The notes under the pieces were generated by a model, which saw only the letters and a list, made by a program, of their open reading frames with translations, was not told where the DNA came from and searched no databases. A stretch of DNA of 64,000 bases from contig JBOGVS010000002.1 of NCBI GenBank assembly GCA_050692555.1, positions 50,651 through 114,650 of the forward strand, written 5' to 3'. This document shows positions 1 through 64,000 of this stretch, in pieces. How positions within the stretch are numbered: position 1 is the stretch's first letter; the number at the start of each line of letters is the position of its first letter. The translations under genes and the position numbers were made by a program. Source of the stretch: Actinomycetota bacterium. GTDB lineage: Bacteria; Actinomycetota; UBA4738; CALAEC01.

Positions 1-665
1 CTGGAGGGACCCCAGAACCTCGAGCCCCCGCTGGCCCCTGGCCCGGCGGCCGGGATCGGACGCGTCCGCGATGCGTTGCAGCTCATCGAGCACGCCGCGA
101 GGGACCACCATGACGCCGCCCATGAATCCCGCGCGCACGACCTCCAGCACCCGGCCGTCGATGAAGGCGCTGGTGTCCATGACGTTGACCTCGTTTGCGG
201 AGACCGTGAACGCCTGGGTCTTCAGGCCGAACACTCCGAACAGCTCGTCACGCTTGGCCCGTCCCAGCCGGTAGCCCACGTATCCCAATATCAGTCCGAC
301 AAGGACCACGGTGGGGTATGCCGCCGCAGGTGGGAGCTGGAACAGCATGATCGAAACCAGCGCAGCGATGACCAGGCCCAGGATCAGGCCCAGGACCGCG
401 GCCAGGAGCTCGGAGGCCGGCATGCGCTGGAACTCCCGCTCCACAGCGGAAACAGCGACCACCGCCCGCCGCCCCATGACCCCTCCGGCCACGTACCCGC
501 TCAGGCTTCCGAGCACCACGATCAGCAGGCGGGTGGTCTCTTGAACGGAAAGGGCCTCGGCGATCTGCCAGCCCCCCGCGGTGAACAGGGCCACCAGGGC
601 CAGGCGGACGAGCTCGACGAAGATGCCCTGGCTGGCGGGCTTGGTGGGTGGCTGGGGCTCGCTCA
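1..665 (-). CDS. PIN/TRAM-domain membrane protein (YacL-like), partial: the C-terminus runs off the window
   Basis: Minus-strand translation from GTG near 663 gives N-terminal TM helices followed by a PIN-like segment (VNVMDTSAFIDGRVLEVVRAGFMGG...PRGVLDELQRIA). It has no in-window stop, so it is absent from the ORF track. It lies downstream of carD, as in the radA/yacL neighbourhoods of Firmicutes and Actinobacteria. Confidence 0.55.
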
Positions 666-707
666 CATCCTCACGGTGCCCCTCGTGGGAGGCGAGCGCA
701 CTCTCCC

Positions 708-1217
708 TCAGCCGGATGGCTCGAGCACGACCGAGTGAGCTTCCTCGAGCACCTTGTCGATCATGCCCTCGGCCTTCTCCTCGACCACGCCGACCGCGAA
801 TACCAGCTCCGAGACCAGGATCTGCCGGGCCTTGGCCAGCATCCGCTTCTCCCCAGCGGACAGCCCCTTCTCGTTCTCTCGGATCGCCAGGTTCCGGACG
901 ACCTCGGCGACCTGATAGACGTCACCGGAACGGATCTTCTCGATGTTGGTCTTGTAGCGCCGGCTCCAGTTCGACGGCATCCGGGACTCGTCTTCCCGGA
1001 GGACGTCGAGGACCTTCTTGACCTCGCGCTTGCTGACCACCTCGCGCAGGCCGACCTCCTCGGTGCTCTCCACCGGAACCATGAGGGTGAGGTCTCCGTA
1101 CGCAAGCCGGAGGACAAAGTACTTCCGTTTCTCTCCGAGGAATACTCGTTCCGTTACCTTTTCGATGACTGCGGCCCCGTGATGGGGGTAGATGACCTTG
1201 TCACCTTTCCGGAACAC
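708..1217 (-). CDS. carD: CarD-family RNA-polymerase-binding transcriptional regulator
   Basis: MFRKGDKVIYPHHGAAVIEKV...NWSRRYKTNIEKIRSGDVYQVAEVVRNL...LSAGEKRMLAKARQIL matches the CarD_CdnL_TRCF N-terminal domain and the mycobacterial CarD C-terminus. Confidence 0.9.
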   Translation of the reverse strand: MFRKGDKVIYPHHGAAVIEKVTERVFLGEKRKYFVLRLAYGDLTLMVPVESTEEVGLREVVSKREVKKVLDVLREDESRMPSNWSRRYKTNIEKIRSGDVYQVAEVVRNLAIRENEKGLSAGEKRMLAKARQILVSELVFAVGVVEEKAEGMIDKVLEEAHSVVLEPSG

Positions 1218-1326
1218 AGCGCTCCTTCATGCCATATCGGTGGGCGGACAGTGGCTGCTCGCGGCGCCTCATTGTAGCAGGCTGAGTGAGCTTGCGCCAA
1301 CCAAAGTCCCTGGTCACACCATGTTT

Positions 1327-2712
1327 TCACGCAGCGGAACCGTCCGCTTCAATGTCACCCGACGCTGCGTCACGGTGATTCACGGACGAGGGACCGGCCG
1401 CCCGTCGGCGACACCACCGAAGCGCGTCGGCCAGTCGGCGGACGGGCACCACCTTCACGCCGGGGAGCGCCTCGGCGCCGGCGGGACAGAACACCGTCCG
1501 GATGCCGGCCGCCGCCGCGGCCGCCAACCGGGGACCCATGCCGGCCACCGGGCGAACCGCCCCGGTGAGGCTGACCTCGCCGACGAACGCGGAGCTCTGA
1601 GGCGGAGAAGTCCGGCTCACCGCCGAGGCCAGCGCGGCGGCAACCGCCAGGTCGGACCCCGGGTCGTCGACGTGGAGCCCACCCGCGGCGGCTCCATAGA
1701 CCTCCGAGTGGTTGAGCGACAGTCGAGCGACGCGATCGGTGACCGCAGCCACCAGCCCGAACCGCCGATGGTCCAGCCCGGAGGCGTGCCGCCGGGGGGA
1801 TCCACCGGTGGGCACGGCCAACGCCTGGATCTCCACCGCCAGTGCACGCCGGCCCGCCGATACGAGGGCCACCGAGGCTCCCGCCTCGGGTTCCAGGGAG
1901 ACCAGCCCCCGGGCCCGATCCACCTCCGTCAGCCCGCCCGGCCCCATCTCGAACCAGGCCACCTCCCCTTCCGGCCCGAACCGGTTCTTGCCACCGGCCA
2001 GAACCCTCAGCCCGGTGGCGCCGTCCCCGTCGAACGAGCACACCACGTCCACCGCGTGCTCCAGGGTCCGGGGACCAGCCAGGTCGCCGGACTTGGTCAC
2101 CTGGCCGGCGAGCACCACGGCGATCCCGGCCGACTTCGCCAGCCCGATCAACGCGTCGGCGCACGTACGGACCTGTGCGGGACCGCCCGGCAGAGACGGA
2201 AGGTCGGGGTCCCGGATCGCCTGGATGGAGTCCACCACCAGCACCGCTGGCCTGGCGGCCCGCGAGGCCTCCAGCACCCCGGGAAGCTCCCGCCCCGACA
2301 CGAATGAGGCGGCGTTTGGGTCCACCCCGACGCGCCGGGCCCGCTCCGCGACCTGCCCATGGGTCTCCTCGCCCGAAGCCACCAGGCAGGGGTGCCCGGC
2401 GGCGCCGAGGTGGCCCACGGCCTGGAGGAGAAGGGTGGACTTGCCGATCCCCGGCTCGCCCGCCACGAGGACTACCGAGCCGGGGACCAGGCCCCCGCCC
2501 AGAACCCGGTCCACGCCCGCGAACCCCGCGGACAGCTTCCGCTCAGAGTCCACAGTCCGGCCGTCGAAGACCTCCGGCGCGGACCCCGTGCCCGAGCCCC
2601 AGGGAGCCTCCTGGATGGACCCCCAGGCGCCGCAGCCGGGGCACCGGCCGGCCCACTGAGAGACCTGATGTCCGCACTCGGCGCACGAAAGAACCCGACG
2701 CACCTTCCCCAC
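1327..2712 (-). CDS. radA: DNA repair protein RadA (Sms)
   Basis: N-terminal C4 zinc ribbon (CAECGHQVSQWAGRCPGCGAWGS), Walker A GEPGIGKSTLLLQ, KNRFG motif and a Lon-like C-terminal domain. Confidence 0.95.
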   Translation of the reverse strand: MGKVRRVLSCAECGHQVSQWAGRCPGCGAWGSIQEAPWGSGTGSAPEVFDGRTVDSERKLSAGFAGVDRVLGGGLVPGSVVLVAGEPGIGKSTLLLQAVGHLGAAGHPCLVASGEETHGQVAERARRVGVDPNAASFVSGRELPGVLEASRAARPAVLVVDSIQAIRDPDLPSLPGGPAQVRTCADALIGLAKSAGIAVVLAGQVTKSGDLAGPRTLEHAVDVVCSFDGDGATGLRVLAGGKNRFGPEGEVAWFEMGPGGLTEVDRARGLVSLEPEAGASVALVSAGRRALAVEIQALAVPTGGSPRRHASGLDHRRFGLVAAVTDRVARLSLNHSEVYGAAAGGLHVDDPGSDLAVAAALASAVSRTSPPQSSAFVGEVSLTGAVRPVAGMGPRLAAAAAAGIRTVFCPAGAEALPGVKVVPVRRLADALRWCRRRAAGPSSVNHRDAASGDIEADGSAA

Positions 2713-2748
2713 ACCGCCCAGGCTAGTGCCGGGGGGTGACAGGGACCG

Positions 2749-2952
2749 CTACGCAGGCTGGGTGACCGCTTCGAGCAGCCGCCGGGAGGCCCCGGCCACC
2801 TCCCGCACGGCGGCGTCGAACGCCTCCGCGTTCTTCCGCGAGGGGATCCGGTACCCGCTGACCTTCCGGACGTACTGCAGCGCGGCCTCCTCGATCTCCC
2901 GTTCGGTGGCCGGCTCGTCCCGCCGGCGGAGAGTCTTGATGCTCCGACACAT
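2749..2952 (-). CDS. DUF2277-family small protein
   Basis: 67-aa ORF MCRSIKTLRRRDEPATEREIEEAALQYVRKVSGYRIPSRKNAEAFDAAVREVA, typical of DUF2277. The start was chosen at the internal Met of the longer track ORF 2749..3246. Confidence 0.55.
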   Translation of the reverse strand: MCRSIKTLRRRDEPATEREIEEAALQYVRKVSGYRIPSRKNAEAFDAAVREVAGASRRLLEAVTQPA

Positions 2953-2974
2953 GACCGGCAGGATACTCGTCCTG

Positions 2975-3631
2975 TCAGGCTCGGCCGGCCTCGATGTCGG
3001 CCACCCGGTCGCTGCCCGCAGCGCCGCATAGCTCGACCAGCGACACCCGGCCCGAAGCAAGGCGATCGCGAACCAGGCGGCGAACCTCCCGCAGGCGCCG
3101 GTACAACGCCCGGCCCGGGCAGGCCGTGCTGGCGTAGTCCAGGTGGCCCCGGATCGTACCCGCCGGAACCTCAAAGCGATCCACCGCCCAGGCCAGGACG
3201 TCGACCAGGACATCGACCTGCGCCGCCGAGGGACGCTGCTCGCCAAAGTGTCCCTCGCACATCACCAGGAGATGCCCCCTGGGGTCGTAGTTCGTGGCCG
3301 TGTCGCCCACGGCTCGGATCGGGCGTCCTTCGTACACGTTGCCGCGCCGATCGATCAGCAGGTGGTAGGCGATGTCCGGCCAGCCGCGGGCCTGATGGGC
3401 CCGCTGATGGGCCCGGAAGTGCGCCGGGGCGTCCCGGTTGTCGGTGAGCTTCGACGCGCTGTGGTGCACGGTGATCCGCCTGATGGTGTGCCGCTTGAAG
3501 CCGCCCCTCGGCTTCCGTGCCCCCCAGGCGTCCCGGCAGATCAATTCGATCGTGCGTTGCTGCGCGCTCGCCCGGCCACCGACCAGGAAGAGGGCCACAA
3601 GCTGGATGAACCGGCGCCGAGAGACGGCCAC
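2975..3631 (-). CDS. N-acetylmuramoyl-L-alanine amidase (amidase_2/PGRP domain), Tat-secreted
   Basis: Twin-arginine leader MAVSRRRFIQLVALFLVGG, then a PGRP/amidase_2-like core (ITVHHSA...YHLLIDRRGNVYEGRP...GHLDYASTACPG). Confidence 0.75.
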   Translation of the reverse strand: MAVSRRRFIQLVALFLVGGRASAQQRTIELICRDAWGARKPRGGFKRHTIRRITVHHSASKLTDNRDAPAHFRAHQRAHQARGWPDIAYHLLIDRRGNVYEGRPIRAVGDTATNYDPRGHLLVMCEGHFGEQRPSAAQVDVLVDVLAWAVDRFEVPAGTIRGHLDYASTACPGRALYRRLREVRRLVRDRLASGRVSLVELCGAAGSDRVADIEAGRA

Positions 3632-3699
3632 CTGCCGAGCCTAGCGCCCGGGATGCCGAGAGCCCAGCAACCTTTCGGCTGCCGGGCTCTTCGGCCTTA

Positions 3700-3725
3700 C
3701 CGTCCGCGGGCGTCCCCGCGGACGG
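3700..3725 (-). terminator. Perfect 10-bp stem hairpin downstream of clpC (CCGTCCGCGG-loop-CCGCGGACGG); no U-tract
   Basis: Read directly from the sequence. Located about 40 nt after the clpC stop in the clpC-amidase intergenic region. It may be a factor-independent terminator of the actinobacterial type, or an attenuator. Confidence 0.4.
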
Positions 3726-3762
3726 GGTGTGGTCCGGACCCGTTCCTTACCCCGGGCGGGGG

Positions 3763-6237
3763 CTAGGACTCCTGCTGGCCGGCCAGCTCGACCGGCGGGG
3801 TGTCCGGAGGCGGGGCGGCGGGTTCGAACACGATCTCGTCGTCCCGCACGCTCACGATGATCGTCTGACCGGCGGAGAACTCCTTGTACAGGATCTTCTC
3901 CGAGAGCGGATCCTCCACAAGCCGCTGGATCGTCCGCCGCAGGGGCCGGGCACCGAGCGAGGGGTCGTATCCCTTCTCGGCCAGGACCACCTTGGCCCCG
4001 TCGGTCAGCTCGATCTCCACGTCCTTCGACTTCAGCTGGGCCTCCACCCGCTTCATCATCAGGTCCACGATCTGCTTGACGTGCTCGCGGGACAGGGAGT
4101 GGAACACGATGATCTCGTCGATCCGGTTCAGGAACTCGGGACGGAAGGAGCGCTTCAGCTCCTCCATCACGTTGTCCCGCATCTTCTCGTAGGTGACGGA
4201 ATCCCCACCCGGCGAGAACCCCAGCGTGGTGCCCTTCTGGATGTCCCGGGTGCCCAGGTTGGAGGTCATGATGATCACGGTGTTCTTGAAGTCCACCGTG
4301 TGCCCCTGGGCGTCGGTGAGATGCCCGTCCTCCAGGATCTGCAGGAGCGTGTTGAACACGTCCGGGTGGGCCTTCTCGATCTCGTCGAACAGCACCACCG
4401 AGAACGGCTTGCGGCGCACCGCCTCGGTGAGCTGGCCGCCTTCCTCGTAGCCCACGTACCCCGGCGGCGAGCCGATCAGCCGGGACACGGTGTGCTTCTC
4501 CATGTACTCCGACATGTCCAGCTGGATAAGGGCGTCCTCGTCGCCGAACAGGAACTCGGCCAGCGCCTTGGACAGCTCGGTCTTCCCCACCCCGGAGGGC
4601 CCCAGGAAGACGAAGGAGCCCGACGGGCGCTTGGGGTCCTTGAGGCCGGCACGGGTCCGGCGGATGGACTTGGACACCGCGGCAACCGCCTCGTCCTGGT
4701 CGACGATGCGCTTGTGCAGCTCGTCCTCCATCCGGAGGAGCTTCTGGGTCTCCTCCTCGGTCAGCTTGAACACCGGGATGCCGGTCCATGCGGACAGGAC
4801 CTCGGCGATCTCCTCCTCGTCGACCTCCGACAGGATGTCGAGCTCGCCGGACTTCCACTCGGCCTCGCGGCGCTTCCGTTCGGTCTGAAGCTCCTGCTCC
4901 TCCTCCTTCAGGACCTGGGCCCGCTGGAAGTCCTGGGAGTCGACCGCCGACTCCTTCTGCATCCGGACCTCGGCGATCTTCTCGTCGACCTCTCGGACGT
5001 CCGGCGGCGCGGTCATCCGGCGGATCCGCATCCGCGACCCCGCCTCGTCGATCAGGTCGATGGCCTTGTCCGGAAGGAACCGGTCGCTGATGTACCGGTC
5101 CGACAGGTTGGCCGCGGCCACCAGGGCGTCGTCCGTGAACGACACGCGGTGGTGGGCCTCGTACCGATCCCGGAGCCCCTTGAGGATGTCGATGGTGTGG
5201 GACACGGATGGCTCTTTCACGTCGATGGGCTGGAACCTGCGCTCGAGCGCCGCGTCCTTCTCCAGGTGCTTGCGGTACTCGTCGCGGGTGGTGGCCCCGA
5301 TGGTCTGGAGCTCACCGCGGGCCAGCATGGGCTTGAGGATGGAAGCGGCGTCGATCGCTCCCTCCGCCGCTCCGGCGCCCACCAGGGTGTGGAGCTCGTC
5401 GATGAACAGCACGATGTCTCCGCGGGTGCGGATCTCCTTGAGCACCTTCTTCAGGCGCTCCTCGAAGTCACCGCGGTACCGGGACCCGGCCACCAGGGCG
5501 CCGAGGTCCAGCGTGTAGATCTTCTTTCCCTTGAGCGTCTCGGGGACGTTGCCCTTGACGATGTCCTGGGCCAGGCCCTCGACCACGGCGGTCTTGCCCA
5601 CTCCCGGTTCGCCGATCAGCACGGGGTTGTTCTTGGTCCGGCGGGACAGGACCTGCATGACCCGCTCGATCTCCTTCTCCCGGCCGATGACCGGATCGAG
5701 CTTGTTCTCGTGGGCCAGGCCGGTGAGGTTGCGCCCGAACTGATCCAGGACCATGGAGCCCTGCGGTGCCTGCTCCCCGGGGCCGGCTTCCTTCCCCCCG
5801 GTGTAGCCCGACAGGAGCTGGATGACCTGCTGGCGGACCCGGTTGAGGTCCGCGCCGAGCTTCTGGAGGACCTGGGCGGCGACACCTTCTCCCTCTCGGA
5901 TCAAGCCCAGGAGGATGTGCTCGGTACCGATGTAGTTGTGGCCGAGCTGGAGGGCTTCGCGAAGCGACAGCTCCAGCACCTTCTTGGCTCGAGGGGTGAA
6001 CGGGATATGGCCGGTGGGGGCCGACTGCCCCTGGCCGATGATCTCTTCGACCTGCTGTCGGACCGCCTCCAGGGAGATCCCCAGGGACTCGAGGGCCTTG
6101 GCGGCCACCCCTTCCCCTTCGTGGATCAGGCCCAGGAGGATGTGCTCGGTGCCGATGTAGTTGTGGTTGAGCATCCTCGCCTCTTCTTGGGCGAGGACCA
6201 CGACCCGGCGAGCCCGGTCGGTGAACCGCTCGAACAT
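3763..6237 (-). CDS. clpC: ATP-dependent Clp protease ATP-binding subunit ClpC1
   Basis: [37 protein letters not shown] (Clp_N repeats), two AAA+ modules ([15 protein letters not shown]; [18 protein letters not shown]), a UVR motif and the ClpB D2-small domain. The start was set at MFERF, 20 codons inside the track ORF. Confidence 0.95.
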
Positions 6238-6502
6238 CTCGTTCCTCTCCCTCCGAGCCGCACCTGCGGCTCCTTGGGTTCCGCCCCGGGGATCCACGGA
6301 ACCCCGTCCTACCCCCGAGGCACAGCGGGTGCCCCTTCGGGTGCGGCCTTCGCGCCCCCGGAGCGCCCTGCGCGACGATTATAACTCCGGGGTCCGACGG
6401 TCCCCCCGGAAGCCTTCTCTCGGCTCTCCGTGTAACCGCCGCGCCTCCACCCGTATTTCGGTCGGCACGGGGGCTCGGATGAGGTTTTCTAGGGGTTTTT
6501 CC

Positions 6503-6763
6503 CTAGGAGGTGGCCTTCTGGGTGCCCTCGGGGCCCTCCAGGCGGTCCTTGACCGTGCCGCTGGCCTGCTCGACCGCCCTGATGCTTCGCTCCGTCCCGG
6601 TCTCCACCACCTCGCGGCCCTTGCTCACCATCCGCTGGACCGAGGGGTTCCCGGTGAACTGGTCCCAGGCGGCCCTGAGCTCTTCGTACCGCTCTCGGCC
6701 TGCCTTGGTCCCCAGGACGTAGCCCACCCCGAAGCCGACCAGCAATCCCGTCTTGAATCCCAT
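6503..6763 (-). CDS. Small membrane protein, hypothetical
   Basis: 86-aa ORF starting MGFKTGLLVGFGVGYVLGTKAGRERYEELRAAW, with GGAGG 7 nt upstream of the ATG. It has one N-terminal TM/glycine-zipper helix followed by a charged tail. Confidence 0.4.
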   Translation of the reverse strand: MGFKTGLLVGFGVGYVLGTKAGRERYEELRAAWDQFTGNPSVQRMVSKGREVVETGTERSIRAVEQASGTVKDRLEGPEGTQKATS

Positions 6764-6879
6764 CCCGACCTCCTTCGATTCGACGGTCCCTATCATTCCC
6801 AACCCCGCCCGGTTGTATCAACCCCGGCTTGTCGGGCCGGGACCGGGGAATAGATGAGGGAGAGGAAAGGAGGCAGACC

Positions 6880-7113
6880 ATGGCCCAGGACCGCCACGAA
6901 CACGGCGAGACCGTCCACAACCACGAGCATCACCACATCGTGCATTACCTGTCACACGGTGAGGACTGGTCCCATCTCGCCGCGACCCATGGGCACGAGC
7001 ACAACCATCCGCGAGTGGAGCACAGCCATCAGGCCCACCGCGATCAGGAAGAAGAGCACGAGCGCGAGGGCCACATCCACGACCACGCCAGCCCGGCGGA
7101 TTCACCCGGCTAG
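6880..7113 (+). CDS. Histidine-rich small protein (putative metal-binding)
   Basis: MAQDRHEHGETVHNHEHHHIVHYLSHGEDWSHLAATHGHEHNHPRVEHSHQAHRDQEEEHEREGHIHDHASPADSPG: about 20 His in 77 aa. AGGAGG precedes the ATG at 6880. Confidence 0.5.
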   Translation: MAQDRHEHGETVHNHEHHHIVHYLSHGEDWSHLAATHGHEHNHPRVEHSHQAHRDQEEEHEREGHIHDHASPADSPG

Positions 7114-8468
7114 AGCACCGGGTCCTCGCCCGGCCGGCTGAGGATCCCGAACTCGGAGCGCCAGTACTTGGGGCTCGGCTTCATCGGACGCCAGTTGGGG
7201 AAGAACACCCGCTTGTCACGATCCAGGAGGTTCACCTTCTCCCCGTCGGTGGTGAACGTCCGCATGATGGGACGCCAGGACACGATCGCAGAGGCCTCCG
7301 GAGAAGGAGGCTCGGCGTGGTCGACGGCGAACAGCCCGAGCTGGCTCTCTTCGGCCAGGACGTGGTCGTCGGGGCCCAGGCGGACCGAGATGGCCGAGTA
7401 GGTCTGGTCCCTGAACGTCTCCAGGATCCGGATCAGAGCCGCTCCGCCCCGCCCGTCGGTTCGTGCCAGCGCCTCGGCCAGCGCTCGCACTGCGTCGTAG
7501 CCCTCCTGCTCCAGGCCGGCGGGGGCGTGCCCGGACGCTTGGGTGAAGGCTTCCCGGAACTCCTGCACCCGGGGCAGCATGTCCGCCCAGCCCGACCAGG
7601 TGTACGGGTAGCAGGCCACGATGCCCGGGCGCGCTGCTCCCTCCCTGGCGAACGCGGCCTGGAGGGCGTCGGCGGACAGGGCCAGCTGGGGTGGGTCCGG
7701 GATTCGGCCGAGCGCTCGGGACACCTCCACGGCGGTCAGCGTGGAGCCCAGGAACACCACGGCGTCTGCTCCCTGGGCGACCGAGGGAACGGTCCGGCGA
7801 GCTTCTCCCGCACCGACGGTTCCGGTGGCCGATGGGGCCGAGCCTTCCTCCGCCAGCGCTGCGGACATAACCGCCTGAGCCACATCTCCCCCCGGGCCCG
7901 GCTCCGTCAGGACCACGATCCGCTGGTGCCCTCGGTCCGCCACGAGATACCGGGCCAGCTTTCGGGCCTGCCACCTCAACGGGACGGAGGTCTGGAACGC
8001 GGACCGGAACAGGGCCCGGCCGCTGTACAGGTCGCCACCCAGGACCACCACCGGGACGCCGGCGGTCTCGATGTCCGTGCGGGCCTCGGAGACCGCCGCG
8101 GAGTCTCCCACCACCAGCACCGCTGCCGGCCGATCCACCATCGCCTGGCGGATCAGCGAGAGCGTCCGGGCCGGGTCGCCCAGGTCGTCGGCCACGCCGA
8201 GCTGGAGCGAACGGCCTTCCAGGCCGCCGGCCTCGTTGATCTCCAGCTGGGCCAGCCGCATCCCGTCGAGGAAAGAGGCGTCCGTCTCGGAGGTCGGGCC
8301 GCTCTCCGTTCCGATCACCCGCAACCGCACCGGCTCCGCCGATGCGGAGGGGGATCCTGCGGGTCCAGCCTCCGGTCGCCCGGATCCCCCGTTCTCACTA
8401 CCCGTGCAGGCGGAAGCGAGAAGAAGCGCCAATCCGACTGCCGCTGGGCGCCGCCGTTCGGGCCGCAA
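7110..8468 (-). CDS. ABC-transporter-type periplasmic substrate-binding lipoprotein (PBP1, Leu/Ile/Val-binding-like); orphan, no permease adjacent
   Basis: Lipoprotein signal MRPERRRPAAVGLALLLASAC, and the PBP type-1 fold is recognisable along the full length. It starts 1 nt after the lysS stop and its stop overlaps the His-rich gene stop by 4 nt. Confidence 0.7.
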   Translation of the reverse strand: MRPERRRPAAVGLALLLASACTGSENGGSGRPEAGPAGSPSASAEPVRLRVIGTESGPTSETDASFLDGMRLAQLEINEAGGLEGRSLQLGVADDLGDPARTLSLIRQAMVDRPAAVLVVGDSAAVSEARTDIETAGVPVVVLGGDLYSGRALFRSAFQTSVPLRWQARKLARYLVADRGHQRIVVLTEPGPGGDVAQAVMSAALAEEGSAPSATGTVGAGEARRTVPSVAQGADAVVFLGSTLTAVEVSRALGRIPDPPQLALSADALQAAFAREGAARPGIVACYPYTWSGWADMLPRVQEFREAFTQASGHAPAGLEQEGYDAVRALAEALARTDGRGGAALIRILETFRDQTYSAISVRLGPDDHVLAEESQLGLFAVDHAEPPSPEASAIVSWRPIMRTFTTDGEKVNLLDRDKRVFFPNWRPMKPSPKYWRSEFGILSRPGEDPVL

Positions 8469-8469
8469 C

Positions 8470-9963
8470 CTAGGTTTCTGGACGGAGCGTGGGGAACAGG
8501 ATGACCTCGCGGAGCGAAGGGGCGTCGGTGAGGACCATCAACAGGCGGTCCACCCCGAGTCCCAGTCCGCCGGCCGGGGGCATGCCGTGCTCCAGGGCGA
8601 CCAGGAACTCCTCGTCGTGCGGATGGGCCTCCTCGTCCCCGGCCGCCCGTTGGTCCCGCTGCATCTCGAACCTGCGGCGCTGCTCGTCGGGGTCGGTGAG
8701 CTCCGAGTAGGCCGGGGCGAGCTCCACCCCGCCCATCACCAGGTCGAAGTGCTCCGTGAGGTGAGGATCCTCCCGATGGGTCCTGGCCAGCGGCGAGACC
8801 TCGCGAGGGAAGTCCTTGACGATCGTGGGCTCGATCAGGGACTCCTCTACCAGCTTCTCGAACAGCTCGAGGACCAGCTTCCCGGCTCCCCAAGCCGGGT
8901 GGTAGCCGACCCCATGCTCGTCGCACAGAGCGTGGAGGTCGTCGATCGAGTCATCGATGGACACGGTCCGCCCGGTCGCCTCCGAGACCAGCTCGGTGAG
9001 GGTCGACCGGCGCCACGGCTTCTCCAGGTCCACCTCCGCTCCGCGCCAGGCAAAGGTGTGGCCTCCGTGCACCGCCACGCATGCCGCCTTCACCAGGCCC
9101 TCGACCAGGTCCATCATGTCCTCGTAGGAGCCGTAGGCCTGGTACGCCTCGAGCATCGTGAACTCCGGGAAGTGCGTGCGGTCGATCCCCTCGTTGCGGA
9201 AGTTCTTCCCCACCTCGTAGACCCGTTCGATACCCCCCACCAGAAGGCGCTTCAGATGGAGCTCCACGGCGATCCTCAGGTACACGTCGATGTCCAGCGC
9301 GTCGAAATGGGTGACGAACGGCCTGGCCAGCCCCCCACCGGGCACCGGCTGGAGGATCGGCGTCTCGACCTCCACGAACCCACGCTCGTCCAGGTGGGAG
9401 CGGAGCGCCGCGAGCATGCGGGCCCGGGCCGTCACGTGCTCTCTGACCTCGGGATTCGCCGCCAGGTCGAGGTACCGGCGCCGGTACCGGAGCTCCACGT
9501 CGCGGAGCCCGTGGAACTTCTCGGGCAACGGCCGCAGCGACTTGGTGAGCAACGTCAGACTGGAGGCCCGGACCGAGAGCTCCCCGCGTTTCGTCTTCAT
9601 CACCTCGCCCCCGGCGCCGACCCAGTCGCCAAGGTCCAGGTCCTCCAGGCCGGCGAAAGCGTCTGGGGCAAGGTCCTCCTCGGTGAGGAACAGCTGGATG
9701 GTGCCGGACCCGTCGCGGAGGACCCCGAACGCCAGCTTCCCATGGTGCCGGAGGGCCACCAGCCGTCCGGCCACCCGAACGGTCTGGCCCGAGGACTCGC
9801 CGGTGGCCAGTCCGTCGAACTTCTCGTGCAGCTCGGAAGCCATCGCGTCGCGGTCGAAGCGCAACGCGAATGGCTCCACGCCTCGTTCCCGGAGCTTGTC
9901 GAGCTTGTGCCGGCGAACCGCCAGGACATCCTCTGCGGGAGGCGGCTCCTGATCGTCCTTCAT
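8470..9963 (-). CDS. lysS: Lysine--tRNA ligase (class II)
   Basis: N-terminal OB anticodon-binding domain, then class II motifs (FRNEGIDRTHFPEFTMLEAY; GGLGLGVDRLLMVL). Confidence 0.95.
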   Translation of the reverse strand: MKDDQEPPPAEDVLAVRRHKLDKLRERGVEPFALRFDRDAMASELHEKFDGLATGESSGQTVRVAGRLVALRHHGKLAFGVLRDGSGTIQLFLTEEDLAPDAFAGLEDLDLGDWVGAGGEVMKTKRGELSVRASSLTLLTKSLRPLPEKFHGLRDVELRYRRRYLDLAANPEVREHVTARARMLAALRSHLDERGFVEVETPILQPVPGGGLARPFVTHFDALDIDVYLRIAVELHLKRLLVGGIERVYEVGKNFRNEGIDRTHFPEFTMLEAYQAYGSYEDMMDLVEGLVKAACVAVHGGHTFAWRGAEVDLEKPWRRSTLTELVSEATGRTVSIDDSIDDLHALCDEHGVGYHPAWGAGKLVLELFEKLVEESLIEPTIVKDFPREVSPLARTHREDPHLTEHFDLVMGGVELAPAYSELTDPDEQRRRFEMQRDQRAAGDEEAHPHDEEFLVALEHGMPPAGGLGLGVDRLLMVLTDAPSLREVILFPTLRPET

Positions 9964-10018
9964 GGTTGGGGGCCCCCGGCGATCGCAGCGAGCGAAGCGA
10001 GCGAGATCGTTGGGGTTT
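9964..10018 (-). repeat. About 55-nt conserved intergenic element, copy A. Sense sequence: AAAACCCCAACGATCTCGCTCGCTTCGCTCGCTGCGATCGCCGGGGGCCCCCAACC
   Basis: It fills the entire coaX-stop to lysS-ATG gap. A near-identical copy (about 90% identity) lies at 59544..59596 in sense orientation between the two trkA genes. It contains TCGCT tandem pentamers and a GGGGGCCCCC palindrome. Confidence 0.6.
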
Positions 10019-10786
10019 TCATTCGGCGTTCTTCTCGTAGACCAGGCGCAGCCCCTCCAGGGTGAGCCACGGCTCGTGGTGGTCGATGGAGCGACACTCA
10101 GCGATCACCATGGGCGCCAGGCCGCCGGTGGCGATCACGGTCGGCGAGCCGAGCTCCTTCGAGATCCGTTCCACCATGCCGTCGATCATCGAGGCGTAGC
10201 CGAATACCAACCCGGACTGCACGCTCTCAACGGTGTTCTTGCCGATCACCGAGCTGGGGGCGGCCAGCTCCACCAGCGGAAGGAGGGCCGTGTGATCGAA
10301 CAGGGCCCTGGCCGCCAGCTGGACCCCTGGGGCGATCGCTCCGCCCAGGTACTCGCCCTTCTCCGATACCACGTCGAAGGTGGTGGCCGTGCCGAAGTCC
10401 ACCACGATCGCCGGGCCGCCGTACCCGTCGAACGCCGCCAATGCGTTGACGATCCGGTCGGCGCCGACCTCCTTGGGGTTGTCGGTGGCCACGTGCACAC
10501 CGGTCTTCACTCCGGGTTCCACCACCACCGCCGGGAACCGAAAGTACCGGCTGACCATCTCTCGCATCGCCTGCGTGGACGAGGGGACGACGCTGGACAG
10601 CACCACTCCGGTCACGTTGCGGTCGAACGACAGGCCCTGTTGCTGGAGGAACCCTCCGAACAGGAGGGCCAGCTCGTCCGCGGTGCGCTCGGGCTCGGTG
10701 GCCATCCGCCACCGCCACGCCAGCTCGGCGTCGCGGAACACTCCCACCACCGTCTCGGTGTTCCCGATGTCGACCGCCAGGAGCAT
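10019..10786 (-). CDS. coaX: Type III pantothenate kinase
   Basis: MLLAVDIGNTETVVGVF (DIGNT motif) with the Bvg accessory factor/CoaX fold throughout. Confidence 0.9.
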   Translation of the reverse strand: MLLAVDIGNTETVVGVFRDAELAWRWRMATEPERTADELALLFGGFLQQQGLSFDRNVTGVVLSSVVPSSTQAMREMVSRYFRFPAVVVEPGVKTGVHVATDNPKEVGADRIVNALAAFDGYGGPAIVVDFGTATTFDVVSEKGEYLGGAIAPGVQLAARALFDHTALLPLVELAAPSSVIGKNTVESVQSGLVFGYASMIDGMVERISKELGSPTVIATGGLAPMVIAECRSIDHHEPWLTLEGLRLVYEKNAE

Positions 10787-11275
10787 CTACGCCTCCACCT
10801 CGATCGCGAAGTCGACGCCATTCTGACCTGTGGCCACCGGGGCGGGCGCCGGTTGGCTCCGGAGGGCCGCGGCGTGCTCTCCGATCTGAAGGGCGTAGTC
10901 GGCCAGGTCGGGTGGCAGGTTCGAACGCTCGGGACGGTCACCACGAGTGGCCAGCCTGGACATCTCGCTGAGGAACCGGAGGGCGGTTCCGCCCGCAGCT
11001 TCGATGGCCCGAACCGGACCGCCCACCTCCGCGATCCGCTCCCCGGGCCGGACCACGTCACCGTCCCGGCGGACCTCCCGCATCCGGACACCCACTCTGG
11101 ATAGGGTCTCCCGGGCCACGGCCAGGCCGGCCACCACGCCGTGTGACTGAGCCACCACCTGCCCGCGGCCGGTGGCCGCCTCGTCGGCACCGGCGTCCGG
11201 CCGCCAGTCTCGGAGATCCTCCTGGAGGGCCGGGACCACCGCCCGAAGGATCTGGACCCGGTCGAGCTCCCTCAC
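10787..11275 (-). CDS. Quinolinate phosphoribosyltransferase (NadC) N-terminal-domain-only ORF (truncated nadC remnant), 162 aa
   Basis: The GTG start overlaps the panC stop as GTGA, and the TAG stop abuts the coaX ATG. The sequence VRELDRVQILRAVVPALQEDL...HGVVAGLAVARE...DGDVVRPGERIAEVGGPVRAIEAAGGTALRFLSEMSRLAT aligns with residues about 10-120 of E. coli NadC. No TIM-barrel catalytic domain is present in any frame. Confidence 0.5.
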   Translation of the reverse strand: MRELDRVQILRAVVPALQEDLRDWRPDAGADEAATGRGQVVAQSHGVVAGLAVARETLSRVGVRMREVRRDGDVVRPGERIAEVGGPVRAIEAAGGTALRFLSEMSRLATRGDRPERSNLPPDLADYALQIGEHAAALRSQPAPAPVATGQNGVDFAIEVEA

Positions 11276-12123
11276 GCCGGCTCCAGCCGGAGGTTGTCGA
11301 TGAGCCGAGCCGGGCCCACCCGGGCGGCGACCAACGCCCGCACAGGGCCGTCGATCGTGGCGACCTCCTCGAAGGTCCGGTCGTCCACCACCGCCACGTA
11401 GTCGATCCGAGCCAGGGGCTCCGCCCCGATCCGCTTGGCCATCTCGGCCTTCACCGCCGCGGCGTCTCGCTCTCCTCCCTCCACCAGCCAGGCCGCCCGG
11501 GCCAGGGCCTCGTACAGACACGTGGCGGCCCGGCGTTCCTCCTCCGGCAGGTAGGCGTTGCGGGAGGACATCGCCATGCCGTCCTCCTCCCGAACCGTGG
11601 GGCATCCCACCACCTCCACCGGCAGGTCAAGGTCGGCCACCATCCTCCTGATCACCGCGAGCTGCTGGGCGTCCTTCTCCCCGAAGTACGCTCGACAGGG
11701 GCCCACGATCCCGAACAGCTTGGCCACCACGGTGCACACGCCGTGGAAGTGGCCGGGCCTGGCGGCCCCCTCCAGCCGCTGTCCCAGCGGACCGGGATCC
11801 ACGGTGACCTGGGGCTTCCCATCGGGGTACATCTCCTGGGCGTCCGGCGCGAACACCAGGTCCACGCCCTCCTTCTCACAGATGGCCAGGTCTCGGTCCA
11901 TGTCGCGCGGGTACGAGGCCAGGTCCTCGGACGGGCCGAACTGGAGCGGGTTCACGAAGATCGAGGCGCCCACGAAGTCGGCGTCTTCTCGGGCTCGGGC
12001 CAGGAGCGAGGCGTGGCCCCCGTGGAGAGCTCCCATCGTGGGGACGAACCCGACCGTGGCTCCCTCGGCCCGGGCTCCCTCGCAGGCCTCGGCGAACCCG
12101 GCCCGGTCGCCGGTCAGCTCCAT
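11272..12123 (-). CDS. panC: Pantoate--beta-alanine ligase
   Basis: VPTMGALHGGHASLL and the HIGH-like nucleotidyl-transferase motifs (FVNPLQFGPSEDL, SSRN). Confidence 0.95.
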   Translation of the reverse strand: MELTGDRAGFAEACEGARAEGATVGFVPTMGALHGGHASLLARAREDADFVGASIFVNPLQFGPSEDLASYPRDMDRDLAICEKEGVDLVFAPDAQEMYPDGKPQVTVDPGPLGQRLEGAARPGHFHGVCTVVAKLFGIVGPCRAYFGEKDAQQLAVIRRMVADLDLPVEVVGCPTVREEDGMAMSSRNAYLPEEERRAATCLYEALARAAWLVEGGERDAAAVKAEMAKRIGAEPLARIDYVAVVDDRTFEEVATIDGPVRALVAARVGPARLIDNLRLEPA

Positions 12124-12971
12124 TCGGCGAGCACCTCCTCGACGTCCCTCCTGGCCCGCTCATCCAGGTGGGGCGCGGCCAGGTCGAGGGCCGCGCGGGC
12201 CAGGGCCACGTACGCGGGCAAGGTGTCCGCGGCGTGTCGGGAGAGCGCCTCGAGGTTCCGCCGGACGGTTCCGGCGTCCCCCCGGGCCACGGGGCCGGTC
12301 AGCGCGGCCGCCGGGCCCAGTCGCAAGGTGTTGGCCATGGCGGCCTCGGCCAGCGGGGCGAACATGGGGACCGGATCCTCCAGGCCCGCCAGGCGGAACA
12401 GTCGCTCCGCCACCCCTTCCACGACCGCGACGTAGTTCGAGCAGAACACCGCGGCGGCGTGATACAGGGGACGGTCTTCCTCGGACAGCCTGAACGGCCG
12501 GGCGCCCACGTCGCCGGCCAGGCGCTCTCCCACCGTGAACGCCTCCTCTTCCCACGCGGTGACCGCCACGTGGCTCCCGGGCAGGCGGTCGATCCCGGCC
12601 TCGACGTCGGGGAAGGTCTGGAGGGGGTGCAGCACAAGGACCTCTGCGCCCGCTCCGCGGGCCGGGCCCAGGGCCAGGAGCGGCGTCGAGCCCGAGGGAT
12701 GGATCACGGACTGGTCATCGCGGAACGCGCCCCCGGCGGCCAGGTCGGCGCACACCGGGGCGACGGCGTCGTCGGGAAGGGCCAAGAGCACGGCCTGCCC
12801 CGCGCGCGCGGCATCCGAGGGCGGAACGAAAGGAGCGTGTGGGAGGAACCGCGCGGCTCTGGCTCTGGTGTCCTCGCGGCCGGAAACCGCCACGATCCGA
12901 TGCCCGGCCCGCTCGAGGAGTGCCGCGAACGCGGTCCCGACCCTGCCCGCCCCTACGACCGCGACGTCCAT
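12114..12971 (-). CDS. Rossmann-fold / DUF2520 protein (putative ketopantoate-reductase-like)
   Basis: MDVAVVGAGRVGTAFAALLERAGHRIVAVSGR dinucleotide fold with a DUF2520-like C-terminus. It overlaps the panC start by 10 nt, in the same position as mycobacterial Rv3603c-type genes. Confidence 0.75.
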   Translation of the reverse strand: MDVAVVGAGRVGTAFAALLERAGHRIVAVSGREDTRARAARFLPHAPFVPPSDAARAGQAVLLALPDDAVAPVCADLAAGGAFRDDQSVIHPSGSTPLLALGPARGAGAEVLVLHPLQTFPDVEAGIDRLPGSHVAVTAWEEEAFTVGERLAGDVGARPFRLSEEDRPLYHAAAVFCSNYVAVVEGVAERLFRLAGLEDPVPMFAPLAEAAMANTLRLGPAAALTGPVARGDAGTVRRNLEALSRHAADTLPAYVALARAALDLAAPHLDERARRDVEEVLAEWS

Positions 12972-12984
12972 GGGGTCGTGCGGG

Positions 12985-13503
12985 TCACGCCGGCGAGTAT
13001 ACGTCGCCCCCCTGGACCAGCGGCGGAGCGAAGGGACGGACGACGCCGAGGGCCAGCGGTCCGAGCCGCAACCCGGCGATCCGCCGACCCCCGGGCAGCT
13101 GCGGGTCGGCGTCGAGCTCGAGGAGCGGGATCAGCACGAATCCCCGTTCGTGCATCCGGGGATGGGGGACGGTGAGCCCCGGCTCGTCGATCTCCTGGTC
13201 CCCGAAGGTGAGCACGTCCACGTCGATCACCCGGGGACCCCACCGCTCCCCCCGGACCCGTCCCATGGCCTCTTCGACCTCCAGCCCGGTGTCGAGCAGC
13301 GCACGAGCCGAGATGCCCGTCTCCACCTCCACCACCGCGTTCAGGTAGTCCGGCTGGGACGGTCCCCCGACCGGGTCGGTCTCGTACACCCGCGAGGAGC
13401 GCACCGCCCAGACGCCTCGATCCGCCAGCATGGCCACCGCTCGCCGGAGGTTCTCCAGCCGGTCGCCGAGGTTGGACCCCAGCCCGAGGTACGCCCGGGT
13501 CAC
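12985..13503 (-). CDS. folK: 2-amino-4-hydroxy-6-hydroxymethyldihydropteridine pyrophosphokinase (HPPK)
   Basis: AYLGLGSNLGDR...VYETDPVGGPSQPDYLNAVVEVET...IDVDVLTFGD...VPHPRMHERGFVLIPL. Confidence 0.9.
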   Translation of the reverse strand: MTRAYLGLGSNLGDRLENLRRAVAMLADRGVWAVRSSRVYETDPVGGPSQPDYLNAVVEVETGISARALLDTGLEVEEAMGRVRGERWGPRVIDVDVLTFGDQEIDEPGLTVPHPRMHERGFVLIPLLELDADPQLPGGRRIAGLRLGPLALGVVRPFAPPLVQGGDVYSPA

Positions 13504-13847
13504 GAAGGGGCCGATGCCTCCGCGGACACGTCCTCGAGTCCCAGACGCGTCGCCGCCTCCGGTTTGTGCACCACGACCCTGCAGGAGCGGACGCCGGTGA
13601 GGCCGGCCACGGTGTGGGCCAGCCGTTCGGCGATGGTTTCGATGATCGCGTGGGACTCCGCCTCGATGAGGCCGCGGACGGCGGCCGTCGCTTCCCGGTA
13701 GTCGGCGGTGGTGGTCAGATCGTCCCCCTGCGCGTCCACCTCGATCTCCAGGTCCACCACGAACGGCTGGGGGCGATCACGTTCCCCCGCCCGCGCGCCG
13801 TGCCGTCCCTCGGCCCGGATCCCGGTGAGGCGCAGGACCTGCGGCAC
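13500..13847 (-). CDS. folB: Dihydroneopterin aldolase
   Basis: VLRLTGIRAEGRHGARAGERDRPQPFVVDLEI...DYREATAAVRGLIE is the FolB tunnelling fold. It has a 4-nt overlap with folK. Confidence 0.85.
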   Translation of the reverse strand: MPQVLRLTGIRAEGRHGARAGERDRPQPFVVDLEIEVDAQGDDLTTTADYREATAAVRGLIEAESHAIIETIAERLAHTVAGLTGVRSCRVVVHKPEAATRLGLEDVSAEASAPS

Positions 13848-14324
13848 TCAGGCCTCCCGGGCTCGCTTCGCCGCCCGGCGGGCCAGCGCGTCGGGGATCT
13901 TCCGGAAGTCCCAGGAGGCGATGCGTTCCGGCGTCAGGCGAAACCACCGCCGACGCTTCCACTTCTTGTACGGTGACTCGTTCCCGCCGAGGTACTTCTT
14001 CGACTGCGCGCGCTCCACTTCGGGAAGAAGAGGATCGTCCTCGGCGAGGGTCACCGTTCCGGTGACCACCACCCCACGGAGCACCTCGTATTCCTCACCG
14101 TCGTCCACCACCGCCGCGGCCTGCCCCTCTCGGAGCAGGTTCTCCACGGTCGGGTTGCCCAGGGTGGAGTTGAAGAACATAGAGCCCTCGTGCCACACGT
14201 ACCAGAGCGGAACGACGTGTGGGGTGCCGTCGGGGCCGACCGTGGCCACCCGGACGGTCCGCCGTTCGCGGAGAAAGGCATCGATCTCCTCATCCGTGAG
14301 GTCGATGTCCAGCTTCCTACCCAT
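13848..14324 (-). CDS. Pyridoxamine 5'-phosphate oxidase family protein (PPOX class, F420/FMN-binding split barrel)
   Basis: LRERRTVRVATVGPDGTPHVVPLWYVWHEGSMFF... is typical of PNPOx-like F420-dependent enzymes. It is embedded inside the fol operon. Confidence 0.7.
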   Translation of the reverse strand: MGRKLDIDLTDEEIDAFLRERRTVRVATVGPDGTPHVVPLWYVWHEGSMFFNSTLGNPTVENLLREGQAAAVVDDGEEYEVLRGVVVTGTVTLAEDDPLLPEVERAQSKKYLGGNESPYKKWKRRRWFRLTPERIASWDFRKIPDALARRAAKRAREA

Positions 14325-15210
14325 CCTCCGGCTCCGGCCGCTCGAACGAAACCCCCAGGTCGACCGGCACCGGCCCGCCGTGGCCGTGCCGCTCCCCCAG
14401 GTAGTGGACCTTGAGGTACTCCGAGATCAGGGGGGCCACCGTCTCCGCGGCGTCGTCGAGGACGAAGTGGGAGCATCCCGGGAGCACGGCGACGGTGGCC
14501 CCCGGCAGGGCCTCGCCCAGCCGGTCGGCGATGTCCGAGGGCTGGAACGGATCGTCCTCCCCCCATACGACCAGCGTTCGGGTGTCGAGCTCCGCCATGC
14601 GGTCCTCGGTGCCCAGCAGGCCGATGCCGTCGATCCCCCGGGCGGCCCGCACCAGCGCCGGCGGATCCGCCCGCCAGGGCCGGACGTACTCCTGGAGATC
14701 TTCGTCGGCCAGACGGTCCCGGCGACCCATCCCCAGATCGAAGGTCAGTCCCACCACACCTTCCGCGAAGTCCGTGGTGGTCTGCTCGGGGGTGGCCTCC
14801 TGGAGCATCCGGACCCCCTCGATCGGCCAGGTGTCGAAGGCGATCGAGTCCAGCAGGGCCATGGTCCGGACACCACCCTCGAGGGCCAGGATCTGGGCCA
14901 CCCCACCGCCGATGTCGTGGCCGACGACTGCGAACTCATCCACGCCGAGGGCCTCGAGGAGCTCTCGCACGTAGCCGGCCTGAGCCCGGATGGTCAACGC
15001 CGAAGCGTCCTCGGGCTTGTCCGAGTCCCCGTAACCCAGAAGGTCCGGGGCGATGGCCCGGAATCGCGGAGCCAGGATGGGAACCAGGTCCCGCCACAGG
15101 TGCGAGGAGGTGGGGAACCCATGCAGGAGAAGGACTCCGGGTCCGTCACCCTCGTCCGCGACGGCCATCTCACCGCCGGAGACCGCCACCCGCTTCTTGT
15201 CCAGGATCAT
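14317..15210 (-). CDS. Alpha/beta-fold hydrolase
   Basis: PGVLLLHGFPTSSHLWRDL...VVGHDIGGGVAQ (nucleophile elbow GHDIG)...VVWGEDDPF...CSHFV. The ATG overlaps the folP stop (ATGA) and the 3' end overlaps the PNPOx-like start by 8 nt. Confidence 0.8.
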   Translation of the reverse strand: MILDKKRVAVSGGEMAVADEGDGPGVLLLHGFPTSSHLWRDLVPILAPRFRAIAPDLLGYGDSDKPEDASALTIRAQAGYVRELLEALGVDEFAVVGHDIGGGVAQILALEGGVRTMALLDSIAFDTWPIEGVRMLQEATPEQTTTDFAEGVVGLTFDLGMGRRDRLADEDLQEYVRPWRADPPALVRAARGIDGIGLLGTEDRMAELDTRTLVVWGEDDPFQPSDIADRLGEALPGATVAVLPGCSHFVLDDAAETVAPLISEYLKVHYLGERHGHGGPVPVDLGVSFERPEPEDG

Positions 15211-16055
15211 CTTCCCAGCCGGATGGCGTCCACCACTCGCAGCAGCCGGACCATCGGCTCGACGTCGTGGACCCGGATCACGTGGGCGCCCCGAGCGGCC
15301 ACGTAGGCCACCGCCCCCGCGGTGCCTTCCAGCCGCTGGTCGACGGGCAGGTCCCCCAGGGCCGTGCCGATGAAGGACTTCCTCGACGGGCCCACCACCA
15401 CCGGGACCCCCAGGTCGAGGAACGCGTCGATCTCCCGCATGAGCCGGAGGTTGTGCTCGTAGGTCTTCCCGAACCCCAGCCCGGGGTCGACGGCAAGACG
15501 GTCCCGGTCGATCCCGGCGTGCACCGCAGCCTCGAGGCGTTCGGCCAGAAACCCGTGGATGTCCCCGACCACGTCGTCGTACCGGGGCTCGCGCTGCATG
15601 GTCTTCGGCTCCCCAAGCATGTGCATGAGGACCAATCCCGCCGCGGTCTCCCGGACCACTCCGAACATCTCTGGATCGCGCCCCGCGGTGACGTCGTTGA
15701 CCGCCACCGCCCCGGCGTCGAGCGCCGCGGCGGCCACCTCGGACTTCCGGGTGTCCACCGATACCGGGACGTCCACCTCCGCGGCCAGTCGCTTGATCAC
15801 CGGGACCACCCGGTCGAGCTCCTCGGTGGCGGGGACGGTCTCGGACCCCGGGCGGGTGGATTCCCCGCCGACGTCGAGCACGTCGGCGCCCTCCTCGGCC
15901 AGTCGAAGCCCGTGGCTCACCGCGTCCTCGGGGTCGAGGAACCGCCCACCGTCGGAGAAGGAATCGGGGGTCACGTTGACCACGCCCATGACCAGGGTCC
16001 GGTCTCCCCAGTGCAGGACGCGCTTTCCCAGCCTCCATCGAAGGGTGTCGGTCAT
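15207..16055 (-). CDS. folP: Dihydropteroate synthase
   Basis: VMGVVNVTPDSFSDGG...DVGGESTRPG...VDTRKSEVAAAAL...GLGFGKT (pterin-binding TIM barrel). Confidence 0.95.
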   Translation of the reverse strand: MTDTLRWRLGKRVLHWGDRTLVMGVVNVTPDSFSDGGRFLDPEDAVSHGLRLAEEGADVLDVGGESTRPGSETVPATEELDRVVPVIKRLAAEVDVPVSVDTRKSEVAAAALDAGAVAVNDVTAGRDPEMFGVVRETAAGLVLMHMLGEPKTMQREPRYDDVVGDIHGFLAERLEAAVHAGIDRDRLAVDPGLGFGKTYEHNLRLMREIDAFLDLGVPVVVGPSRKSFIGTALGDLPVDQRLEGTAGAVAYVAARGAHVIRVHDVEPMVRLLRVVDAIRLGR

Positions 16056-16135
16056 CCCTTCAAGGGTAGCCGCCGACCTGGATCGCCGTGGAACCTCACG
16101 GGCGGTTCAGGCGTCTTCCCGACTGGAGGCGCGGC

Positions 16136-16651
16136 ATGATACGGACCCAGACCAGGGAGGCGACGTTGTCCGAAGGGGGACGCCTCGGCGAGCTGTACGA
16201 GGCCCACGCGCCGGACGCCGCTCGCCTGGCGTATCTGCTCACCGGCGACCGGTCTTTGGCCGAGGACCTGGTTCAGGAAGCCTTCGTCCGGCTGTTCGGA
16301 CGATTCCGGGACATCCGGAACCCCGAGGCATTCCCCGCCTACCTCCGGACGACCGTGGTCAACCTGACCCGATCACACTTCCGGCGGAAGAAGGTGGAGC
16401 GGGCCTACCTCGAGCGCGAGGGTCGAGCCGACACCCGGGGCCCGGGACCCGAGCCCGGAGGCGAGCAGGAGATGTGGGACGCGTTGCAGCGGCTGTCCCC
16501 TCGCCAGCGGGCCGCCATCGTGCTGCGGTTCTACGAAGACCTCACCGAGGCCCAGACGGCCGACGTCTTGCGGTGTCCGGTAGGCACGGTGAAATCGCTG
16601 GTGTCACGGGGCATCGACCGATTGCGCGGGGAGCTGACGAGGAGTGAGTGA
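16136..16651 (+). CDS. ECF-subfamily RNA polymerase sigma-70 factor
   Basis: Sigma-70 region 2 (LAEDLVQEAFVRLF) and region 4 (LTEAQTADVLRCPVGTVKSLVSRG). The start was chosen at MIRTQ; the track ORF begins 16 codons upstream at 16088. Confidence 0.8.
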   Translation: MIRTQTREATLSEGGRLGELYEAHAPDAARLAYLLTGDRSLAEDLVQEAFVRLFGRFRDIRNPEAFPAYLRTTVVNLTRSHFRRKKVERAYLEREGRADTRGPGPEPGGEQEMWDALQRLSPRQRAAIVLRFYEDLTEAQTADVLRCPVGTVKSLVSRGIDRLRGELTRSE

Positions 16652-17909
16652 CGTGGACCGAGACGTTCGAACGCTGCTCGAGGAGAAGGCCGAAGAGATG
16701 CGACTCGATCCCCGGATCCCGGGCCGAGTCCTGAAGCGAGCCCGGCGGCGCCGAGTGGTCAGTGCCACCGTGGCCGGCGCGGTGACCCTGGCGGCGGCGG
16801 TGGGGTTTTACGCCGGCGCCCGGGCCCTGCTTGATGAGGCTCCCGGCCCTCCGCCAGACCGAGACGTACAGCCTGCAGGCCGCCCAGCATCTGCCCCGAT
16901 CTGGCCGAGCAGCGAGGAGGAGATCCGGGCCATCCAGTCGCAGGTGGCCGAGGGCCACATCCCCCTGTGGCTGTCTCCGGGGGGAGTGGCCCATATGTAC
17001 GCCGTCAACGTGCTGGGCTGGGACCCCGAGGATGTCGAAGTTCGGGTGCCCGGCGACGACCCGGTGACCGCGGTGATTGCAAACCCGACGATGTCCGAGG
17101 CAGCCGGGGTGGCCAGCGACGTTCGAACGGCCCTCACGTTGGCGCGCGTCCCCGACACCGAGGATGGTGTCTATGTCGTAGCGGAAGCGCACGCAGAATC
17201 CTTGGGACTCGAGAGTCCAACTCCGGGGGATCCGGTAGCTCCAGGCGGAACGGTCGTCTGGTCAGGAGCTCTCACGGGATCCTTCCCTAGGGTCGTGATT
17301 GACATCGAACTCGAGTGGGAGGGCGAGCTTGAGGGAGGGACCATTGGGAAGGAGCTGAGCCCCCCTGCGCAAGCGCGAATCATGCTGCCTGCAGGCGCCA
17401 CGACTGCCCCAAAAGCAACTGCCCGAATCCGAACAATATCGGGGCGGGTGCTAGCCATTACCCAGTTCCGCCTTTCCCTGAGCGCAGACGGTGAACAGCC
17501 AGTAACGGACGAAGTCGCCGCGACCCGCGATGGCCTTCGGGAAGCCGCCCAGCTGCGCGACTGGGAAACTCTCGAACGACTGATCCCGGACACCGGGTTC
17601 ACCCACAGCTACGGCGGGGACACGGACCCGATCGCCTACTGGCAGGACCTGGAGCAGGAGGGGGAACCGGTCCTCGACATCCTGGCCACCCTTCTAGAGC
17701 TGGCGCCCGAACAGTTCCGAGGGACGTACATCTGGCCGGCACCGGCGGCCGAGAGCGTCGAGGACTGGGACCAGAGCGACCTCGACGTCCTGCGATTGAC
17801 GAACTCCGATCGCGACATTCGCCTGTTCCAGAGGTACGGCCTGTACCTCGGCTGGCGGGTGGGGATCGAGCCCGACGGTACCTGGGTGTTCTTCGTCGCG
17901 GGAGACTGA
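16644..17909 (+). CDS. Putative anti-sigma factor: single-pass membrane protein with a large extracytoplasmic domain
   Basis: GTG start 8 nt inside the sigma gene. It has a short cytoplasmic N-terminus, one TM (VVSATVAGAVTLAAAVGFYAGA) and an extracytoplasmic domain of about 330 aa with no recognisable family. Confidence 0.5.
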   Translation: MSDVDRDVRTLLEEKAEEMRLDPRIPGRVLKRARRRRVVSATVAGAVTLAAAVGFYAGARALLDEAPGPPPDRDVQPAGRPASAPIWPSSEEEIRAIQSQVAEGHIPLWLSPGGVAHMYAVNVLGWDPEDVEVRVPGDDPVTAVIANPTMSEAAGVASDVRTALTLARVPDTEDGVYVVAEAHAESLGLESPTPGDPVAPGGTVVWSGALTGSFPRVVIDIELEWEGELEGGTIGKELSPPAQARIMLPAGATTAPKATARIRTISGRVLAITQFRLSLSADGEQPVTDEVAATRDGLREAAQLRDWETLERLIPDTGFTHSYGGDTDPIAYWQDLEQEGEPVLDILATLLELAPEQFRGTYIWPAPAAESVEDWDQSDLDVLRLTNSDRDIRLFQRYGLYLGWRVGIEPDGTWVFFVAGD

Positions 17910-17913
17910 GGGC

Positions 17914-18541
17914 CTAAGCTTCGATCAGGGCGGCGCGGGCGGGGGCGCCGTCGCCGCCCATCACCTTGAGCGGCAGGCACACGAACGTGTAGGTCCCCGG
18001 CTCCACCCTGGAGAGGTCCAAGCCCTCGACGATGATCGTCCCGCCGCCCAGCAGCGTGCGGTGAACCGGGTGGTCGGGTCCCTCGGTCTTCTCCACCGAC
18101 AGGAAGTCCACCCCGACCAGTTTCAGCCCGCGGTCCACGATCCACCGAGCGCCTTCGGGACTGACCGCCACGTAGTCGTCGGGGAACGCCGGCCGGGACT
18201 GGGTCCACAAATCGGAGTTCCGGGTCCGGCACAACAGCCGCTGCACGTCGTCGGGAAGCTGCAGGGCCTCGAGCTCCTTCGGGCCGACGGCGGAGGTCTG
18301 CCACCACGGCCTCGCCGAAGAACACCTCCAGATCCAGGCGGTCCACGGGATCGGCGCCGTCGATGAAATGAACGGGTGGGTCCACGTGGGTCCCGGTGTG
18401 GGAGCCCATGTGGATCTCGGACACGTTGGCCGGATCGCCGCGCTCCAGGAGCTTGGCTCGCTCGACCGTAACGCCGGGGTCCCCGGGCCAGGTCAGCAGG
18501 TCGTCCCCGATCCCCAGCGAGACGTCGATGATCCGGCTCAT
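17914..18541 (-). pseudogene. Cyclase-family protein (kynurenine formamidase-like), disrupted by a +1/-1 frameshift near 18285
   Basis: The N-terminal part MSRIIDVSLGIGDDLLTWPGDPGVTVE...HMGSHTGTHVDPPVHF...EVFFGEAVVADL is in one frame. The C-terminal part AVGPKELEALQLPDDVQRLLCRTRNSDLW...HPVHRTLLGGGTIIVEGLDLSRVEPGTYTFVCLPLKVMGG is in the adjacent frame. The two join cleanly if a single base is removed. Confidence 0.6.
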
Positions 18542-18638
18542 CCCCCCATCCTTTCCGGGCCCGGCTCCCTGGGTCGCCCACTGGCGAAACGGCCCCGCCC
18601 GCGGCAGGGTTATAGCAGGGCGCCCAGGGGAGGAGCCG

Positions 18639-19685
18639 ATGAAGGCAGTCACCCTCGTACCGCTGAAGTCGGGGACCGCCGAGCTCAGCGATGTCCCCGA
18701 GCCGGACCCCGCGGAAGGATCGGTGCTGGTGGAGGCCGTGGCGGTCGGCGTCGACGGCACCGACCAGGAGATCATCGACGGGCAGTACGGGGAGCCGCCG
18801 CCGGGGAAGGACCGCCTGGTCTTGGGCCATGAGTCCCTCGGCCGGGTCCTGGAGGCCCCCGCGGAAAGCGGGCTCTCAGAAGGCGACCTGGTGATCGGCA
18901 TCGTCCGGCATCCCGACCCGGTGCCCTGTCCACAGTGCGCCGCCGGCGAATGGGACATGTGCACCAACGGCCGGTACACCGAGCACGGGATCAAGGGGCG
19001 CGATGGGTTCATCAGGGAGCGCTACCGGCTGGAACCCGGCCGAGCCGTGAGGGCCGAGCCGTCGCTCGACGACCTGGCGGTGCTCACCGAGCCCACCAGC
19101 GTGGTGGCCAAGGCGTGGGACCACGTCGAGCGGATCGGCAGCCGGGCGACGTGGAAGCCTCGGCGCGCCCTGATCACCGGCGCCGGACCCATCGGCCTGT
19201 TCGCGGCGATGCTCGGGGCCCAGCGGGGGATCGAGATGCACGTGGTCGACAGGGTCAAGGAGGGCCCCAAGCCGGCGCTGGTCGAGGACCGGGGGTGGTG
19301 CTACCACTCCGACCTCGAGCAGACCGAGGAGGGCGGGTTCGACGTGGTGATCGAGTGCACGGGCGTCGGGGCGCTGGTGTTCCACGCCATCGAGCACACC
19401 GCTCCCGGAGGAGTGATGTGCCTCACCGGGATCGCCTCCAGCGACCGGAAGGTACCGCTGGACGCATCCCTGTTGAACAAGCACATGGTGCTCAACAACA
19501 CCGTGGTGTTCGGCTCCGTGAACGCCGGCCGGCGCCACTACGAGCAGGCCGCCGAGGCCCTGGCCAACGCCGATCCCGCCTGGCTGGAGCGGCTGATCAC
19601 CCGGCGGGTGCCGCTGGAGCGCTGGAGCGAGGCGCTGGAGCGGCAGCCCGACGACGTGAAGACCGTGATCGCCTTGGGGACCTGA
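18639..19685 (+). CDS. Zn-dependent MDR-family glucose 1-dehydrogenase-like (archaeal GDH type)
   Basis: Catalytic GHESLG motif, a structural Zn Cys cluster (PCPQCAAGEWDMC) and a Rossmann GAGPIGL motif. GGAGG precedes the ATG; the start was set at MKAVTLV inside the track ORF. Confidence 0.8.
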   Translation: MKAVTLVPLKSGTAELSDVPEPDPAEGSVLVEAVAVGVDGTDQEIIDGQYGEPPPGKDRLVLGHESLGRVLEAPAESGLSEGDLVIGIVRHPDPVPCPQCAAGEWDMCTNGRYTEHGIKGRDGFIRERYRLEPGRAVRAEPSLDDLAVLTEPTSVVAKAWDHVERIGSRATWKPRRALITGAGPIGLFAAMLGAQRGIEMHVVDRVKEGPKPALVEDRGWCYHSDLEQTEEGGFDVVIECTGVGALVFHAIEHTAPGGVMCLTGIASSDRKVPLDASLLNKHMVLNNTVVFGSVNAGRRHYEQAAEALANADPAWLERLITRRVPLERWSEALERQPDDVKTVIALGT

Positions 19686-19688
19686 GCC

Positions 19689-21800
19689 GTGGAGGCCGAG
19701 GAGAAGGTCGAGAAGCAGGGCGCTCAGGTCGACCTGCCCCCAGGGTCCATCCAGGTCCTCGAGGGCTCGACGTTCATGCTGTCCGACCCGCGAGGGGACG
19801 TGTTCGACGGGTCGGTGGCCGGCCTGTACCACGAGGACACCCGCCATCTGAACCGCTTCGTCCTGACGGTGAACGGAGAAGCCCCAACGGTGCTCACGTC
19901 CAACGAGGTGGACTACTACTCGGCGGTGTTCTTCCTCACCAACCCCGACCTCGACGGGATCGCCGGAAAGAACCTGACGATCCAACGGCACCGCTTCGTG
20001 GGGGACGGGATGCGGGAGACCATCACGGTCCGCAACCATCTCCGGGAGACGGTTCGCATCGAGCTTCGGTTGTCGGTGTGGGCGGACTTCGCCGACCTGT
20101 TCGAGGTCAAGGGGAAGGACTTCCGCAAGGCCGGCACCGCCGGCCGGTCCCACGACCCGGCGAACAGCACGCTGGGGTTCGACTACGAGCACGAGACGTT
20201 CCGGGCCGCCACCAGGGTCCGATCCAGCCAGCCCGCCCGGATCGACGGCGACGACCTGGTGTGGGACCTGGAGCTGGAGCCGCTCGGAACCTGGCACACA
20301 GGCGTGCTGGTGACGGTGAACGTGGACGAGGAGGTCATGGAGCCCACCCACGACACCTTCGGCCAGCCGGAGCGGAAGGCCAGCGCGGTGCTGAAGACGT
20401 GGCAGGACGAGGTCCCCCAGGTGACCGGGGGCTACGACGTCGTGTGGCACGTGATGGAGCGGTCGGTCGTGGACCTGGCCTCGCTGCGACTCCAGGCGTG
20501 TGTTGAGGGCAACGAGTTCTCGCTGCCCGCCGCCGGCCTCCCGTGGTTCATGGCCATCTTCGGCCGGGACACCCTGATCACCTCGTACCAGTCGATCTGG
20601 GTGGGCCCCGAGCTGGCCCGGGGCGCGCTCATCGCCCTGGCCGGCCTCCAGGGCAGGGAGATGAACGACTTCAAGGACGAGGAGCCGGGCAAGATCCTGC
20701 ACGAGATCAGGTTCGGGGAGCTGGCGTCGCTGGACCTCAAGCCCCACCGTCCGTATTACGGCTCGTCCGATTCCACTCCGCTGTGGCTGGTCCTGCTGTC
20801 CGAGTACTGGCGGTGGACCCGCGACGACGCCACCGTCCGGGACCTCAAGGACAACGCGCTCCGAGCCCTGGCATGGATCGACCGCTACGGCGACCTCGAC
20901 AGTGATGGTTATATCGAGTACAAGACGCGCTCCGAGCAGGGACTGCGCACGCAGGGCTGGAAGGACTCATGGAACGGCATCCTGTTCGCCGACGGCTCCA
21001 TGCCCGAGGTCCCCATCGCCCTGTGTGAGTTCCAGGGCTACGCCTACGACGCCAAGCAGCGAACCGCGGAGCTCGCCGAACAGGTGTGGAAGGACCCCGA
21101 GCTCGCGGCCCGGCTGCGCCGGGAGGCCCGGGAGCTCTTCGAGCGCTTCAACCGGGACTTCTGGATCGACGAGCGAGGCGGGTACTACGCCCTTGGCCTG
21201 GACAGGGACAAGCGCCAGATCGACTCGCTGACCTCCAACATGGGCCACCTGTTGTGGTCGGGCATCGTCCGTGAGGACCGGGCGCCGATCGTGGCCCGGC
21301 AGCTGCTGGGTGACGGTATGTGGTCGGGGTGGGGTGTTCGCACCATGTCGTGGGACGACGCCGGGTACAACCCCATCGGCTACCACATCGGGCCGGTGTG
21401 GCCCCACGACAACTCCATCATCTCCGCGGGCCTGTACCGATACGGCCTCCGCGAGGAGGCCAACCGGATCGCGGTGGCCATGCTGGAGGCGTCCTCGTAC
21501 ACGGAGTTCCGTCTCCCGGAGGTGTTCGCCGGCTATTCGCGCAGCGAGGCGCCGTTCCCGGTGCGCTACCCCACCGCCTCCAGCCCTCAGGCGTGGGCCA
21601 CCGGAGCCCCGTTCCTGTGGTTCCGGCTCGCCCTGGGACTGGAGCTGGGAGAAGGCGAGCTGACCATCGACCCCCTGGCCCCCAAGGAGCTCGGCCGGAT
21701 GGGGCTCCAGGGCATCCACGCCCTCGGTGAGCGCTGGGACCTGTGGGCCGAGGGGTCCGACGGGGAGATCACCAGAGCGAAGGGAGGAAATCACCGATGA
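19689..21800 (+). CDS. Amylo-alpha-1,6-glucosidase / GDE_C-family glycoside hydrolase (archaeal-type debranching-enzyme-like)
   Basis: GDE N-terminal domain and an (alpha/alpha)6 catalytic domain with FMAIFGRDTLITS, YYGSSDSTPLW and GYHIGPVWPHDN motifs. Confidence 0.8.
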   Translation: MEAEEKVEKQGAQVDLPPGSIQVLEGSTFMLSDPRGDVFDGSVAGLYHEDTRHLNRFVLTVNGEAPTVLTSNEVDYYSAVFFLTNPDLDGIAGKNLTIQRHRFVGDGMRETITVRNHLRETVRIELRLSVWADFADLFEVKGKDFRKAGTAGRSHDPANSTLGFDYEHETFRAATRVRSSQPARIDGDDLVWDLELEPLGTWHTGVLVTVNVDEEVMEPTHDTFGQPERKASAVLKTWQDEVPQVTGGYDVVWHVMERSVVDLASLRLQACVEGNEFSLPAAGLPWFMAIFGRDTLITSYQSIWVGPELARGALIALAGLQGREMNDFKDEEPGKILHEIRFGELASLDLKPHRPYYGSSDSTPLWLVLLSEYWRWTRDDATVRDLKDNALRALAWIDRYGDLDSDGYIEYKTRSEQGLRTQGWKDSWNGILFADGSMPEVPIALCEFQGYAYDAKQRTAELAEQVWKDPELAARLRREARELFERFNRDFWIDERGGYYALGLDRDKRQIDSLTSNMGHLLWSGIVREDRAPIVARQLLGDGMWSGWGVRTMSWDDAGYNPIGYHIGPVWPHDNSIISAGLYRYGLREEANRIAVAMLEASSYTEFRLPEVFAGYSRSEAPFPVRYPTASSPQAWATGAPFLWFRLALGLELGEGELTIDPLAPKELGRMGLQGIHALGERWDLWAEGSDGEITRAKGGNHR

Positions 21801-22723
21801 GGTTCGGGATCGTGGGACTGGGGCGCATGGGCGCAAACCTCGCCCGCCACGCAATGGAGAAGAGCCATCAGGTGGTCGGGTATGACCCGGCCGAGCAGGC
21901 GCGCAAGGAACTCGCCGGGGAGGGCATGGAGCCGGCGGCCTCGCTGGAGGAGCTTGCCGGGAAGCTGGAGCCGCCGCGGGTGGTCCTCCTGTACGTCCCG
22001 CATGGGGACATCACCGAGCAGGTCTGCCGAGACATCCGTCCCGTGCTTACTGAGGGCGACATCGTGATGGACGGAGGGAACTCCCACTGGAAGGACTCCG
22101 AGCGCCGGTACGGCTTCTTCGCCGAGACGGGAATCAAGTTCCTCGACTGCGGGACCAGCGGCGGCGTCGATGGAGCCCGCACCGGGGCGTGCTTCATGGC
22201 CGGCGGCCCCAGGGAGGCCTACGAGGTGGTGGAGCCTCTCCTCAAGGACCTGGCCATCGACGAGCTCGGCGTGGTCCACGCCAGCGAGGCCCCGGGCAGC
22301 GGGCACTTCGTCAAGCTGGTGCACAACGCCATCGAGTTCGGGATGAACCAGTCGATCGCCGAGGGCGTGGAGATGCTGATGCGCTCGGGGTACCCAATCG
22401 ATCTCCCGGCCGTATTCGTCAACTGGAACCACGGCTCGGTGATCCGAAGCTGGCTGGTCGAGCTCATGGGCCAGCAGCTGCAGAAGTACCTGGCCGAGTG
22501 GGACCAACTCTCCACGTACGTCGAGGACACCGAAGAGGTGAAGTGGGTGCTGAACTGGGCGATGGACGAGGACATCCCCTCTCCGGTGATCGCTCTCTCC
22601 CAACAGGCCCTCCTGCAGTTCCGGGACCTCGACTGGCCCGCAGCGAAGGCGCACGCGCTGCTGCGCAACGCCTACGGCGGCCACCCGATCCTCAAGGTGG
22701 GCGACACGAAGCCGCGCGCCTGA
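21797..22723 (+). CDS. 6-phosphogluconate dehydrogenase-like (decarboxylating, short NAD-dependent YqeC/Gnd-like form)
   Basis: MRFGIVGLGRMGANLARH...LDCGTSGGVDGARTGACFMAGG...HFVKLVHNAIEFGMNQSIAEG. ATGA overlap with the preceding gene. Confidence 0.8.
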   Translation: MRFGIVGLGRMGANLARHAMEKSHQVVGYDPAEQARKELAGEGMEPAASLEELAGKLEPPRVVLLYVPHGDITEQVCRDIRPVLTEGDIVMDGGNSHWKDSERRYGFFAETGIKFLDCGTSGGVDGARTGACFMAGGPREAYEVVEPLLKDLAIDELGVVHASEAPGSGHFVKLVHNAIEFGMNQSIAEGVEMLMRSGYPIDLPAVFVNWNHGSVIRSWLVELMGQQLQKYLAEWDQLSTYVEDTEEVKWVLNWAMDEDIPSPVIALSQQALLQFRDLDWPAAKAHALLRNAYGGHPILKVGDTKPRA

Positions 22724-22731
22724 AGGTCCGC

Positions 22732-23286
22732 CTACTCGAGGGCCGCGGCGGCGAACCCCACCTCGAAGCGGCGGCACCACACCACGGCCGTGGAGTACCG
22801 GTCCAGGTCGACGTCCTCCGGGAGATCGTAGTTCTGGTCGCCGATGTTGCCCTTCAGCACGCCGAGATCGACGAAGTCCCGGTCGTAGCCGTGCCAGTCG
22901 TCGGTCCCCGCCGGGGTCTTAGCCGAGAGATACACGACCAGGTCCGGGCCGTTGGAGGTCTCGAAGTCGTCGAACCGCAGGAACCGCCCGCCGGTCGCGG
23001 TCTCCACGATCAGGGCCCGGCCGGTGGACTGGTGCTCCAGGCTGATGAACTCGCCCTCGGCAACGGTGGACGGCCCGGGCATCCCGGCGGCCGTTCCCGG
23101 ATCCTCCTCAGCAGCGGTCTCCGTTTGTGCCGCGGGGGCACCCGGAAGGGCCTCGTTCACCCGGTCCTCGGTGAACAGGCGGTCCGGCCGGAACCACAGG
23201 AACCCGAACACCAGGGCCGCGAGGCCCACGACTCCCACGACCGCGGTGCGTCCCGGATGCCGCCTGATCGCCCCGGTGACGTCCAT
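22732..23286 (-). CDS. DM13-domain membrane-anchored protein (putative electron-transfer domain)
   Basis: N-terminal TM, then EGEFISLEHQSTGRALIVETATGGRFLRFDDFETSNGPDLVVYLS, which matches the DM13 domain. Confidence 0.65.
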   Translation of the reverse strand: MDVTGAIRRHPGRTAVVGVVGLAALVFGFLWFRPDRLFTEDRVNEALPGAPAAQTETAAEEDPGTAAGMPGPSTVAEGEFISLEHQSTGRALIVETATGGRFLRFDDFETSNGPDLVVYLSAKTPAGTDDWHGYDRDFVDLGVLKGNIGDQNYDLPEDVDLDRYSTAVVWCRRFEVGFAAAALE

Positions 23287-23398
23287 TGCTCTCGACCACC
23301 TTACGTTCGGGACGTTGCGGATTCCTTACCGTGCCCGGGATCACCGGGCTCAGAAGGGCGGCAAGGTCTCTGAAACAGTTCCGGGTGACAATGGAGCC

Positions 23399-24084
<686 letters not shown>

Positions 24085-24088
<4 letters not shown>

Positions 24089-25308
24089 ACCGCTGGCGCC
24101 CGATCGCCCTGGCCGCCGTGGTGGCGGCGTCCGGCGCGGGAGGGACGATCCTGGCCGGCGCCGCGGCCGGGATGGGAGCCGGCGAGGTGGCCCACCTCGC
24201 GGCTCTGATGCTCCCCGCGGTGGGTGCGACGCTGGTCGCGGTGTGGGCCGCGCGCCCGCTGCTCCGACGGGCCACGTTCCGGCAGCGCCTCATGTCGGTG
24301 GCGCTCGTGGCGGTGGTGGCCAGCCTGGCGAACCTGGCGGTGCTGGCCGGCCTGATGTTCGTGAGCGCCCACGACGCCACGCTCATGGCCGCGCTGGTCG
24401 CCTACTCGGTGGGTGCCGGTGCCGGCGTCGCCCTGGTGCTGGCCCGGGACACCACGTCGGCGGTGGACAGGCTGACCCATTCCGCGCTCGAGCTGGCCGA
24501 GGGCAACCTGGACGCTCGCGTCGGACCGATCGACGGAGGGCCGGAGCTCCAGGCCCTGGGCTCGGCGCTCGACGAGACGGCCACCCGGCTCCAGGCGTCG
24601 ATCGCCGCCGAGCGAGCCGGAGAGGCGAAACGCCGGGATCTGATCACCGCGGTGTCGCACGACCTCCGGACGCCACTGGCTGGGCTCCGGGCCATGGTGG
24701 AGGCGATCGACGACGGCGTGGTCGACGACCCTCCCAGCCTCCGGCGCTACGTCGGCGAGATGCGCCGGCAGGTTCAGTCCCTGGTCGTCCTGGTCGACGA
24801 TCTCTTCGAGCTGGTGCAGCTGGACGCCGGAGCCATCGAGGCAGAGTCGGAGAGGGCTCGGCTGGCGGACGTGGTGGGTTCCGCGGTGGCGGCCTGCGGG
24901 GCACAGGCCGCGGAGAAGCGGCTGGTGGTGGAACAACGCCTGAACAGCGCGGGCGAGGCCCTGTGCTCGCCCCGGCTCGTCCGCGTGCTCCAGAACCTGC
25001 TCCAGAACGCCATCCGGCACACGCCGGCCGACGGCACGGTCCGGATCGAGGCCCGCCCGGAGGCCGGCGGCGTGGAGGTCGTGGTGGAGGACGGCGGCGA
25101 GGGCATCCCCCCCGAGAGCGCCGACCTGGTGTTCGAACCGTTCTGGCGAGGCGAAGCGGCCCGGACCTCCCCGGGCTCCGGCCTGGGCCTGGCCCTGGCC
25201 AAGCGGATCGTGGAGACGCTCGGCGGGGCCATCAGCGTCCGCAGCGACTCCACCACGGGGGCGAGATTCGCGGTCCTGTTGCCGGGACGGGCGGCTTCGC
25301 CGCAGTAG
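24085..25308 (+). CDS. Sensor histidine kinase (multi-TM, HAMP, HisKA, HATPase_c)
   Basis: GTG start overlapping the RR stop as GTGA. H-box VSHDLRTPLAGL, N/G-boxes LQNLLQNAIRHT...GSGLGLALAKRIVE. Confidence 0.85.
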
Positions 25309-27081
25309 CTACAGACCGGCGGCGATCACCGCGCGGGTCACCCGATCGGCGATCGAGGGGAGCGGAGACTCCCGGCCGACCCACGGGTCACCGTCGAAGT
25401 ACAGCCCGAAGATCCGCTCCGCGGTGCGGGTGGCCAGGGCCTGGGTGGTGAGCGTGGGATTGGGACCCCCCAGGGAGTTGGCCAGCGCCGAGTTGTCCGC
25501 CACGAACAGGCGCTTGACCCACCGGGCCTCGGCGTTCTCATCGAGGACCGAGTCGTCCTCGCCGATCCCCATGCGCATCGTGGACTGGACGTGGAGGATC
25601 AGGGGCGGCCAGTTCAGCCGGTGGACATCGGTGGCCCCCGCCGCCCGGAGCAGCTCCACGGCCTTTCCCACGAGGAACTCCCGGTTCCGGAGGGTCCTGG
25701 CCGTTCGCTCGCGCGGGTGGAACTCCACCCGGGCCACGGGGCCGTGCTCGTCGGAAGGAAACGCCTGCGACAGCGTGACCCGGTTCTGGGCCTCGACGTC
25801 GTCGTCGGTGATCACCAGGACGTTCAGGATCCGGTTGACGTCGGACACCATCCTCTTGAGAGCCCCGCCGACGATCCGGCCCGAGGTGTCGGCGCCGCCG
25901 GCGGCGGGCAGGCCGTTGTCGTAGAACCCGGCCATCCCCGCGTCGCTGAACGTCGCCGAGAACGTCTGCAGTGCGGGAGGGAGCCCCACGTTCTCCAGGC
26001 CACCGCGCCCGGGGAAGTCGCACCGGGCCGAGGAGCCCGGGCCCTTGCTGGATCCGGTGTCGAACGGCATCACTCCGATGACCCAGTCGAAGAAATGGTC
26101 GGTGTAGCCGCGGCCCACCCAGTCGTTGGGGTTCGGGAGCCCGCTGTTGAACCACAGCCGGGGGTTCTCGGTGCAGCCGCCGGCCATGACCACCACCCGG
26201 GCGTCCTCGGTGACCTGCTCACCGCTCTCCCCCACCCGCCAGGTCACGCCCGTGGCCGCCGGAACCCCGTCCTCCTCGGCGGTGTGGATCTGCACCACGA
26301 ACGCGTCGGGGATCAGCTCGATCGAACGTCCCCCGCGGGCCCATGACGAAGCAGTGAGGGCCATGGGGATGTAGCTGTTGTCGGTGGACCGCTTGGCGAA
26401 CAGGTTCCGGGGCGCGTTGATCGGCTCCATACATCCCTGGAAGCAGTAGCCGCAGAACGTGCACCCCCGAGCCTTCGGATACACGAGCTGCCGCGCGTCG
26501 CTGGTCCGGCCCGCGGTCCCACCCGGCTGGAGGATGGCGTTCTCCTGCGGGCGGAACGAGTCGCGGGTGGTGTCCTTGGATACCTGCACGGGGAGCCCCA
26601 GGCCCTCGGCGCCGCGGAAGAACTCCTGCTCCTTGGTGCCCATGGCCGCGGTCTGGACGGGGAGGGTCTCCTCCACCCACTCGTAATACGGAACCAGCGA
26701 GCGGTAGGAAAAGGGAAACTCGTGAGCCCGGTCGTAGGCGTCACGGTCGGGTCGGTCGTAGCCGAGGAACACGCCGGGGGTGGCCCGGGGCGAGTTCCCG
26801 TAGTAGTGCTGAGTGGTACCGCCCACCCCGGAGAGCTGCCACAGGAAGGAGCTCTGGGGGATCTCCCGGAGCCACGCGGGCTTGGTCCGGTCGGCGGGTC
26901 CGAACCGGAAGTACCCGCCCAGCGGGTTGTTGGCGTCGTTCTCGAAGTGGGTCCATTCGCTCCGAGGGTCGGAGTGACGAGGCCCCGCCTCCAGCACCAG
27001 GACGTCGAGGCCCCGCTGGGCCAGCTCCTTCGCGGCCACCGCGCCGCCACCCCCGGCTCCGATCACGATGACGTCGCGCAT
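25309..27081 (-). CDS. GMC-family FAD-dependent oxidoreductase (gluconate 2-dehydrogenase flavoprotein-like)
   Basis: MRDVIVIGAGGGGAVAAKELAQRGLDVLVLEAG FAD fold, with GMC C-terminal motifs. Its stop codon abuts the convergent HK stop at 25308/25309. Confidence 0.85.
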   Translation of the reverse strand: MRDVIVIGAGGGGAVAAKELAQRGLDVLVLEAGPRHSDPRSEWTHFENDANNPLGGYFRFGPADRTKPAWLREIPQSSFLWQLSGVGGTTQHYYGNSPRATPGVFLGYDRPDRDAYDRAHEFPFSYRSLVPYYEWVEETLPVQTAAMGTKEQEFFRGAEGLGLPVQVSKDTTRDSFRPQENAILQPGGTAGRTSDARQLVYPKARGCTFCGYCFQGCMEPINAPRNLFAKRSTDNSYIPMALTASSWARGGRSIELIPDAFVVQIHTAEEDGVPAATGVTWRVGESGEQVTEDARVVVMAGGCTENPRLWFNSGLPNPNDWVGRGYTDHFFDWVIGVMPFDTGSSKGPGSSARCDFPGRGGLENVGLPPALQTFSATFSDAGMAGFYDNGLPAAGGADTSGRIVGGALKRMVSDVNRILNVLVITDDDVEAQNRVTLSQAFPSDEHGPVARVEFHPRERTARTLRNREFLVGKAVELLRAAGATDVHRLNWPPLILHVQSTMRMGIGEDDSVLDENAEARWVKRLFVADNSALANSLGGPNPTLTTQALATRTAERIFGLYFDGDPWVGRESPLPSIADRVTRAVIAAGL

Positions 27082-27824
27082 CAGCGGCCCTTGGTGCCCT
27101 CAGCCCGACGGCGGCCACCGTAGTAGCCGCGGAACTCCTCCCAGCCCTCGGCGGGGACCAGGCGTCCCGGCTGGTACCGAGTGAGATCCCAGCCCACCGG
27201 CCGCTCCGTCAGCTGCCGGGTGGCGGGGTCGAGTGCGTGCCACTCCCCGAAGGACACGAAGGTGGCGAACCCTGGGAGGATGCCGGCGGTGAACCGAAGG
27301 GCCCCGGAGGTCTCGTCGTCGCCTGGCGTGGCCTCGAGTCGCCGGAACACCTCGGCCTTCTCCGCGAAGGCCAGGCGGGCGAAATGCGAGGGGAACGGCC
27401 CGCCGGCGGCCACCGGGTTCACCTGCGCCGCGGTGGCGTTCAGGAGGTTGGCCACCGCCCCGGAGAGCGGCACGGTGGCGTCGTTGCCCTGGCCGATGTC
27501 CGGTGCGGGGACGAACCGGTCGAGGTTGGAGATCAGGTTCTCGGTCCCCTTCGCGGCGATGCCCCCCGGCTCCGCGGTGCTCTCCCCCTGGGCCACCGAG
27601 TACTCGTCGGGTCCCGGGACCACGAAGGCGATGAGCCCGTTGATGGTGTCCCGGGTGAGGTCCAGGTCCTGTGCCGAGGCCACGTCCAGCATGCCCCGGG
27701 CCCGAAGAACCCCCGGGAGCTGGGCCAACACCGCCCCGACCCCCACCATCCCGGCCCGGGCCAGAAAGGCCCGGCGGGTCAGCGATCGGTCTGAGAGCTC
27801 CTGGCCGTCGGGGGCGGCGGGCAT
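27081..27824 (-). CDS. Gluconate 2-dehydrogenase subunit 3-family small subunit, Tat-secreted
   Basis: Twin-arginine leader LTRRAFLARAGMVGVGAVL; about 247 aa. ATGA overlap with the GMC gene. The start was chosen at MPAAPDGQ inside the track ORF 27081..28094. Confidence 0.65.
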   Translation of the reverse strand: MPAAPDGQELSDRSLTRRAFLARAGMVGVGAVLAQLPGVLRARGMLDVASAQDLDLTRDTINGLIAFVVPGPDEYSVAQGESTAEPGGIAAKGTENLISNLDRFVPAPDIGQGNDATVPLSGAVANLLNATAAQVNPVAAGGPFPSHFARLAFAEKAEVFRRLEATPGDDETSGALRFTAGILPGFATFVSFGEWHALDPATRQLTERPVGWDLTRYQPGRLVPAEGWEEFRGYYGGRRRAEGTKGR

Positions 27825-27876
27825 CGTCGCCGAAGAGTTCGCCGCCGGTGCTTGGATTCCTCCCGGGGAGCCCGGC

Positions 27877-28362
27877 TCACGGCAGGGACCGCTCCATTTC
27901 GACCTCCAGGAGGGACGGATGAGAGCGGAGAGGCTTGGAACGCCCGGTCGGCTTGAATCCGGCCCGCCGGTACAGCTCGGTGGCCGCCTGGTTCGTCTCC
28001 GTGACCCACAGCCGGGCCTGGGTCCATCCTTCGGCCCCAGCCCAGCCCAGTGCCGCCTCCAGGAGCCGGGTGGCAAACCCCGTCCGGCGGGCATCCGGGA
28101 CCACCCACATTCCCCAGATCATCGCCGGACCCCCTGGCGTTTCCTCGGAGCATCCAGTCATGCCCACCCACGCTCCGTCGAGGATGGCAACGAAGATCGG
28201 GGTCCGGGCCGTCGCCCGCCAGCTCTCCTCCGGAAGCGCTTCCTCCTCGCGAAGGCTCCTGCCGAACGCGGAGGGAGCGTCCATCAGGGCCCGTAGCCGG
28301 AGGGTTCGGAGCTCCTCCCACTCCTCGGGGTGGACGCGCCGTACTTCGGCGGAGCCGGACAT
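27877..28362 (-). CDS. GNAT-family N-acetyltransferase
   Basis: The acetyl-CoA-binding motif (WVVPDARRTGFATRLLEAAL...LWVTETNQAATELYRRAGF) is present. It lies immediately downstream of folE. Confidence 0.7.
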   Translation of the reverse strand: MSGSAEVRRVHPEEWEELRTLRLRALMDAPSAFGRSLREEEALPEESWRATARTPIFVAILDGAWVGMTGCSEETPGGPAMIWGMWVVPDARRTGFATRLLEAALGWAGAEGWTQARLWVTETNQAATELYRRAGFKPTGRSKPLRSHPSLLEVEMERSLP

Positions 28363-28376
28363 CTGGTGTCGAGGGT

Positions 28377-28955
28377 TTACCGGTCGCCGCGGATGAGGCC
28401 CATGGCCTCGGCGCGGGTCCGGGCGTCGGTCTTGAACACCCCGCGAACCGCGGAGGTCACGGTGGTGGAGCCGGGCTTCTTCACTCCGCGCATCGACATG
28501 CACAGGTGCTCTGCCTCGATCACCACGAACACCCCTCGGGGCTTCAGCGTGCGTTCCAAGACCTCCGCGATCTCGGTGGTCAGCCGCTCCTGGACCTGCG
28601 GACGCTTGGCCAGCACGTCCACCAGCCGGGCCAGCTTCGACAGGCCGGTGATCCGCCCGTCCTCACCGGGGACGTAGCCAACGTGGGCCTTCCCGACCCA
28701 GGGAATGAGGTGGTGCTCACAGATCGAGTACAGGGTGATGTCCCGGACCATGATCATCTCGTCGTGGCCCACGTCGAACACCGTGTCCACCACGGCGTCG
28801 GGTTCCTGGTGGAGGCCGGCGAACACCTCCAGGTACATCTCGGCGACCCGCCGGGGAGTGTCCTTCAGGCCGTCACGGCCGGGGTCCTCGCCGATCCCCT
28901 CGAGGATGAGCCGCACGCCCTCCTCGACCTTCTGGGAATCGAAAGAGTCAGCCAA
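28377..28955 (-). CDS. folE: GTP cyclohydrolase I
   Basis: [13 protein letters not shown]...[30 protein letters not shown]...[10 protein letters not shown]...PQVQERLT. Confidence 0.95.
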
Positions 28956-30903
28956 GGGAGCTGCCGGGGCCGTCCTTGTCGTGGTGGACGCTCCGGCGGG
29001 CCACGGCGATCCCGGTGCCCTCGCGATGACCGTTTCGCGGCGCTCGCTTCCCCAGGCCCTCGAGCAGCTTGACCAGGTCGTCCTTCTCGATGGTCTCCCG
29101 CTCGATCAGCGCCGCGGCGATCTCGTCGAGCTTCGACCGCTCCGTCTGGAGGATCTCCAGGGCCTCGTCGTGGGCCTCGTCGATCAGTCTGCGAACCTCG
29201 GAGTCGATCTCGAACGCCACCTGGTCGGAGTAGTCCGGCTGGGTGGCGAAGTCCCGGCCCAGGAACACCTCGCCCTGACGCTGCCCCAGGGTGAGCGGCC
29301 CGAGCTGATCCGACATCCCGTATTCGGTGACCATGCCCCGGGCGATCTTGGTGGCCCGCTCCAGATCGTTTTGGGCACCGGTGGTGACATCCCCGATGAC
29401 CATCTCCTCCGCCACCCGGCCACCGAGCAGCATGGCCAGCTCGTCGATCATCTCTGACCGGGTTACCAGGAACTTGTCCTCGGTGGGAAGCGTCTGGGTG
29501 TACCCCAGCGCGCGCCCTCTGGGGATGATCGAGATCTTGTGCACCGGGTCGGAGTTGGGCAGCACGTGAGCCACCAGCGCGTGGCCGCCCTCGTGGTACG
29601 CGATGATCCGCTTCTCCCGCTCGGAGATCAGCCGGGTCTTGCGCTCGGGCCCGGCCATCACCCGGTCGATGGCCTCCTCGAGCTCGTACATGCTGATCGC
29701 CGACTTGCTACGCCGCGCGGTGAGCAACGCGGCCTCGTTGAGCACGTTGGCCAGGTCGGCGCCGGTGAACCCCGGGGTGCGACGAGCCACCACGTCCACA
29801 TCCACTTCCGTGTCGAGCGGCTTGCCCTTGCCGTGGACCTTGAGGATCCCCCGACGGCCCTCCAGGTCCGGCCGGTCGATCACCACCTGCCGGTCGAACC
29901 GTCCGGGGCGAAGGAGCGCGGGGTCCAGGATGTCGGGGCGGTTCGTCGCGGCCATCAGGATCACCGCGGTGCGGGTGTCGAACCCGTCCATCTCCACAAG
30001 GAGCTGGTTGAGGGTCTGCTCCCGCTCGTCGTGGCCACCACCCAGTCCCGCGCCTCGGTGCCTGCCCACCGCGTCGATCTCGTCGATGAACACGATGGCC
30101 GGAGCGTTGGTCTTGGCTTGCTCGAACAGGTCGCGGACCCGAGCCGCCCCCACGCCCACGAACATCTCCACGAAGTCGGATCCGGAGATCGAGAAGAACG
30201 GGACGCCGGCCTCTCCGGCCACCGCCCGAGCCAGTAGGGTCTTGCCGGTCCCCGGTGGCCCGTACAGCAGCACTCCCCTGGGTATCTTGGCTCCCATGGC
30301 CTGGAACTTCACCGGGTTCTCCAGGTACTCCTTGACCTCCCGGAGCTCCTCGACGGCCTCGTCGACGCCGGCGACGTCGTCGAACGTGGTCTTGGGCTGG
30401 TCCTTGGTGACCTGGCGAGCCTTGGACTTGCCGAACTGGAGCACCCGGTTCCCGCCGCCCTGGCCCTGATTGAAGATGAACAGGAAGATCCCGAACAGCA
30501 GGATGAACGGCAGGATGTTGATCAGGACGTTGACGATGGTGGAGCCCTTCTGCGGGTCGGCTTGTACGTCGACCCCGGCGTCCTTCAGGTTGGTGACCAG
30601 CTCGTCCTGATACTCGAGGGGGTACTCGGCCCGGAACGGACGGTTGCCGGCGAGCTCCCCCTGGACCACTTGCTCGCGTTCCAGGAACACGGCGGACTCC
30701 ACCTTCCCCTCCGAGGCCAGCGATTCGAGCTCGGTGAAGGTGATCTTGTCCGCAGCCGGGCCCCGGCTGCTGAAGTTGACGAACAACCACAGAGCCCCAA
30801 GCACCACCAGGAGGTAGAGGAGCGGACCACGAAGGAGCCGACGGATGTTCAACTCGTTGCGCTTCGTGGGGGCTCCCTTCCGGCGGGGACCGCGACCGAC
30901 CAA
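28948..30903 (-). CDS. ftsH: ATP-dependent zinc metalloprotease FtsH
   Basis: Two N-terminal TMs, an AAA module ([18 protein letters not shown]), the SRH and HEGGHA zinc motif. Confidence 0.95.
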
Positions 30904-30990
30904 AGCGATGGTAGCACAGGGCCTTGAGAACGGACCCCACGGCCGGACGAAGACGAACTATCGGCCACGCGCGCTTCCCGTCGCGCGCGG

Positions 30991-31380
30991 CTAGCCGGTT
31001 TCCGGAGTCCGGATCCCGGTGTCCAGGACCACGTCGACCTGGACGTAGACGCCGGGCTCGACCGTGACGGCTGTGGGACGGCCGGCCCGTGCCCCGGTGC
31101 CGGCGGGCTCGGCGATCAGCACGTAGTCGCCGGGCTCGAGGTCGACCACGAACGTCCCGTCTGCCTCGGTCTCGACGGTCTCGACCGTCTCACCGTTCGA
31201 CTCCACTCGTACGGTGGCCTGGACGGGCTCTGGAGGGCACGGGGAGGTCACGGTCTCCACGGGACAGGTGGGAGCCAGGACCACCCGGCCGCGGACGCCG
31301 GATCCGCCGGCTCCAGGAGCGGCCTCGGCGCAAGCCACCAGAACAACGGCGGCGGCCACCATGAGCGATGCACGTTTCAT
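30991..31380 (-). CDS. Secreted protein with a carboxypeptidase-regulatory-like / transthyretin-like beta-sandwich domain
   Basis: Signal peptide MKRASLMVAAAVVLVACA, then GRVV...DGTFVVDLEPGDYVLIAEPAG, typical of CarbopepD_reg-like domains. Confidence 0.45.
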   Translation of the reverse strand: MKRASLMVAAAVVLVACAEAAPGAGGSGVRGRVVLAPTCPVETVTSPCPPEPVQATVRVESNGETVETVETEADGTFVVDLEPGDYVLIAEPAGTGARAGRPTAVTVEPGVYVQVDVVLDTGIRTPETG

Positions 31381-31432
31381 ATTTCGTTGGACCCTCGGAG
31401 CGGAGCGGAAGGTTCCCGTCGGAGGCCCGGTC

Positions 31433-32050
31433 TCAGCCGGCCAGGTCCTCGTACGCCTCGGGCTTCAGGGTCGCAACGTAGGGGAGGTTGCGGTACTTCT
31501 CGGCGAAGTCGAGGCCGTACCCGACCACGAACACCGGAGGAATCTCGAACCCCTTGTACTTGATGTCCAGGTTCACCCGCTGGACCTCCGGCTTCTGCAT
31601 CAGCGCGAAGACCTCAAGCGTTGCCGGACGCCGGGCCCGGAGGTTCTTGAGCAGGTAGGCCAGGGTCAGGCCGGAGTCCACGATGTCCTCCACCAGCAGC
31701 ACGTTGCGGCCCTCGATGTCGTGGTCGAGGTCCTTGAGGATCCGGACCACGCCCGAGGTCTTGGTGGCGGCGCCGTACGAGGACACCGCCATGAAGTCGA
31801 AATGCAGGGGGAGCCGGATGTGCCGGGACAGGTCGGCCATCACCACGAACGCGCCCTTGAGGACGCCGACCAACAGCAGGTCCTGGCCGCGATAGTCCTG
31901 GGTGATGCGGTCGGCGAGAGATCGGATCTTGGCCTGGATCTCCTCGCCGGAGATCAGGATGCGATCGATGTCGCCCTCGAACTCCGCCACGTGGCTGAGC
32001 AGTGTATCGGCCGGCTTCTCGTCCTGTAGGTGCTCCACCCTTGTGCTCAC
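31433..32050 (-). CDS. hpt: Hypoxanthine-guanine phosphoribosyltransferase
   Basis: PRPP-binding motif VLLVEDIVDSGLTL. The GTG start is VSTRVEHL, overlapping the tilS stop. Confidence 0.85.
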   Translation of the reverse strand: MSTRVEHLQDEKPADTLLSHVAEFEGDIDRILISGEEIQAKIRSLADRITQDYRGQDLLLVGVLKGAFVVMADLSRHIRLPLHFDFMAVSSYGAATKTSGVVRILKDLDHDIEGRNVLLVEDIVDSGLTLAYLLKNLRARRPATLEVFALMQKPEVQRVNLDIKYKGFEIPPVFVVGYGLDFAEKYRNLPYVATLKPEAYEDLAG

Positions 32051-33096
32051 CGCTCCCCCTCTCGGGCCCGTGGGGAAGGACGAGAGATTCGAACATACCG
32101 CTTGGCCCGTTCCGCCATCAACTCTCCGGGCAGGTCGACCCGGCGCCCGGGACGGGCCGACGACAGTTCCAGGACCGCGGCGATGTGCGCCGCACCGGCC
32201 TCCTCCCATCCCCCACCCATGGCGGATGCCAGGCGGAGCGCCTGGCGGATCACCCGGGCGGCGATGGGCCGGGGAAGGGCCGCCAGCGCGGCGGCGTCCA
32301 GGCGAACCTCCTCGTCGAGCACGGTGGTGATCCGGCCGGCGGCGTCGGAGGCCACCGCCTCCAGGTAGGCGGCGTCGGACCGGACGTGCTCGGCGGTCCG
32401 GGCCAGCGTGGCTCGGAGGTTCCGGTCCAGGCGTTCCTCGAGGAACGGCAGGACGTCACCACGGACCCGGTTCCGGAGGAACCGCGGATCCAGGTTCGAG
32501 GGATCCTGGCGCGGCCGGAGGCGCAGCGCCCGGCAGAAGGCCACGATCTCCTGGCGGGTCACAGACAGGAGCGGCCGCACCGCCGTGAGCCCCAGTGGAG
32601 GGACCGAGGCCACCGGGGCGATCCCCGCCACCGCCTCCAGGCCGCCGCCCCGGGCCAGGCCCAGCAACACGGTCTCGGCCTGGTCGTCGAGCGTGTGACC
32701 GAGGGCGGCCCGGTCGGCTCCGGCCTCGGCGGCCACCTCGGTGAGCGCCGCGTACCGGGCCAGGCGGGCCCACGCTTCGACGGATTGACCGGCCCGCGGC
32801 CGGTCGATCGCCTCGCGCAGGAGGAACGGAAGGCCCAGTCGGTCGGCCTGTCGCCGAACGTACGCGGCGTCAGCCTCGGACCCGGCTCGGAGTCGATGGT
32901 CGAAGTGGAACACCGCCAGCCGGATCCGGAACAGCCGCCGGAGCAGGACCAGCGCGTGGAGCAGACACAGGGAGTCGGGCCCACCCGAGCATGCCACCAT
33001 GACGGTCTGTCGGGCCTCGAACATGCGGTGCTTCCTGGCGGTGGCGGTGACCCGCTCCAGCACGCGGGCGACCGGCGGCGGGCGCCGACCGGCCAT
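32047..33096 (-). CDS. tilS: tRNA(Ile)-lysidine synthetase
   Basis: PP-loop VMVACSGGPDSLCLLHAL with the TilS substrate-binding C-terminus. The start was chosen at MAGRRP, inside the track ORF. Confidence 0.8.
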   Translation of the reverse strand: MAGRRPPPVARVLERVTATARKHRMFEARQTVMVACSGGPDSLCLLHALVLLRRLFRIRLAVFHFDHRLRAGSEADAAYVRRQADRLGLPFLLREAIDRPRAGQSVEAWARLARYAALTEVAAEAGADRAALGHTLDDQAETVLLGLARGGGLEAVAGIAPVASVPPLGLTAVRPLLSVTRQEIVAFCRALRLRPRQDPSNLDPRFLRNRVRGDVLPFLEERLDRNLRATLARTAEHVRSDAAYLEAVASDAAGRITTVLDEEVRLDAAALAALPRPIAARVIRQALRLASAMGGGWEEAGAAHIAAVLELSSARPGRRVDLPGELMAERAKRYVRISRPSPRAREGER

Positions 33097-34154
33097 CAGG
33101 TCCGGGCGAGGCGCTCCACCCAGTCGTCGGGCCGGGCGATCTCGGCGAGGGTGGGGAGGTTCTCGGGGCGGTCCCACACCCGGAAGAACCCTTCCGGACG
33201 GGCCAGGTTGACCACCTCGGCCACGAACCGCTCCCCCAGGTCGTACTGGCGAACCTTCACGTCCAGCCCCACCGCTCGCTGAACCATCTTGTTGAAGCCC
33301 TGCCGGGTGCGGCGGCGATGGAGCACCGTGCGCATGCGAGAGGCCTCCCGAACTCGGCCCTCAGACAGCGTGTCCATCACGTAGTTGCCGTGCCCCTCGA
33401 GCAGGGACATCACGGCCTGCATCCGGCGGAACTTCTCTCGCTGCTCGGGGCTCATCAGCGCGAAGATCCATCCCATGTCCCGCCACGAGCTCGATCCCCG
33501 GCCCAGCTCCTCCCGGGCCCGGCGGAGCCGCTCGATGAGCTTGCGGGTGTCCAGCTCCAGCGTGGACAGGTAGCCCTTCACCAGCTGGTCGAGGTACGGA
33601 CGAAGCCAGGGGACCCCTTCGAACTGAACCCGGTGGGTGACCTCGTGGAGCGCGATCCACAGCCGGAAGTCCCGGCGAGGGAAGGCGTGCTGCTTCTCGA
33701 GCTCGGCGATGTTGGCTCCGACGAAGTAAAGGAGGTCCCGGTCGTCGGGGGGGAGGAACAGGTCGTACTGGCCCAGGACCTTGCGGGCCAGGTACCCCAT
33801 GATCCCTCCGATCTGTGCCGCCAGGACCTTGCGACGGACCGGGGCCATGGCGCCCTCGAGGCGTCGGCCCAGGACCCGTTGGGCCACCGGCTCCAGGAGC
33901 TGCTCGAAGCCGCGAAGGTTCTGCTCGATCCACTCGGACCGTGTCATGACCCAGGGGCGTGACGGCGGTCCCTGGACCTGGAGGCCGGTGAGCCCCGTGA
34001 CCAAATCGTCGGCTTCGGCGACGACGTCGGCCATCTCCTCGTCCAGGAGGGCGCGGTCGGTGCCCCCGAGTGGCGTGGCAGCTCCGGCGATCCCCCTGCC
34101 GATCCGGGCCGCGCTCTCCCAGTCGACCAGCCTGGCCGCAGCGGTCCCGTCCAC
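33096..34154 (-). CDS. Zinc-dependent metalloprotease, DUF2342/zincin-like (HEXXH)
   Basis: WIALHEVTHRVQFEGVPWL is a HEXXH zinc-binding motif. The family is commonly found upstream of tilS in Actinobacteria. Confidence 0.75.
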   Translation of the reverse strand: MDGTAAARLVDWESAARIGRGIAGAATPLGGTDRALLDEEMADVVAEADDLVTGLTGLQVQGPPSRPWVMTRSEWIEQNLRGFEQLLEPVAQRVLGRRLEGAMAPVRRKVLAAQIGGIMGYLARKVLGQYDLFLPPDDRDLLYFVGANIAELEKQHAFPRRDFRLWIALHEVTHRVQFEGVPWLRPYLDQLVKGYLSTLELDTRKLIERLRRAREELGRGSSSWRDMGWIFALMSPEQREKFRRMQAVMSLLEGHGNYVMDTLSEGRVREASRMRTVLHRRRTRQGFNKMVQRAVGLDVKVRQYDLGERFVAEVVNLARPEGFFRVWDRPENLPTLAEIARPDDWVERLART

Positions 34155-35242
34155 TAGCCGGCGTCGGCCTTCTCACGAGCGGCCTTGATCGCGGCGGCCC
34201 GCGCGCGACTCTCGGCGATGGGTCGGGCCATCCCCGCGTCGAGCTGCTCTTGGAGGACCCGCTCGAACGTCTCGCGATCGAGATCTCCGGCCGGAGCAGA
34301 GGGCTTGGGAGGCTCCTCTTCCTTCTTCTCCGCCGGAGCCGGGGCCTCGACCTTCGTCGGAGGCTCCTCGGCCGTCTCGGCCTCCACCTTCGGGGACGGC
34401 TCCTCGACCACCTCGGGCTCCTTGGCCCCTGCGGCCTCCTGCTTGGCCTCGGTCTCCGCGGCTGCTTCCTCCTTCTTCTCTTCCTCTTTCTCGGCCTCCG
34501 GGGCAGGCTCCGCCGGCTTGGCCGGCTCGGGTGGGGCGGCGGGGGCGGTCTCCGCTGCGGGCGCGGGTTCCGCGGCCCCGGACGCCTTGGCCCGGGCCGC
34601 ACGGACGGCCGCGGCCTTGGCCCGTCCCTCCGCCACCCTTCGGTCGACCCCCTTGTCCAGCTGGGTCTTCAGCTCTCGCTCGTAGACTTCCTGGTCCGGC
34701 TCCACGTGCGCCGGGGCGGCGCGAGCCGGAGCTGCAGGCTTCGGCTCCTCCTTGGGGGGCGCCTCCGTCTGGGCCGCTTCCGCGGCGGTCCCGGTCTTGG
34801 CCTCGGCCGGCACGGCTTCCGCGGGAGCCTTACCACCCTCGGCCTCCGTGGGAGCCGGGACCTGCTCGGCCGCGGTCTTCACCTCGGCTGCCGGCGGCGC
34901 CGGCGGTGTGGTCGAGGCCGCGGCGACCTGCTCGACGCGGGGAGCGGCGATGGCGGCCGCTGCGAACTGCGGCTGCCGTCGTCGCTGGGGGACCTTCGGT
35001 GGCTCCTCCCGGCCGAAGAACCGCGACGACAGGCGAACGTAGGCGACCCCGAGGAACAGAACGAGCCCCACAGCGCCGAGCGCGATGGGGAACGCCATCC
35101 AGTACGTCCACTCCCTGACCGGCTCGGGTGTCTCCCCCGGGATGGGGGTCTGCTGCGCGGAAGCCGTCAGCGGAACCAGAACGAGCAGCACGACACCGAT
35201 GGCAACGAGCAGCAGCTTCAGACGTGAGCGGGGAGCCAGCAT
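34154..35242 (-). CDS. Membrane protein with a long Ala/Pro/Glu-rich low-complexity region and an internal repeat
   Basis: Signal peptide plus a second TM. There is an internal repeat, VYERELKTQLDKGVDRRVAEGRAKAAAVRAARAKA versus TFERVLQEQLDAGMARPIAESRARAAAIKAAREKA, separated by A/P/E-rich linkers. Confidence 0.55.
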   Translation of the reverse strand: MLAPRSRLKLLLVAIGVVLLVLVPLTASAQQTPIPGETPEPVREWTYWMAFPIALGAVGLVLFLGVAYVRLSSRFFGREEPPKVPQRRRQPQFAAAAIAAPRVEQVAAASTTPPAPPAAEVKTAAEQVPAPTEAEGGKAPAEAVPAEAKTGTAAEAAQTEAPPKEEPKPAAPARAAPAHVEPDQEVYERELKTQLDKGVDRRVAEGRAKAAAVRAARAKASGAAEPAPAAETAPAAPPEPAKPAEPAPEAEKEEEKKEEAAAETEAKQEAAGAKEPEVVEEPSPKVEAETAEEPPTKVEAPAPAEKKEEEPPKPSAPAGDLDRETFERVLQEQLDAGMARPIAESRARAAAIKAAREKADAG

Positions 35243-35307
35243 GGCGGCCGGGATTCTAGCAAATCGTCCCTCACACTCATCCTAGGCCGATTCCGCGCCG
35301 AGTTACC

Positions 35308-36060
35308 ATGGCACTGATGCTCGTGCGAACAACGATCATCGTGGCGCTGCTGGCGACCGCGTGCAGTACCAGTCAGTCGGCTCCGCCTCCCGTAAAGGCC
35401 GTTCCCTCCGTGGCCGAGCCCTCGCCGGTTCCCTCCCCGGAGCCGGAGCCGGAGCCCGAGCCGGAGAGAAGCCTGATCGCCGAGGCCACGGTGCCGACGG
35501 TCCGGGTGTTCCGGGACCCGGAGGACCGGAAGCCGTTCACCACCTTCGAGAACCCCGGGCCGTGGGAGATCCCCAGGGTGTTCTTGGTCCGGCAGGTCCG
35601 CGACGACTGGCTGCGCACCTACCTGCCGATGCGTCCCAACGAGGCCAGCGGCTGGATCGAGTCCAAGGACGTGAAGCTGCTGGAGACCACGTACCGGCTG
35701 CTCGTCGACCTCTCCAGCAACCGGCTGACGGTGTTTCATCGGGACTCGGCGGTGATGCGGGAGCCGGTGGCCGTGGGAACAGGGGGAACCCCCACGCCAA
35801 CCGGAAGCTTCTACATCACGATGCTGGTCCGCCCCACGAACCAGGCCGCCTACGGGCCGTACGCCTTCGGCCTGTCCGCGTACTCCGAGGTGCTGTTCAC
35901 CTTCGCGGGGGGGGATGGCCAGGTGGGGATCCACGGGACCGCCGACACGGCCTCCATCGGCCGGGACGTGAGCCACGGATGCATCCGGGTCCGCAACGAC
36001 GCCATCACCCGGATGGCCAACCTGCTCCCCCTGGGCACCCCGGTGGAGATCAGGAGGTAG
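35308..36060 (+). CDS. L,D-transpeptidase (YkuD domain) lipoprotein
   Basis: Lipobox LLATAC; catalytic HGCIRV motif with a preceding beta-sandwich domain. Confidence 0.85.
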   Translation: MALMLVRTTIIVALLATACSTSQSAPPPVKAVPSVAEPSPVPSPEPEPEPEPERSLIAEATVPTVRVFRDPEDRKPFTTFENPGPWEIPRVFLVRQVRDDWLRTYLPMRPNEASGWIESKDVKLLETTYRLLVDLSSNRLTVFHRDSAVMREPVAVGTGGTPTPTGSFYITMLVRPTNQAAYGPYAFGLSAYSEVLFTFAGGDGQVGIHGTADTASIGRDVSHGCIRVRNDAITRMANLLPLGTPVEIRR

Positions 36061-36124
36061 CAAGCGCCTCAGGCCTGCCCGCTCATTTCTGACCCCGATG
36101 TGCCGATACTCCCTCAAGACGGAC

Positions 36125-37342
36125 ATGCGAAAACCCTCCCGGCCCGCAGCTCTCGTTTCCTTTCTTCTCTGTGTCCTGTTCCTGGGTGGCCAGGCGGCCG
36201 CCCGGCCATCCGCCCAGAAGGCCCAGGCCCCCGTGGCCGGGAAGATCGCCATGAGCTCAGGCCGGACCGGAGATCCCGAAATCTTCCTGATGGAGCACGA
36301 CGGCTCGGGCCTCCACCGGCTCACGTATCAGGCAGGGATCGACTCTCAGCCCGCGTGGTCGCCCGACGGCTCCCGTCTGGCGTTCACCAGCACCCGGGAC
36401 GGGAACAGTGAGATCTACGTCGTCGGCGTGGATGGCTCCGGACTGGCAAACCTGACCAACCATCCCGGTGAGGACTTCGGTCCGGCGTGGTCTCCGGACG
36501 GCTCCCAGATCGCGTTCCGGTCGCTGCGGGACGGGAACGGCGAGATCTACGTGATGGGCGCGGGCGGCTCCAACCCCACCAACCTCACGAACGACCCCGC
36601 CGCCGACTTCGAGCCGGCCTGGTCGCCCGACGGCACCGAGATCGCCTTCACCTCGTTCCGGGACGGCAACGGGGAGATCTACGTGATGGACTCGGACGGG
36701 TCCTTTCCCGATAACCTCACCCAGGACCCCGCCCAGGACGCCGAGCCCTTCTGGTCTCCGGACGGTGACAGGATCGCGTTCGAGTCCTCGCGGAACTTCA
36801 ACCTGGACATCTATTCAATGGACTGGGACGGCTCTGGTCAGACCAGGCTGACCACGGATCCGGCCGATGACTACGACCCGTCCTGGTCCCCGGACGGAGG
36901 CAAGATCGCCTTCGAGTCCTATCGTGACGCGAACAGCGAGATCTACGTGATGGGTCCCGACGGATCGGGCCAGACGAACATCACCCGGTCGCCTACGGGG
37001 GAGTTCGACCCCGCCTGGCAGCCGATGTCGCCCATGCCGACCGTCACCGGCGTCAAGGTGCGGGAGGGGAAGCCGGCCAAGTTCACGATCCGGCTCCCCG
37101 AACCGCCGGCCACCGCGACGACGCTCAAGTACCAGACCAGGAAGGGCTCCGCGAAGCCAGGGAAGGACTTCGTCTCGGCCAAGGGAACGCTGACCTTCGC
37201 CCCAGGGCAGACCACCGCCGTGGTCAAGGTCAAGACCAAGAAGGACAGCCGCCGGGAGAAGCGCGAGAGGTTCTTCCTGGAGGTTTCGGTGCTCGGAGCC
37301 CCCGGAATGACGGCCAGGGCCACCCTCAAGGACAGCGACTAG
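36125..37342 (+). CDS. Secreted TolB-like beta-propeller protein (six PD40/WD40-like repeats) with a C-terminal Calx-beta domain
   Basis: A repeat unit of the form PAWSPDGSRLAFTSTRDGNSEIYVVGVDGSG occurs 6-7 times. The C-terminal PAKFTIRLPEPPATATTLKYQTRKGSAKPGKDFVSAKGTLTFAPGQTTAVVKV is Calx-beta-like. Confidence 0.75.
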   Translation: MRKPSRPAALVSFLLCVLFLGGQAAARPSAQKAQAPVAGKIAMSSGRTGDPEIFLMEHDGSGLHRLTYQAGIDSQPAWSPDGSRLAFTSTRDGNSEIYVVGVDGSGLANLTNHPGEDFGPAWSPDGSQIAFRSLRDGNGEIYVMGAGGSNPTNLTNDPAADFEPAWSPDGTEIAFTSFRDGNGEIYVMDSDGSFPDNLTQDPAQDAEPFWSPDGDRIAFESSRNFNLDIYSMDWDGSGQTRLTTDPADDYDPSWSPDGGKIAFESYRDANSEIYVMGPDGSGQTNITRSPTGEFDPAWQPMSPMPTVTGVKVREGKPAKFTIRLPEPPATATTLKYQTRKGSAKPGKDFVSAKGTLTFAPGQTTAVVKVKTKKDSRREKRERFFLEVSVLGAPGMTARATLKDSD

Positions 37343-37456
37343 CAGCTGAGGTTTCGGGCCGATCTGAACAGCCAGGTGCGAAGCTCCGGGATTGTGTGGT
37401 CGGGATCATGACCATGTGGACGGAATCCCGACCAGTCTCGCGGAGAGCCCAGTTGA

Positions 37457-37529
37457 GCCGGAGGCGGGAATCGAACCCGCGACCCCGCGATTACGAATCG
37501 CGTGCTCTGCCAGGCTGAGCTACTCCGGC
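37457..37529 (-). tRNA. tRNA-Thr (anticodon CGU)
   Basis: The minus-strand sequence GCCGGAGTAGCTCAGCCTGGCAGAGCACGCGATTCGTAATCGCGGGGTCGCGGGTTCGATTCCCGCCTCCGGCT folds as a cloverleaf with a 7-bp acceptor stem, a D-arm, the anticodon loop TTCGTAA and a T-arm GTTCGATTC. CCA is not encoded. Confidence 0.85.
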
Positions 37530-37551
37530 GAACACACTCAAGCGTAGCGTG

Positions 37552-38694
37552 CTAGGACCCTGCCGTCACCGGCACCAGTGACAGAAGAGCGTCCTCCAGG
37601 ATCAGCCGGGCGTTGAGGTTGGTCTCGTCGGCCAGCGCGGCGCGGGCTTCCTCCAGGTCGGCGATGGCCTTGGCGGCCTCCGGCGCCGGAACGTCGGGCA
37701 GGCTCGCCACGCGGTCCAGGTTGATGGCCCACGACTCCGTTCCCCCCGCCCGCACCAGCAGGGCGTCTCGGAACCACGCTTGGAGAGCCAGCAACGCGGC
37801 GTCGAGGAACTCCCGCTCGGCTCGCCGCTCCTGGCGATGGTGCCGGGCCTGGAGCCGCCGGACCGCCGCGCGGTACTGGTCGACGGGGCGACCGGTCTCC
37901 GGATCCAGGAACGGCTCGAGATCGCCTTCGAGCCGCTTCGCCAGACGGTCCCGGTATCCCGCCGCCCCCTCGGTGAGCCCCTCCACCGCGCGGAGGGCGC
38001 CGGCCTCTCCGGCGGCCACCTCGGTCAGCGCGTGGAGGGCCGCGTCCCGGAACGCCAGACCTTCGGGGTCCGTGGCCACCCGTCGGGCCCGGCCCAGGTT
38101 CCCACCGGCCAGCCGAGCTGCGAGCCGGGCCCGGGGCTCCTCCACGCCCTCGCCCAGCAGGGTCTCCACGACGAACGCCTCGGACAGAGGCCGGAACGTC
38201 ACCGTGTGGCACCGCGACACGATGGTCTCCGGGATCTCGTGCGGCCGCGCCGACGAGAGAAGGAACACCGTGTCGGCGGGCGGTTCCTCAAGGGCCTTCA
38301 GCAGGACGTCGGCGGCCTCCTCGGTCATCCGATCGGCCTGCTCGACGCGGAAGATCTTCCGGCGGGGCTCGGGCGCGGTGAGGTAAGCCCGGGCCACCAG
38401 CCACCTCGCGGTGCCGTCCTCGTCGGGGCCCTCTCCCACCCGGATGTCCCGCCCCTCCGGCTCCACCAGCACCAGGTTGGGATGGCGGTCGCCGAGGGCC
38501 AGGCGGCAGTCCCGGCATTCCCCGCACCCCTCTCGTTCGCACACCAGCGCCGCGGTGAATGCACGAGCGGCGAGCTGCTTCCCCGAGCCCTCCGGACCGG
38601 CGAACAGGTACGCGTGATGGGGCCGCGCCGCCGCCCGCTCGAGGAACGCCACGGCATCCGGCTGGCCGGGGACCCCACGCAGGACCGCGCTCAC
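37552..38694 (-). CDS. holB: DNA polymerase III subunit delta' (HolB)
   Basis: HAYLFAGPEGSGKQLAARAF...CGECRDCRLALGDRHPNL...VLLKALEEPPADTVFLL is clamp-loader AAA+. The GTG start overlaps the tmk stop as GTGA. Confidence 0.8.
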   Translation of the reverse strand: MSAVLRGVPGQPDAVAFLERAAARPHHAYLFAGPEGSGKQLAARAFTAALVCEREGCGECRDCRLALGDRHPNLVLVEPEGRDIRVGEGPDEDGTARWLVARAYLTAPEPRRKIFRVEQADRMTEEAADVLLKALEEPPADTVFLLSSARPHEIPETIVSRCHTVTFRPLSEAFVVETLLGEGVEEPRARLAARLAGGNLGRARRVATDPEGLAFRDAALHALTEVAAGEAGALRAVEGLTEGAAGYRDRLAKRLEGDLEPFLDPETGRPVDQYRAAVRRLQARHHRQERRAEREFLDAALLALQAWFRDALLVRAGGTESWAINLDRVASLPDVPAPEAAKAIADLEEARAALADETNLNARLILEDALLSLVPVTAGS

Positions 38695-40712
38695 TCCTTC
38701 TTCTCCTCCGCTTCCTTCTCTTCCGTCTTCAGGAACTTCTCCAGGGCCTCCCGGACCCGTTGGTGCACCACGTACTCGGTGGCGTCCGCATCCACGACCA
38801 CGAACCGTTCCGGATGATCCTCGGCGATCCGAAGGAACGCATCCGCGACCTTGGCATGGAATCGCTCGTCCTCCCCCTCGATTCGATCCGGCTGGTCCCC
38901 CGCGCGGGCCAGGCCCTTGTCCGGCTCCACGTGGAGGAGGATCACCAGGTCGGGGAACAGCCCCTGGGTGGCCCACACGTTCAGCGAGAGGACGTCCTGC
39001 TCCCCGAGGCCCCGTCCCGCGCCCTGGTACGCCAGGGAGGAGTCCAGGTACCGGTCGCACAGCACGACCTTTCCCTCCTCCAGCGCCGGACGGATCACCC
39101 GGGAGACGTGCTGAGCCCGGCTGGCCGCAAACAGCAGGGCCTCGGCCCGAACGTCGATGGCCTCGTTGCTCCCTCGCAGCAGCGAGTCGCGGAGGCGCTC
39201 GCCCAGGGCGGTCCCCCCCGGCTCCCGGGTCACCAGGACGTCGTGCCCCTCCGACTCCAGCCAGTCCTTGGCCAGGTCGATCTGGGTGCCCTTCCCGGCC
39301 CCCTCAACACCTTCGAAGGCGATGAACGTCCCCCGCCGCTCGATCTTCCGGAGCCTGGGGAACAGCCGGAGGGCTCGGGGACGGGCGAGCCTGCTCTTCG
39401 ACAGGCCGATCCGGGAGAAGATGCCGCCGGCCAGCATGATGCCGGCGCCGACCCATATCGCCCCGCGAGGCCCGTCGTCGCCCGGCGTGAAGCCGAGGTC
39501 GGGGAAGGCCTGCGCCAGGACCGGGAAGCCGGCCAGGGACAGGAACAGGCCCAGACGAGCCAGCACCGTGAGCGTGCCGAACACCCTGCCCCGAAGCTCA
39601 TCGCTGACGTTCTCGTGCAGCAGCGTGTACCCGGTGACCCACGTGGAACCCGCCGCGGCTCCCATGATCACGGTGACGATAGCCGCCAGCAGAACGTTGG
39701 GCATGACCGCCAGCACGATGAGCGCGAATCCCCCGCCGAGGATCGCCAGCGGGAAGTAGATGTCCTTGTCCACCACCTTGTGGACCTGGCCGACGAGGGC
39801 CATGCCCGCGACCATCCCCAAACCCACCGCAGACACCAGGAACCCCCACGCCGTGGCAGTGCCTCCCAGGGTGAACTGGGCGAAGATCGGGCCAACCGAC
39901 ATCACCGCCCCGGCCCCCGTGAACGCCAGCACGATCCCCACCGTCATGGCCCGGGCGAACTGGTGCTCTCGAAGGAACCGGACACCCTCGCGCATGTCCG
40001 AGAAGGCCTCACCGAACTCGAGCTTTCCATCTCTCTTCTTGACTCCCCGGCCGATCCGCTCGGAAGCGAGGCCACGGATCATGTACGCCGAGAACGCGAA
40101 CGTGAGCGCGTCGGCCCACAGGGCGACGGACTCGGGGTTCTGATCGAAATAGGCGACCTGGGCGCCCAGCGCTCCGGCCAGTCCGGCCAGCGCCGTGTAC
40201 ACCAGGCCCGCCAGCGGCAGGGTCCCGTACCCGGTGCCCAGGGTGATGGTGTTCGCGTTGGCCAGCTGCCGGCGGGGAACCAGGTTGGGGATGATGGCGT
40301 CGCGGGCCGGGCTCCACAGCAGCGACAGGCACTCGATCAGGAACGAGATCGAGAAGATCCACGGCAGGTGGGGAATCAACGGGAGCGAGGCGTAGCCAAC
40401 GCCCCGGACCACGTCGGCCACGACCATGAGGCGCTTGCGATCGAACCGATCGACCAGTACCCCGGCGAACGGACCGAACACCAGCGAGGGGAGGAGCCGG
40501 GCCAGCATGATGCCGGAGACCGCGAAACCGGCGCTGCCGCCGCCGATCCGAGTGACCAGGGCCACCACGGCGACGAACCCCACCCAGTCCCCCAGCGAGG
40601 ACACCAAGATGGCCCGATACAGACGGGAGAACGAAGGATCCCGGAGAAGGGTGCGGAAGGTAGCGGGGCGGGTCCCCCGCAGGGCGGCGATCTCTTCGGT
40701 GACCGTCGCCAT
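38691..40712 (-). CDS. tmk: Fusion protein: N-terminal MFS-type 12-TM transporter domain (about 450 aa) plus C-terminal thymidylate kinase
   Basis: MFS-like membrane domain through residue about 455, then FIAFEGVEGAGKGTQ (P-loop), DRY motif and lid (LAYQGAGRGL) of dTMP kinase, in a single ORF of 673 aa. Confidence 0.85.
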   Translation of the reverse strand: MATVTEEIAALRGTRPATFRTLLRDPSFSRLYRAILVSSLGDWVGFVAVVALVTRIGGGSAGFAVSGIMLARLLPSLVFGPFAGVLVDRFDRKRLMVVADVVRGVGYASLPLIPHLPWIFSISFLIECLSLLWSPARDAIIPNLVPRRQLANANTITLGTGYGTLPLAGLVYTALAGLAGALGAQVAYFDQNPESVALWADALTFAFSAYMIRGLASERIGRGVKKRDGKLEFGEAFSDMREGVRFLREHQFARAMTVGIVLAFTGAGAVMSVGPIFAQFTLGGTATAWGFLVSAVGLGMVAGMALVGQVHKVVDKDIYFPLAILGGGFALIVLAVMPNVLLAAIVTVIMGAAAGSTWVTGYTLLHENVSDELRGRVFGTLTVLARLGLFLSLAGFPVLAQAFPDLGFTPGDDGPRGAIWVGAGIMLAGGIFSRIGLSKSRLARPRALRLFPRLRKIERRGTFIAFEGVEGAGKGTQIDLAKDWLESEGHDVLVTREPGGTALGERLRDSLLRGSNEAIDVRAEALLFAASRAQHVSRVIRPALEEGKVVLCDRYLDSSLAYQGAGRGLGEQDVLSLNVWATQGLFPDLVILLHVEPDKGLARAGDQPDRIEGEDERFHAKVADAFLRIAEDHPERFVVVDADATEYVVHQRVREALEKFLKTEEKEAEEKKE

Positions 40713-40719
40713 CTAGGTC

Positions 40720-43020
40720 TTAGGCCGCCTCCGTCGGTCCTCCCTCACCGGCTTGGTACCCACACTCACTGCACTTGATCCCCTTCGGCGCGTCCACCAG
40801 CAGCCCGCCGCACTTCGGACAGGGCTCCGGCAGCGGCCGGTGCCCCACGGTGAAGTCACACTCAGGGTAACGGTTGCAGCCGTAGAAGACGCCCCCGCGC
40901 CGCCGGCGGGTCCGCTTGACGATGAGCTCGCCTTCCTTGCACTGCGGGCAGGCCACCCCGGTCTTCTCCTCCTCCTTCTTCACGTACTTGCAGTCCGGGT
41001 ACCGGTCGCAGCCCACGAACATGCCGTACCGCCCCATCTTCTTCACCAGGTTCCCGACTGGGTCTCGCCCCTCCTCCGCACACTGGGGGCAGGTCTCGCC
41101 GATGGGCTCCGGCTCGGGGCGCTCGCCGCCGTCGAGGTTCCTGGAGTAGTCGCAGTCCGGGTAGCGATCGCACGAGATGAACCGTCCGAACCGGCCGAGC
41201 TTGTTGACCAGTTGGCCTTCCTTGCACTTCGGACAGGTCTCACCGATCGGCTCGGCGGTGATCTCCTGGCGGTCGATCTCCTCGTTCTTCTTCTCCAGGA
41301 GCCGCTCGAACGGGCCGTAGAACTCGTCGAGCACCTGTATCCAGCCCATCTTGCCCTCGGCGATCTCGTCGAGCTCCTCCTCCATCCGCGCGGTGAAGGA
41401 GTAGTCGACGATCTCCGTGAAGTGGTCGACCAGGAGGTCGATGACCACGAAGGCGACGTCCTCGGGGAACAGGCGCCGCTCTTCCAGCCGCACGTACTTG
41501 CGGTCCAGGAGGTTGGAGATGGTCGGGGCGTACGTCGACGGACGTCCGATGCCCAGACGCTCCAGCTCCTTGACCAGCGAGGCCTCCGTGTACCGGGGCG
41601 GCGGCTGGGTGAAGTGCTGCTCGGGGAGGATCCCCAGCAGCCGGAGCACCTGCTCCTCGGTCAGCTCGGGGAGCCTCGACTCCTCGTCCTGGTCGGGGGC
41701 GTCGTCCGCCGACTCCCAGTACACCCGGCGGAACCCGTCGAACTTCACGGTCTGCCCGGTGGCCCGGAGCAGGTACCGTGGGGCGTTTCCGGCGACCGCC
41801 TCGACGTCCACGGAGACCTGGTCCAGCAGTGCCTCCGCCATCTGGCTGGCCACGGCTCGCTGCCACACCAGCCGATACAGCTTGGCCTGGTCCGCGGTCA
41901 GGTGCGGTGCGACGTCGTCCGGGAGCCGGACCGCCTTCGTGGGGCGGATGGCCTCGTGGGCTTCCTGCGCCCCTCGAGACTTGGTCCTGTACCGCCGGCC
42001 ACGGGCCAGCGCGTACTCGTCTCCGAACTGCCGTTTCACCACGGTCCGGATCTCCCTGATGGACGTCTCGGCCAGGTTGGTGGAGTCCGTACGCATGTAG
42101 GTGATCAGGCCAACCTGCCCCTCCCCGGGGAGCTCGACGCCCTCATAGAGCTGCTGGGCCACCCGCATGGCCTTTCGGGAGGAGAAATACAGCTTCCGCC
42201 CGGCCTCCTGCTGCAGGGTCGACGTGGTGAACGGCGGCGCGGGGCGGCGCTTGCGCTCGCTCCTGCGGATCTCCGCCACCTTGTAGGTGGCCCGCTCCAG
42301 GTTGCCGGCGTGCTCCGTGGCCTCCTTCTCCTTGAGGACCTTCCCCTTCTTGTCGGGAGAAGCGGCCAGCTTGTCGTCGTCGATCTGGAACAGGCGCGAG
42401 GTGAACGCGTCATCATCGGCGTCTGGGGTAAGGCGGGCGTCGACGGTCCAGTACTCCTTGGGCTTGAACGCGTCGATCTCCCGCTGGCGCTCCACGATGA
42501 GGCGAAGGGCCACGGACTGCACCCGTCCCGCTGACAGACCGGTTCGCACCTTCTTCCATAGAAGGGGCGACAGGTTGTAACCGACCAAGCGGTCGAGGAT
42601 CCGCCGGGCCTGTTGAGCCTCGACCAGGCGGAGATCGATCGACCGCGGGTTGTCGAACGCTTCCTTCACGGCGTCCTCGGTGATCTCCGTGAACGTCACC
42701 CGCTTGGCGTCCTGCGGCTTGACGTTCAACACCTCGGTCAGATGGAAGGCGATGGCCTCGCCTTCTCGGTCGAAGTCGGTGGCCAGCCACAGCTCGTCCG
42801 CCCGCTTGTGCGCGGCCTTCAGCGTGGACACCACCTTCTTCTTCTCCTCCGGGACCACGAAGTCCGGACGGAAGTCACGCTCGGTGTCCACGCCCATGGG
42901 GTTCTTGGGGAGGTCGCGGATGTGCCCGTAGGACGCCTTCACGGAGAAGCCACGCCCGAGATACCGCTCGAGCGTCTTCGCCTTGGTCGGCGACTCCACG
43001 ATCACCAGATTCTTCGTCAT
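40720..43020 (-). CDS. topA: DNA topoisomerase I with four C-terminal C4 zinc ribbons
   Basis: Toprim MTKNLVIVESPTKAKT and catalytic Tyr region (ITYMRTDST). Four Cys4 motifs: CPKCK...CDRYPDC, CPQC...CDRYPDC, CPQCK...CNRYPEC and CPKCG...CSECG. Confidence 0.95.
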   Translation of the reverse strand: MTKNLVIVESPTKAKTLERYLGRGFSVKASYGHIRDLPKNPMGVDTERDFRPDFVVPEEKKKVVSTLKAAHKRADELWLATDFDREGEAIAFHLTEVLNVKPQDAKRVTFTEITEDAVKEAFDNPRSIDLRLVEAQQARRILDRLVGYNLSPLLWKKVRTGLSAGRVQSVALRLIVERQREIDAFKPKEYWTVDARLTPDADDDAFTSRLFQIDDDKLAASPDKKGKVLKEKEATEHAGNLERATYKVAEIRRSERKRRPAPPFTTSTLQQEAGRKLYFSSRKAMRVAQQLYEGVELPGEGQVGLITYMRTDSTNLAETSIREIRTVVKRQFGDEYALARGRRYRTKSRGAQEAHEAIRPTKAVRLPDDVAPHLTADQAKLYRLVWQRAVASQMAEALLDQVSVDVEAVAGNAPRYLLRATGQTVKFDGFRRVYWESADDAPDQDEESRLPELTEEQVLRLLGILPEQHFTQPPPRYTEASLVKELERLGIGRPSTYAPTISNLLDRKYVRLEERRLFPEDVAFVVIDLLVDHFTEIVDYSFTARMEEELDEIAEGKMGWIQVLDEFYGPFERLLEKKNEEIDRQEITAEPIGETCPKCKEGQLVNKLGRFGRFISCDRYPDCDYSRNLDGGERPEPEPIGETCPQCAEEGRDPVGNLVKKMGRYGMFVGCDRYPDCKYVKKEEEKTGVACPQCKEGELIVKRTRRRRGGVFYGCNRYPECDFTVGHRPLPEPCPKCGGLLVDAPKGIKCSECGYQAGEGGPTEAA

Positions 43021-43059
43021 CTCAAAGCCCGCCTAGTTACATGAGGGGATGAGCGTCTG

Positions 43060-43563
43060 TCAAGTGTTCACCCGATGGCGGCCACTCACGCTCCAGGGGT
43101 CGGTGTCGGCCGCTACGGTCACTTGCTTGAGCACCAGGGTGTCGGCGATCCGATCGTGCCAACCCTGCTTGCGCGGGTCCGCGGCGATCCAGAGGTATCC
43201 GATCCCCAGCGTAGCGGCCACGATCACGCGGCCGATCACCTCGCGGAACACCACGGTCAACCAGCCCGGGCGCTCCAGTCCTGCCGTTACAACACGCAAC
43301 CGCACCGCATGCTTCCCGAGCGTCCCGCCGGTGGTCCCCGTGGTCAGCACCAGGTACACCCAAAACGCTCCCAAAACGGCCAGGCCGGAAGCCCGCACCG
43401 AGCCCAGAACCAGGGGGTCGGGGAGTACCGCGCGCCACAGCCGGCGGAACGGCACCGCCCACGCCGCGGTAACCAGGAGGTCGATGAGGAAGGCGCCCAG
43501 CCTGGACCCCAAACCGGCGTACACCAGGAGCCGCTCCTGGGCGGCCCGACCGGTGGCGCTCAT
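43060..43563 (-). CDS. RDD-family membrane protein
   Basis: YAGLGSRLGAFLIDLLV...GGTLGKHAVRLRVV...RKQGWHDRIADTLV is the RDD motif set. Confidence 0.7.
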   Translation of the reverse strand: MSATGRAAQERLLVYAGLGSRLGAFLIDLLVTAAWAVPFRRLWRAVLPDPLVLGSVRASGLAVLGAFWVYLVLTTGTTGGTLGKHAVRLRVVTAGLERPGWLTVVFREVIGRVIVAATLGIGYLWIAADPRKQGWHDRIADTLVLKQVTVAADTDPWSVSGRHRVNT

Positions 43564-44510
43564 GCCACGTAGAGATACTTGAGCACCGGCCCGGTGACCC
43601 CCACCCGGCGCTCGATCTCCTCCACTGGGCTGTCGAACCCGGGGAACCGTGGCCGCAGGAGGTCGGCCAGGGAGACGTCGGGTGCGTACTCCACCACGAT
43701 GGCCTGGTCGAGCCCGGCGAGTTCACGCGCGGTCGCCACCGCGGCGTCGAAGTCGCCGAGCTGGTCCACCAGGCCGGCCTCCTCAGCCTGCGCTCCCGAC
43801 AGCGGCCGGCCATCGGCCACCCCGGTGACCTCACCGGAGGAGAGATGCCGGCCCTCCGCGACCACGCCGGTGAACCGGTCGTAGGCCTCGTCCAGGAGGG
43901 TCTGGAAGATCTCTCGCTCCTCCTCGGTGAGCTGGCGGAACGGCGATCCGATGTCCTTCAGCCGCCCCGCGGTGATCACCACCGGCTCGATCCCGAGCTT
44001 GCCCGCGGCGTCCTGGAGGTTGACCAGCACCAGGATCACCCCGATAGATCCCGTGATCGTCGAAGGGTTGGCCACGATCCGGTCGGCGCCCGCGGAGATG
44101 AAGTACCCACCGGAGGCGGCCACCCCGCCCATGGACGCCACCACCGGCTTGCCCGCTCGTCGAAGGTCGAGCACTTCCCGGTACACCTCGTCCGCGGCGA
44201 CAACCGAGCCACCGGGAGTGTTGAGCCGAAGGATCACCGCCTTCACCGTGTCGTCCCGGCGGGCCTGCTGGAGCTGGGACACCAGGTCGGCGGCCACGGC
44301 AACGCCATCGCCGGCGCCGGTCTCCACGATCTCACCCTCCACGTTCACCACCGCGATCACGTCGTCGCCCTCGCCCTGCACGAACACCTCGTCCCAGGGG
44401 CCAGTGTCGGCACCAACGCCGGTTCCCGAATAACGGCCCACGACGTACACCATGCCCAGGAACAGGGCGACGGCTGCGGCCAGCGAAACCCATCGTTTCG
44501 TGTTCACGAC
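43560..44510 (-). CDS. sppA: Signal peptide peptidase SppA (36K type)
   Basis: ClpP/crotonase fold with a Ser-Lys dyad (SMGGVAASGGYFIS...ITGSIGV). The start is uncertain (VNTKRW or upstream); the track ORF extends to 44558. Confidence 0.75.
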   Translation of the reverse strand, partial: VVNTKRWVSLAAAVALFLGMVYVVGRYSGTGVGADTGPWDEVFVQGEGDDVIAVVNVEGEIVETGAGDGVAVAADLVSQLQQARRDDTVKAVILRLNTPGGSVVAADEVYREVLDLRRAGKPVVASMGGVAASGGYFISAGADRIVANPSTITGSIGVILVLVNLQDAAGKLGIEPVVITAGRLKDIGSPFRQLTEEEREIFQTLLDEAYDRFTGVVAEGRHLSSGEVTGVADGRPLSGAQAEEAGLVDQLGDFDAAVATARELAGLDQAIVVEYAPDVSLADLLRPRFPGFDSPVEEIERRVGVTGPVLKYLYVA

Positions 44511-44563
44511 CCGGCCATGGTAGCGCGGAGCACCGCGTGAACCCGGTGATAGGCTCACAGCCC

Positions 44564-45205
44564 ATGCTCGAATGGCTCGAGCACATCATCACCGACTACC
44601 TCGCCGACTACGGATACATCGCCGTATTCGTGCTGATGGTGCTGGAGTCGGCGTGCATCCCCATCCCGTCCGAAGTCACCATGGTGTTCGGCGGGTTTCT
44701 CGTCTCCCGCGGAGAGCTCGACTTCTTCTGGGTGGCCATGCTGGGCACCCTCGCCAACGTGGTGGGGTCGTGGCTGGCGTATTGGGTGGGCCTTCTTGGC
44801 GGCCGGCCGCTGATCCTCCGGTGGGGCCGCTACATCCTGCTCCGAGAACACGAGCTGGACCGCGCGCACGAGTGGTTCGAGCGCCACGGCGAGGCGGCGG
44901 TGTTCGTGTCCCGGCTCCTTCCCGTGGTTCGCACGTTCATCAGCCTTCCCGCCGGCGTGGCCAGGATGCCGTTCGGGAAGTTCACCCTGTACACCTTCCT
45001 GGGGTGCCTGCCGTGGACGTTCGCGCTCACGTGGGCCGGTGTGGTGCTGGGCGACAACTGGGAGACGTTCCTCCGCTACGGCGAGCCGATCAGCTGGGTC
45101 ATCGCGCTGGGGTCCGTGGCGTTCATCACGTGGTGGGTGGTGAAGCGGATCCGGGCGCGGCGAGCGGCGGAGCGAGCCTCCGGCGCCGACGAGCCCTTGC
45201 TTTGA
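44564..45205 (+). CDS. DedA-family membrane protein (SNARE-associated domain)
   Basis: YGYIAVFVLMVLESACIPIPSEVTMVFGGFL...GRYILLREHELDRAHEWFERHGEAAVFVSRLLPVVRTFISLPAG. Confidence 0.8.
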   Translation: MLEWLEHIITDYLADYGYIAVFVLMVLESACIPIPSEVTMVFGGFLVSRGELDFFWVAMLGTLANVVGSWLAYWVGLLGGRPLILRWGRYILLREHELDRAHEWFERHGEAAVFVSRLLPVVRTFISLPAGVARMPFGKFTLYTFLGCLPWTFALTWAGVVLGDNWETFLRYGEPISWVIALGSVAFITWWVVKRIRARRAAERASGADEPLL

Positions 45206-45262
45206 CGCCGGGCCACCCTGCTGGTAGGGTGTCCGGCGACGCAGGCTGACCAGACGACTGGA

Positions 45263-45301
45263 GGCCGCGGCACCACTCGTGCCGCGGCCCCTTTTTCGTT
45301 T
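45263..45301 (+). terminator. Rho-independent terminator after dedA
   Basis: GGCCGCGGCAC-cactc-GTGCCGCGGCC followed by CCTTTTTCGTTTT: an 11-bp GC stem plus a U-tract, rare in this GC-rich window. Confidence 0.7.
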
Positions 45302-45409
45302 TGGGACGCGGGGGCACCAGGTGCTCCCGCTGTGGCGCGGCGTGCGCGGTTGACCGGACAACCGGAGACCGGGACGGGAGCGGTTGGACGAGTCGACAGG
45401 AGGTAGGGA

Positions 45410-46471
45410 ATGCGCAGGCCGACTTCTCGCACAGCGTCCGCCCTGGCGATATCGATGCTCGCCGCGGTGGCATGCTCGAGTGCCGGGGGCACCACCGCGT
45501 CCGGGGAATGCGTACCGCCGGAGACCCCGGTGATCACGCTCGCGGCGTACAGCACCCCTCGTGAGGCGTACGGAAAGATCATCCCGGCCTTCACCGAGCA
45601 GTGGGCCGAAGAGCACGGCGGCCAGAGGGTCATCTTCCAGGAGTCCTACGGCGCCAGCACGACCCAGGCCGAGAACATGATCGCCGGGTTCGAGGCCGAC
45701 GTCGCGGCTCTGTCCCTGGCGCCCGACCTCGATCAGGTGGTGGACGCCGGACTCATCACCCACGACTGGACAGCCGAGCCGGACAACGGGATGGTCTCCA
45801 GCTCGGTGGTCGTGCTCGACGTCCGTCCCGGAAATCCGGACGGGATCCAGGACTTCGACGACCTGACGACGCCGGGGACCGAGGTCCTCACCCCAGACCC
45901 GGCTTCGAGTGGCGGGGCCCGGTGGAACATCGTGGCCGCCTACGGCGCCTCGATGCGCGGTCACGCCGGAGGCACCGAGGGCGACACGGCTGCGGCACAG
46001 GAGCTGCTCAGAGGGATCTTCGCCAACGTGACCGTGCTCGACAAGAGCGCCCGCGACTCGATCAAGAACATCGAGGCCGGCAACGGCACGGTGGCCATCA
46101 CCTACGAGAACGAGGTGCTCACGGCCCAGGAGGCCGGGCTGGAAGACGAGATGGTCATCCCGCCGTCGACCGTGCTGATCGAGAACCCCGTGGCGGTGGT
46201 CGATGAGTACGCGGCGAAGCACTGCGTGGAGGACGTCGCCCGGGGCTTCGTGGACTTCCTCCACACCGACGAGGCCAAGGAGCTGTTCGCCACGGTCGGG
46301 TTCCTCCGACCCACCGACCCTGCCGAGGCCGCGGCGGGAGACGGCGAGCGGTTCCCGCCCATCGAGGACCTCTTCACGGTGGATGACCTCGGCGGCTGGG
46401 AAGCCATCGAGCGGGACGTGTTCGGGGAGCAGGGCGCCTTCACGTTGGCCTTCGACGAGGCTCAGGCCTAA
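45410..46471 (+). CDS. sbp: Sulfate/thiosulfate ABC transporter substrate-binding lipoprotein
   Basis: Lipobox LAAVAC. Sbp/CysP family motifs are present, including TPDPASSGGARWN. Confidence 0.85.
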   Translation: MRRPTSRTASALAISMLAAVACSSAGGTTASGECVPPETPVITLAAYSTPREAYGKIIPAFTEQWAEEHGGQRVIFQESYGASTTQAENMIAGFEADVAALSLAPDLDQVVDAGLITHDWTAEPDNGMVSSSVVVLDVRPGNPDGIQDFDDLTTPGTEVLTPDPASSGGARWNIVAAYGASMRGHAGGTEGDTAAAQELLRGIFANVTVLDKSARDSIKNIEAGNGTVAITYENEVLTAQEAGLEDEMVIPPSTVLIENPVAVVDEYAAKHCVEDVARGFVDFLHTDEAKELFATVGFLRPTDPAEAAAGDGERFPPIEDLFTVDDLGGWEAIERDVFGEQGAFTLAFDEAQA

Positions 46472-46473
46472 CG

Positions 46474-47334
46474 ATGGGAGTGGGGACGCTCGAACGAGGA
46501 CGGACGGGAGGCCGCGCCCGGCTTCAGCTGGGCGCGGCACTCGGCTGCTACGGCCTCCGCGGGACGGCTCTCGTCTACCTCGGCGCCCTGGTCATCCTGC
46601 CGGTGGTGGCCATCGTGGCCGAGGGATTCGGCGGCGGCCTGTCGGCCCTGGGGAGCGCGCTGACCACGACCGGGGCGGTGCAGGCCATCGTCCTCACCCT
46701 GGTCATGGCGACCCTGACCGCGATCATCAACGGGGTGTTCGGCACCCTGCTGGCGTACGTGCTCGTACGTCTGCGCTTCCCCGGACGCGGGGTGCTGTCC
46801 ACGATCGTGGACCTTCCGTTCGCCATCCCCACCCTGGTCGCCGGGGTCATGCTCGTGGCCCTGTACGGTCCCAACTCGCCGGTGGGGGCGTTCCTCCAGG
46901 GGATTGGGATCAAGGTCATCTTTGCCCAGCTGGGGATCCTGCTGGCCATGCTGTTCGTCACGCTGCCGCTGGTGGTCCGGACAGTCCAGCCCGTGCTTCT
47001 CGAGCTGGACCCCGCGGAGGAGGAGGCCGCCCGGGTGCTGGGTGCCAGGCGGTGGACCACGTTCCGCAAGGTGATGCTGCCGGCACTCCGTCCGGCCATA
47101 GCCGCCGGGGCCCTCCTGGCCTTCGCCCGCGCGCTCGGCGAGTTCGGAGCCATCGTGCTCGTCTCCGGGAACATCACCGGGCGGACCCTCACGGCCCCGG
47201 TGTTCATCTTCCAGCTCACCACGCAGTTCCGCTACGCGGAAGCCGCCGCCGTCTCGGCCCTGCTGTTCGGCCTCTCGCTGGTCCTCGTCCTGGTCACCGA
47301 GCGGCTGACCGCCCACCGGAGTGATGCCGGGTGA
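46474..47334 (+). CDS. cysT: Sulfate ABC transporter permease CysT
   Basis: BPD_transp_1 permease with EAA loop ([16 protein letters not shown]). Second gene after sbp. Confidence 0.85.
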
Positions 47335-48176
47335 GCACCGAGTCGGGACTGGAAGCGCTGGGCAAGGACCGCGGGCGCCTGGCCCGCGGAGCGATGATCA
47401 CGGGCGCGCTCCTGTTCGTCGGGATCCTGCTGATCGCCCCACTGATCGCCATCGTGTGGTCGGCGCTCGATCAGGGGGCGGGGATCGTGGGCCGGACGTT
47501 CGGGCTGGCCGACGTGCAACATGCGTTCCTGCTCACGCTGGTCATCACCTTGATCACCGTGGTGGTCACGGGCGTGCTCGGCATCGTGGTGGCCCTGGTG
47601 TTGGCCAGAGACCGGTTCCCCGGCAAGGGGCTCCTGAGCGCCGTGGTGGACCTGCCCCTGGCCGTCTCCCCGGTGATCGTGGGGCTCATGGCGGTGATCC
47701 TGTTCGGCCGGGGCGGGTGGTTCGAGGCGTTCTTCGCCGCTCGTGGGATCCAGATCCTGTTCGCGCTGCCGTCCATGGTCCTGGTGACGATCTTCATCTG
47801 CATCCCGTTCGTGATCCGCGAGGTGACGCCGGTGCTCCAGGAGCTGGGCATGGAGGAGGAGCAAGCGGCCTGGACCCTGGGAGCCTCCCGGATCACCACG
47901 TTCTTCCGGGTGACGCTTCCGAACGTCCGGTGGGGGCTGCTCTACGGGGTGGCCCTGTCGTCGGCGCGTGCGATGGGGGAGATCGGGGCGGTTCTGATCG
48001 TCAGCGGCGCCATCCAGGGCCACACCGAGACGGCCACGCTGTACATCCTCACCGCCCTGGAGGAACGGCAGGACGCCCAGGGGTTCGTGGTGGCTCTGAC
48101 GCTGGCCGCGGCGTCGGTCCTCATCCTCCTGGCCATCGAGTTCTTCAAGCGGCGGCAGAGAAAGGAGGCGACGTGA
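47331..48176 (+). CDS. cysW: Sulfate ABC transporter permease CysW
   Basis: Paralogous permease ([19 protein letters not shown]). 4-nt overlap with cysT. Confidence 0.85.
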
Positions 48177-49252
48177 GCGCGACGGTGATCGTGGAGAACC
48201 TGGTCAAGAGCTTCGGCGACTTCCGTGCCGTGGACGACGTCAGCTTCGACGCCCAGGACGGCAAGATCACCGCCCTGCTCGGCCCGAGCGGCTCCGGCAA
48301 GAGCACCGTGCTCAGGACCATCGCGGGACTGGAGCGGCCCGACGGCGGCCGGATCACCCTGGTGGGAGTGGACCAGACCGACGCCACCGTCCAGGAGCGC
48401 CGGGTCGGCTTCGTCTTCCAGCACTACGCGCTGTTCCGGCACATGACCGTGCGGCAGAACATCGGATTCGGCCTCTCGGTGCGGAGGGAGGCCAAGGCGT
48501 CCATCCGCAAGCGGGTGGACGAGCTGTTGGAGCTGGTCCAGCTGACGCCCTTCGCGGGACGGTACCCCCACAACCTGTCCGGCGGGCAGCGTCAGCGGGT
48601 GGCGCTGGCCCGGGCCCTGGCCGCCCGGCCCCGGGTCCTGCTTCTCGACGAGCCCTTCGGAGCACTCGACGCTCGCGTCCGCCAGGACCTCCGTCACTGG
48701 CTCGACGAGCTCCACCGGGAGCTGGGGGTCACCAGCATCCTGGTCACCCACGATCAGGAGGAGGCTCTGGAGCTGGCCGACCGGGTGGTGCTGATGCATC
48801 ACGGGCGTGTCCAGCAGGTGGGCAGCCCGGAGGACGTCTACAACAATCCGGCCACTCCTTTCGTGGCCGGGTTCCTGGGGGCCGCCAACGTGCTGGTGGG
48901 GCGGGTGCGTGACGGCCGCCTGCAGGTCGGGAGCGAGGCCCTCGGCGATGCCGCTCACCTCAACGAGGGCACCCCGGCCCGGGCATACGTCCGGCCCCAC
49001 GACGTCCGGGTGTCGGCGCCCGGAAATGGCGGCCCGGCCGTCGAGGCTACACTGGAGCGCATCAACAACCTGGGATGGATGTCCAAGCTGTACCTCCGTT
49101 TCTCCGACGGCCAGGGACTGATCGCCCACATCCCGAACGAGGAAGTGGGCCCGCACCAACCGGGCGAACACGTGTGGGTGGACCTGCGCCAGGCCAAGGT
49201 CTTCGACGCCGGCGACGCCGAAGCCGAGGCGCCGACGCGGTCGAGCGGATAG
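48173..49252 (+). CDS. cysA: Sulfate/thiosulfate import ATP-binding protein CysA
   Basis: GTG start overlapping the cysW stop. Walker [10 protein letters not shown], signature [15 protein letters not shown] and a TOBE-like C-terminal domain. Confidence 0.9.
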
Positions 49253-49289
49253 CCCGGAGCGAGATGCCAGCCCAGGGGAGAAGTCGCCC

Positions 49290-50141
49290 GTGAGACCGGA
49301 TCGCGCGCCCTACCTCGGTCTGGTCCCGGAGCCCCAGCCGGGCGAGGTCAAGCTGTCCATGCGTGAGGTCTCGAAGACATTCGTGTCCGCTCGAGGGGAC
49401 ACCGTGCACGCTCTCGAGGACGTGACCTTCGACGTGGCGCCCGGCGAGTTCGTCTGTCTGCTGGGGCCAACGGGGAGCGGCAAGTCCACCATCCTGAACA
49501 TCCTTGCCGGGCTCGAACGGGCCGACCGGGGCGTGACCCTGATGGACGGCCGGCCGGTAACGGGGCCCGGACCCGACCGCGCGGTCCTGTTCCAGGACCC
49601 GGCTCTATTTCCGGCGATGAGCGTCTTGGGCAACGTCGAGTTCGCCCTGCGCATGGTGGGTGTCCCGGAAACGGAGCGGCGGGAGACGGCCATGCAGTGG
49701 CTTTCGAGGGTTCGTCTGACCACATTCGCTCGAGCCCAACCCCACGAGCTGTCGGCGGGCATGCGCCAGAGAGCCGCGCTTGCCAGAGCGCTCGCGTGTC
49801 GCCCGGATGTCCTCCTGGCCGACGAGCCGTTCGGCTCTTTGGACGCGCAGGCCCGAGAGCTCCTCCAGGAGCAGGTGCAGGAACTGTGGGCGGACACGGG
49901 GGCGACATTGGTGTTCGTGACCCACAACGTCCGGGAGGCGGCGCTGCTGGCCGACCGGGTGCTGCTCATGTCCGCATCGCCCGGGACCCTCCTCGAGGAG
50001 TACCGGATCCGGTCCCCCCGCCCCAGGCACCTCGAGGACCCGCTGCTGGCTCGGGTCGTGGTGGATATCCACGACCGGCTGCAGGAGGAGGTGAGCAAGG
50101 TTGTCGCGCGGGAGACGGACGCGCAGGAAGGTCTGGGCTAG
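49290..50141 (+). CDS. ABC transporter ATP-binding protein, NitT/TauT (SsuB/TauB-like) family
   Basis: GPTGSGKSTILNILAGL...LSAGMRQRAALARAL...LLADEPFGSLD. Confidence 0.8.
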   Translation: MRPDRAPYLGLVPEPQPGEVKLSMREVSKTFVSARGDTVHALEDVTFDVAPGEFVCLLGPTGSGKSTILNILAGLERADRGVTLMDGRPVTGPGPDRAVLFQDPALFPAMSVLGNVEFALRMVGVPETERRETAMQWLSRVRLTTFARAQPHELSAGMRQRAALARALACRPDVLLADEPFGSLDAQARELLQEQVQELWADTGATLVFVTHNVREAALLADRVLLMSASPGTLLEEYRIRSPRPRHLEDPLLARVVVDIHDRLQEEVSKVVARETDAQEGLG

Positions 50142-50880
50142 CCTCGCCGCGGTCGCCGGTGTGATCGGGTTGTGGTCGCTGCTCTCGGCGGGGCCGGTCT
50201 CGCCCTCTGACCTTCCATCCCCGGCCGCCGTGTGGTCGGCCTTGGTGGAGCGGTGGAGGGACGGCACCATTCCCATCGGCATCGAGACGAGCCTCATCAG
50301 GCTCGTCGTCGGCATGCTGGTGGCCGCAGCCGTCGGCACGTTGTTCGGCGTGTGGATGGCCTCGAATCGCTGGGTCCAGGACAGCCTCGGTCCGCTGATT
50401 GCCGGCCTTCTGGCGGTGCCTCCGATCGCATTGCTTCCGCTGGCCATCCTGTGGCTCGGGTTCACCGAACGGGCCGTGGTGTTCGTCGTCATCGTGGGAG
50501 CGTTGCCGGCGATCGCCATGGCCACGGCGGCCAGCATCCGCCAGGTGCCACCGCTCCTGATCCGCGCAGGCCGCACCCTGGGGGCTCAGGGATGGCTCCT
50601 GTACCGGCACGTCGTAGTGCCGACGGCGGTGCCCGGTTACGTCCAGGGGTTGCGCCAAGGGTGGGTATTCGCATGGCGGTCGTTGATGGCCGGCGAGCTG
50701 ATCGTGGCCGGTGGCCGAGGGCTCGGCCACGCACTGGACCGGGCCGGACGCGGTTTCGACGCCCCGACGGTGCTCGCGCTCATGGTTGCGATCGCCGCGA
50801 TCGGCATCCTCATCGACGCGGGCTTCGCCGCGATCGACCGCCGGGTGCGGGCGAAGCGCGGCCTGCTGGTCGCAGGCTGA
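50101..50880 (+). CDS. ABC transporter permease, SsuC/TauC-like
   Basis: Six TM BPD_transp_1 permease. It overlaps the ATPase gene 3' end by about 40 nt. Confidence 0.8.
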   Translation: MSRGRRTRRKVWASLAAVAGVIGLWSLLSAGPVSPSDLPSPAAVWSALVERWRDGTIPIGIETSLIRLVVGMLVAAAVGTLFGVWMASNRWVQDSLGPLIAGLLAVPPIALLPLAILWLGFTERAVVFVVIVGALPAIAMATAASIRQVPPLLIRAGRTLGAQGWLLYRHVVVPTAVPGYVQGLRQGWVFAWRSLMAGELIVAGGRGLGHALDRAGRGFDAPTVLALMVAIAAIGILIDAGFAAIDRRVRAKRGLLVAG

Positions 50881-50915
50881 GGTCGATCGAACATGCTGTG
50901 GAGTAGGGTGCCCGC

Positions 50916-51089
50916 ATGACCGAGGCGGCCGACTCCGGCGACTTCAGCGAACTCTCCGAGGAGGAGCGTCGGATCCTCCTCCAGGTCGTCGAGGTGCTGC
51001 GCCGGATCCGGTTCGGCACGATCCTGCTGATCGTGCAGGACGGGAAGGTAGTGCAGATCGAGATGGCCGAGAAGTTCCGACTTCGGTAG
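50916..51089 (+). CDS. YezD/DUF2292-family 57-aa protein (not in the ORF track)
   Basis: MTEAADSGDFSELSEEERRILLQVVEVLRRIRFGTILLIVQDGKVVQIEMAEKFRLR. The hallmark segment (IRFGTILLIVQDGKVVQIE) matches my recollection of the DUF2292/YezD motif. Confidence 0.5.
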   Translation: MTEAADSGDFSELSEEERRILLQVVEVLRRIRFGTILLIVQDGKVVQIEMAEKFRLR

Positions 51090-51141
51090 GCCTGGGGCTT
51101 CCTCGGTGGTCGTCCCGTCGCGAGATCGAGACCGACGCCGA

Positions 51142-53445
51142 CTACCTCTTCAGCTGGAACGGCACGCTCGACAGGACCACCCGCGGCTCGAACAGCAGCA
51201 TCCGCTTGATGAACAGCGCCCGGTTGTTGTGCAGCAGTCGGTGCCACCACCGGGTGACCAGGAACTCCGGGACGATCACTGCGGCAATCGTCCCCGGGTC
51301 GGCCGTCTCCTTCCGGACCTCCTCCAGCAGGGGGACGGTGAGGTCCCGGAACGGTGTCTCCACCACATCGAGCTGCATCCGGATGCCTCGCTCTGCCCAC
51401 TGCCGGAGGATCTCCGGTGCCTCCTCCGGCTCGGTGGCCAGGAAGACCGCCCGGGTCTTATGCGCATTGAGGCTGCGGGCGTAGTTGACCGCCCGAACCG
51501 TGGCATCGTGAGCTGCGGCCACAAAGACCAGGGCCACCACCCGCTCGGGGACCAGTGGACGCCCGACGGCATCCTCCGGCTGGTCCCTGCGGGCCAGCAC
51601 GGGAACGTCGGTGACGACCACTCCCGGCTCCTTCAGCAGGCGGAGCTTAAGGCGGAACGTTACCGGACGCGTGATGGCCCGTACCAGGGACCGCGTGGTG
51701 AACAGCTCCGGGATGACCACGGTCACGAAGTCCTTCCCGCCCCGAGGGATACGGCGCACGTGGTCGATCACCCCGTCGACCGGATCGGGGCTCCCCACGG
51801 ACATCAGGCGAGGGGCGCCCGGCGCCATCCTGTTCCACAGACCTTCGGCTTCGGTCGGGAGACGCTTCCCAACGTAGAGCGCATCGATGGAGGCGGGACG
51901 GAACGACCGCACGTATCCCACGGCCTCGGCCGCGGCGGCATCGATGTCCGTCATCACCAGCACCACGCGGGTCTCGCCGACATCCCCGAACGCGGTCCGG
52001 CCCCGTCCGAGCTCCTTCACCACCTCCTCGTAGTGCCGGTGGACCAACGAGAAGAGACCGACCAGGATGGGCATCGCCGCGATAACGATCCACGCTCCGC
52101 CGGCGAACTTCGTGACGGCCACGATCACCAAGACCACGCCCGTGGCGACGGCACCGATCGAGTTGATGACGGCGGCACGCTTCCAGCCCGACTCCCGAAG
52201 ACGGAGCCAGCGCCGCACCATACCCGTCTGGGACAGGGTGAATGCGGTGAACACCCCCACCACGTACAGCTGGATGAGCCGCGTCAGGTCGGCGTCGAAT
52301 GCCCACACCAGAAGGCCGGCCAGCGCGGCCAGCACGAAGATCCCGTTGGAGAACACCAGCCGGTCTCCCCGATTCTTGAATTGACTGGGCATGAAGCGGT
52401 CGCGGGCGAGGATCGCCGAGAGGCGAGGGAAGTCCTGGTACGCCGTGTTCGCCGCCAGGATCAGGATGAGCGCGGTGAAGACCTGGAGCACGTAGAACAT
52501 CGTGCCGCCTGAGAACACGGTCTCCCCGATCTGAGCAAGGACCGACTTCGCCCCCTCGAGGTGCTGACTAACCCGCACGTCCAGTGACCGCGCCAGGAAC
52601 GTGATCCCCAGGAACATGCTGATCGACATGGTCCCCATGACCGCAAGCGTCGTTGCCGCGTTGCGCGACTGGGGGCGGCGGAACGCCTGAACCCCATCGG
52701 CGATGGCCTCCACGCCGGTGAGCGCCGTCGAGCCGGAGGCGAACGCCTTCAGGACGACGAACAACGATAGGGCCTGCCCGGCTTCGAGAGGCAGAGTCGC
52801 GGAGGTCGCCTGACGGCACCCGCCGATGCACTGCACCAGGCCGGTGACCAAGGTGACGGCCACACAGGCCACGAACCCATACGTGGGGATGGCGAAGAGC
52901 GTCCCGGCTTCCTTCACGCCTCGCAGGTTGGCCAGCGAGATGATCGCGATAAGGATCAGGGCGATCGGTACGCGCGCGCCTGCCAACCCCGGCACGGCGG
53001 AGACGATGGCGATCGTTCCCGCCGTCACGCTGACGGCGACGGTAAGGACGTAGTCCTGCAGGATCGCCGCCGCAGCGATCAGACCAGGGACTGTCCCCAG
53101 GTTCTCCCGGGCCACGATGTAGGAACCGCCACCCGCCGGATAGGCCCGCACGGTCTGCCGATAGGAGGTGATGACCACGGCGAGCACCGCGGCGATCACC
53201 GCTGCGATCGGCAGCATCAGGCTGAAGGCGGCCGCTCCCGCCGCCGCCAGCACCAGCATCATCTCCTCGGTGGCGTATGCCACTGAGGAGAGGGGGTCCG
53301 ACGAGAAGACCGGGAGGGCCAGGGTCTTGGGCAGGAGGTGGTGCTCGTGCTTCGCGGTGGAGATGGCCCGGCCCAGTACCACGCGCTTCAAAAGGCCCCG
53401 CCCCCCCGGTTCCGTCCCCCGGGAGGGACGAACGGTCGTCCCCAT
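51142..53445 (-). CDS. APC-superfamily permease fused to two C-terminal USP-like (adenine-nucleotide alpha-hydrolase-like) domains; paralog 1
   Basis: N-terminal 12-TM permease (LLPKTLALPVFSSDPLSSVAYATEE...), then two tandem alpha/beta domains of about 130 aa (RVVLVMTDIDAAAAEAVGYVRS...; RVVALVFVAAAHDATVRAVNYARSL...AAVIVPEFL) with USP-like topology but no ATP-binding Gly motif. The start was chosen at MGTTV by alignment to the paralog. Confidence 0.8.
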   Translation of the reverse strand: MGTTVRPSRGTEPGGRGLLKRVVLGRAISTAKHEHHLLPKTLALPVFSSDPLSSVAYATEEMMLVLAAAGAAAFSLMLPIAAVIAAVLAVVITSYRQTVRAYPAGGGSYIVARENLGTVPGLIAAAAILQDYVLTVAVSVTAGTIAIVSAVPGLAGARVPIALILIAIISLANLRGVKEAGTLFAIPTYGFVACVAVTLVTGLVQCIGGCRQATSATLPLEAGQALSLFVVLKAFASGSTALTGVEAIADGVQAFRRPQSRNAATTLAVMGTMSISMFLGITFLARSLDVRVSQHLEGAKSVLAQIGETVFSGGTMFYVLQVFTALILILAANTAYQDFPRLSAILARDRFMPSQFKNRGDRLVFSNGIFVLAALAGLLVWAFDADLTRLIQLYVVGVFTAFTLSQTGMVRRWLRLRESGWKRAAVINSIGAVATGVVLVIVAVTKFAGGAWIVIAAMPILVGLFSLVHRHYEEVVKELGRGRTAFGDVGETRVVLVMTDIDAAAAEAVGYVRSFRPASIDALYVGKRLPTEAEGLWNRMAPGAPRLMSVGSPDPVDGVIDHVRRIPRGGKDFVTVVIPELFTTRSLVRAITRPVTFRLKLRLLKEPGVVVTDVPVLARRDQPEDAVGRPLVPERVVALVFVAAAHDATVRAVNYARSLNAHKTRAVFLATEPEEAPEILRQWAERGIRMQLDVVETPFRDLTVPLLEEVRKETADPGTIAAVIVPEFLVTRWWHRLLHNNRALFIKRMLLFEPRVVLSSVPFQLKR

Positions 53446-53642
53446 CAGCGGGTCTCGATCCCGCCGTTCCGGGCGCGCGAAGGATCCTCGGCCGGGCTCC
53501 GGGAGCCCGCCATCAGCCGCAGGATGTCCTCGTGGAGCCGGGCCTCCCGGCTGGCGTGCGCGTACTCGCGCCAGGCGATCCAAGACCGGATCACCGGCCC
53601 GACCAGCAGGCCGATCACGAAGCCACTCACCAGCTCAGCCAC
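53445..53642 (-). CDS. 65-aa single-TM micro-ORF translationally coupled to the permease-USP gene
   Basis: GTG start preceded by GGGAGGAGG at an 8-nt spacing. Product VAELVSGFVIGLLVGPVIRSWIAWREYAHASREARLHEDILRL... is a TM helix plus a charged tail. Its stop overlaps the permease ATG (TGATG). Confidence 0.35.
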   Translation of the reverse strand: MAELVSGFVIGLLVGPVIRSWIAWREYAHASREARLHEDILRLMAGSRSPAEDPSRARNGGIETR

Positions 53643-53791
53643 CTGCCCTACCTCCTCCCTCGCTGTTAACGGGCTCAGTGTCGGAGACCACCCGTAAACG
53701 GCCGGTGTGAGTTGGGGGTGAAGCCGTAAGAAGGTCGTTAAGAGGGCACGGAGGCGTTGTCAGTGACGGAGGGGGCGCCCAGACTGATCAC

Positions 53792-55213
53792 GTGCGCGCG
53801 CTTCAGCCGTCCCGATGGCCCCCGCCGTTCCGCGTGGCCATGCCGGCCCTCCTGTTCCCGGGCATCGCCACCGCGCTTGCCGCCCTTCCCTTTACCGTCT
53901 CCACGACCACAGCATCGATGGCCTTCGTCTTGGCGGTCACCGGGGCCGCCGTGGTCGGGGGTTCGGCTGCGGGGTTCGGAGCATCCCTCGTCTCGTTCCT
54001 GGCGCTCAACTTCTTCTTCACGCCTCCGCGGTTCACCTTGAGCGCCGGCAAAGGCGAGGACGTGGTCGCTCTGGTCGTGTTCCTGTTGGTCTCGGCGGTG
54101 GTGGGTTCGCTGTTGTCCCGCGCCATCGCCCAGCGCGTGCGGGCCGAGCGACGGGAGCGAGAAGCCCGGCTCCTTCAATACCTGGGGACGAGACTGTTGT
54201 CGGGAGAACCGCCCGAGGAGATCCTTCAGAGCTTCGGCCAGGCGCTCACCGAGCTGGTCGGCGTGAAGCGGTACGAGGTCTTCCTGGAACCCGGGAACCG
54301 TCTCGCCGTTGAGGCGGGCATCGCCGAACCGGGCCTTCATCTGGAGGAATTCCCAATCCTGTCAGGGAGCGATCGGGTCGGGTCGATCCGCATCCATGCC
54401 GGAGGCGAGCCGTCGGGGCTGGAGGAAGACCGCCGACGCCTGATCCGGGCGTTCGCGGCGCAGCTGGCCCTGGCCCTGGAGAGCGCCCGTCTGGCCCAGG
54501 TGGCCCGGGACGCCCGGGTGAGCGCGGAGCGCAGTCAGCTCCAGGCCGCCCTCCTTCAGTCGGTGACCCACGACCTCCGCACCCCTCTGGCCTCCATCAC
54601 GGCCTCCGTCACCAGCCTCCTCGACGCGAGCATGGAGCTCCGCCGGGAGGACCAGGGTGATCTCCTTGAAACGATCCGCCAGGAGGCCGAACGGCTGGAC
54701 AGATTGGTCGGAAATCTCCTCGACCTGTCCCAGCTGCGGGCCGGCGCCTTGACGCCGTCCAAGCGACCGGCGGCGATCGACGAGGTGGTGGAGGGAGTTC
54801 TAGCTCGCATGGAACCCACGTTGCGCCGGCACCGTCTCAACGTGATCCTCCGAGAGGGTCTGCCCGAGGTACCTTTCGACGTGGTCCAGATCGATCAGGC
54901 CCTGACGAACATCCTGGAGAACGCGGCGAAGTACAGCCCGCCGGGATCCCAGATCACCGTCTCCGCCGCTCGCTGGGACAACACCGTGCAGGTACGGATC
55001 GCCGACCAGGGTCCGGGGATTCCGGGTGACGCGCGTGAACGGGTATTCGAGCCGTTCTTCCGGGCGCCCGGAGGTGCGGCGGAGGGTACGGGGCTGGGGC
55101 TGGCGATCGCCCACGCCGTGGTGACAGCGCACGGGGGCACAATCTGGATCGAGCAAGCACCCGGCGGTGGCACCGCGGTGACCTTCCGGCTCCCATTGAG
55201 CAACCCTGCCTGA
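53792..55213 (+). CDS. KdpD-like sensor histidine kinase lacking the N-terminal KdpD and USP domains (DUF4118 membrane domain, GAF-like region, HisKA, HATPase_c)
   Basis: DUF4118-type TM block with LNFFFTPPRFTLS, H-box VTHDLRTPLASI, and ATPase motifs NILENAAKYSPPGS...GTGLGLAIAHAVV. The start (GTG at 53792 or ATG at 53840) is uncertain. Confidence 0.85.
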   Translation: MRALQPSRWPPPFRVAMPALLFPGIATALAALPFTVSTTTASMAFVLAVTGAAVVGGSAAGFGASLVSFLALNFFFTPPRFTLSAGKGEDVVALVVFLLVSAVVGSLLSRAIAQRVRAERREREARLLQYLGTRLLSGEPPEEILQSFGQALTELVGVKRYEVFLEPGNRLAVEAGIAEPGLHLEEFPILSGSDRVGSIRIHAGGEPSGLEEDRRRLIRAFAAQLALALESARLAQVARDARVSAERSQLQAALLQSVTHDLRTPLASITASVTSLLDASMELRREDQGDLLETIRQEAERLDRLVGNLLDLSQLRAGALTPSKRPAAIDEVVEGVLARMEPTLRRHRLNVILREGLPEVPFDVVQIDQALTNILENAAKYSPPGSQITVSAARWDNTVQVRIADQGPGIPGDARERVFEPFFRAPGGAAEGTGLGLAIAHAVVTAHGGTIWIEQAPGGGTAVTFRLPLSNPA

Positions 55214-55914
55214 TGGTAATCAGGGTGCTGGTCGTGGACGACGATCCGCAGATCCTCCGAGCCGTGCGCACGAGTCTCCAGGCGAGGGGGTACGACGTCC
55301 TGACCGCGGGAAACGGCGAGACGGCTCTCGATCTCATGAGCTCAGAGAACGTCGACATGATGGTCCTGGATCTCAGCCTGCCGGGCATCGACGGGCACGA
55401 GGTGATCCGAAGGATGCGGACCTTCTCGGAGGTGCCGGTGCTGGTCCTTTCGGTACGCGAGTCCCAGGACGACAAGATCCTGGCGCTGGACGCGGGGGCC
55501 GACGACTACGTCACCAAGCCCTTTGGCATCGGCGAGCTACTGGCCCGGATGCGCGCTCTGGAACGCCGCGCTCATCCCAACGCCGCTTCGCCACCGATCC
55601 TTCGGTTCGGTGAGCTGGAAGTCGACCTCCGCCGGCAGCTCGTGCGCCGGGGGAGCGAGCCGATCCGGCTCACCCCCACCGAATACCGCCTGCTGGAAGC
55701 CATGGTCACCAACCCCGGGAAGCTGCTCACCCATCGGTGGCTCTTGAGCAGGGTGTGGGGGCCTGGATACGCGACCGAGACCCACTACGTGCGGATCTAC
55801 GTCCGACAGCTCCGACAGAAACTGGGCGATGATCCGGCCCGCCCCCGGTACGTCGTCACGGAGTCCGGACTGGGCTACCGGTGGCTCCCTGAGCCCGAGG
55901 AGCGGGCCCCCTGA
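55213..55914 (+). CDS. KdpE-like OmpR-family response regulator
   Basis: Receiver domain plus winged helix. The C-terminal LTHRWLLSRVWGPGYATETHYVRIYVRQLRQKLGDDPARPRYVVTESGLGYRW closely matches E. coli KdpE. 1-nt overlap with the HK gene. Confidence 0.9.
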   Translation: MVIRVLVVDDDPQILRAVRTSLQARGYDVLTAGNGETALDLMSSENVDMMVLDLSLPGIDGHEVIRRMRTFSEVPVLVLSVRESQDDKILALDAGADDYVTKPFGIGELLARMRALERRAHPNAASPPILRFGELEVDLRRQLVRRGSEPIRLTPTEYRLLEAMVTNPGKLLTHRWLLSRVWGPGYATETHYVRIYVRQLRQKLGDDPARPRYVVTESGLGYRWLPEPEERAP

Positions 55915-55997
55915 GGAGACGGCGGGGGGGTAGCTCGCCAGGAGTCGTCCAGAAAAGACATCACCCGGCGAGCGGACCCCCTGAGGAGACATTGAGC

Positions 55998-56543
55998 TCA
56001 CAGCTCGATCTCAGAAGCCACCGACTGGAGACCCTCGATCCCCAGGGCGATGAACTCGTCGAGGGGTACTCCGAGACTGTCCTCGACATCGGTGATCTCC
56101 TGGCGGTTGACACCGGGAGCGAAGGCCTTCTCCTTCAGCTTCTTCTTCACCGACGAGACCTTCATTCCGTCCGCCTTTTGCGGCCGGACCAACGCCGCGG
56201 CGACCAGCAGTCCGGCGACCGCATCGGCGTGCACCACGGCCTTGGACATCCGATCCGTCCGATAGGACTCGTGGGCATGGGCCAGGACCCCGTTCACCAC
56301 CTTCTCGTCGACGCCTGCTTCCCGCAGCCATTCGGCCGCCTGGTAGGCGTGCCGGTCCGGGTTGTCGTGCGTCTGGTCCTGGTCGAGATCGTGGAACAGC
56401 CCGACGAGCGCCCATGTGTCCTCGTCCTCGCCGAAATGCTGGGCCAGCCGCCGCATCACTCCCTCCACGCTGATCAGGTGGCGGACGGTGGTCTCCTTCT
56501 CCCCTTTCTCCCGTACCAGCTTCAGCGCTTCACCTCGATCCAT
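55998..56543 (-). CDS. HD-domain phosphohydrolase
   Basis: HD motif (VGLFHDLD...HAYQAAEWL...VLAHAHE). Co-oriented with permease paralog 2 and overlapping it by 14 nt. Confidence 0.7.
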   Translation of the reverse strand: MDRGEALKLVREKGEKETTVRHLISVEGVMRRLAQHFGEDEDTWALVGLFHDLDQDQTHDNPDRHAYQAAEWLREAGVDEKVVNGVLAHAHESYRTDRMSKAVVHADAVAGLLVAAALVRPQKADGMKVSSVKKKLKEKAFAPGVNRQEITDVEDSLGVPLDEFIALGIEGLQSVASEIEL

Positions 56544-58815
56544 TCGACCTCCTGATCTTGTAGGGCACGCTCGAGAGCACCACCCGCGATTCGAACAACA
56601 GCATGCGCTTGATGAACAGAGCCCGGTTGTTGTGGAGCAGCCGATGCCACCACCGGGTCACGAGGAACTCGGGCAGGATCACCGCGGCCAGGGTGGACGG
56701 GTCGGTCGTGACTCGCCGGACCTCTTCGAGAAGCGGCGGCCCCAGGTCGCGGAACGGAGCCTCGACCACGTCGAGGCGGATGCCGATGCCTCGCTCTGCC
56801 CACCGCTGCAGGATCTCGGGGGCTTCCTCCGGTTCGGTGGCCAGGAAGACGGCTCTGGTCTCGTGGGCGTTCAGGCTCCGGGCGTAGTTGACGGCCCGCA
56901 CGGTGGCATCGTTGACGGAGGAGACGAACACCAGAGCTTCCACTCGCGGAGGGATCAGCGCCCGGCCGTCCACCCCCACGAGCTCCCCTTCTTGTGCCAG
57001 CACCGGCACGTCGGTCACGACCACCTGTGGCTCGGCCAGGAGCCTAACCTTCAGGCGGAACGTGACCGGCTTTACCAGAGCCCGCACAAGCGACCTCGTC
57101 GGGAAGAACTCAGGGATCACAACGGTCACGAAGTCCCCCGGGTCACGAGGGACCCGGCGAACATGCTCGATGACCGCCTCCACTCGCGATCTCCCCTCCG
57201 CCGGCTCCAGCGGCGGAAGCCCGCGACTCATCTCGGCCCAGAGCGCCTGGGCGTCCCCGATCGGCCGGTCCCCGGCGTAGACGGGGTGGACCTCGGCCGG
57301 CCGGAGCGAGCGGACGTATCCGAGGGCCTCGGCGGTGGCGGGATCGAAGTCGGTCAGCACCAGCACGACCCGGTTGAGCCCCGGATCACGGTAGTTGACG
57401 TCGTGGCGATCCAGCGCAGCGGAGACCGCCGTGTAATGCCGATTCACCTGGAGCAGGGCGGTGATCATGATCGGCAGGGCCGCGACGACCATCCAGGCTC
57501 CTTCGGCAAACCGGGTCACCACCACCACGGCGAGGACCACTCCGGTCGTGGTCGCCCCGATCCCGTTTATCATCGCGTTCCGTCGCCAGCCCGCTTCCTT
57601 GGTGCTGGCCCACCTCCGCACCATCCCGGATTGAGAAAGGGTGAACGCGGTGAACACGCCGACCAGGTAGAGCGGGATCAGGCGCGTGAGCCTTCCATCA
57701 AATGCCCACACCAGCGCTCCGGCCAGGACCGACAGCACCAGGATCCCGTTCGAGAACACCAGCCGGTCTCCGCGGTTCTTGAACTGCCCGGGCATGAAGC
57801 GATCTCGCGCCAGGATCGCCGACAGCCGGGGGAAGTCCTGGTACGCGGTGTTGGCGGCCACGATCAGGATCATGGCCGTGAACGCCTGCAGCCCGATAAA
57901 GAGCGCACCGCGACCGAAGATCGTTGCCCCGATCTGAGACAAAACCGACCGCGAGGCCACGATCTCCTCCGTGACCCGGACGTCCAGCGTCCTGGCCAGG
58001 AACGTGATCCCCAGGAACATGGAGATCGACATCACGGCCATCACCGAGAGCGTCGCCGCGGCATTCTTGCCTTGCGGCCTCCGGAAGGCCTGGACGCCGT
58101 CGGCGATGGCCTCAACCCCCGTCAGGGCGGATGATCCCTGAGTGAAGGCCTGCAACACGAGGAAGATCGTGATCGACTGCGTGGCCTCCAGAGGCAGCCC
58201 GGCGGTGGCTGCTTCCGGGCATCCGCCGACGCATCTGACGAGCCCGGTTATCACGGTCAAGCCCACCACCGCGACGAAGCCGTAGGTGGGGACGGCGAAC
58301 AACATGCCCGACTCCCGCACCCCCCGGAGGTTGACCAGCGCAATGAGGGCGATGAACCCCAACGCCAGGTTCACGCGATGCGGCGCGAGCTCGGGGACGG
58401 CTGACGTGATCGCGATTGCTCCGGCGGTCACACTGACCGCGGCGGTGACGACGTAGCCGATCAGGATGGCGGAGGCGGCCAGGAGGCCCGGGAAGGTGCC
58501 GAGGTTCTCGCGGGCCACGATGTATGAGCCACCTCCGCGAGGATATGCCCGGACGGTCTGGCGATAGGAAGTCACGACGATCAGGAGGACGGCCGCGATG
58601 GCCAGCCCGATGGGCACCATGAGAGCCAGGGCTGCCGCGCCGGCCAGCACCAGGATCAACATCATCTCCTCGGTGGCGTAGGCCACGGAAGACAGGGGAT
58701 CTGAGGAGAACACCGGCAGGGCTAACGTCTTGGGGAGGAGGTGATGTTCTGTCTTGGCGGTGGAGATCGCCCGGCCCAGAATGACCCGCTTCAGGGTGTC
58801 GCCGACGGTGGCCAC
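56530..58815 (-). CDS. APC-superfamily permease fused to two C-terminal USP-like domains; paralog 2 (Rv2690c-like position next to trkA)
   Basis: Full-length paralog of 51142..53445; the 3' ends share about 85% nucleotide identity. Divergently adjacent to the trkA pair, as M. tuberculosis Rv2690c is to ceoB/ceoC. Confidence 0.8.
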   Translation of the reverse strand: MATVGDTLKRVILGRAISTAKTEHHLLPKTLALPVFSSDPLSSVAYATEEMMLILVLAGAAALALMVPIGLAIAAVLLIVVTSYRQTVRAYPRGGGSYIVARENLGTFPGLLAASAILIGYVVTAAVSVTAGAIAITSAVPELAPHRVNLALGFIALIALVNLRGVRESGMLFAVPTYGFVAVVGLTVITGLVRCVGGCPEAATAGLPLEATQSITIFLVLQAFTQGSSALTGVEAIADGVQAFRRPQGKNAAATLSVMAVMSISMFLGITFLARTLDVRVTEEIVASRSVLSQIGATIFGRGALFIGLQAFTAMILIVAANTAYQDFPRLSAILARDRFMPGQFKNRGDRLVFSNGILVLSVLAGALVWAFDGRLTRLIPLYLVGVFTAFTLSQSGMVRRWASTKEAGWRRNAMINGIGATTTGVVLAVVVVTRFAEGAWMVVAALPIMITALLQVNRHYTAVSAALDRHDVNYRDPGLNRVVLVLTDFDPATAEALGYVRSLRPAEVHPVYAGDRPIGDAQALWAEMSRGLPPLEPAEGRSRVEAVIEHVRRVPRDPGDFVTVVIPEFFPTRSLVRALVKPVTFRLKVRLLAEPQVVVTDVPVLAQEGELVGVDGRALIPPRVEALVFVSSVNDATVRAVNYARSLNAHETRAVFLATEPEEAPEILQRWAERGIGIRLDVVEAPFRDLGPPLLEEVRRVTTDPSTLAAVILPEFLVTRWWHRLLHNNRALFIKRMLLFESRVVLSSVPYKIRRSNGSR

Positions 58816-58867
58816 CGGGAGATTCTAAGCGGGGCGGGTTCCAAACCCCCCTCACCCGCGCTAGCCT

Positions 58868-59533
58868 GTGAGATCGATGCATCTGGTGATCATGGGTTGC
58901 GGGCGGGTGGGGGCCGAACTGACCGTGCAGCTTTCCAAGGCCGGACACACCGTCTGCATCGTCGACAAGCGGAAGGAGGCCTTCGAGCGTCTCCCGCCGG
59001 GGTTCAACGCCAAGACCATCGTGGGCATCGGGTTCGACCGCGAGGTCCTGGAGGAGGCCGGGATCAAGGAGGCCGACGCGTTCATCGCCGTGTCCAACGG
59101 GGACAACTCCAACATCGTCTCGGCCCGGGTGGCCCGGGAGCACTACCGGGTCCCCAAGGTCATCGCCCGGATCTACGACCCCCGGCGAGCGGAGATCTAC
59201 GAGCGGCTGGACATCCCCACGGTGGCCACGGTCCGGTGGGCGGCCAAGCAGGTCCAGTACCTCCTGTTCCACGGCAAGGAGACCATGCGGGACACCCTGG
59301 CTGGCGGCTCCCTCCTCCACCTGGCGGTTGGGATCCCCGATCACCTGGTTGGCAAGCAGGCCGACAGCGTGCACTCAGAGGGGGAGGTGGAGGTCGTCGG
59401 GGTCGAGCGGGGCGGCGAGGGGTTCATCCCCACCCCCGACTCCACCTTCAAGGAAGGCGACGTGGCCCACTTCATCGTGCACAAAGACCACGTGGACAAG
59501 TTCGACATGCTGCTCGAACCGGTGGCCGAATGA
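58868..59533 (+). CDS. trkA: TrkA-family K+ transport regulatory protein (RCK N + C domains)
   Basis: HLVIMGCGRVGAEL Rossmann fold with a TrkA_C domain; CeoB-like. Confidence 0.85.
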   Translation: MRSMHLVIMGCGRVGAELTVQLSKAGHTVCIVDKRKEAFERLPPGFNAKTIVGIGFDREVLEEAGIKEADAFIAVSNGDNSNIVSARVAREHYRVPKVIARIYDPRRAEIYERLDIPTVATVRWAAKQVQYLLFHGKETMRDTLAGGSLLHLAVGIPDHLVGKQADSVHSEGEVEVVGVERGGEGFIPTPDSTFKEGDVAHFIVHKDHVDKFDMLLEPVAE

Positions 59534-59543
59534 AGATCGTCGC

Positions 59544-59596
59544 AAAACCCCACGTCTCTCGCTCGCTTCGCTCGCTGCGAGCCGCGGGGGCCCCAC
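59544..59596 (+). repeat. About 55-nt conserved intergenic element, copy B. Sequence: AAAACCCCACGTCTCTCGCTCGCTTCGCTCGCTGCGAGCCGCGGGGGCCCCACTCC
   Basis: About 90% identical to the reverse complement of 9964..10018. Followed by a GGTACAgggTGTACC inverted repeat. It lies between the trkA1 stop and the trkA2 start. Confidence 0.6.
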
Positions 59597-59639
59597 TCCC
59601 TGGTACAGGGTGTACCGACAGATCCCAGGGGGTGGGTCC

Positions 59640-60323
59640 TTGAGGATCGTGGTGGCCGGCGCGGGCAACATCGGCCGTTACATGGCCCACGACCTGGTGG
59701 AGCGAGGCCACGAGGTGTCGCTGATCGAGCAGGACCCCGCCATGGCCGAGCGGGCTAGCCACGACGTCGCCGAGGACGTCACTATGGTTTTGGGCGATGC
59801 CTGCGAGCCATGGGTCCTGGACAAGGCCGACGTCCGCTCCTCGGACGTGATGGTTGCCGCGACGGGCGACGACGAGGACAACCTGGTGATCTCCTTGCTC
59901 TCGAAACAGGAGTACGGCGTTCCCCGAGTGGTGGCCCGGGTCAACCACCCCAAGAACGAGTGGCTGTTCAACGAGACCTGGGGCGTCGACGTGGCCATGA
60001 GCCCACCGCACGTCCTCACCGCTCTGGTCGAGGAAGCCGTGACGGTGGGCGACCTGGTGCGGCTGTTCAAGCTGGAGCGAGGCCAGGTCACCCTGGTGGA
60101 GCTGACCATCGACGAGAACGCCCCGATGCAGGGCCGGCCCCTCTACGAGCTCCGGCTTCCTCCCGACTCCGCCATCGTGGCCATCCTCCGGGGCGGCCAC
60201 GTGGTCATCCCCCAACCCGAGACCCAGATCGTGGGCGGGGACGAGGTCATGGCCATCGCCACGCCGGAAGCCGAGGATAAGCTTCGCACCACGTTGCTCG
60301 GCCCGCCCTCGTCGAGCGGGTAG
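59640..60323 (+). CDS. trkA: TrkA-family K+ transport regulatory protein, second copy (CeoC-like)
   Basis: RIVVAGAGNIGRYMAHDLVERGHEV Rossmann fold with a TrkA_C domain. The start is probably TTG/GTG (59640 or 59648). Confidence 0.8.
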   Translation: MRIVVAGAGNIGRYMAHDLVERGHEVSLIEQDPAMAERASHDVAEDVTMVLGDACEPWVLDKADVRSSDVMVAATGDDEDNLVISLLSKQEYGVPRVVARVNHPKNEWLFNETWGVDVAMSPPHVLTALVEEAVTVGDLVRLFKLERGQVTLVELTIDENAPMQGRPLYELRLPPDSAIVAILRGGHVVIPQPETQIVGGDEVMAIATPEAEDKLRTTLLGPPSSSG

Positions 60324-60683
60324 CTACGACGCGAACTCGAACCGAGGATTGACCATCCGGTAGGAGGCGCTGTCCACGGCGATCACGCCCTCGAGGACCA
60401 CCGGGGTGCCCAGGGACAGACCGGGGATGTGGCTCCGCCCCAGCCACGCCGCGGTGACCTCGCCGGTACCGTCGGAGACCACGGCCTCCAGAGTCACCGA
60501 GCCGTTCATCGGCCGAAGGGTGAGCCTGCTCACTTGCCCGGCCACCCGGACCGGTTCCCGGCTGGGGCAGCCCTCGATCCGCCGCACGCCGGGGACGCTC
60601 TCGGCCCACGTCTTGATCTCCTCATCCAGCAGCTCCTCGTCGGACCGCCGGAAGCGATGGAGGAACCTGCTCAACCGGCCCAC
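60324..60683 (-). CDS. OB-fold nucleic-acid-binding domain protein, hypothetical
   Basis: 119-aa ORF. The C-terminal VRVAGQVSRLTLRPMNGSVTLEAVVSDGTGEVTAAWLGRSHIPGLSLGTPVVLEGV resembles tRNA_anti-like OB folds. Confidence 0.5.
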   Translation of the reverse strand: MGRLSRFLHRFRRSDEELLDEEIKTWAESVPGVRRIEGCPSREPVRVAGQVSRLTLRPMNGSVTLEAVVSDGTGEVTAAWLGRSHIPGLSLGTPVVLEGVIAVDSASYRMVNPRFEFAS

Positions 60684-60692
60684 ACCACTAGG

Positions 60693-62954
60693 CTAACTCG
60701 CCTTGGTGGTCACCGCCGCGGCTTCGGGGCTGGGCGGCCCGCTCTCCGGGACCAGCTCGGCGGTCTTGAGCCGTTTCGAGTACCAGATGGCCCCGGTCAC
60801 CACGGCCAGGGCACCCACGGCCACCACCGCCCGCACCACGCCGTCGTCGGCGAAGGAGACCACCAACGGAGCGGCCAGCAGAGCCACCAGGTTCATCACC
60901 TTGATCAGCGGGTTGAGCGCAGGCCCCGCGGTGTCCTTGAACGGGTCCCCCACCGTGTCCCCGATCACCGTGGCCTTGTGAGGCTCGGACCCCTTGCCTC
61001 CGTAGAGGCCCTCCTCGATGAGCTTCTTGGCGTTGTCCCACGCCCCACCGGCGTTCGAGAGCATCACCGCCAGCAGCTGGCCGGTGAGGATGGCACCGGC
61101 CAGGTACGCCCCCAGGGCCTCGGCCTCCAGGGCGAAGCCAACGAAGATGGGGGCCAAGACGGCCAGCAGCCCGGGCGTGAGGAGCTCGCGCAACGAGGTC
61201 CGGGTACAGATGTCCACCACCCGGCCGTAGTCCGGGGTCTCGGTCCCGTCCATGATCCCCGGGTGGTCGCGGAACTGGTTGCGAACCTCCACCACCACCT
61301 GGGCCGCGGCCCGGCCCACCGCCCGGATGGCCAGTGCGGAGAACATGAACGCGATCGACCCCCCGATCAGCAGACCGACCAGCACGTCGGGGTGGTTGAT
61401 CCGGATGTCCAGACCGCCGCCCACCGCCTGCTCGAACGATCCGAACAGTGAGGTGGCGGCGATCACCGCGGTGGCGATGGCCATCCCCTTGGTGATGGCC
61501 TTGGTGGAGTTCCCCACGGCGTCGAGACCGGCGAGGATCTCCGCGGGCTTCCCCTCGAACTCGCCGGACATCTCGGCGATCCCCTGGGCGTTGTCGGCGA
61601 CCGGACCGTAGGTGTCCATGGACACGATGACACCGACCGTTGTGAGCATCCCCATCCCGGTCAGCGAGATGAAGTACAGACGCTCGGCGGTGTTGTCCCC
61701 CAGGAGGAACGCTCCGGTCATCGTCGCCGCGATCAGCAGGATGGCGTACACGGTGGACTCCAGGCCCACCGAGAAGCCCGAGAGGATCGTGGTCGCCGCG
61801 CCGGTCTGCGAGGACGAGGCGATCTCCTGGACCGGCTTGCGCTTGGTGGACGTGAAGTGCTCGGTGATGACCTGGATCAGGGCGGCCAGGACCAGGCCCA
61901 TCACCACGGCCCAGAACACCCTGATGTCGTCGACGTACAGCGTGGCCACCACATACACCGCGGCCGCCGACAGGATGGCCGAGAGGAAGAAGCCCCGGTT
62001 GATGGCCCTCATCCCGTGCTCGGTCTCCGACCGGGGGCGCACGGCGTAGATCCCGATGATCGAGGTGATGACCCCGATGGCCCGGACGAACAGCGGGAAC
62101 ATCACGCCGACGATGGCGCCCTCCGGCGACCCTGCGAACGCCGCGGCTCCCAGGATGATCGAGGCCACCAGGGTGACCTCGTAGGACTCGAACAGGTCGG
62201 CGGCCATCCCCGCGCAGTCGCCCACGTTGTCCCCGACGTTGTCTGCGATCACCGCCGCGTTGCGGGGGTCGTCCTCCGGGATGTTCTTCTCCACTTTCCC
62301 CACCAGGTCCGCGCCCACGTCGGCGGCCTTGGTGAAGATCCCTCCGCCGACCCGCATGAACATGGCCAGGAGGGCTCCCCCGAACCCGAACCCCACCAGC
62401 ACGGAGGTGGCGTCCTCCTTGTAGATGAGGAGGATGGCCGCGGCTCCCAGGAGCCCCAGGCCCACGGTGAACATCCCGGCGACCCCACCGGTCCGGAACG
62501 CTATGGTCAGGGCTCGCCGGAGCCCCGCCTCACGGGCGGCGTTGGCCACCCGCACGTTGCCCCGCACCGCCAGCCACATCCCGGCGAAGCCGGTGACGGC
62601 CGAGAACCCCGCCCCCAGGACGAAGGCGAGGGACCGCCCGAACCGGATCGAGAAGTCGCCGGCCCGCACCGGGTCGACCGGGAGGACGAAGAACAGCGCC
62701 ACGGCCAGGATGCCCAGGAACAGCCCGACGGTCCGGAACTGGCGGTTCAGATACGCGCGACTCCCAACCTGGATGGCCTCGGCGATCTGGCGCATCTTCG
62801 GGGTGCCCTCGGGCGCCGCCAGGACCCAGCGACGGAGCACGTAGGCCACCACCAGAGCCAGGAGGGAGATCCCCAGGATGACCATCAGGGCGTTGTCTTC
62901 GAACGATCCGAAGACGGCCTCGATGGAGCCGCCTTCCTGGCCCAGCACGTGCAT
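60693..62954 (-). CDS. hppA: Membrane-bound proton/sodium-translocating pyrophosphatase
   Basis: 16-TM V-PPase. Motifs [41 protein letters not shown] and [14 protein letters not shown]. Confidence 0.9.
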
Positions 62955-63004
62955 TCCGCCTTCCTCCTCGAAGGGGTGATTCGGGGTCGGCTGAGAGCCG
63001 ACGG

Positions 63005-63010
63005 ATTATA
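63005..63010 (-). promoter_or_regulatory. Perfect TATAAT -10 hexamer about 45 nt upstream of hppA
   Basis: Minus-sense sequence ...GGCTATAATCCGTCGGCTCTCAGCCGAC... lies between the antiporter stop and the hppA start. A consensus -10 box is unusual in roughly 70% GC DNA. No clear -35 is present. Confidence 0.35.
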
Positions 63011-63012
63011 GC

Positions 63013-64000
63013 CTAGCCCCTGTTGCCGGCCTCGCCTTCCTCGCCTCGTCGCACCAGAGGACCCAGGACCGGCGGGGTCGCCAGTGTGGTGACCACGGTC
63101 ATGACGATCACCACACCGAACAGGTCGGCGTCGAGGCCCAGACCCAGACCCAGTGAAGCCACGATCAGTCCCACCTCGCCGCGAGGCACCATTCCCACCC
63201 CCACGGTCAGCGCGGTCGCCCGGCCCAGTCCGGCCGAGCCCAGGTACCCTCCCGCCACCTTGGTGATCACCGCGAGGACCGTGACCGCGGCGGCCAGCCC
63301 CAGGATCGAGGGATCCCCGAACACGGTCGGGTCGAGGCGACTGCCGGTGATGGCGAAGAAGAAGGGGACCAGGAACTCGTACACGGGCTCGATCTGGGTG
63401 GCCACCTCCTCCTTGCGGAACTCGAATACCAGCCCGGCGAGAAACGCTCCGATGATCGCGGCCAGCCCGATGACCTCGGAGAGCGCGGCGAGGCCCAGGG
63501 TGAGGAGCACCGCGATCAGGAACGGTGATTCGGGGACCCCCGGGAGCCTGAGAACCCTGGACAGGCGCCGGGTGGCCCCCGGTCCCAGGAGGAGGACGAC
63601 CGCCAGGAACACGAGCACCTCGCCCACGAGGAACAGGAACGAGAAGGTGGAGAGGTCGCCAGCGGCCAGTCCGGCCACCACCGCCAGCACGATGATCGCC
63701 AGGATGTCGTCGACCACCGCCGCCCCGAGCACCACCCGGGCGGCCGTGGTCTGCACGGCGTTGAGGTCCCGCAACACCCGGGCGGTGACCCCAACGCTGG
63801 TGGCCACGATGGCAGCAGAGACGAACAAGGAGTCCACCCGGTCGTAGCCCAGCCCGAACATGAGGCCGATCCCCGCGGCGAACGGCAGCACGACCCCGAG
63901 GAACCCCGCCGACAGCGCCGCCCGCCCGACGCGCCGGAGGTCATCCAGCCGGGTCTCCAGCCCCACGGTGAACAGCAGGATGATGACGCCCAGCTCCGCC
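63013..64000 (-). CDS. Cation:proton antiporter (CPA1/CPA2, Na+/H+ or K+/H+ exchanger family); N-terminus lies outside the window
   Basis: C-terminal 317 aa show Na_H_Exchanger TM helices (LGAIIGAFLAGLVF...EPVYEFLVPFFFAITG). Confidence 0.8.
   Translation of the reverse strand, partial: AELGVIILLFTVGLETRLDDLRRVGRAALSAGFLGVVLPFAAGIGLMFGLGYDRVDSLFVSAAIVATSVGVTARVLRDLNAVQTTAARVVLGAAVVDDILAIIVLAVVAGLAAGDLSTFSFLFLVGEVLVFLAVVLLLGPGATRRLSRVLRLPGVPESPFLIAVLLTLGLAALSEVIGLAAIIGAFLAGLVFEFRKEEVATQIEPVYEFLVPFFFAITGSRLDPTVFGDPSILGLAAAVTVLAVITKVAGGYLGSAGLGRATALTVGVGMVPRGEVGLIVASLGLGLGLDADLFGVVIVMTVVTTLATPPVLGPLVRRGEEGEAGNRG

Follow-up and report, generated by a model that had tools for sequence, protein, structure and literature searches.

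We describe a locus from an uncultured soil Actinomycetota bacterium that carries two KimA-type transporter genes together with a KdpDE-like two-component pair, in a 64-kb stretch of DNA (referred to here as the window). We propose, at a probability of roughly 60%, that a K+-limitation circuit of the KdpDE type drives, after rewiring, a KimA-type secondary transporter in this locus, within a K+-homeostasis island of two modules. The basis of this reading is sequence and synteny, from which we infer K+ transport, binding by the regulator, the K+ signal, the ligand of the transporter tail, and the roles of the small membrane protein, the HDIG protein and TrkA. KdpDE is regarded as a dedicated regulator of the KdpFABC pump, and to our knowledge KimA has so far been found only under the control of c-di-AMP, through a riboswitch and by direct binding. 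An earlier reading of the window, made from its letters alone (the sequence-only reading), took the architecture to be undescribed. This stands for the arrangement, since we found no description in the literature of a KimA gene arranged with a KdpDE-like pair, but not for KimA itself, which is structurally and functionally characterised, including the binding of c-di-AMP to its C-terminal domain (PMC10284832). KimA, its nucleotide-binding tail domain and KdpDE are already known. The open reading frames given in the sequence-only reading, 51142..53445/53583 (minus strand), 53792..55213 (plus), 55213..55914 (plus) and 56530..58815 (minus), were borne out.

By sequence, both permeases belong to the KimA subfamily of KUP K+/H+ symporters and would transport K+, as the sequence-only reading had guessed. 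The first gene, kimA1 (51142..53445, minus strand), encodes a predicted KimA-family K+/H+ symporter of 767 aa with 12 TM helices and a tandem USP-like C-terminal domain; this copy goes with the two-component system. The second, kimA2 (56530..58815, minus strand), encodes a predicted symporter of the same family (761 aa, also with a tandem USP-like tail); this one goes with the trkA and HDIG genes. A phmmer search of the PDB matched KimA2 to Bacillus subtilis KimA (6s3k/8b70) with an E-value of 3e-117, residues 7-468 and 628-755 aligning to KimA 4-461 and 477-606. In the KimA alignment, both paralogues retain D36, Y43, T121, T230, E233 and Y377 unchanged at the equivalent positions, and S125 is likewise conserved in KimA2; D36, Y43, T121, T230 and Y377 have K+-binding or gating roles and E233 couples protons (PMC6994465, PMC10284832). 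The equivalent of D117 is kept in KimA1 (ILQDYVLT) and is G in KimA2. All source annotations of these permeases read amino acid transporter or APC permease, and their sole Pfam match is AA_permease_2, the family that the sequence-only reading had expected an HMM search to return. Both facts would suit transporters of amino acids or polyamines in an island unrelated to K+. However, the nearest amino-acid transporter in the PDB reached an E-value of only 1e-3, the K+-binding and H+-coupling residues are all kept, and the neighbours are TrkA, the KdpDE-like pair and cation transporters; moreover, KimA matches the same Pfam family and was itself once annotated as an amino acid permease (YdaO). We therefore regard an amino-acid or polyamine function as most improbable.

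Compared with B. subtilis KimA (YdaO; 6S3K, 8B70/8B71), the copies in the window share the 12-TM LeuT/APC fold, the identical K+-site and H+-coupling residues, and a C-terminal alpha/beta nucleotide-binding domain with an H-N motif; they differ in an extra, duplicated cytoplasmic domain of ~150 aa, in the replacement of Arg337 and in changes at Q581/S582. The genetic setting differs as well. The c-di-AMP (ydaO) riboswitch of B. subtilis is missing, and the genes are accompanied instead by the KdpDE-like pair and a small membrane-protein gene, or by trkA and HDIG genes. Neither a ydaO riboswitch nor any other Rfam element was detected upstream of either kimA gene, the Rfam scan of the whole window returning one tRNA only; hence KimA does not appear to be under Bacillus-type control here. 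Streptomyces, too, has KimA-like genes (PMC10117811). Those of S. venezuelae, Vnz_27465 and Vnz_15480, resemble the present pair in being actinobacterial, often in two copies, and unstudied (PMC10117811). Unlike the window's proteins, however, the homologues that we found in cultured actinobacteria are 635-670 aa long, have only one tail domain and are not accompanied by a two-component system: a search of a plasmid collection gave Streptomyces and Rhodococcus homologues of 40-45% identity with single-domain tails, and in the two cases checked no two-component system lay beside the gene.

The sequence-only reading had described each permease as fused to two tandem USP-like domains that had, in effect, been taken over from KdpD. 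The first half of this description is supported by an AF2 model of the tail (pLDDT 86.7), which predicts a tandem USP-like alpha/beta fold of the nucleotide-binding kind, whereas residues 466-761 gave no match to Pfam Usp (PF00582) even at E ≤ 1; the tail is thus USP-like by modelled fold only. The last domain of kimA2 (56545..56949, minus strand) aligns to KimA residues 477-606 and is homologous to the c-di-AMP-binding domain of KimA. The first, extra domain (56950..57390, minus strand) falls outside the KimA alignment, is absent from B. subtilis KimA, and shares 33% identity with the last domain (E 6e-14). KimA itself carries the C-terminal tail domain (PMC6994465). Since the KimA family already has this domain, the tail is, on sequence, native to the transporter family and duplicated here, rather than relocated from KdpD as the sequence-only reading had it. 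It is accordingly very unlikely, in our view, that the USP sensor of KdpD moved onto the permeases, making them nucleotide-sensing co-sensors for a truncated kinase in the manner of trigger transporters: besides its homology to KimA's own domain and its origin by internal duplication, the tail occurs in KimA proteins without such a kinase, and it lacks the USP ATP motif. From tandem-type USPs (Rv2623, UspE, TTHA0350 and the PA14 USP 7MQ5) the tail differs in being fused to a transporter and in giving no match to Pfam Usp; by eye, it has no G-x2-G-x9-G-S/T ATP motif and carries PEF...HNN in that place. The SLC12 cotransporters (NKCC1, KCC) and the C-terminal domain of a prokaryotic CCC (3G40) are alike to the tail by fold only, with no detectable sequence relationship (7-13% identity); the membrane domain here is KimA-type, not SLC12, and the tail duplication is recent enough to show in the sequence.

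Within the tail, the equivalents of H579 and N580 are kept in the window's copies (LLHNNRA), while Q581 is replaced by N, S582 by R and P479 by F, and in place of R337, a c-di-AMP contact, KimA1 has S and KimA2 has G. Farther out in the family the motif reads HNQ(T/S), with R at position 337 in about one in three of these more distant members. With the nucleotide-binding domain of KimA duplicated in both transporters, the tandem tail is probably an allosteric gate on transport that answers to a nucleotide ligand.

The two permeases are paralogous, as the sequence-only reading had recognised, with 70% protein identity. That reading had also put the identity of their 3' ends at about 85% and suggested recent duplication or gene conversion. 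We measured 77-82% nucleotide identity at the 3' ends, against 70% overall, and the longest identical run, 27 nt, lies in the TM part. The last tail domain is equally conserved between orthologues; hence the high 3'-end identity reflects conservation. We saw no sign of a recent duplication in this genome and rejected recent gene conversion between the 3' ends. In its membrane domain, KimA1 resembles the trkA-linked copy of two related loci, L002 (86%) and L003 (77%), more than it does their kinase-linked copy, and the paralogues therefore have a mosaic history. In L003, the C-terminal halves have probably undergone concerted evolution.

The kinase gene (53792..55213, plus strand) encodes a short KdpD-type sensor histidine kinase of 473 aa, with four TM helices (DUF4118, including the sequence LNFFFTPP), a GAF-like linker, HisKA and HATPase_c (Pfam E-values of 1.6e-22, 2.8e-15 and 7.2e-30 for DUF4118, HisKA and HATPase_c, respectively). 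The best NCBIfam match covers positions 593-884 of the 895 in KdpD, at 201.8 bits and thus below the equivalog cut-off of 1123 bits, and the best PDB match of the kinase core is KdpD (6lgq), with a marginal lead over HK853 (113 versus 108 bits). Relative to the KdpD that accompanies kdpFABC, the kinase shares the DUF4118 four-helix membrane block, HisKA and HATPase but lacks the KdpD N-terminal domain and the USP domain; Pfam found neither KdpD-N (PF02702) nor Usp in it. E. coli KdpD is described as having a hydrophilic region (1-400), TM helices (401-498) and a C-terminal region (499-894) in one account (PMC2440551), and the 473-aa kinase corresponds to the span 401-894. According to another account, the N-terminal region of KdpD acts post-translationally on KdpFABC (PMC11018627). 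The sequence-only reading had thus characterised the kinase correctly as the C-terminal architecture of KdpD without its N-terminal sensor. That reading left room for the missing part to lie further upstream; the gene on that side runs divergently, however, which leaves no place for a concealed N-terminal part, and the large ORFs of the window yielded none with a KdpD N-terminal or Usp domain. The short form is common: thousands of homologues were retrieved at E ≤ 1e-20, the best 120 of which are all ~430-500 aa long with the same three domains, every named kinase among these 120 bearing the JGI label KdpD. The same form occurs in more than 50 related loci.

The regulator gene (55213..55914, plus strand), whose start overlaps the kinase stop, encodes a KdpE-like response regulator of the OmpR family (233 aa; Response_reg and Trans_reg_C in Pfam). 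Its resemblance to KdpE, stressed in the sequence-only reading, is clear in two collections: KdpE is the best match in NCBIfam, at 238.5 bits versus 191.7 for MtrA (the equivalog cut-off for KdpE being 325 bits), and E. coli KdpE is the best match in the PDB (227 bits, E 2.9e-66), 70 bits ahead of every other solved regulator, the next being RegX3 at 157 bits. As in the KdpD/KdpE-kdpFABC system, the regulator is closest to KdpE and the genes adjoin a K+ uptake system that they presumably regulate; the differences are that a secondary symporter, not a P-type pump, is the neighbouring target, and that both proteins score below the equivalog cut-offs. No kdpFABC genes were found among the large ORFs of the window, consistent with the sequence-only reading, and no kdp structural genes appear in the gene tables of five related loci.

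To place the locus, we compared 78 related loci, all from uncultured Actinomycetota and all retrieved through KimA alone. Two modules recur across them. Module A consists of the response regulator and histidine kinase genes adjoining a gene for a 65-aa membrane protein and kimA; in module B, kimA and an HDIG hydrolase gene lie opposite a divergent pair of trkA genes. The short kinase lies ≤ 3 kb from the KimA gene in 53 of the 78 loci, which are mutually related (53-73% identity), so that these counts do not represent independent events. The co-occurrence of permease and short kinase genes for which the sequence-only reading had proposed a neighbourhood survey is therefore found. Forty-seven loci have 2.5 kb or more of flanking sequence on either side; the kinase is nearby in 36 of them, and either the kinase or the trkA pair is present in all 47. 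Conversely, a divergent KimA gene was found in each of the five kinase-based look-ups that returned neighbour genes. The arrangement of kinase and KimA genes varies, being divergent in some loci and co-directional (HK-RR-KimA) in others, and in some genomes the two modules are on separate contigs. Genes for an H+-pyrophosphatase and a Na+/H+ exchanger are also among the neighbours in the window.

The region between kinase and kimA1, 53446..53791, had been taken for a divergent control region. Part of it is coding, however: the sequence-only reading had overlooked a small conserved membrane-protein gene (53445..53642, minus strand; 65 aa), which is called in loci L001-L004 with conserved translations. 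The protein consists of a single TM helix and, after it, a charged helix; an alignment of 28 homologues shows the core G..GLL.GP..RSW..WREY..ASREARL, and there is no match in Pfam or NCBIfam. The gene is preceded by a GGAGG Shine-Dalgarno sequence, and the kimA1 start overlaps its stop by 1 nt; as read from the sequence, the two genes are translationally coupled. On the kinase side, the direct repeat GTAAGaaggtcGTTAAG (53726..53742, plus strand) is a candidate site for the KdpE-like regulator and is conserved in L002 and L003. The 19-nt version of the repeat, CGTAAGAaggTCGTTAAGA, occurs once in the window, which carries an imperfect copy (GTTAA in the 11-bp register). We searched 1.33 Mb of related loci for GTAAG-N6-GTAAG (≤ 1 mismatch). 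Of the 25 matches, 21 fall within the 13.6 kb upstream of histidine kinase genes, that is, in 1% of the sequence and always on the sense strand of the kinase, an enrichment of ~500-fold; 24 of 25 occurrences lie within the shared kinase/KimA control region. No copy precedes kimA2 or trkA at ≤ 2 mismatches. GTAAG-N6-GTAAG, defined by comparison alone and in this respect unlike the KdpE system, is on sequence likely to be the regulator binding site.

A promoter-like sequence, TTGTCA-N17-CAGACT (53758..53786, plus strand), was read just before GTG 53792 and is conserved in an alignment with L002-L004; a strict scan of 53400..53850 for sigma-70 promoters and terminators returned nothing. The position of the promoter-like sequence suggests that the kinase mRNA is leaderless. 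The public gene call starts the kinase at ATG 53840; we kept GTG 53792 as the preferred, albeit unproven, start because the promoter-like spacing is conserved.

Based on these observations, we envisage a circuit in which the membrane kinase, the counterpart of KdpD's C-terminal half, would phosphorylate the KdpE-type regulator. The regulator would bind GTAAG-N6-GT(T)AAG, the repeat with 11-bp spacing, within the promoter region of the divergent operons and activate both its own operon and the opposite one, encoding the 65-aa single-pass membrane protein and KimA1. KimA1, in the KimA branch of the KUP family, would carry K+ by H+ symport. The kinase lacks the N-terminal/USP part of KdpD, which in E. 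coli is directed at the KdpFABC pump; this pump would not be the target here. By analogy, the inducing signal is most likely K+ limitation. The sequence-only reading had the pair controlling both permeases. Only for paralogue 1 are the link and the candidate operator conserved, and judging from sequence the pair probably controls this adjoining non-Kdp transporter; paralogue 2 belongs to the separate trkA/HDIG module.

The two-component system might instead answer another cue, such as osmotic upshift, pH, Na+ or envelope stress, or might mainly control genes elsewhere, for example a distant kdpFABC, with kimA1 at most a secondary target. The sub-cut-off scores of both proteins, the kinase core being barely nearer KdpD than other kinases, and the H+-PPase and Na+/H+ exchanger neighbours are in keeping with this, as is the possibility of kdpFABC and full-length KdpD outside the window. 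Nevertheless, the kinase adjoins KimA in several gene orders, including the co-directional one, the repeat is concentrated in the control region that kinase and KimA share, and the regulator is far nearer KdpE than any other solved regulator. We consider a different cue or a distant main target unlikely, and favour the K+-limitation circuit acting on kimA1.

Module B comprises an operon of kimA2 and the HDIG phosphohydrolase gene, divergent from two trkA (RCK) genes, and without a copy of the operator motif it would probably supply separately controlled K+ uptake. trkA1 (58877..59533, plus strand; TrkA_N and TrkA_C) is divergent from kimA2 across 61 bp and is followed by trkA2 (59652..60323, plus strand), which encodes a second RCK protein; both assignments are supported by Pfam, by the NCBIfam TrkA family and by gene calls in L001. 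The sequence-only reading was correct in placing paralogue 2 beside trkA genes, and the synteny is presumably that of Rv2690c-ceoB-ceoC in Mycobacterium tuberculosis. The HDIG-domain gene (55998..56543, minus strand; 181 aa), overlooked in that reading, shares its last 14 nt of overlap with the 3' end of kimA2. By sequence and fold its product falls among nucleotide and dinucleotide phosphohydrolases, with c-di-AMP, Ap4A and alarmone hydrolases not separable; PgpH, a c-di-AMP phosphodiesterase, and YqeK, an Ap4A hydrolase, are among its neighbours by fold.

An extension that could be added to the main reading is that the two TrkA proteins serve as regulatory subunits of KimA2, in the place of TrkH, and that the HDIG protein breaks down a nucleotide by which the transporter is closed. 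In 29 of the 47 well-flanked loci the trkA pair runs divergently from the KimA gene, and an HDIG gene is directly downstream of KimA in 29 of 47. Neither the Pfam scan of window ORFs nor the called genes of five related loci yielded a TrkH/KtrB-type membrane subunit. M. tuberculosis papers give "Trk" as CeoB and CeoC, with no membrane subunit named, and the fold neighbours of the HDIG protein would suit the proposed hydrolysis. We offer this extension tentatively and think it somewhat doubtful. Still more speculative, and rather improbable as a whole, is a scheme in which inducible K+ uptake has been rebuilt around KimA: the short KdpD and the KdpE-type regulator would induce a KimA that needs the 65-aa protein as a membrane subunit, a CeoB/CeoC-like TrkA pair would gate a second KimA in the place of TrkH, and the co-transcribed HDIG protein would remove the nucleotide that locks the tail.

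If the rewiring is true, the C-terminal half of KdpD would be a self-sufficient, portable sensor of K+ status, which would fit the recent view of the KdpD N-terminus as acting on the pump, and thousands of database entries naming amino-acid permeases would need correction. The tandem-tail variant of KimA may be viewed as a bacterial counterpart of the two-lobed C-terminal domain of SLC12. The trkA-kimA-HDIG module suggests a candidate for the membrane partner that actinobacterial TrkA proteins, CeoB and CeoC of M. tuberculosis among them, have been missing; if the partnership of TrkA and KimA is true, it would explain how the mycobacterial "Trk" (CeoBC, beside Rv2690c) works without TrkH.

All four open reading frames (ORFs) claimed in the sequence-only reading are present: two paralogous permease genes, kimA1 (51142..53445, minus strand) and kimA2 (56530..58815, minus strand), and the kinase (53792..55213, plus strand; 473 aa) and response regulator (55213..55914, plus strand; 233 aa) genes. 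That reading lacked a 65-aa ORF (53445..53642, minus strand), whose stop overlaps the kimA1 start by one base, and a 181-aa HD/HDIG gene (55998..56543, minus strand), which overlaps the kimA2 end by 14 bases. We favour, with a probability of roughly 0.6, an explanation in which KimA-type K+ uptake is placed under a KdpDE-like circuit.

The permeases match only AA_permease_2 in Pfam, and public annotations all read "APC family permease" or "amino acid transporter". Among solved structures, the best match of KimA2 is the K+/H+ symporter KimA of Bacillus subtilis (E 3e-117), and the next family, the LAT amino-acid transporters, reaches merely E 1e-3. KimA can be aligned to the membrane domain (residues 7-468) and to the final 130 residues, with residues 469-627 skipped. 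KimA residues D36, Y43, T121, T230 and Y377 (K+ site and gates) are identical in both window paralogues, as are S125 and the proton-coupling residue E233 (roles as published: PMC6994465, PMC10284832). Given this homology and the identical K+-site, gate and E233 residues, both products are almost certainly K+/H+ symporters. In KimA, D117 has been suggested to mediate trans-inhibition by internal K+; kimA1 has D at the equivalent position, kimA2 G. All 25 copies from related loci that follow the small gene also have D there, and G is confined to a subset of the copies with an HDIG gene directly downstream, which come after either a trkA pair or a response regulator. Much is known about KimA itself; in Streptomyces, KimA-like genes have been listed but not studied (PMC10117811).

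Each permease had been described as carrying two tandem USP-like domains, seen as sensor modules placed there instead of on KdpD. The description stands as a fold, since AlphaFold2 predicts two successive alpha/beta domains for KimA2 residues 466-761 (40 aligned homologues; pLDDT 86.7, pTM 0.88), but not as a family match, Pfam Usp failing to match the tail even at E<=1. Aligned with each other, the two domains share 33% identity (E 6e-14), and the extra one is on that evidence a duplicate of KimA's own domain, which Tascon et al. likened to PPAT and the CCC tail (PMC6994465) and which binds c-di-AMP in KimA (PMC10284832). Because the USP-like tails belong to KimA, the idea of a displaced KdpD sensor falls away, and with it the central puzzle. 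Nucleotide binding by the tail is plausible. The c-di-AMP contacts H579 and N580 are kept in the window copies (LLHNNRA), R337 is replaced by S or G, and Q581/S582 by N/R; among more distant members HNQ(T/S) is common, and Arg occupies position 337 in roughly a third. Of 1.84 billion cluster representatives searched with the tail, 2470 clusters matched at E<=1e-3, 868 of them at E<=1e-10. Numerous matches are 750-800-aa proteins aligning across both domains, down to ~32% identity, and thus define a broad subfamily of tandem-tail KimA. Streptomyces and Rhodococcus homologues (40-45% identity), by contrast, have a single tail domain, given their length of only 635-670 aa, whereas the window copies have two.

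The 3' ends of the paralogues had been put at about 85% identity and attributed to recent duplication or gene conversion. We find that nucleotide identity is 70% across the whole genes and rises to 77-82% in the final 370 nt, with no identical run longer than 27 nt. Whether orthologues or paralogues are compared, the last tail domain is always 73-86% identical; its likeness therefore reflects constraint rather than recent conversion. The duplication itself is old, judging from the presence of both copies in loci with kinases only 57-62% identical to the window's. The two copies of the related locus L003 are more alike in their C-terminal halves than either is to any orthologue (73% and 86%), and these halves look homogenised; for the membrane domain of the window's kimA1, the closest relative is the trkA-linked copy of L002 (86%) and L003 (77%). 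The history is therefore mosaic: paralogues have exchanged sequence in this lineage, though not detectably at the window's 3' ends.

In Pfam, the kinase comprises DUF4118 (E 1.6e-22, with LNFFFTPP), a weak GAF-like stretch, HisKA and HATPase_c; in NCBIfam it aligns best to KdpD positions 593-884 of 895 (201.8 bits; cut-off 1123). It is the counterpart of E. coli KdpD residues 401-894, from the four membrane helices onward (PMC2440551). As previously claimed, it lacks the KdpD N-terminal sensor, and no N-terminus is hidden upstream, where the divergent small gene lies. The best 120 metagenome matches are all short (~430-500 aa) with the same three domains, and those among them that JGI names are labelled KdpD. 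Among solved structures, the kinase core is only marginally nearer KdpD than HK853. The regulator is clearly of KdpE type, in agreement with the sequence-only reading: E. coli KdpE scores 227 bits among solved regulators and the next 157, with 238.5 bits against the NCBIfam KdpE model (cut-off 325). Also as claimed, no kdpFABC was found: the ORFs scanned in the 64-kb window include no kdpA, kdpB, kdpC, KdpD N-terminal domain or Usp ORF.

A KimA-alignment scan, with one genome per species, gave 78 loci (53-73% identity), all from uncultured Actinomycetota, which we screened by tblastn with the window's proteins. The proposed association of permease and kinase recurs: a short kinase lies within 3 kb of a KimA gene in 53 of the 78 loci, a trkA pair is nearby in 45, an HDIG gene is directly downstream in 41, and 37 have at least two KimA genes. 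In the 47 loci flanked by 2.5 kb or more on each side, the figures are 36, 29 (the pair divergent from the KimA gene), 29 and 22, and all 47 have the kinase or the trkA pair. As the loci are related, these counts are not independent events. The gene orders vary, which argues for selection on kinase-KimA linkage. Module A is either RR<HK< divergent from >small>KimA or co-directional HK>RR>KimA; Module B is trkA2<trkA1< divergent from >KimA(>KimA)>HDIG. The modules are adjacent in the window and on separate contigs in some genomes (for example L020 versus L031; L026 versus L039 and L042). Look-ups from five kinase homologues (57-100% identity) found a KimA gene divergent from the kinase in all five.

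In several genomes (L019, L025, L034, L044, L056, L078, L082; for example L034 4526..6820) a third KimA paralogue, far more diverged (38-43% identity), sits between the trkA pair and the kinase; these genomes have as many as three KimA genes surrounding a single two-component system. In L049, L061, L066, L069, L074 and L078 (for example L066 4916..6978) the trkA genes have as a neighbour a second kinase-regulator pair, paralogous to the window's (34-37% identity for the kinase, 52-56% for the regulator). In L066 and L074 this pair is preceded by a GTGAG-N6-GTAAG repeat of its own.

Within the divergent region, the stretch nearest the kinase gene is conserved across L002-L004; it contains a candidate operator, CGTAAGAaggTCGTTAAGA (53725..53743), found once in the window. 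Its form GTAAG-N6-GTAAG occurs, often twice, upstream of the kinase genes of related loci. Allowing one mismatch, 21 of 25 occurrences in 1.33 Mb of loci fall within the 13.6 kb upstream of kinase genes, an enrichment of roughly 500-fold. Gene by gene, 24 of the 25 map to the control region of a two-component system, each of them on the sense strand of the kinase: 21 between kinase and small gene or KimA, one between regulator and small-KimA, and two upstream of the second, paralogous system. Direct repeats of 11 bp are typical binding sites of OmpR-family regulators, and we infer that the regulator binds this one. Immediately downstream, before the GTG at 53792, the sequence and alignment contain TTGTCA-N17-CAGACT, which suggests a leaderless kinase transcript; a strict consensus promoter scan of the kinase upstream region gave no match. 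The repeat was not found upstream of kimA2 or trkA; in the 61-bp kimA2/trkA1 spacer, a good putative TAGAAT box lies six bases before the kimA2 GTG.

The 65-aa ORF has a GGAGG ribosome-binding site and 28 alignable homologues (for example L002 9659..9844 and L003 9657..9863). Its product combines a single hydrophobic helix with a charged, conserved one (core G..GLL.GP..RSW..WREY..ASREARL), matches no Pfam or NCBIfam family, and is conserved as a 61-68-aa single-pass membrane protein whose gene overlaps, and lies directly upstream of, the kinase-linked kimA; it probably acts as a subunit or modulator of either KimA1 or the kinase. The HDIG gene is co-transcribed with kimA2, and its product is more conserved than the transporter (82-91% identity), with fold neighbours including the PgpH c-di-AMP phosphodiesterase and the YqeK Ap4A hydrolase. 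The trkA (RCK) pair (58877..60323, plus strand) is divergent from kimA2, and no TrkH-like gene was seen near the pair at these loci.

Beyond kimA2 in the window, the two trkA genes are followed by genes for a small OB-fold protein (60324..60683), a membrane H+-pyrophosphatase (60693..62954) and a Na+/H+ exchanger (63013..63966), all on the minus strand; this order is conserved in many loci, and the run enlarges the ion-homeostasis island. The window (G+C ~69%) matches contig CDIQYQ010000028.1 of metagenome-assembled genome GCA_975419715.1, "Actinomycetota bacterium". The remainder of the window is ordinary chromosomal core (ClpC, LysS, PanC, FolP, FtsH, TilS, TopA). A 57-aa DUF2292 gene (50916..51089, plus strand), kept in L002, lies between an ABC transporter operon and kimA1. 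Beside topA is an MFS transporter domain-thymidylate kinase fusion of ~670 aa (38691..40712, minus strand), conserved in L003 (1483..3471) and L085 (13170..15176). Another two-component system (22952..25308, plus strand) pairs a HAMP kinase with an OmpR-type regulator whose ORF has a long N-terminal extension; it appears unconnected with the K+ island.

We propose that the KdpD-type membrane kinase would sense K+ status and phosphorylate the KdpE-type regulator, which, on the direct repeat, would activate its own operon and the small-gene/kimA1 operon; KimA1 would then import K+ together with protons. The kinase has lost its N-terminal half, which in E. coli KdpD is a serine kinase acting on the pump (PMC11018627); this loss makes sense if a symporter is the output. 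The kimA2-HDIG genes and TrkA pair would form a second, separately controlled K+ route, and both transporters are likely tuned by a nucleotide on the duplicated tail. This regulatory rewiring is well supported and apparently undescribed: our literature search found no paper tying KimA to a KdpDE-like system and no description of the tandem-tail form. It also found no paper giving Rv2690c a K+ role. In the M. tuberculosis literature, CeoB and CeoC are treated as "Trk" with no membrane subunit named, and a co-essentiality study tied ceoB and ceoC to Rv2694c and Rv3200c, not Rv2690c. The trkA-KimA synteny may offer a clue to the membrane partner missing for mycobacterial CeoB and CeoC.

Follow-up and report, generated by a model that had tools for sequence, protein, structure and literature searches.

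The window, as the whole 64-kb stretch of DNA analysed here is called, contains an ORF of 65 codons plus stop with a GTG start, lying in the region between a transporter gene and a divergent sensor-kinase gene (Table 1). The coordinates and start of this ORF had been proposed from the letters only, and both were borne out. Its placement opposite a KdpD-like kinase was upheld by a domain scan, which gave the order DUF4118-HisKA-HATPase for the divergent gene. GenBank annotates the small ORF as 'hypothetical protein ACRDH8_01410'.

Table 1. Features of the small-protein/kimA locus, in window coordinates.
Feature	Position	Strand	Basis or remark
KimA-family K+/H+ symporter, paralog 1, 767 aa	51142..53445	-	PDB sequence match, AA_permease_2
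TGATG junction	53443..53447	-	stop 53447..53445, kimA ATG 53445..53443, one shared base
Small-protein gene, 65 aa, MAELVSGFVIGLLVGPVIRSWIAWREYAHASREARLHEDILRLMAGSRSPAEDPSRARNGGIETR	53445..53642	-	ORF list, codon GC, homologues, dN/dS
Shine-Dalgarno GGGAGGAGG	53651..53659	-	8 nt 5' of the small-ORF GTG
Putative response-regulator box	53693..53741	-	TTACG repeats, oriented like the small gene
Sensor kinase (DUF4118, weak GAF, HisKA, HATPase)	53792..55213	+	Pfam domains; divergent from the small gene
OmpR/KdpE-type response regulator	55213..55914	+	overlaps the 3' end of the kinase gene

The GC content of the small ORF by codon position (.71/.55/.91) has the pattern of real genes in the window. 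The sequence-only reading had called for a check of conservation in orthologous loci, and the frame was found to be kept in ~30 independent loci, with dN/dS of 0.04-0.47 across a 45-codon core and of 0.3-1.2, near neutral, across the tail. The small ORF is a genuine gene for a single-pass membrane protein of 65 aa that belongs to an uncharacterised family, and by its substitution ratios this family is under purifying selection. The ribosome-binding site, which had been ranked among the strongest matches in the window, stood in part. The motif GGGAGGAGG does precede the GTG by 8 nt, and a GGAGG 6-9 nt before the start was kept in close relatives (L002, L006, L007, L008 and L009), but the motif alone occurs 4 times in the 64-kb window against 3.07 expected, which is not rarer than chance, and it was rejected as a stand-alone statistical signal. 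In a distant clade no Shine-Dalgarno sequence was found before the small ORF; the protein sequence was nonetheless kept.

A profile search returned 106 homologue cluster representatives at E ≤ 1e-3 and a second profile search returned 125 proteins, so that family size is given here as at least 106 homologue clusters. Members were found only in metagenomes and come from uncultured soil Actinomycetota. Homologues are labelled 'hypothetical', and some members carry unrelated names such as NhaA or ADP-ribosylglycohydrolase. The hits were 46-141 aa long with the single exception of P0109 (1123 aa), in which only the charged helix segment was matched, seven times, at E 5e-4; this match is likely spurious. 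A further hit, P0097 (E 9e-5), lay in an unrelated gene context and was treated as a non-member. Among the profile hits there was no KimA or kinase carrying the small protein as an additional helix fused at its N-terminus.

The family signature is a glycine zipper, GxxxGxxxGxxxGP, within one TM helix, followed by RSW..WREW..ASREA.L. In the window protein the zipper residues are G7, G11 and G15-P16. Conservation was 99% at G7 and G11, 100% at P16 and 97% at R19, and E26, A30, R32, A34 and L36 were each conserved at 90% or more. The hydrophobic N-terminal helix with a charged tail that had been described from the translation was recovered by AlphaFold2, which modelled a single helix over residues 2-46 (pLDDT 94-96 over residues 1-30) and a disordered tail. 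The RSW..WREW..ASREA.L segment is the predicted cytoplasmic continuation of the TM helix, to about residue 46; the tail beyond it varies among homologues.

Neither the protein nor the family profile found a credible family in searches of Pfam, NCBIfam and PDB sequences. The window protein had no Pfam match at E ≤ 0.1, and 70 family members had no KdpF match at E ≤ 0.01. The JGI name of P0004, XapX (DUF1427), had no match in Pfam and NCBIfam scans of the 70 members and looks like annotation noise. When the window protein and P0002-P0004 were scanned against NCBIfam at E ≤ 1, the ssl2009 thylakoid family (NF053524) was the only match, below threshold; its best score for the window protein and these three close homologues was 16.3 bits against a 58-bit cut-off, and it was rejected. 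In the wider scan ssl2009 matched 13 of the 70 members (best E 4.4e-4), most likely a generic TM-plus-helix resemblance.

The gene downstream, which had been described as a permease-USP, is by sequence comparison a KimA-type K+ importer. It matched PDB 6S3K at E 6.7e-119 with the TM and C-terminal domains both aligned (residues 20-480 to KimA 5-461, and residues 637-767 to KimA 474-606). The product has a 12-TM APC-fold domain and an enlarged cytoplasmic region, and its full-length similarity, cytoplasmic domain included, places it in the KimA/KUP family. The TGA of the small ORF shares its A with the ATG of this gene, which therefore spans 51142..53445 (767 aa); the 1-base stop/start overlap TGATG that had been reported is present. 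The 3' end of the small ORF offers at most a weak Shine-Dalgarno-like stretch (GGGA, GAGA) for kimA, with no GGAGG ahead of the kimA start.

A same-strand KimA homologue was found directly 3' of every small-gene homologue for which downstream DNA was available (~30 loci), and this linkage persists at KimA identities as low as 39-47%. A genome scan covered 20 related loci, and in all 20 the distance between the small-ORF stop and the start of KimA fell within -3 to +25 nt; the same proximity was seen in L001-L003 and L082-L088. The junctions were overlaps of 1, 4, 17, 19 or 25 nt, or gaps of 0-3 nt. Because this architecture varies while the coupling is kept, selection appears to act on co-translation, and the conserved overlap or abutment of stop and start across relatives points to a translationally coupled partner.

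The divergent kinase resembles the C-terminal half of KdpD; it has the 4-TM DUF4118 domain only and is without the N-terminal sensor domain of KdpD. Its true start may be an ATG ~45 nt downstream. All 13 loci with sufficient DNA on the upstream side have the kinase, pointing away from the small gene, and the same arrangement was seen at L083, L084 and L086-L088; over the loci as a whole the small gene is nearly always divergent from such a kinase/regulator pair. The small gene is tied to the divergent kinase/regulator pair as tightly as it is to the transporter. Between the small gene and the kinase lies a putative response-regulator box, laid out as TTAACG-N6-TTACG at 53741..53725 with a third TTACG 32 nt on (53697..53693). 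The whole 64-kb window has only 11 TTACG sites. Many related loci have, 5' of the small gene, direct repeats 11 nt apart and a third one that follows 21 or 32 nt later. The conserved box, together with the divergent pair, suggests that the unit belongs to a K+-related regulon. At E ≤ 1 the only Rfam match to 53200..54100 was a sub-threshold snoRNA of no significance, so this interval has no c-di-AMP (ydaO) riboswitch. A scan of the locus for intrinsic terminators found nothing, and a sigma-70 promoter scan likewise found nothing, the sigma-70 model being uninformative for Actinomycetota promoters.

A second kimA gene (paralog 2; 56530..58815, minus strand) is 70% identical to paralog 1. It had been stated that paralog 2 has no equivalent of the small gene, and this held: the family HMM finds one copy in the window, and upstream of paralog 2 there are just 52 nt of intergenic DNA and then a divergent TrkA-like gene. 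The small gene was also missing from 24 loci in which kinase, regulator and kimA form a co-directional operon, the kinases of which belong to a more distant subfamily (41-49% identity), and from 20 KimA loci with no nearby kinase. Given so many KimA homologues without the small gene, KimA-type transporters do not generally depend on it. A search upstream of 61 KimA genes lacking the homologue found no unrelated TM-containing micro-ORF. Presence of the small gene did not match the KimA tree cleanly, as L046 has it and a close relative, L020, is without it.

The small gene and kimA form a two-gene unit joined by the TGATG overlap. Since the small gene always lies directly 5' of the KimA gene and overlaps it, its product probably partners the KimA transporter or the regulatory kinase of that transporter. 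Genes for subunits of the same complex are commonly coupled in translation. We favour the first of these two partners and give about an even chance, on comparative sequence evidence, that the small protein is a translationally coupled accessory or regulatory membrane partner of KimA. Given the overlap, and as kimA has no good Shine-Dalgarno sequence, ribosomes ending the small protein would re-initiate on kimA, and by this re-initiation the two proteins would be produced together at the membrane. The 11-bp-spaced TTACG repeats suggest that the KdpD/KdpE-like two-component system encoded in the opposite direction probably activates the unit. The small protein would insert N-out/C-in, its GxxxGxxxGxxxGP helix would pack on TM helices of the KimA dimer, and the conserved juxtamembrane/cytoplasmic helix (RSW..WREW..ASREA.L) may touch the cytoplasmic face. 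It would then be an accessory or regulatory subunit, as KdpF, AcrZ or MgtS are for their transporters, and may serve both KimA paralogs of the genome. The published KimA structures are homodimers without an accessory subunit (PMC6994465), and literature searches on KimA with small proteins or with actinobacterial two-component control turned up no such partner.

The linkage to the kinase raises a different reading, in which the small protein would act on the DUF4118 (KdpD-like) kinase as its membrane connector or feedback regulator, as MgrB and SafA do on PhoQ. In an alternative form it would bridge KimA, as a 'trigger transporter', to the kinase, which is without a sensor domain. The protein, made along with KimA, would report transporter expression or activity to the kinase. 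The kinase linkage is as strict as the KimA linkage (the 13 of 13 loci and the five further loci given above), the small gene is missing at all 24 loci where the distant kinase subfamily is co-directional with kimA, and the kinase has only its 4-TM DUF4118 domain. In a crude mirror-tree comparison, limited to 13 loci with non-independent pairs, the small protein was correlated with KimA, kinase and regulator alike; r was.72 for the kinase and.66 for KimA, a difference too small to decide the binding partner, and the partial correlations from the same 13 loci and non-independent pairs were slightly higher for the kinase (.43 vs.21). Against this, the gene is translationally coupled to kimA and not to the kinase, and small kinase regulators known so far are usually stand-alone genes. 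In one rearranged locus (L023) the order is regulator, small gene, kimA, and the small gene remains adjoining kimA. On this evidence we judge this reading to be unlikely.

The small ORF might instead be mainly a translational device whose peptide has little function of its own, a cistron with a strong ribosome-binding site that feeds ribosomes to the Shine-Dalgarno-poor kimA start; as a variant, it might couple kimA translation to membrane targeting. This would fit the clade of the window, where the strong Shine-Dalgarno sequence is on the small ORF, as well as the overlap kept at all loci, and it would fit the distribution of the small gene, which is found just where kimA leads a transcription unit of its own and is lacking where kimA follows the response-regulator gene. 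Pure ribosome delivery would not hold ~45 codons at dN/dS 0.04-0.47, or keep G/P/R/W/E residues invariant, over at least 106 clusters, nor would it leave the protein sequence retained in the distant clade that is without the Shine-Dalgarno sequence, and we consider this reading improbable.

That the small ORF is an attenuation leader peptide, a chance GC-rich ORF or an N-terminal extension of the permease is highly improbable: it is short and in the 5' region, and an in-frame TTG lies upstream of the permease ATG (53583), but the extended permease frame has a non-coding GC pattern by codon position (.92/.71/.55) and in L022, L023, L038, L065 and L069 meets a stop codon shortly (a few codons) before KimA begins, the small-ORF frame is the one conserved under purifying selection, no terminator-like structure or riboswitch was found, and there is no spacer between the small ORF and kimA. 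Codon GC, closed frames and dN/dS effectively refute all three. Two findings had been named beforehand that would count against a separate gene. The first, loss of the frame in orthologous loci, was not observed, as the frame is kept and only the GGAGG is confined to close relatives; the second, a permease start at the upstream in-frame codon, is contradicted by the GC pattern and the stops just described. An attenuator-type leader was rejected in its own right, there being a 1-nt overlap in place of a gap, no terminator, no Rfam element, and a core constrained at the amino-acid level. Of the three options that had been offered, a new small-protein partner of the transporter is thus favoured by purifying selection and coupling, the regulatory leader peptide fell, and a KdpF-like subunit survives as an analogy only.

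The partner reading for KimA can be set beside known systems. KdpF, of the KdpFABC K+ pump, is thought to stabilise its transporter complex, and like the protein described here it is a small single-TM protein encoded by the first cistron of a K+-uptake operon adjoining a KdpD/KdpE-type system. The likeness is one of function and not of sequence. There was no match to the KdpF profile (PF09604, Potass_KdpF), and the gene downstream, in all related loci, encodes a KimA-type APC-fold symporter, with no kdpABC; the presumed partner is a KimA/KUP-type secondary symporter and not a P-type ATPase complex. KdpF also has ~29 aa against 65 aa here, where a conserved cytoplasmic helix and a tail are added, and the kinase here is without the KdpD N-terminal domain.

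AcrZ, MgtS, MgtR and sarcolipin/phospholamban attach to the TM domain of a much larger transporter, whose activity or stability they adjust. By analogy, the pairs AcrZ-AcrB, MgtS-MgtA, MgtR-MgtC and sarcolipin/phospholamban-SERCA resemble the present arrangement in that a single-pass helix would sit beside a large transporter, and phospholamban resembles it further in that its TM helix runs on into a cytoplasmic helix, as is predicted here. These modulators have no homology to the family. Most of the bacterial examples are encoded apart from their targets, whereas here the small gene overlaps that of its presumed target. The genes for MgrB and SafA are under the cognate response regulator and the proteins act on PhoQ in the membrane; they too are small and single-pass, and a role of that kind would match the strict DUF4118 kinase linkage and the TTACG box. 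They are, however, stand-alone genes that are not translationally coupled to a transporter, with no homology to the family, and MgrB acts through its periplasmic C-terminus whereas the conserved part here is the TM helix and the predicted cytoplasmic helix.

KimA/KUP transporters are major K+ importers of Gram-positive bacteria and plants, and have been described as self-sufficient homodimers under c-di-AMP regulation. It is tentatively proposed, at somewhat less than an even chance, that the family constitutes the first accessory subunit dedicated to a KimA/KUP-type transporter or, more boldly, the connector within a membrane K+-sensing complex of three parts, KimA, the small protein and the kinase. 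In the bolder version KimA would be a 'trigger transporter', and its state would be passed through the glycine-zipper protein to a KdpD-like kinase that lacks a sensor domain of its own and controls the same operon. If the proposal is true, a conserved, co-translated single-pass partner tied to KdpDE-like control in place of a c-di-AMP riboswitch would mean that K+ uptake in a large group of uncultured soil actinobacteria is regulated by a different design. The family, which comprises at least 106 clusters and shows strict synteny together with a clear motif, could receive a profile-HMM model, and it is a well-supported addition to the poorly annotated small membrane proteins of bacteria.

The B. 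subtilis KimA (YdaO, PDB 6S3K) is a clear homologue of the downstream gene product over the TM and C-terminal domains. In published accounts, B. subtilis kimA has a c-di-AMP riboswitch upstream and its product is described as homodimeric, with no accessory protein (PMC6994465; Gundlach 2019, cited in PMC10117811). In the window, by comparison, a small coding gene and putative two-component control stand upstream of kimA, with no riboswitch found, and the transporter has ~160 extra cytoplasmic residues relative to B. subtilis KimA.

The 65-codon ORF is a real, conserved gene for a small membrane protein with one transmembrane (TM) helix. The sequence-only reading had described a GTG start 8 nt after a Shine-Dalgarno sequence and a TGATG overlap with the start of the downstream permease gene, and both descriptions were correct (see table). 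GC content by codon position (.71/.55/.91) matched in pattern that of the adjacent transporter and kinase genes (.68/.47/.88 and.73/.50/.83, respectively), and the GenBank entry is "hypothetical protein ACRDH8_01410" from a MAG labelled Actinomycetota bacterium. Pairwise Nei-Gojobori comparisons (dS typically 0.6-0.9, and 0.15-0.19 in two of the closest pairs) gave dN/dS values of 0.04-0.47 over the 45-codon core and 0.3-1.2 over the tail; the core values show purifying selection on the amino acids of both the TM and the cytoplasmic helix. The nine-base Shine-Dalgarno motif had 4 matches in the window versus 3.07 expected and is not rarer than chance by itself, but its position is meaningful because GGAGG recurs 6-9 nt ahead of the start in the closest relatives.

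Coordinates of the small ORF and of neighbouring features in the window
Feature	Coordinates	Strand	Remark
Small ORF	53445..53642	minus	65 codons, GTG start
Shine-Dalgarno sequence GGGAGGAGG	53659..53651	minus	3' end 8 nt before GTG of small ORF
Small-ORF stop TGA	53447..53445	minus	A shared with ATG of downstream 767-aa gene
ATG of 767-aa gene (51142..53445)	53445..53443	minus	overlaps small-ORF stop
Repeat pair TTAACG-N6-TTACG	53741..53725	minus	small-gene strand
Third TTACG	53697..53693	minus	32 nt downstream
Kinase	53792..55213		divergent from small gene; domain matches to DUF4118, GAF (weak), HisKA, HATPase
OmpR/KdpE-type response regulator	55213..55914		directly after kinase
KimA paralog 2	56530..58815	minus	beyond regulator; 70% identical to paralog 1
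Two TrkA/RCK-like genes	58868..59533 and about 59650..60323	plus	divergent from KimA paralog 2
H+-translocating pyrophosphatase	60693..62954	minus	just past TrkA/RCK-like genes

The 767-aa product of the downstream gene (KimA paralog 1) is a KimA-family K+/H+ symporter, with E = 6.7e-119 against PDB 6S3K. The alignment spans residues 20-480, which form the 12-TM domain, and residues 637-767, which form the C-terminal cytoplasmic domain; Pfam returned AA_permease_2 only. About 160 residues that are additional to B. subtilis KimA (~485-636) form a cytoplasmic segment between these two domains; this segment, the "USP" of the sequence-only reading, may represent a duplicated nucleotide-binding-like domain. 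The kinase is of the KdpD type but comprises its C-terminal half only; the KdpD N-terminal domain is absent. Just 52 nt of intergenic DNA separate KimA paralog 2 from the TrkA/RCK-like genes. Given the paralog pair, the TrkA/RCK-like genes and the pyrophosphatase, this 12-kb stretch is a cation-homeostasis neighbourhood. As had been claimed, KimA paralog 2 has no equivalent small ORF, and the family HMM found a single copy in the window. Another response-regulator/histidine-kinase pair, at 23417..25284 (+), is a distant relative of the pair beside the small gene (42% and 31% identity).

A scan with KimA paralog 1, using one genome per species (GTDB), yielded 78 loci, all from Actinomycetota MAGs. 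The family HMM, run on six-frame translations, placed the small gene in 23 of these, always on the same strand as KimA. Its overlap with kimA is conserved: wherever both genes lay inside the fetched DNA (20/20 loci), the small-ORF stop fell between -3 and +25 nt relative to the KimA start, with 1-nt TGATG, 4-nt ATGA or GTGA, 19-nt and 25-nt overlaps and 0-3-nt gaps. The remaining matches were at a locus edge, where the window layout predicts a second KimA gene. Twelve independent contigs (L001-L003, L082-L086, L087, L088 and one without DNA) had the same arrangement, save for the marginal protein match P0097, and it was kept on independent contigs even when KimA was merely 39-47% identical to that of the window. 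The small gene was absent from 69 KimA genes, not counting a further 31 that are second genes of KimA tandems; in 61 small-gene-less KimA genes checked, no unrelated TM micro-ORF stood in its place. When KimA TM domains were placed in a neighbour-joining tree, the KimA genes accompanied by the small gene fell into one pure clade of 11 and several scattered groups.

A sequence search gave three homologues of the small protein (55-76% identity), and a profile search of 1.84 billion representatives gave 106 cluster representatives at E<=1e-3, including 24 at E<=1e-10, with lengths of 46-141 aa; a single 1123-aa match was treated as spurious. A second profile search returned 125 proteins, all from metagenomes or MAGs; all were named "hypothetical" or carried obviously stray names, and none had a Pfam domain. 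All family members come from uncultured organisms. No credible family was found for 70 members scanned against Pfam and NCBIfam, the sole recurrent match, to the ssl2009 thylakoid family, being far below threshold; the name "XapX-like" that JGI gives to one homologue had no support from the scans. A profile search of the PDB gave no matches.

In window-protein numbering, the family signature opens with a glycine zipper, G3(89%)-x3-G7(99%)-x3-G11(99%)-x3-G15(76%)-P16(100%), and continues with R19(97%)-S-W21(86%), W24-R25-E26(90%)-W/Y27, A30(93%)-S-R32(90%)-E-A34(90%)-x-L36(91%) and finally L41, R43 and M44, beyond which the tail is not conserved. The window protein has a short N-terminus and E instead of G3. 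Tight helix packing classically uses surfaces such as a four-fold glycine zipper. AlphaFold2, with a 70-sequence alignment, modelled residues 2-46 as one unbroken helix with a disordered tail (mean pLDDT 94-96 over residues 1-30). The positive charges R19, R25 and R32 come after the hydrophobic segment, which suggests an N-out/C-in orientation.

A KdpDE-like system and a repeat box are likewise conserved neighbours of the small gene. Wherever the upstream DNA was long enough (13/13 small-gene loci), the DUF4118 kinase and regulator were present in divergent orientation, as they were in L083, L084 and L086-L088; the single rearrangement, L023, has regulator, small gene and kimA in order. Among KimA loci lacking the small gene, 24 had a more distant kinase/regulator (41-49% identity), upstream of kimA and co-directional, and another 20 had no kinase nearby. 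The small gene thus marks one module type, a divergent kinase-regulator facing small gene plus kimA.

In many loci the small gene is preceded by (T)TTACG direct repeats at 11-nt spacing, and a third copy follows 21 or 32 nt downstream (besides the window: L002, L003, L010, L019, L022, L023, L046, L052, L065, L075 and L086; L083 and L084 have TTCACG variants). The box is set in an otherwise 69% GC background, and TTACG occurs just 11 times in the 64-kb window (0.27 per kb background in the loci). OmpR/PhoB-family regulators typically bind direct repeats at 11-bp spacing; we therefore infer that the divergent OmpR/KdpE-type regulator controls the small gene-kimA unit, the box probably being its operator. 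Distant clades (L027, L035, L022, L046, L042, L075) lacked a Shine-Dalgarno sequence before the likely small-ORF start and had the last TTACG only ~40-60 nt ahead of the aligned core; from this spacing, their small-gene transcripts may have no leader, or only a very short one.

For the kimA start, the end of the small ORF provides no more than a weak SD-like stretch in the window; L002, L008 and L009 have little or nothing of the kind. Since a good SD is missing there, kimA translation is probably coupled to small-ORF termination, and both proteins would be co-synthesised at the membrane. The conserved family and synteny support, at the genomic level, the earlier suggestion of a new small-protein partner. 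We give an even chance to a subunit role, accessory or regulatory, of the kind played by KdpF, AcrZ or MgtS; the protein's helix would pack against the KimA TM domain, and its conserved cytoplasmic helix would contact the cytoplasmic side. The likeness to KdpF is by analogy only, as the proposed KdpF-like identity failed for want of a sequence match and on operon type. The main rival, which we consider rather unlikely, is that the small protein targets the sensor-less DUF4118 kinase as feedback regulator or transporter-kinase connector: linkage to the kinase is as strict as to KimA, and a crude mirror-tree gave r =.72 for kinase versus.66 for KimA (partial correlations.43 versus.21), but the small gene always stays with kimA, even in the rearranged L023. 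A pure ribosome-delivery uORF is improbable, as it leaves the amino-acid constraint unexplained. A leader peptide of the attenuator type, an ORF arisen by chance and an N-terminal extension of the permease are together effectively excluded by the core dN/dS, by the lack of a terminator or Rfam element (c-di-AMP riboswitch included) in the intergenic region, and by the non-coding GC pattern (.92/.71/.55) of the in-frame upstream extension, which stops close within a few codons in several loci.

Published work presents KimA as a homodimer under c-di-AMP and riboswitch control and describes no accessory protein (PMC6994465), and a review on Streptomyces that lists KimA-like genes makes no mention of a small partner (PMC10117811). 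Full-text literature searches gave no description of the small-protein family. The family is new and unannotated, of a known sort (single-pass partners of transporters or kinases), and is attached to a transporter class with no known partner of this sort.

Tandem KimA-like duplications were very common in the lineage (L022, L023, L024, L028-L041 and others), 31 of the 122 KimA gene matches being second-in-tandem copies. The modules came in three recurring layouts: co-directional kinase-regulator-kimA(-kimA), kinase-regulator divergent from small gene-kimA(-kimA), and trkA divergent from kimA. KimA genes that are closely related occupy different layouts (L046 has the small gene; L020 lacks it, in a TrkA-divergent context like that of paralog 2), which suggests recombination or gene conversion between KimA paralogs.

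What the first reader, a model, noticed from the sequence alone, without database searches (positions are those of the whole stretch)
58868..64000. Ion-homeostasis island: two TrkA (RCK) genes without TrkH/KtrB, a pyrophosphate-energised pump and a CPA antiporter
trkA1 and trkA2 (CeoB/CeoC-like) have no adjacent Trk/Ktr membrane subunit. The only neighbouring transporter is the divergent permease-USP paralog 2. The island continues with an OB-fold protein, a V-type H+/Na+ pyrophosphatase that has a rare consensus -10 box, and a cation:proton antiporter. Together with the Kdp-like TCS this is a dense K+/Na+/H+ homeostasis locus. It raises the question of which membrane protein the RCK subunits gate.
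Basis: partly seen in the sequence, partly recalled or inferred. Interest (0 to 1): 0.5.

Follow-up and report, generated by a model that had tools for sequence, protein, structure and literature searches.

The report
Split TrkA next to KimA transporters
The two "orphan" TrkA regulator genes sit beside a gene labelled as an amino-acid permease that is really a KimA-type potassium/proton importer, and this pairing holds in about 90% of related actinobacterial genomes, which makes KimA the prime candidate for the missing membrane partner of the CeoB/CeoC-type "Trk" system.

Summary
Window 58868-64000 encodes two TrkA-type RCK proteins, a small OB-fold protein, a membrane H+-pyrophosphatase and a CPA2 antiporter that runs off the window end. 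No TrkH, KtrB or K+ channel gene lies in the window or the 4.8 kb beyond it.

The main correction concerns the neighbouring "permease-USP" genes. Both copies are KimA-type (KUP family) K+/H+ symporters: E = 3e-117 to B. subtilis KimA, every K+-site and H+-coupling residue kept, and KimA as the best structural match. Their "USP" tail is a tandem duplication of the KimA cytoplasmic domain.

Of 64 informative species-level genomes from at least two actinobacterial classes, 59 carry a KimA-type gene within 3 kb of the split TrkA pair. The gene order varies: divergent, separated by a KdpDE-like two-component system, or co-directional. No unexplained large membrane ORF near a pair was TrkH-like. CPA2 is nearby in only 3 of 80.

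My best reading (confidence 0.45) is that the split RCK ring works with the KimA symporter. The main rival is a partner encoded elsewhere, for example an Rv3200c-type channel. The evidence is genomic context only. None of the M. tuberculosis CeoBC papers I read names a membrane subunit.

The parts
51142..53445 (-). KimA-type K+/H+ symporter, paralog 1. 767 aa from the deposited start at 53445; an alternative TTG at 53583 gives 813 aa. Divergent from the KdpDE-like two-component system.
   Evidence: AA_permease_2. 70% identical to paralog 2 over 749 aa. All KimA K+ and H+ residues, including D117, are conserved.
53445..53642 (-). Small 65-aa ORF with one N-terminal hydrophobic segment. Its stop overlaps the start of KimA paralog 1.
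   Evidence: Called on the source contig. Conserved RSWxxWRE motif in L002 and L086. No Pfam hit.
53792..55213 (+). Histidine kinase resembling the C-terminal half of KdpD (DUF4118 membrane domain, HisKA, HATPase). It lacks the KdpD N-terminal and USP domains.
   Evidence: Pfam. Best match among solved structures is KdpD 6LGQ.
55213..55914 (+). KdpE-like OmpR-family response regulator.
   Evidence: E = 2.9e-66 to E. coli KdpE (4KNY), against 5e-45 for the next family.
55998..56543 (-). HDIG-domain phosphohydrolase, 181 aa. Its start overlaps the end of KimA paralog 2 by 14 nt, so the two are probably co-transcribed.
   Evidence: Pfam HD; NCBIfam HDIG. 73-81% identical and directly downstream of a KimA gene in most related loci that carry it.
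56530..58815 (-). KimA-type K+/H+ symporter, paralog 2, 761 aa. Twelve-helix LeuT-fold domain (about 1-468) followed by two tandem KimA-type cytoplasmic domains (about 481-608 and 624-753).
   Evidence: E = 3e-117 to KimA 6S3K. Residues. hhalign internal repeat, probability 96%. AF2 model and Foldseek.
58816..58876 (.). 61-nt divergent intergenic region between KimA2 and TrkA1. TANNNT boxes lie 6-9 nt from each start codon, which suggests back-to-back promoters giving (near-)leaderless transcripts. This is inference.
   Evidence: Sequence read. The sigma-70 consensus scan found nothing here.
58868..59533 (+). TrkA1: RCK_N plus RCK_C, equivalent to the N-terminal half of full-length TrkA (CeoB-like). 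The deposited start is the ATG at 58877.
   Evidence: Pfam, PDB matches, NCBIfam.
59640..60323 (+). TrkA2: RCK_N plus RCK_C, equivalent to the C-terminal half of full-length TrkA (CeoC-like). TTG start.
60324..60683 (-). 119-aa OB-fold protein, convergent with TrkA2 and 9 nt downstream of the PPase gene. Carries a conserved GRxxIPGLxLG loop.
   Evidence: Weak Pfam tRNA_anti-codon hit. AF2 mean pLDDT 88; generic OB fold. Found downstream of TrkA2 in 52 of 75 loci.
60693..62954 (-). Membrane H+-translocating pyrophosphatase, K+-independent type ([10 protein letters not shown] motif).
   Evidence: Pfam H_PPase E = 5.6e-252. Motif read. Present in 44 of 80 related loci.
63005..63010 (-). Perfect TATAAT -10 box, 50 nt upstream of the PPase ATG. 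It is followed by a 7-bp hairpin and a GAGGAGGAAGG ribosome-binding site.
   Evidence: TATAAT, TATACT or TATCCT stands at the same place in relatives.
63013..64000 (-). CPA2 cation:proton antiporter, cut by the window end. 388 aa on the source contig, with no fused RCK/KTN domain.
   Evidence: A neighbour in only 3 of 80 related loci.

Best explanation
Shown:
- The region is the right half of a conserved actinobacterial K+-homeostasis gene cluster.
- The two TrkA genes are the two halves of a split TrkA. The solved Thermotoga pair TM1088A/B forms a 4+4 hetero-octameric RCK gating ring, and the same assembly is expected here.
- The gene transcribed divergently from them, and its 70%-identical paralog 5 kb away, encode KimA-type (KUP family, LeuT fold) K+/H+ symporters. 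They keep the K+ site (D36, Y43, T121, S125, T230, Y377) and the proton-coupling Glu (E233), and they carry a duplicated KimA cytoplasmic domain.
- A KdpD(C-half)/KdpE-like two-component system sits between the paralogs.
- A K+-independent H+-pyrophosphatase and a small OB-fold protein complete the conserved core.
- The CPA2 antiporter is a lineage-specific addition.

Inferred:
- The split RCK ring has no TrkH or KtrB nearby, and a KimA-type gene is almost always next to it. The ring therefore most likely works with the KimA symporter.
- The proposed mechanism is that the ring senses adenine nucleotides, NAD(H) or c-di-AMP and tunes proton-driven K+ uptake.
- The KdpDE-like system would set KimA transcription, and the H+-PPase would help keep up the proton-motive force that drives uptake.
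- The OB-fold protein is probably a third component of the TrkA module.
For: Identity of the permease:
- phmmer E = 3e-117 to B. subtilis KimA across both the membrane and C-terminal domains; the next hits are LAT transporters at about 1e-3.
- All seven functional residues are invariant in 61 of the 63 actinobacterial copies; the other two differ only by T230S.
- The Foldseek top hits are KimA 8B70, 8B71 and 6S3K (E = 3.5e-31 to 4e-27; TM-score 0.83 normalised to 6S3K).
- The C-terminal region is an internal duplication (hhalign probability 96%, E = 2e-9).

Split TrkA:
- Pfam and PDB matches, N-half versus C-half.
- TrkA1 lies directly upstream of TrkA2 in 79 of 80 species-level loci.

Linkage:
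- 59 of 64 loci with at least 2.5 kb of upstream sequence have a KimA-type gene within 3 kb of the pair. In 42 it is directly adjacent, and in 5 of those it is co-directional with gaps of about 50-80 nt.
- The arrangement is rearranged yet retained across Actinomycetes and Acidimicrobiia. L086 has small ORF, KimA, CDF, TrkA1, TrkA2 all co-directional.
- KimA is the most conserved neighbour: OB 52 of 75, PPase 44 of 80, CPA2 3 of 80.
- None of the 37 unexplained polytopic ORFs near the pairs is TrkH or a K+ channel.

Context in cultured relatives:
- S. venezuelae has two KimA-like genes and no TrkH or KtrB (PMC10117811).
- An M. tuberculosis mutant lacking both Kdp and CeoBC still takes up K+, so another importer exists (PMC13163235).
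- The M. tuberculosis and M. smegmatis Trk/CeoBC papers I read name no membrane subunit for that system.
Against: - The evidence is gene neighbourhood only. There is no interaction, structural or functional data.
- B. subtilis KimA works without any RCK protein and is regulated directly by c-di-AMP (PMC6994465, PMC10284832). Many actinobacterial copies keep that c-di-AMP pocket (R337 and H-N-Q-S/T), so they may need no extra regulator.
- Transposon co-essentiality in M. tuberculosis groups ceoB and ceoC with Rv2694c and the RCK-bearing channel Rv3200c. Rv2690c is not listed in that module.
- A low-GC lineage keeps the TrkA pair with no adjacent KimA (L051, L052, L055, L082).
- No KimA-RCK fusion was seen among the ten longest of the 150 best family representatives.
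- The distance-matrix correlation between TrkA1 and KimA vanishes after controlling for PPase.
- The 80 loci are the closest relatives only (TrkA2 identity 52-82%), so conserved order partly reflects shared descent.
- KimA's cytoplasmic face is already occupied by its own swapped domains, so there is no obvious docking surface for a ring.
Confidence: 0.45

Rival explanations
1. The RCK ring gates a K+ pore encoded elsewhere in the genome, either TrkH/KtrB or an RCK-bearing 2-TM channel of the Rv3200c type. On this view, adjacency to KimA reflects only shared regulation of K+ genes or inherited gene order.
For: - Co-essentiality in M. tuberculosis links ceoB and ceoC with Rv3200c and Rv2694c; Rv2690c is not listed in that module.
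- The TrkA pair persists without an adjacent KimA in a low-GC lineage.
- KimA is autonomous in Bacillus, and most actinobacterial copies keep its c-di-AMP pocket.
- No KimA-RCK fusions were found.
- There is no TrkA1-KimA co-evolution signal.
Against: - No TrkH, KtrB or channel gene was found in 68.8 kb around this pair, or among the unexplained large membrane ORFs flanking 80 related pairs.
- S. venezuelae reportedly lacks TrkH and KtrB altogether.
- KimA adjacency survives at least three rearrangements, including operon-like co-directional forms.
Confidence: 0.3
2. TrkA1, TrkA2 and the OB-fold protein (with DUF3159 in some lineages) form a module whose target is not a K+ transporter encoded in the cluster. 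It could be, for example, a nucleotide or redox sensor acting on another process or on an uncharacterised membrane protein.
For: - The OB gene is convergent with TrkA2 in 52 of 75 loci.
- OB distances track TrkA1 and TrkA2 about as well as those two track each other (partial r 0.60 and 0.40, against 0.55).
- Rv2694c is co-essential with ceoBC. It is probably the OB orthologue, because its phosphopeptide RIPGIDTGR fits the conserved GRxxIPGLxLG loop.
- In the KimA-less lineage a DUF3159 membrane protein directly follows TrkA2.
Against: - TrkA-type RCK proteins characterised so far regulate cation transport (my own knowledge).
- The neighbourhood is dominated by K+/H+/Na+ transporters.
- DUF3159 was found in only 5 of 80 loci.
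- The OB fold match is generic and gives no functional lead.
Confidence: 0.15
3. The TrkA pair regulates the nearby CPA2 antiporter, in the manner of KhtT/KhtU or CpeA/CpeB.
For: The CPA2 protein (388 aa) has no fused KTN/RCK domain and lies 2.7 kb from TrkA2.
Against: - CPA2 is near the pair in only 3 of 80 related loci.
- It is on the opposite strand, separated from TrkA2 by the OB and PPase genes.
- The PPase gene immediately downstream of it has its own strong -10 box.
Confidence: 0.05

Closest known systems
KimA (YdaO) of Bacillus subtilis, a K+/H+ symporter of the KUP family (PDB 6S3K, 8B70)
   Same: - Same fold and domain order.
- Roughly 40% identity across the membrane domain, by inspection of the alignment.
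- Identical K+-binding and proton-coupling residues.
- The same type of C-terminal alpha/beta domain.
   Different: - The cytoplasmic domain is duplicated in tandem.
- The c-di-AMP pocket is altered in this genome: R337 becomes G or S, Q581 becomes N, S582 becomes R. D117, the proposed trans-inhibition residue, is G in paralog 2.
- No ydaO-type riboswitch lies upstream.
- The gene sits next to a split TrkA pair and a KdpDE-like two-component system. To my knowledge neither neighbours kimA in B. subtilis; this was not tested here.
CeoB/CeoC (Rv2691/Rv2692), the "Trk system" of Mycobacterium tuberculosis, with its neighbours Rv2690c and Rv2694c
   Same: - Two adjacent TrkA-type genes, with no TrkH named in the literature I read.
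- Related Mycobacteriales and Frankiaceae genomes show the same KimA-like, TrkA1, TrkA2 order; L073 also has the OB gene.
- The Rv2694c phosphopeptide fits the conserved loop of the OB protein.
   Different: - I could not fetch the M. tuberculosis locus. That Rv2690c is KimA-like rests on my own knowledge and on the consecutive locus tags.
- M. tuberculosis is said to have a DUF3159 gene (Rv2693c) between ceoC and Rv2694c, and no membrane PPase. Both points are from my own knowledge.
TM1088A/TM1088B-TM1089 of Thermotoga maritima (two-subunit TrkA with TrkH; PDB 3L4B)
   Same: TrkA split into two adjacent genes that form a 4+4 octameric ring. Both window proteins match these chains.
   Different: - TM1088A lacks an RCK_C domain, whereas both proteins here have one.
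- The Thermotoga pair is next to a TrkH gene; here the neighbour is a KimA-type symporter.
TrkA-TrkH of Vibrio parahaemolyticus (PDB 4J9U) and KtrAB
   Same: An RCK ring with Rossmann GxGxxG motifs and RCK_C domains. TrkA1 aligns to the N-terminal half and TrkA2 to the C-terminal half.
   Different: No TrkH/KtrB-type pore is encoded nearby. The proposed partner has a LeuT fold, not a K+-channel-like fold.
KhtTU (Bacillus) and CpeAB (Streptomyces): RCK_C proteins that regulate CPA2 antiporters
   Same: A CPA2 protein with no fused RCK domain lies in the same cluster as soluble RCK proteins.
   Different: They are not in one operon, and the linkage is not conserved (3 of 80).

Membership tests
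KimA subfamily of KUP K+/H+ symporters (the two "permease-USP" genes) | Twelve-helix LeuT/APC-fold membrane domain followed by a cytoplasmic alpha/beta (PPAT/HUP-like) domain | tested here: met
   phmmer matches both KimA domains. AF2 model and Foldseek top hits 8B70 and 6S3K. The cytoplasmic domain is present twice.
KimA subfamily of KUP K+/H+ symporters (the two "permease-USP" genes) | K+-site residues D36, Y43, T121, S125, T230, Y377 and the proton-coupling residue E233 | tested here: met
   All are conserved in both window paralogs. Across 63 related copies the only change is T230S in two. Residue roles are from PMC6994465.
KimA subfamily of KUP K+/H+ symporters (the two "permease-USP" genes) | c-di-AMP pocket: R337, H579, N580, Q581, S582 | tested here: not met
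   Window copies have G or S at 337, N at 581 and R at 582; H579 and N580 are kept. Most Acidimicrobiia copies keep the full set. Residues are from PMC10284832. This feature describes regulation, not transport.
KimA subfamily of KUP K+/H+ symporters (the two "permease-USP" genes) | Proton-coupled K+ uptake activity | not testable with these tools
   Needs complementation of E. coli LB2003 or a flux assay.
Trk system (TrkA plus TrkH/TrkG) | Cytoplasmic TrkA built from two RCK_N-RCK_C units | tested here: met
   Present as two separate genes, each TrkA_N plus TrkA_C, which align to the N- and C-terminal halves of 4J9U and 4G65.
Trk system (TrkA plus TrkH/TrkG) | A TrkH/TrkG (PF02386) pore subunit encoded with TrkA or elsewhere in the genome | tested here: inconclusive
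   Absent from the window plus 4.8 kb and from the unexplained polytopic ORFs (at least 300 aa) flanking 80 related pairs. The rest of the genome could not be searched.
Two-subunit TrkA (TM1088A/B type) | Two adjacent, co-oriented genes encoding different RCK subunits that assemble 4+4 | tested here: met
   Gene arrangement and sequence matches to 3L4B chains A and C. The pair is adjacent in 79 of 80 loci. Assembly itself is not testable here.
KhtTU/CpeAB-type RCK-regulated CPA2 antiporter | The RCK protein and the CPA2 membrane protein are encoded together as a conserved unit | tested here: not met
   They lie on opposite strands, separated by the OB and PPase genes. CPA2 is near the pair in 3 of 80 loci.
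K+-independent H+-translocating membrane pyrophosphatase | Full-length H_PPase domain, with Lys at the A/K position and Thr in the GNxTKAxTKG motif | tested here: met
   Pfam E = 5.6e-252 over profile positions 1-644 of 645. [10 protein letters not shown] was read in the translation. The rule itself is from my own knowledge.
KdpDE two-component system | KdpE-type response regulator | tested here: met
   E = 2.9e-66 to KdpE 4KNY, about 21 orders of magnitude better than the next family.
KdpDE two-component system | KdpD sensor with the N-terminal KdpD and USP domains, encoded next to kdpFABC | tested here: not met
   The kinase begins with DUF4118 and has no KdpD-N or USP domain. No kdp genes are in the window; it flanks KimA genes instead.

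The most novel reading that the evidence does not exclude
The CeoB/CeoC-type split RCK ring, probably together with the small OB-fold protein, binds and gates a LeuT-fold KimA K+/H+ symporter directly. That would be the first RCK-regulated KUP-family transporter. It would also identify the long-missing membrane component of the actinobacterial (including mycobacterial) "Trk" system as Rv2690c-type KimA.
Probability: 0.35. Interest if true: 0.8.

Novelty: new variant of a known kind. Interest (0 to 1): 0.55.

Why it matters
Papers on M. tuberculosis and M. smegmatis still describe CeoB and CeoC as "the Trk K+ transporter", although both are soluble RCK proteins and no pore subunit is named.

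A 2026 study found that a mutant lacking both Kdp and CeoBC still imports K+, and it proposed only channels as the alternative route. Public annotation labels nearly every listed member of the neighbouring gene family "APC family permease" or "amino acid transporter", and NCBIfam has no model for it.

Recognising the family as KimA-type K+/H+ symporters, tightly linked to the split TrkA pair, does three things:
1. It corrects a widespread annotation error.
2. It supplies an obvious candidate for the unexplained K+ uptake.
3. It turns the question of what CeoBC regulates into a short list of direct experiments.

If the ring does gate KimA, RCK regulation would extend from channel-like pores and CPA2 antiporters to a LeuT-fold secondary transporter.

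Tried and rejected
- **TrkA-adjacent KimA copies lack D117, the trans-inhibition residue.** Rejected. Only the window's paralog 2 and L006 have Gly, four others have Ser or Ala, and the other 57 keep Asp.
- **Rosetta-stone fusions of KimA with RCK domains.** None among the ten longest of the 150 best representatives. One KimA-DUF4118 fusion turned up instead.
- **Mirror-tree co-evolution on 24 loci.** Inconclusive for KimA: partial r is 0.0 with TrkA1 and 0.40 with TrkA2. Paralogy and only two deep clades confound it.
- **c-di-AMP (ydaO) or any other riboswitch.** Rfam finds only a tRNA in the window.
- **Function of the OB protein from its fold.** Only generic OB matches (PolC, RecG, SSB, Stn1).
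- **HDIG protein against solved structures.** No hit.
- **The 106-nt TrkA1-TrkA2 spacer as a structured element.** No better than shuffled sequence (z = -0.64).
- **PPase leader hairpin.** Only marginal (z = -1.8).
- **Consensus sigma-70 promoters (both hexamers).** None in 55.8-64 kb.
- **Reaching a Mycobacterium or core Streptomyces locus.** Exact look-ups for TrkA1, P0074 and P0327 found nothing. The S. gilvosporeus copy that was found is an orphan paralog in a chromosome arm.
- **CPA2 as the partner.** Rejected on conservation.
- **hyp222 as a diverged DUF3159.** No Pfam hit and only one hydrophobic segment.
- **Limits reached.** The cap on papers was reached, so the C. glutamicum c-di-AMP paper could not be read. 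A Pfam census of all neighbouring ORFs exceeded the size limit, so I restricted it to polytopic membrane ORFs.


Full report
**Source and gene map**

The window is 69% G+C, so I chose genes by third-position G+C and checked them against Pfam and NCBIfam. An exact-protein look-up placed the window on a 179-kb contig of an uncultured Actinomycetota genome, GCA_975419715.1. That contig supplied 4.8 kb beyond the window end.

Between 51 and 64 kb the order is:

| Coordinates (strand) | Gene |
|---|---|
| 51142-53445 (-) | KimA-like paralog 1 |
| 53445-53642 (-) | 65-aa small ORF |
| 53792-55213 (+) | Histidine kinase: DUF4118, HisKA, HATPase |
| 55213-55914 (+) | Response regulator |
| 55998-56543 (-) | HDIG protein |
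| 56530-58815 (-) | KimA-like paralog 2 |
| 58868/58877-59533 (+) | TrkA1 |
| 59640-60323 (+) | TrkA2 |
| 60324-60683 (-) | OB-fold protein |
| 60693-62954 (-) | H+-PPase |
| 63013 to beyond 64000 (-) | CPA2 antiporter |

Beyond the window end come a 222-aa membrane-anchored protein, a LytR_cpsA_psr protein, a Na_Ca_ex antiporter and a DEAD/HRQ1-type helicase.

**Check of the observation**

- Both TrkA proteins have TrkA_N and TrkA_C domains and are 23% identical to each other.
- TrkA1 aligns to residues 3-107 of full-length Vibrio TrkA, and TrkA2 to residues 234-436. Both match the Thermotoga two-subunit pair TM1088A/B. That pair forms a 4+4 octameric ring, and its authors note homologues in Actinobacteria, including M. 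tuberculosis (PMC4380455).
- None of the polytopic membrane proteins in the window is TrkH, KtrB or a K+ channel. Outside the island they are an MFS-thymidylate-kinase fusion and ABC permeases.
- The TATAAT box upstream of the PPase gene is real and rare: two copies in 64 kb against 0.19 expected.
- The PPase carries [10 protein letters not shown]. By the Ala/Lys rule, which I know from the field and did not test, this marks K+-independent H+ pumps, so Na+ pumping is unlikely.
- The antiporter belongs to CPA2 and has no fused RCK domain.

**The "permease-USP" genes are KimA-type K+/H+ symporters**

Pfam reports only AA_permease_2, and NCBIfam has no model for the family. Almost every listed relative that carries a name is called "APC family permease" or "amino acid transporter"; the one exception is a Frankiales entry named ydaO.

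- Against solved structures, paralog 2 matches B. subtilis KimA at E = 3e-117 over both the membrane domain (7-468) and the C-terminal domain (628-755). Amino-acid transporters score about 1e-3.
- The KimA papers define a K+ site (D36, Y43, T121, S125, T230, Y377), a proton-coupling residue (E233), a trans-inhibition residue (D117) and a c-di-AMP pocket (R337, H579, N580, Q581, S582) (PMC6994465; PMC10284832).
- In an alignment of B. subtilis KimA with 63 actinobacterial copies, the K+ and H+ residues are invariant apart from T230S in two copies.
- The window copies have an altered c-di-AMP pocket, while most Acidimicrobiia copies keep it.
- The extra 160 residues are a tandem duplicate of the KimA cytoplasmic domain (hhalign probability 96%, E = 2e-9).
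- The AlphaFold model has mean pLDDT 72, with both C-domains at about 80-93. Its best structural matches are KimA 8B70, 8B71 and 6S3K. Cation-chloride cotransporters come next; their C-terminal region matched along with the membrane domain.
- The two paralogs are 70% identical.
- The family is large: 2,229 clusters at 50% identity score E <= 1e-30.

**What lies next to split TrkA pairs elsewhere**

One scan of species-representative genomes with a TrkA2 alignment returned the 80 best loci. TrkA2 identity ranges from 52% to 82%. The record titles name Actinomycetes, Acidimicrobiia, Mycobacteriales and Frankiaceae. I mapped the window's proteins onto these loci with tblastn.

- TrkA1 directly precedes TrkA2 in 79 of 80 loci.
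- Of the 64 loci with at least 2.5 kb of upstream sequence, 59 have a KimA-type gene within 3 kb. In 42 it is directly adjacent.
- Three arrangements recur:
  1. KimA divergent from the pair.
  2. A kinase-regulator-KimA operon divergent from the pair.
  3. KimA co-directional with TrkA1 and TrkA2, with gaps of about 50-80 nt (L007, L009, L013, L018, L031).
- A separate look-up found small ORF, KimA, CDF, TrkA1, TrkA2 all co-directional (L086).
- Other neighbours are less constant: the OB gene downstream in 52 of 75, H+-PPase in 44 of 80 (at different positions in the two classes), and CPA2 in 3 of 80.
- I ran a Pfam census of 37 large polytopic ORFs near the pairs that my queries did not explain. 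It gave NhaA (9), KdpA (5) and KdpB (4), and no TrkH or K+ channel.
- Four loci from a 47-49% G+C lineage lack KimA. There a TRAM-domain methyltransferase lies upstream, and a DUF3159 membrane protein and dUTPase lie downstream.

I also sampled from the KimA side.

| Locus | What is next to the KimA gene |
|---|---|
| L083 (S. gilvosporeus, chromosome arm) | Nothing related |
| L084 | Only the KdpDE-like system |
| L085 | Both the KdpDE-like system and the TrkA pair |
| L086 | Both the KdpDE-like system and the TrkA pair |

**The two-component system and other parts**

- The regulator is clearly KdpE-like (E = 2.9e-66).
- The kinase best matches KdpD but lacks KdpD's N-terminal and USP domains. 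It flanks KimA genes rather than kdpFABC.
- One database protein fuses a KimA-like protein to DUF4118.
- The OB protein models confidently (pLDDT 88) as a generic OB fold.
- The conserved GRxxIPGLxLG loop of the OB protein fits the phosphopeptide RIPGIDTGR reported for M. tuberculosis Rv2694c (PMC4322841).
- Rv2694c clusters with ceoB, ceoC and Rv3200c in a transposon co-essentiality analysis (bioRxiv 10.1101/2022.09.27.509804).
- In a rough distance-matrix analysis, OB tracks TrkA1 and TrkA2 about as well as those two track each other. KimA does not track TrkA1.

**Interpretation**

The identification of the parts is secure. The functional link is inferred. The most economical reading is that the split RCK ring acts on, or together with, the KimA symporter. 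KimA is the only K+ transporter that stays next to the pair through repeated rearrangements and across two classes.

Published observations in cultured relatives are compatible with this:
- S. venezuelae has two KimA-like genes and no TrkH or KtrB (PMC10117811).
- An M. tuberculosis mutant lacking Kdp and CeoBC still takes up K+ (PMC13163235).
- A ceoBC deletion has only mild K+ phenotypes (PMC6375644).
- In one serial clinical isolate, variants in rv2690c (26%) and ceoC (25%) appeared together (PMC11878324). This is anecdotal.

Several facts count against a direct gating model:
- KimA works on its own in Bacillus.
- Many actinobacterial copies keep their c-di-AMP pocket.
- Rv2690c is not listed in the ceoBC co-essentiality module.
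- One lineage keeps the TrkA pair without an adjacent KimA.
- No KimA-RCK fusion protein was found.
- There is no obvious docking surface for a ring.

I put the KimA-partner hypothesis at 0.45, a partner encoded elsewhere at 0.30, an unknown target of a TrkA-OB module at 0.15, and the CPA2 antiporter at 0.05.

**Comparison with what is known, and novelty**

Each gene belongs to a known family: KimA/KUP, split TrkA, M-PPase, CPA2 and KdpE. KimA-like genes in Streptomyces were noted in a 2023 review, and two-subunit TrkA in Actinobacteria was noted in 2015. In the papers I could search and read, I found no mention of a systematic linkage between the two, and no proposal that KimA is the membrane partner of CeoBC-type proteins.

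If that pairing is correct, this is a new variant of RCK-regulated K+ transport. If it is wrong, the finding reduces to a well-conserved K+ gene cluster and an annotation correction.

**Limits**

- The 80 loci are the closest relatives only.
- The rest of this genome could not be searched.
- The M. tuberculosis locus itself could not be fetched, so the equation of Rv2690c with KimA rests on my own knowledge.
- No complex prediction was possible.

Noticed in passing
window 55998-56543 (-): A 181-aa HDIG-domain phosphohydrolase overlaps the 3' end of KimA paralog 2 by 14 nt. It is 73-81% identical in the related loci that carry it, which is more conserved than KimA itself, and in most of them it lies directly downstream of a KimA gene. 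It has no sequence relative among solved structures. It could be a nucleotide second-messenger hydrolase tied to KimA regulation; that is speculation.
   Followed up: partly
window 53445-53642 (-); also L002:15067-15273 and L086:5816-6004: A conserved 62-68-aa ORF with one N-terminal hydrophobic segment and an RSWxxWRE motif. In the window and in L086 its stop overlaps the start of the KimA paralog that sits next to the KdpDE-like system; in L002 it lies about 45 nt upstream. No Pfam family matches it.
   Followed up: partly
window 53792-55914 (+): The KdpE-like regulator and a KdpD-like kinase without the KdpD-N and USP domains flank KimA genes rather than kdpFABC. In many relatives they form a kinase-regulator-KimA operon, and one database protein (P0370) fuses a KimA-like protein to DUF4118. 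This suggests a Kdp-type sensor re-used to control a KimA importer.
   Followed up: partly
window 62955-63012 (-) and the equivalent region in L002, L005, L008, L010, L015, L020-L037: The PPase gene has a strong -10 box (TATAAT, TATACT or TATCCT), usually followed by a short G+C-rich hairpin and a strong ribosome-binding site. The layout recurs across many Actinomycetes-class relatives. The hairpin in the window is only marginally better than shuffled sequence (z = -1.8).
   Followed up: partly
window 60324-60683 (-): The OB-fold gene is the second most conserved neighbour of the TrkA pair. Its distances track TrkA1 and TrkA2. Its conserved loop matches the Thr-phosphorylated peptide reported for M. 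tuberculosis Rv2694c, which is co-essential with ceoBC. It may be an unrecognised component of the CeoBC module.
   Followed up: partly
window 38691-40712 (-); also L002:21459 onward: A single 673-aa ORF fuses an MFS transporter domain (9 predicted helices) to a C-terminal thymidylate kinase domain. The same fusion is called in a relative.
   Followed up: no
L051, L052, L055, L069, L082 (47-49% G+C): A low-GC actinobacterial lineage keeps the TrkA1-TrkA2 pair. In the four loci with upstream sequence there is no adjacent KimA or detectable OB gene, and a TRAM-domain methyltransferase lies upstream. A DUF3159 membrane protein directly follows TrkA2 in all five. DUF3159 is therefore an alternative candidate partner in that lineage.
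   Followed up: partly
window 59534-59639 (+): TrkA1 and TrkA2 are separated by 106 nt here, whereas in most relatives they overlap or are fewer than 60 nt apart. The spacer is no more structured than shuffled sequence. The deposited TrkA2 start (59652) is probably four codons too short.
   Followed up: yes
window 6378-6383 (-): The only other perfect TATAAT in the window abuts the upstream end of the 872-codon stop-to-stop reading frame at 3763-6378 (-).
   Followed up: no
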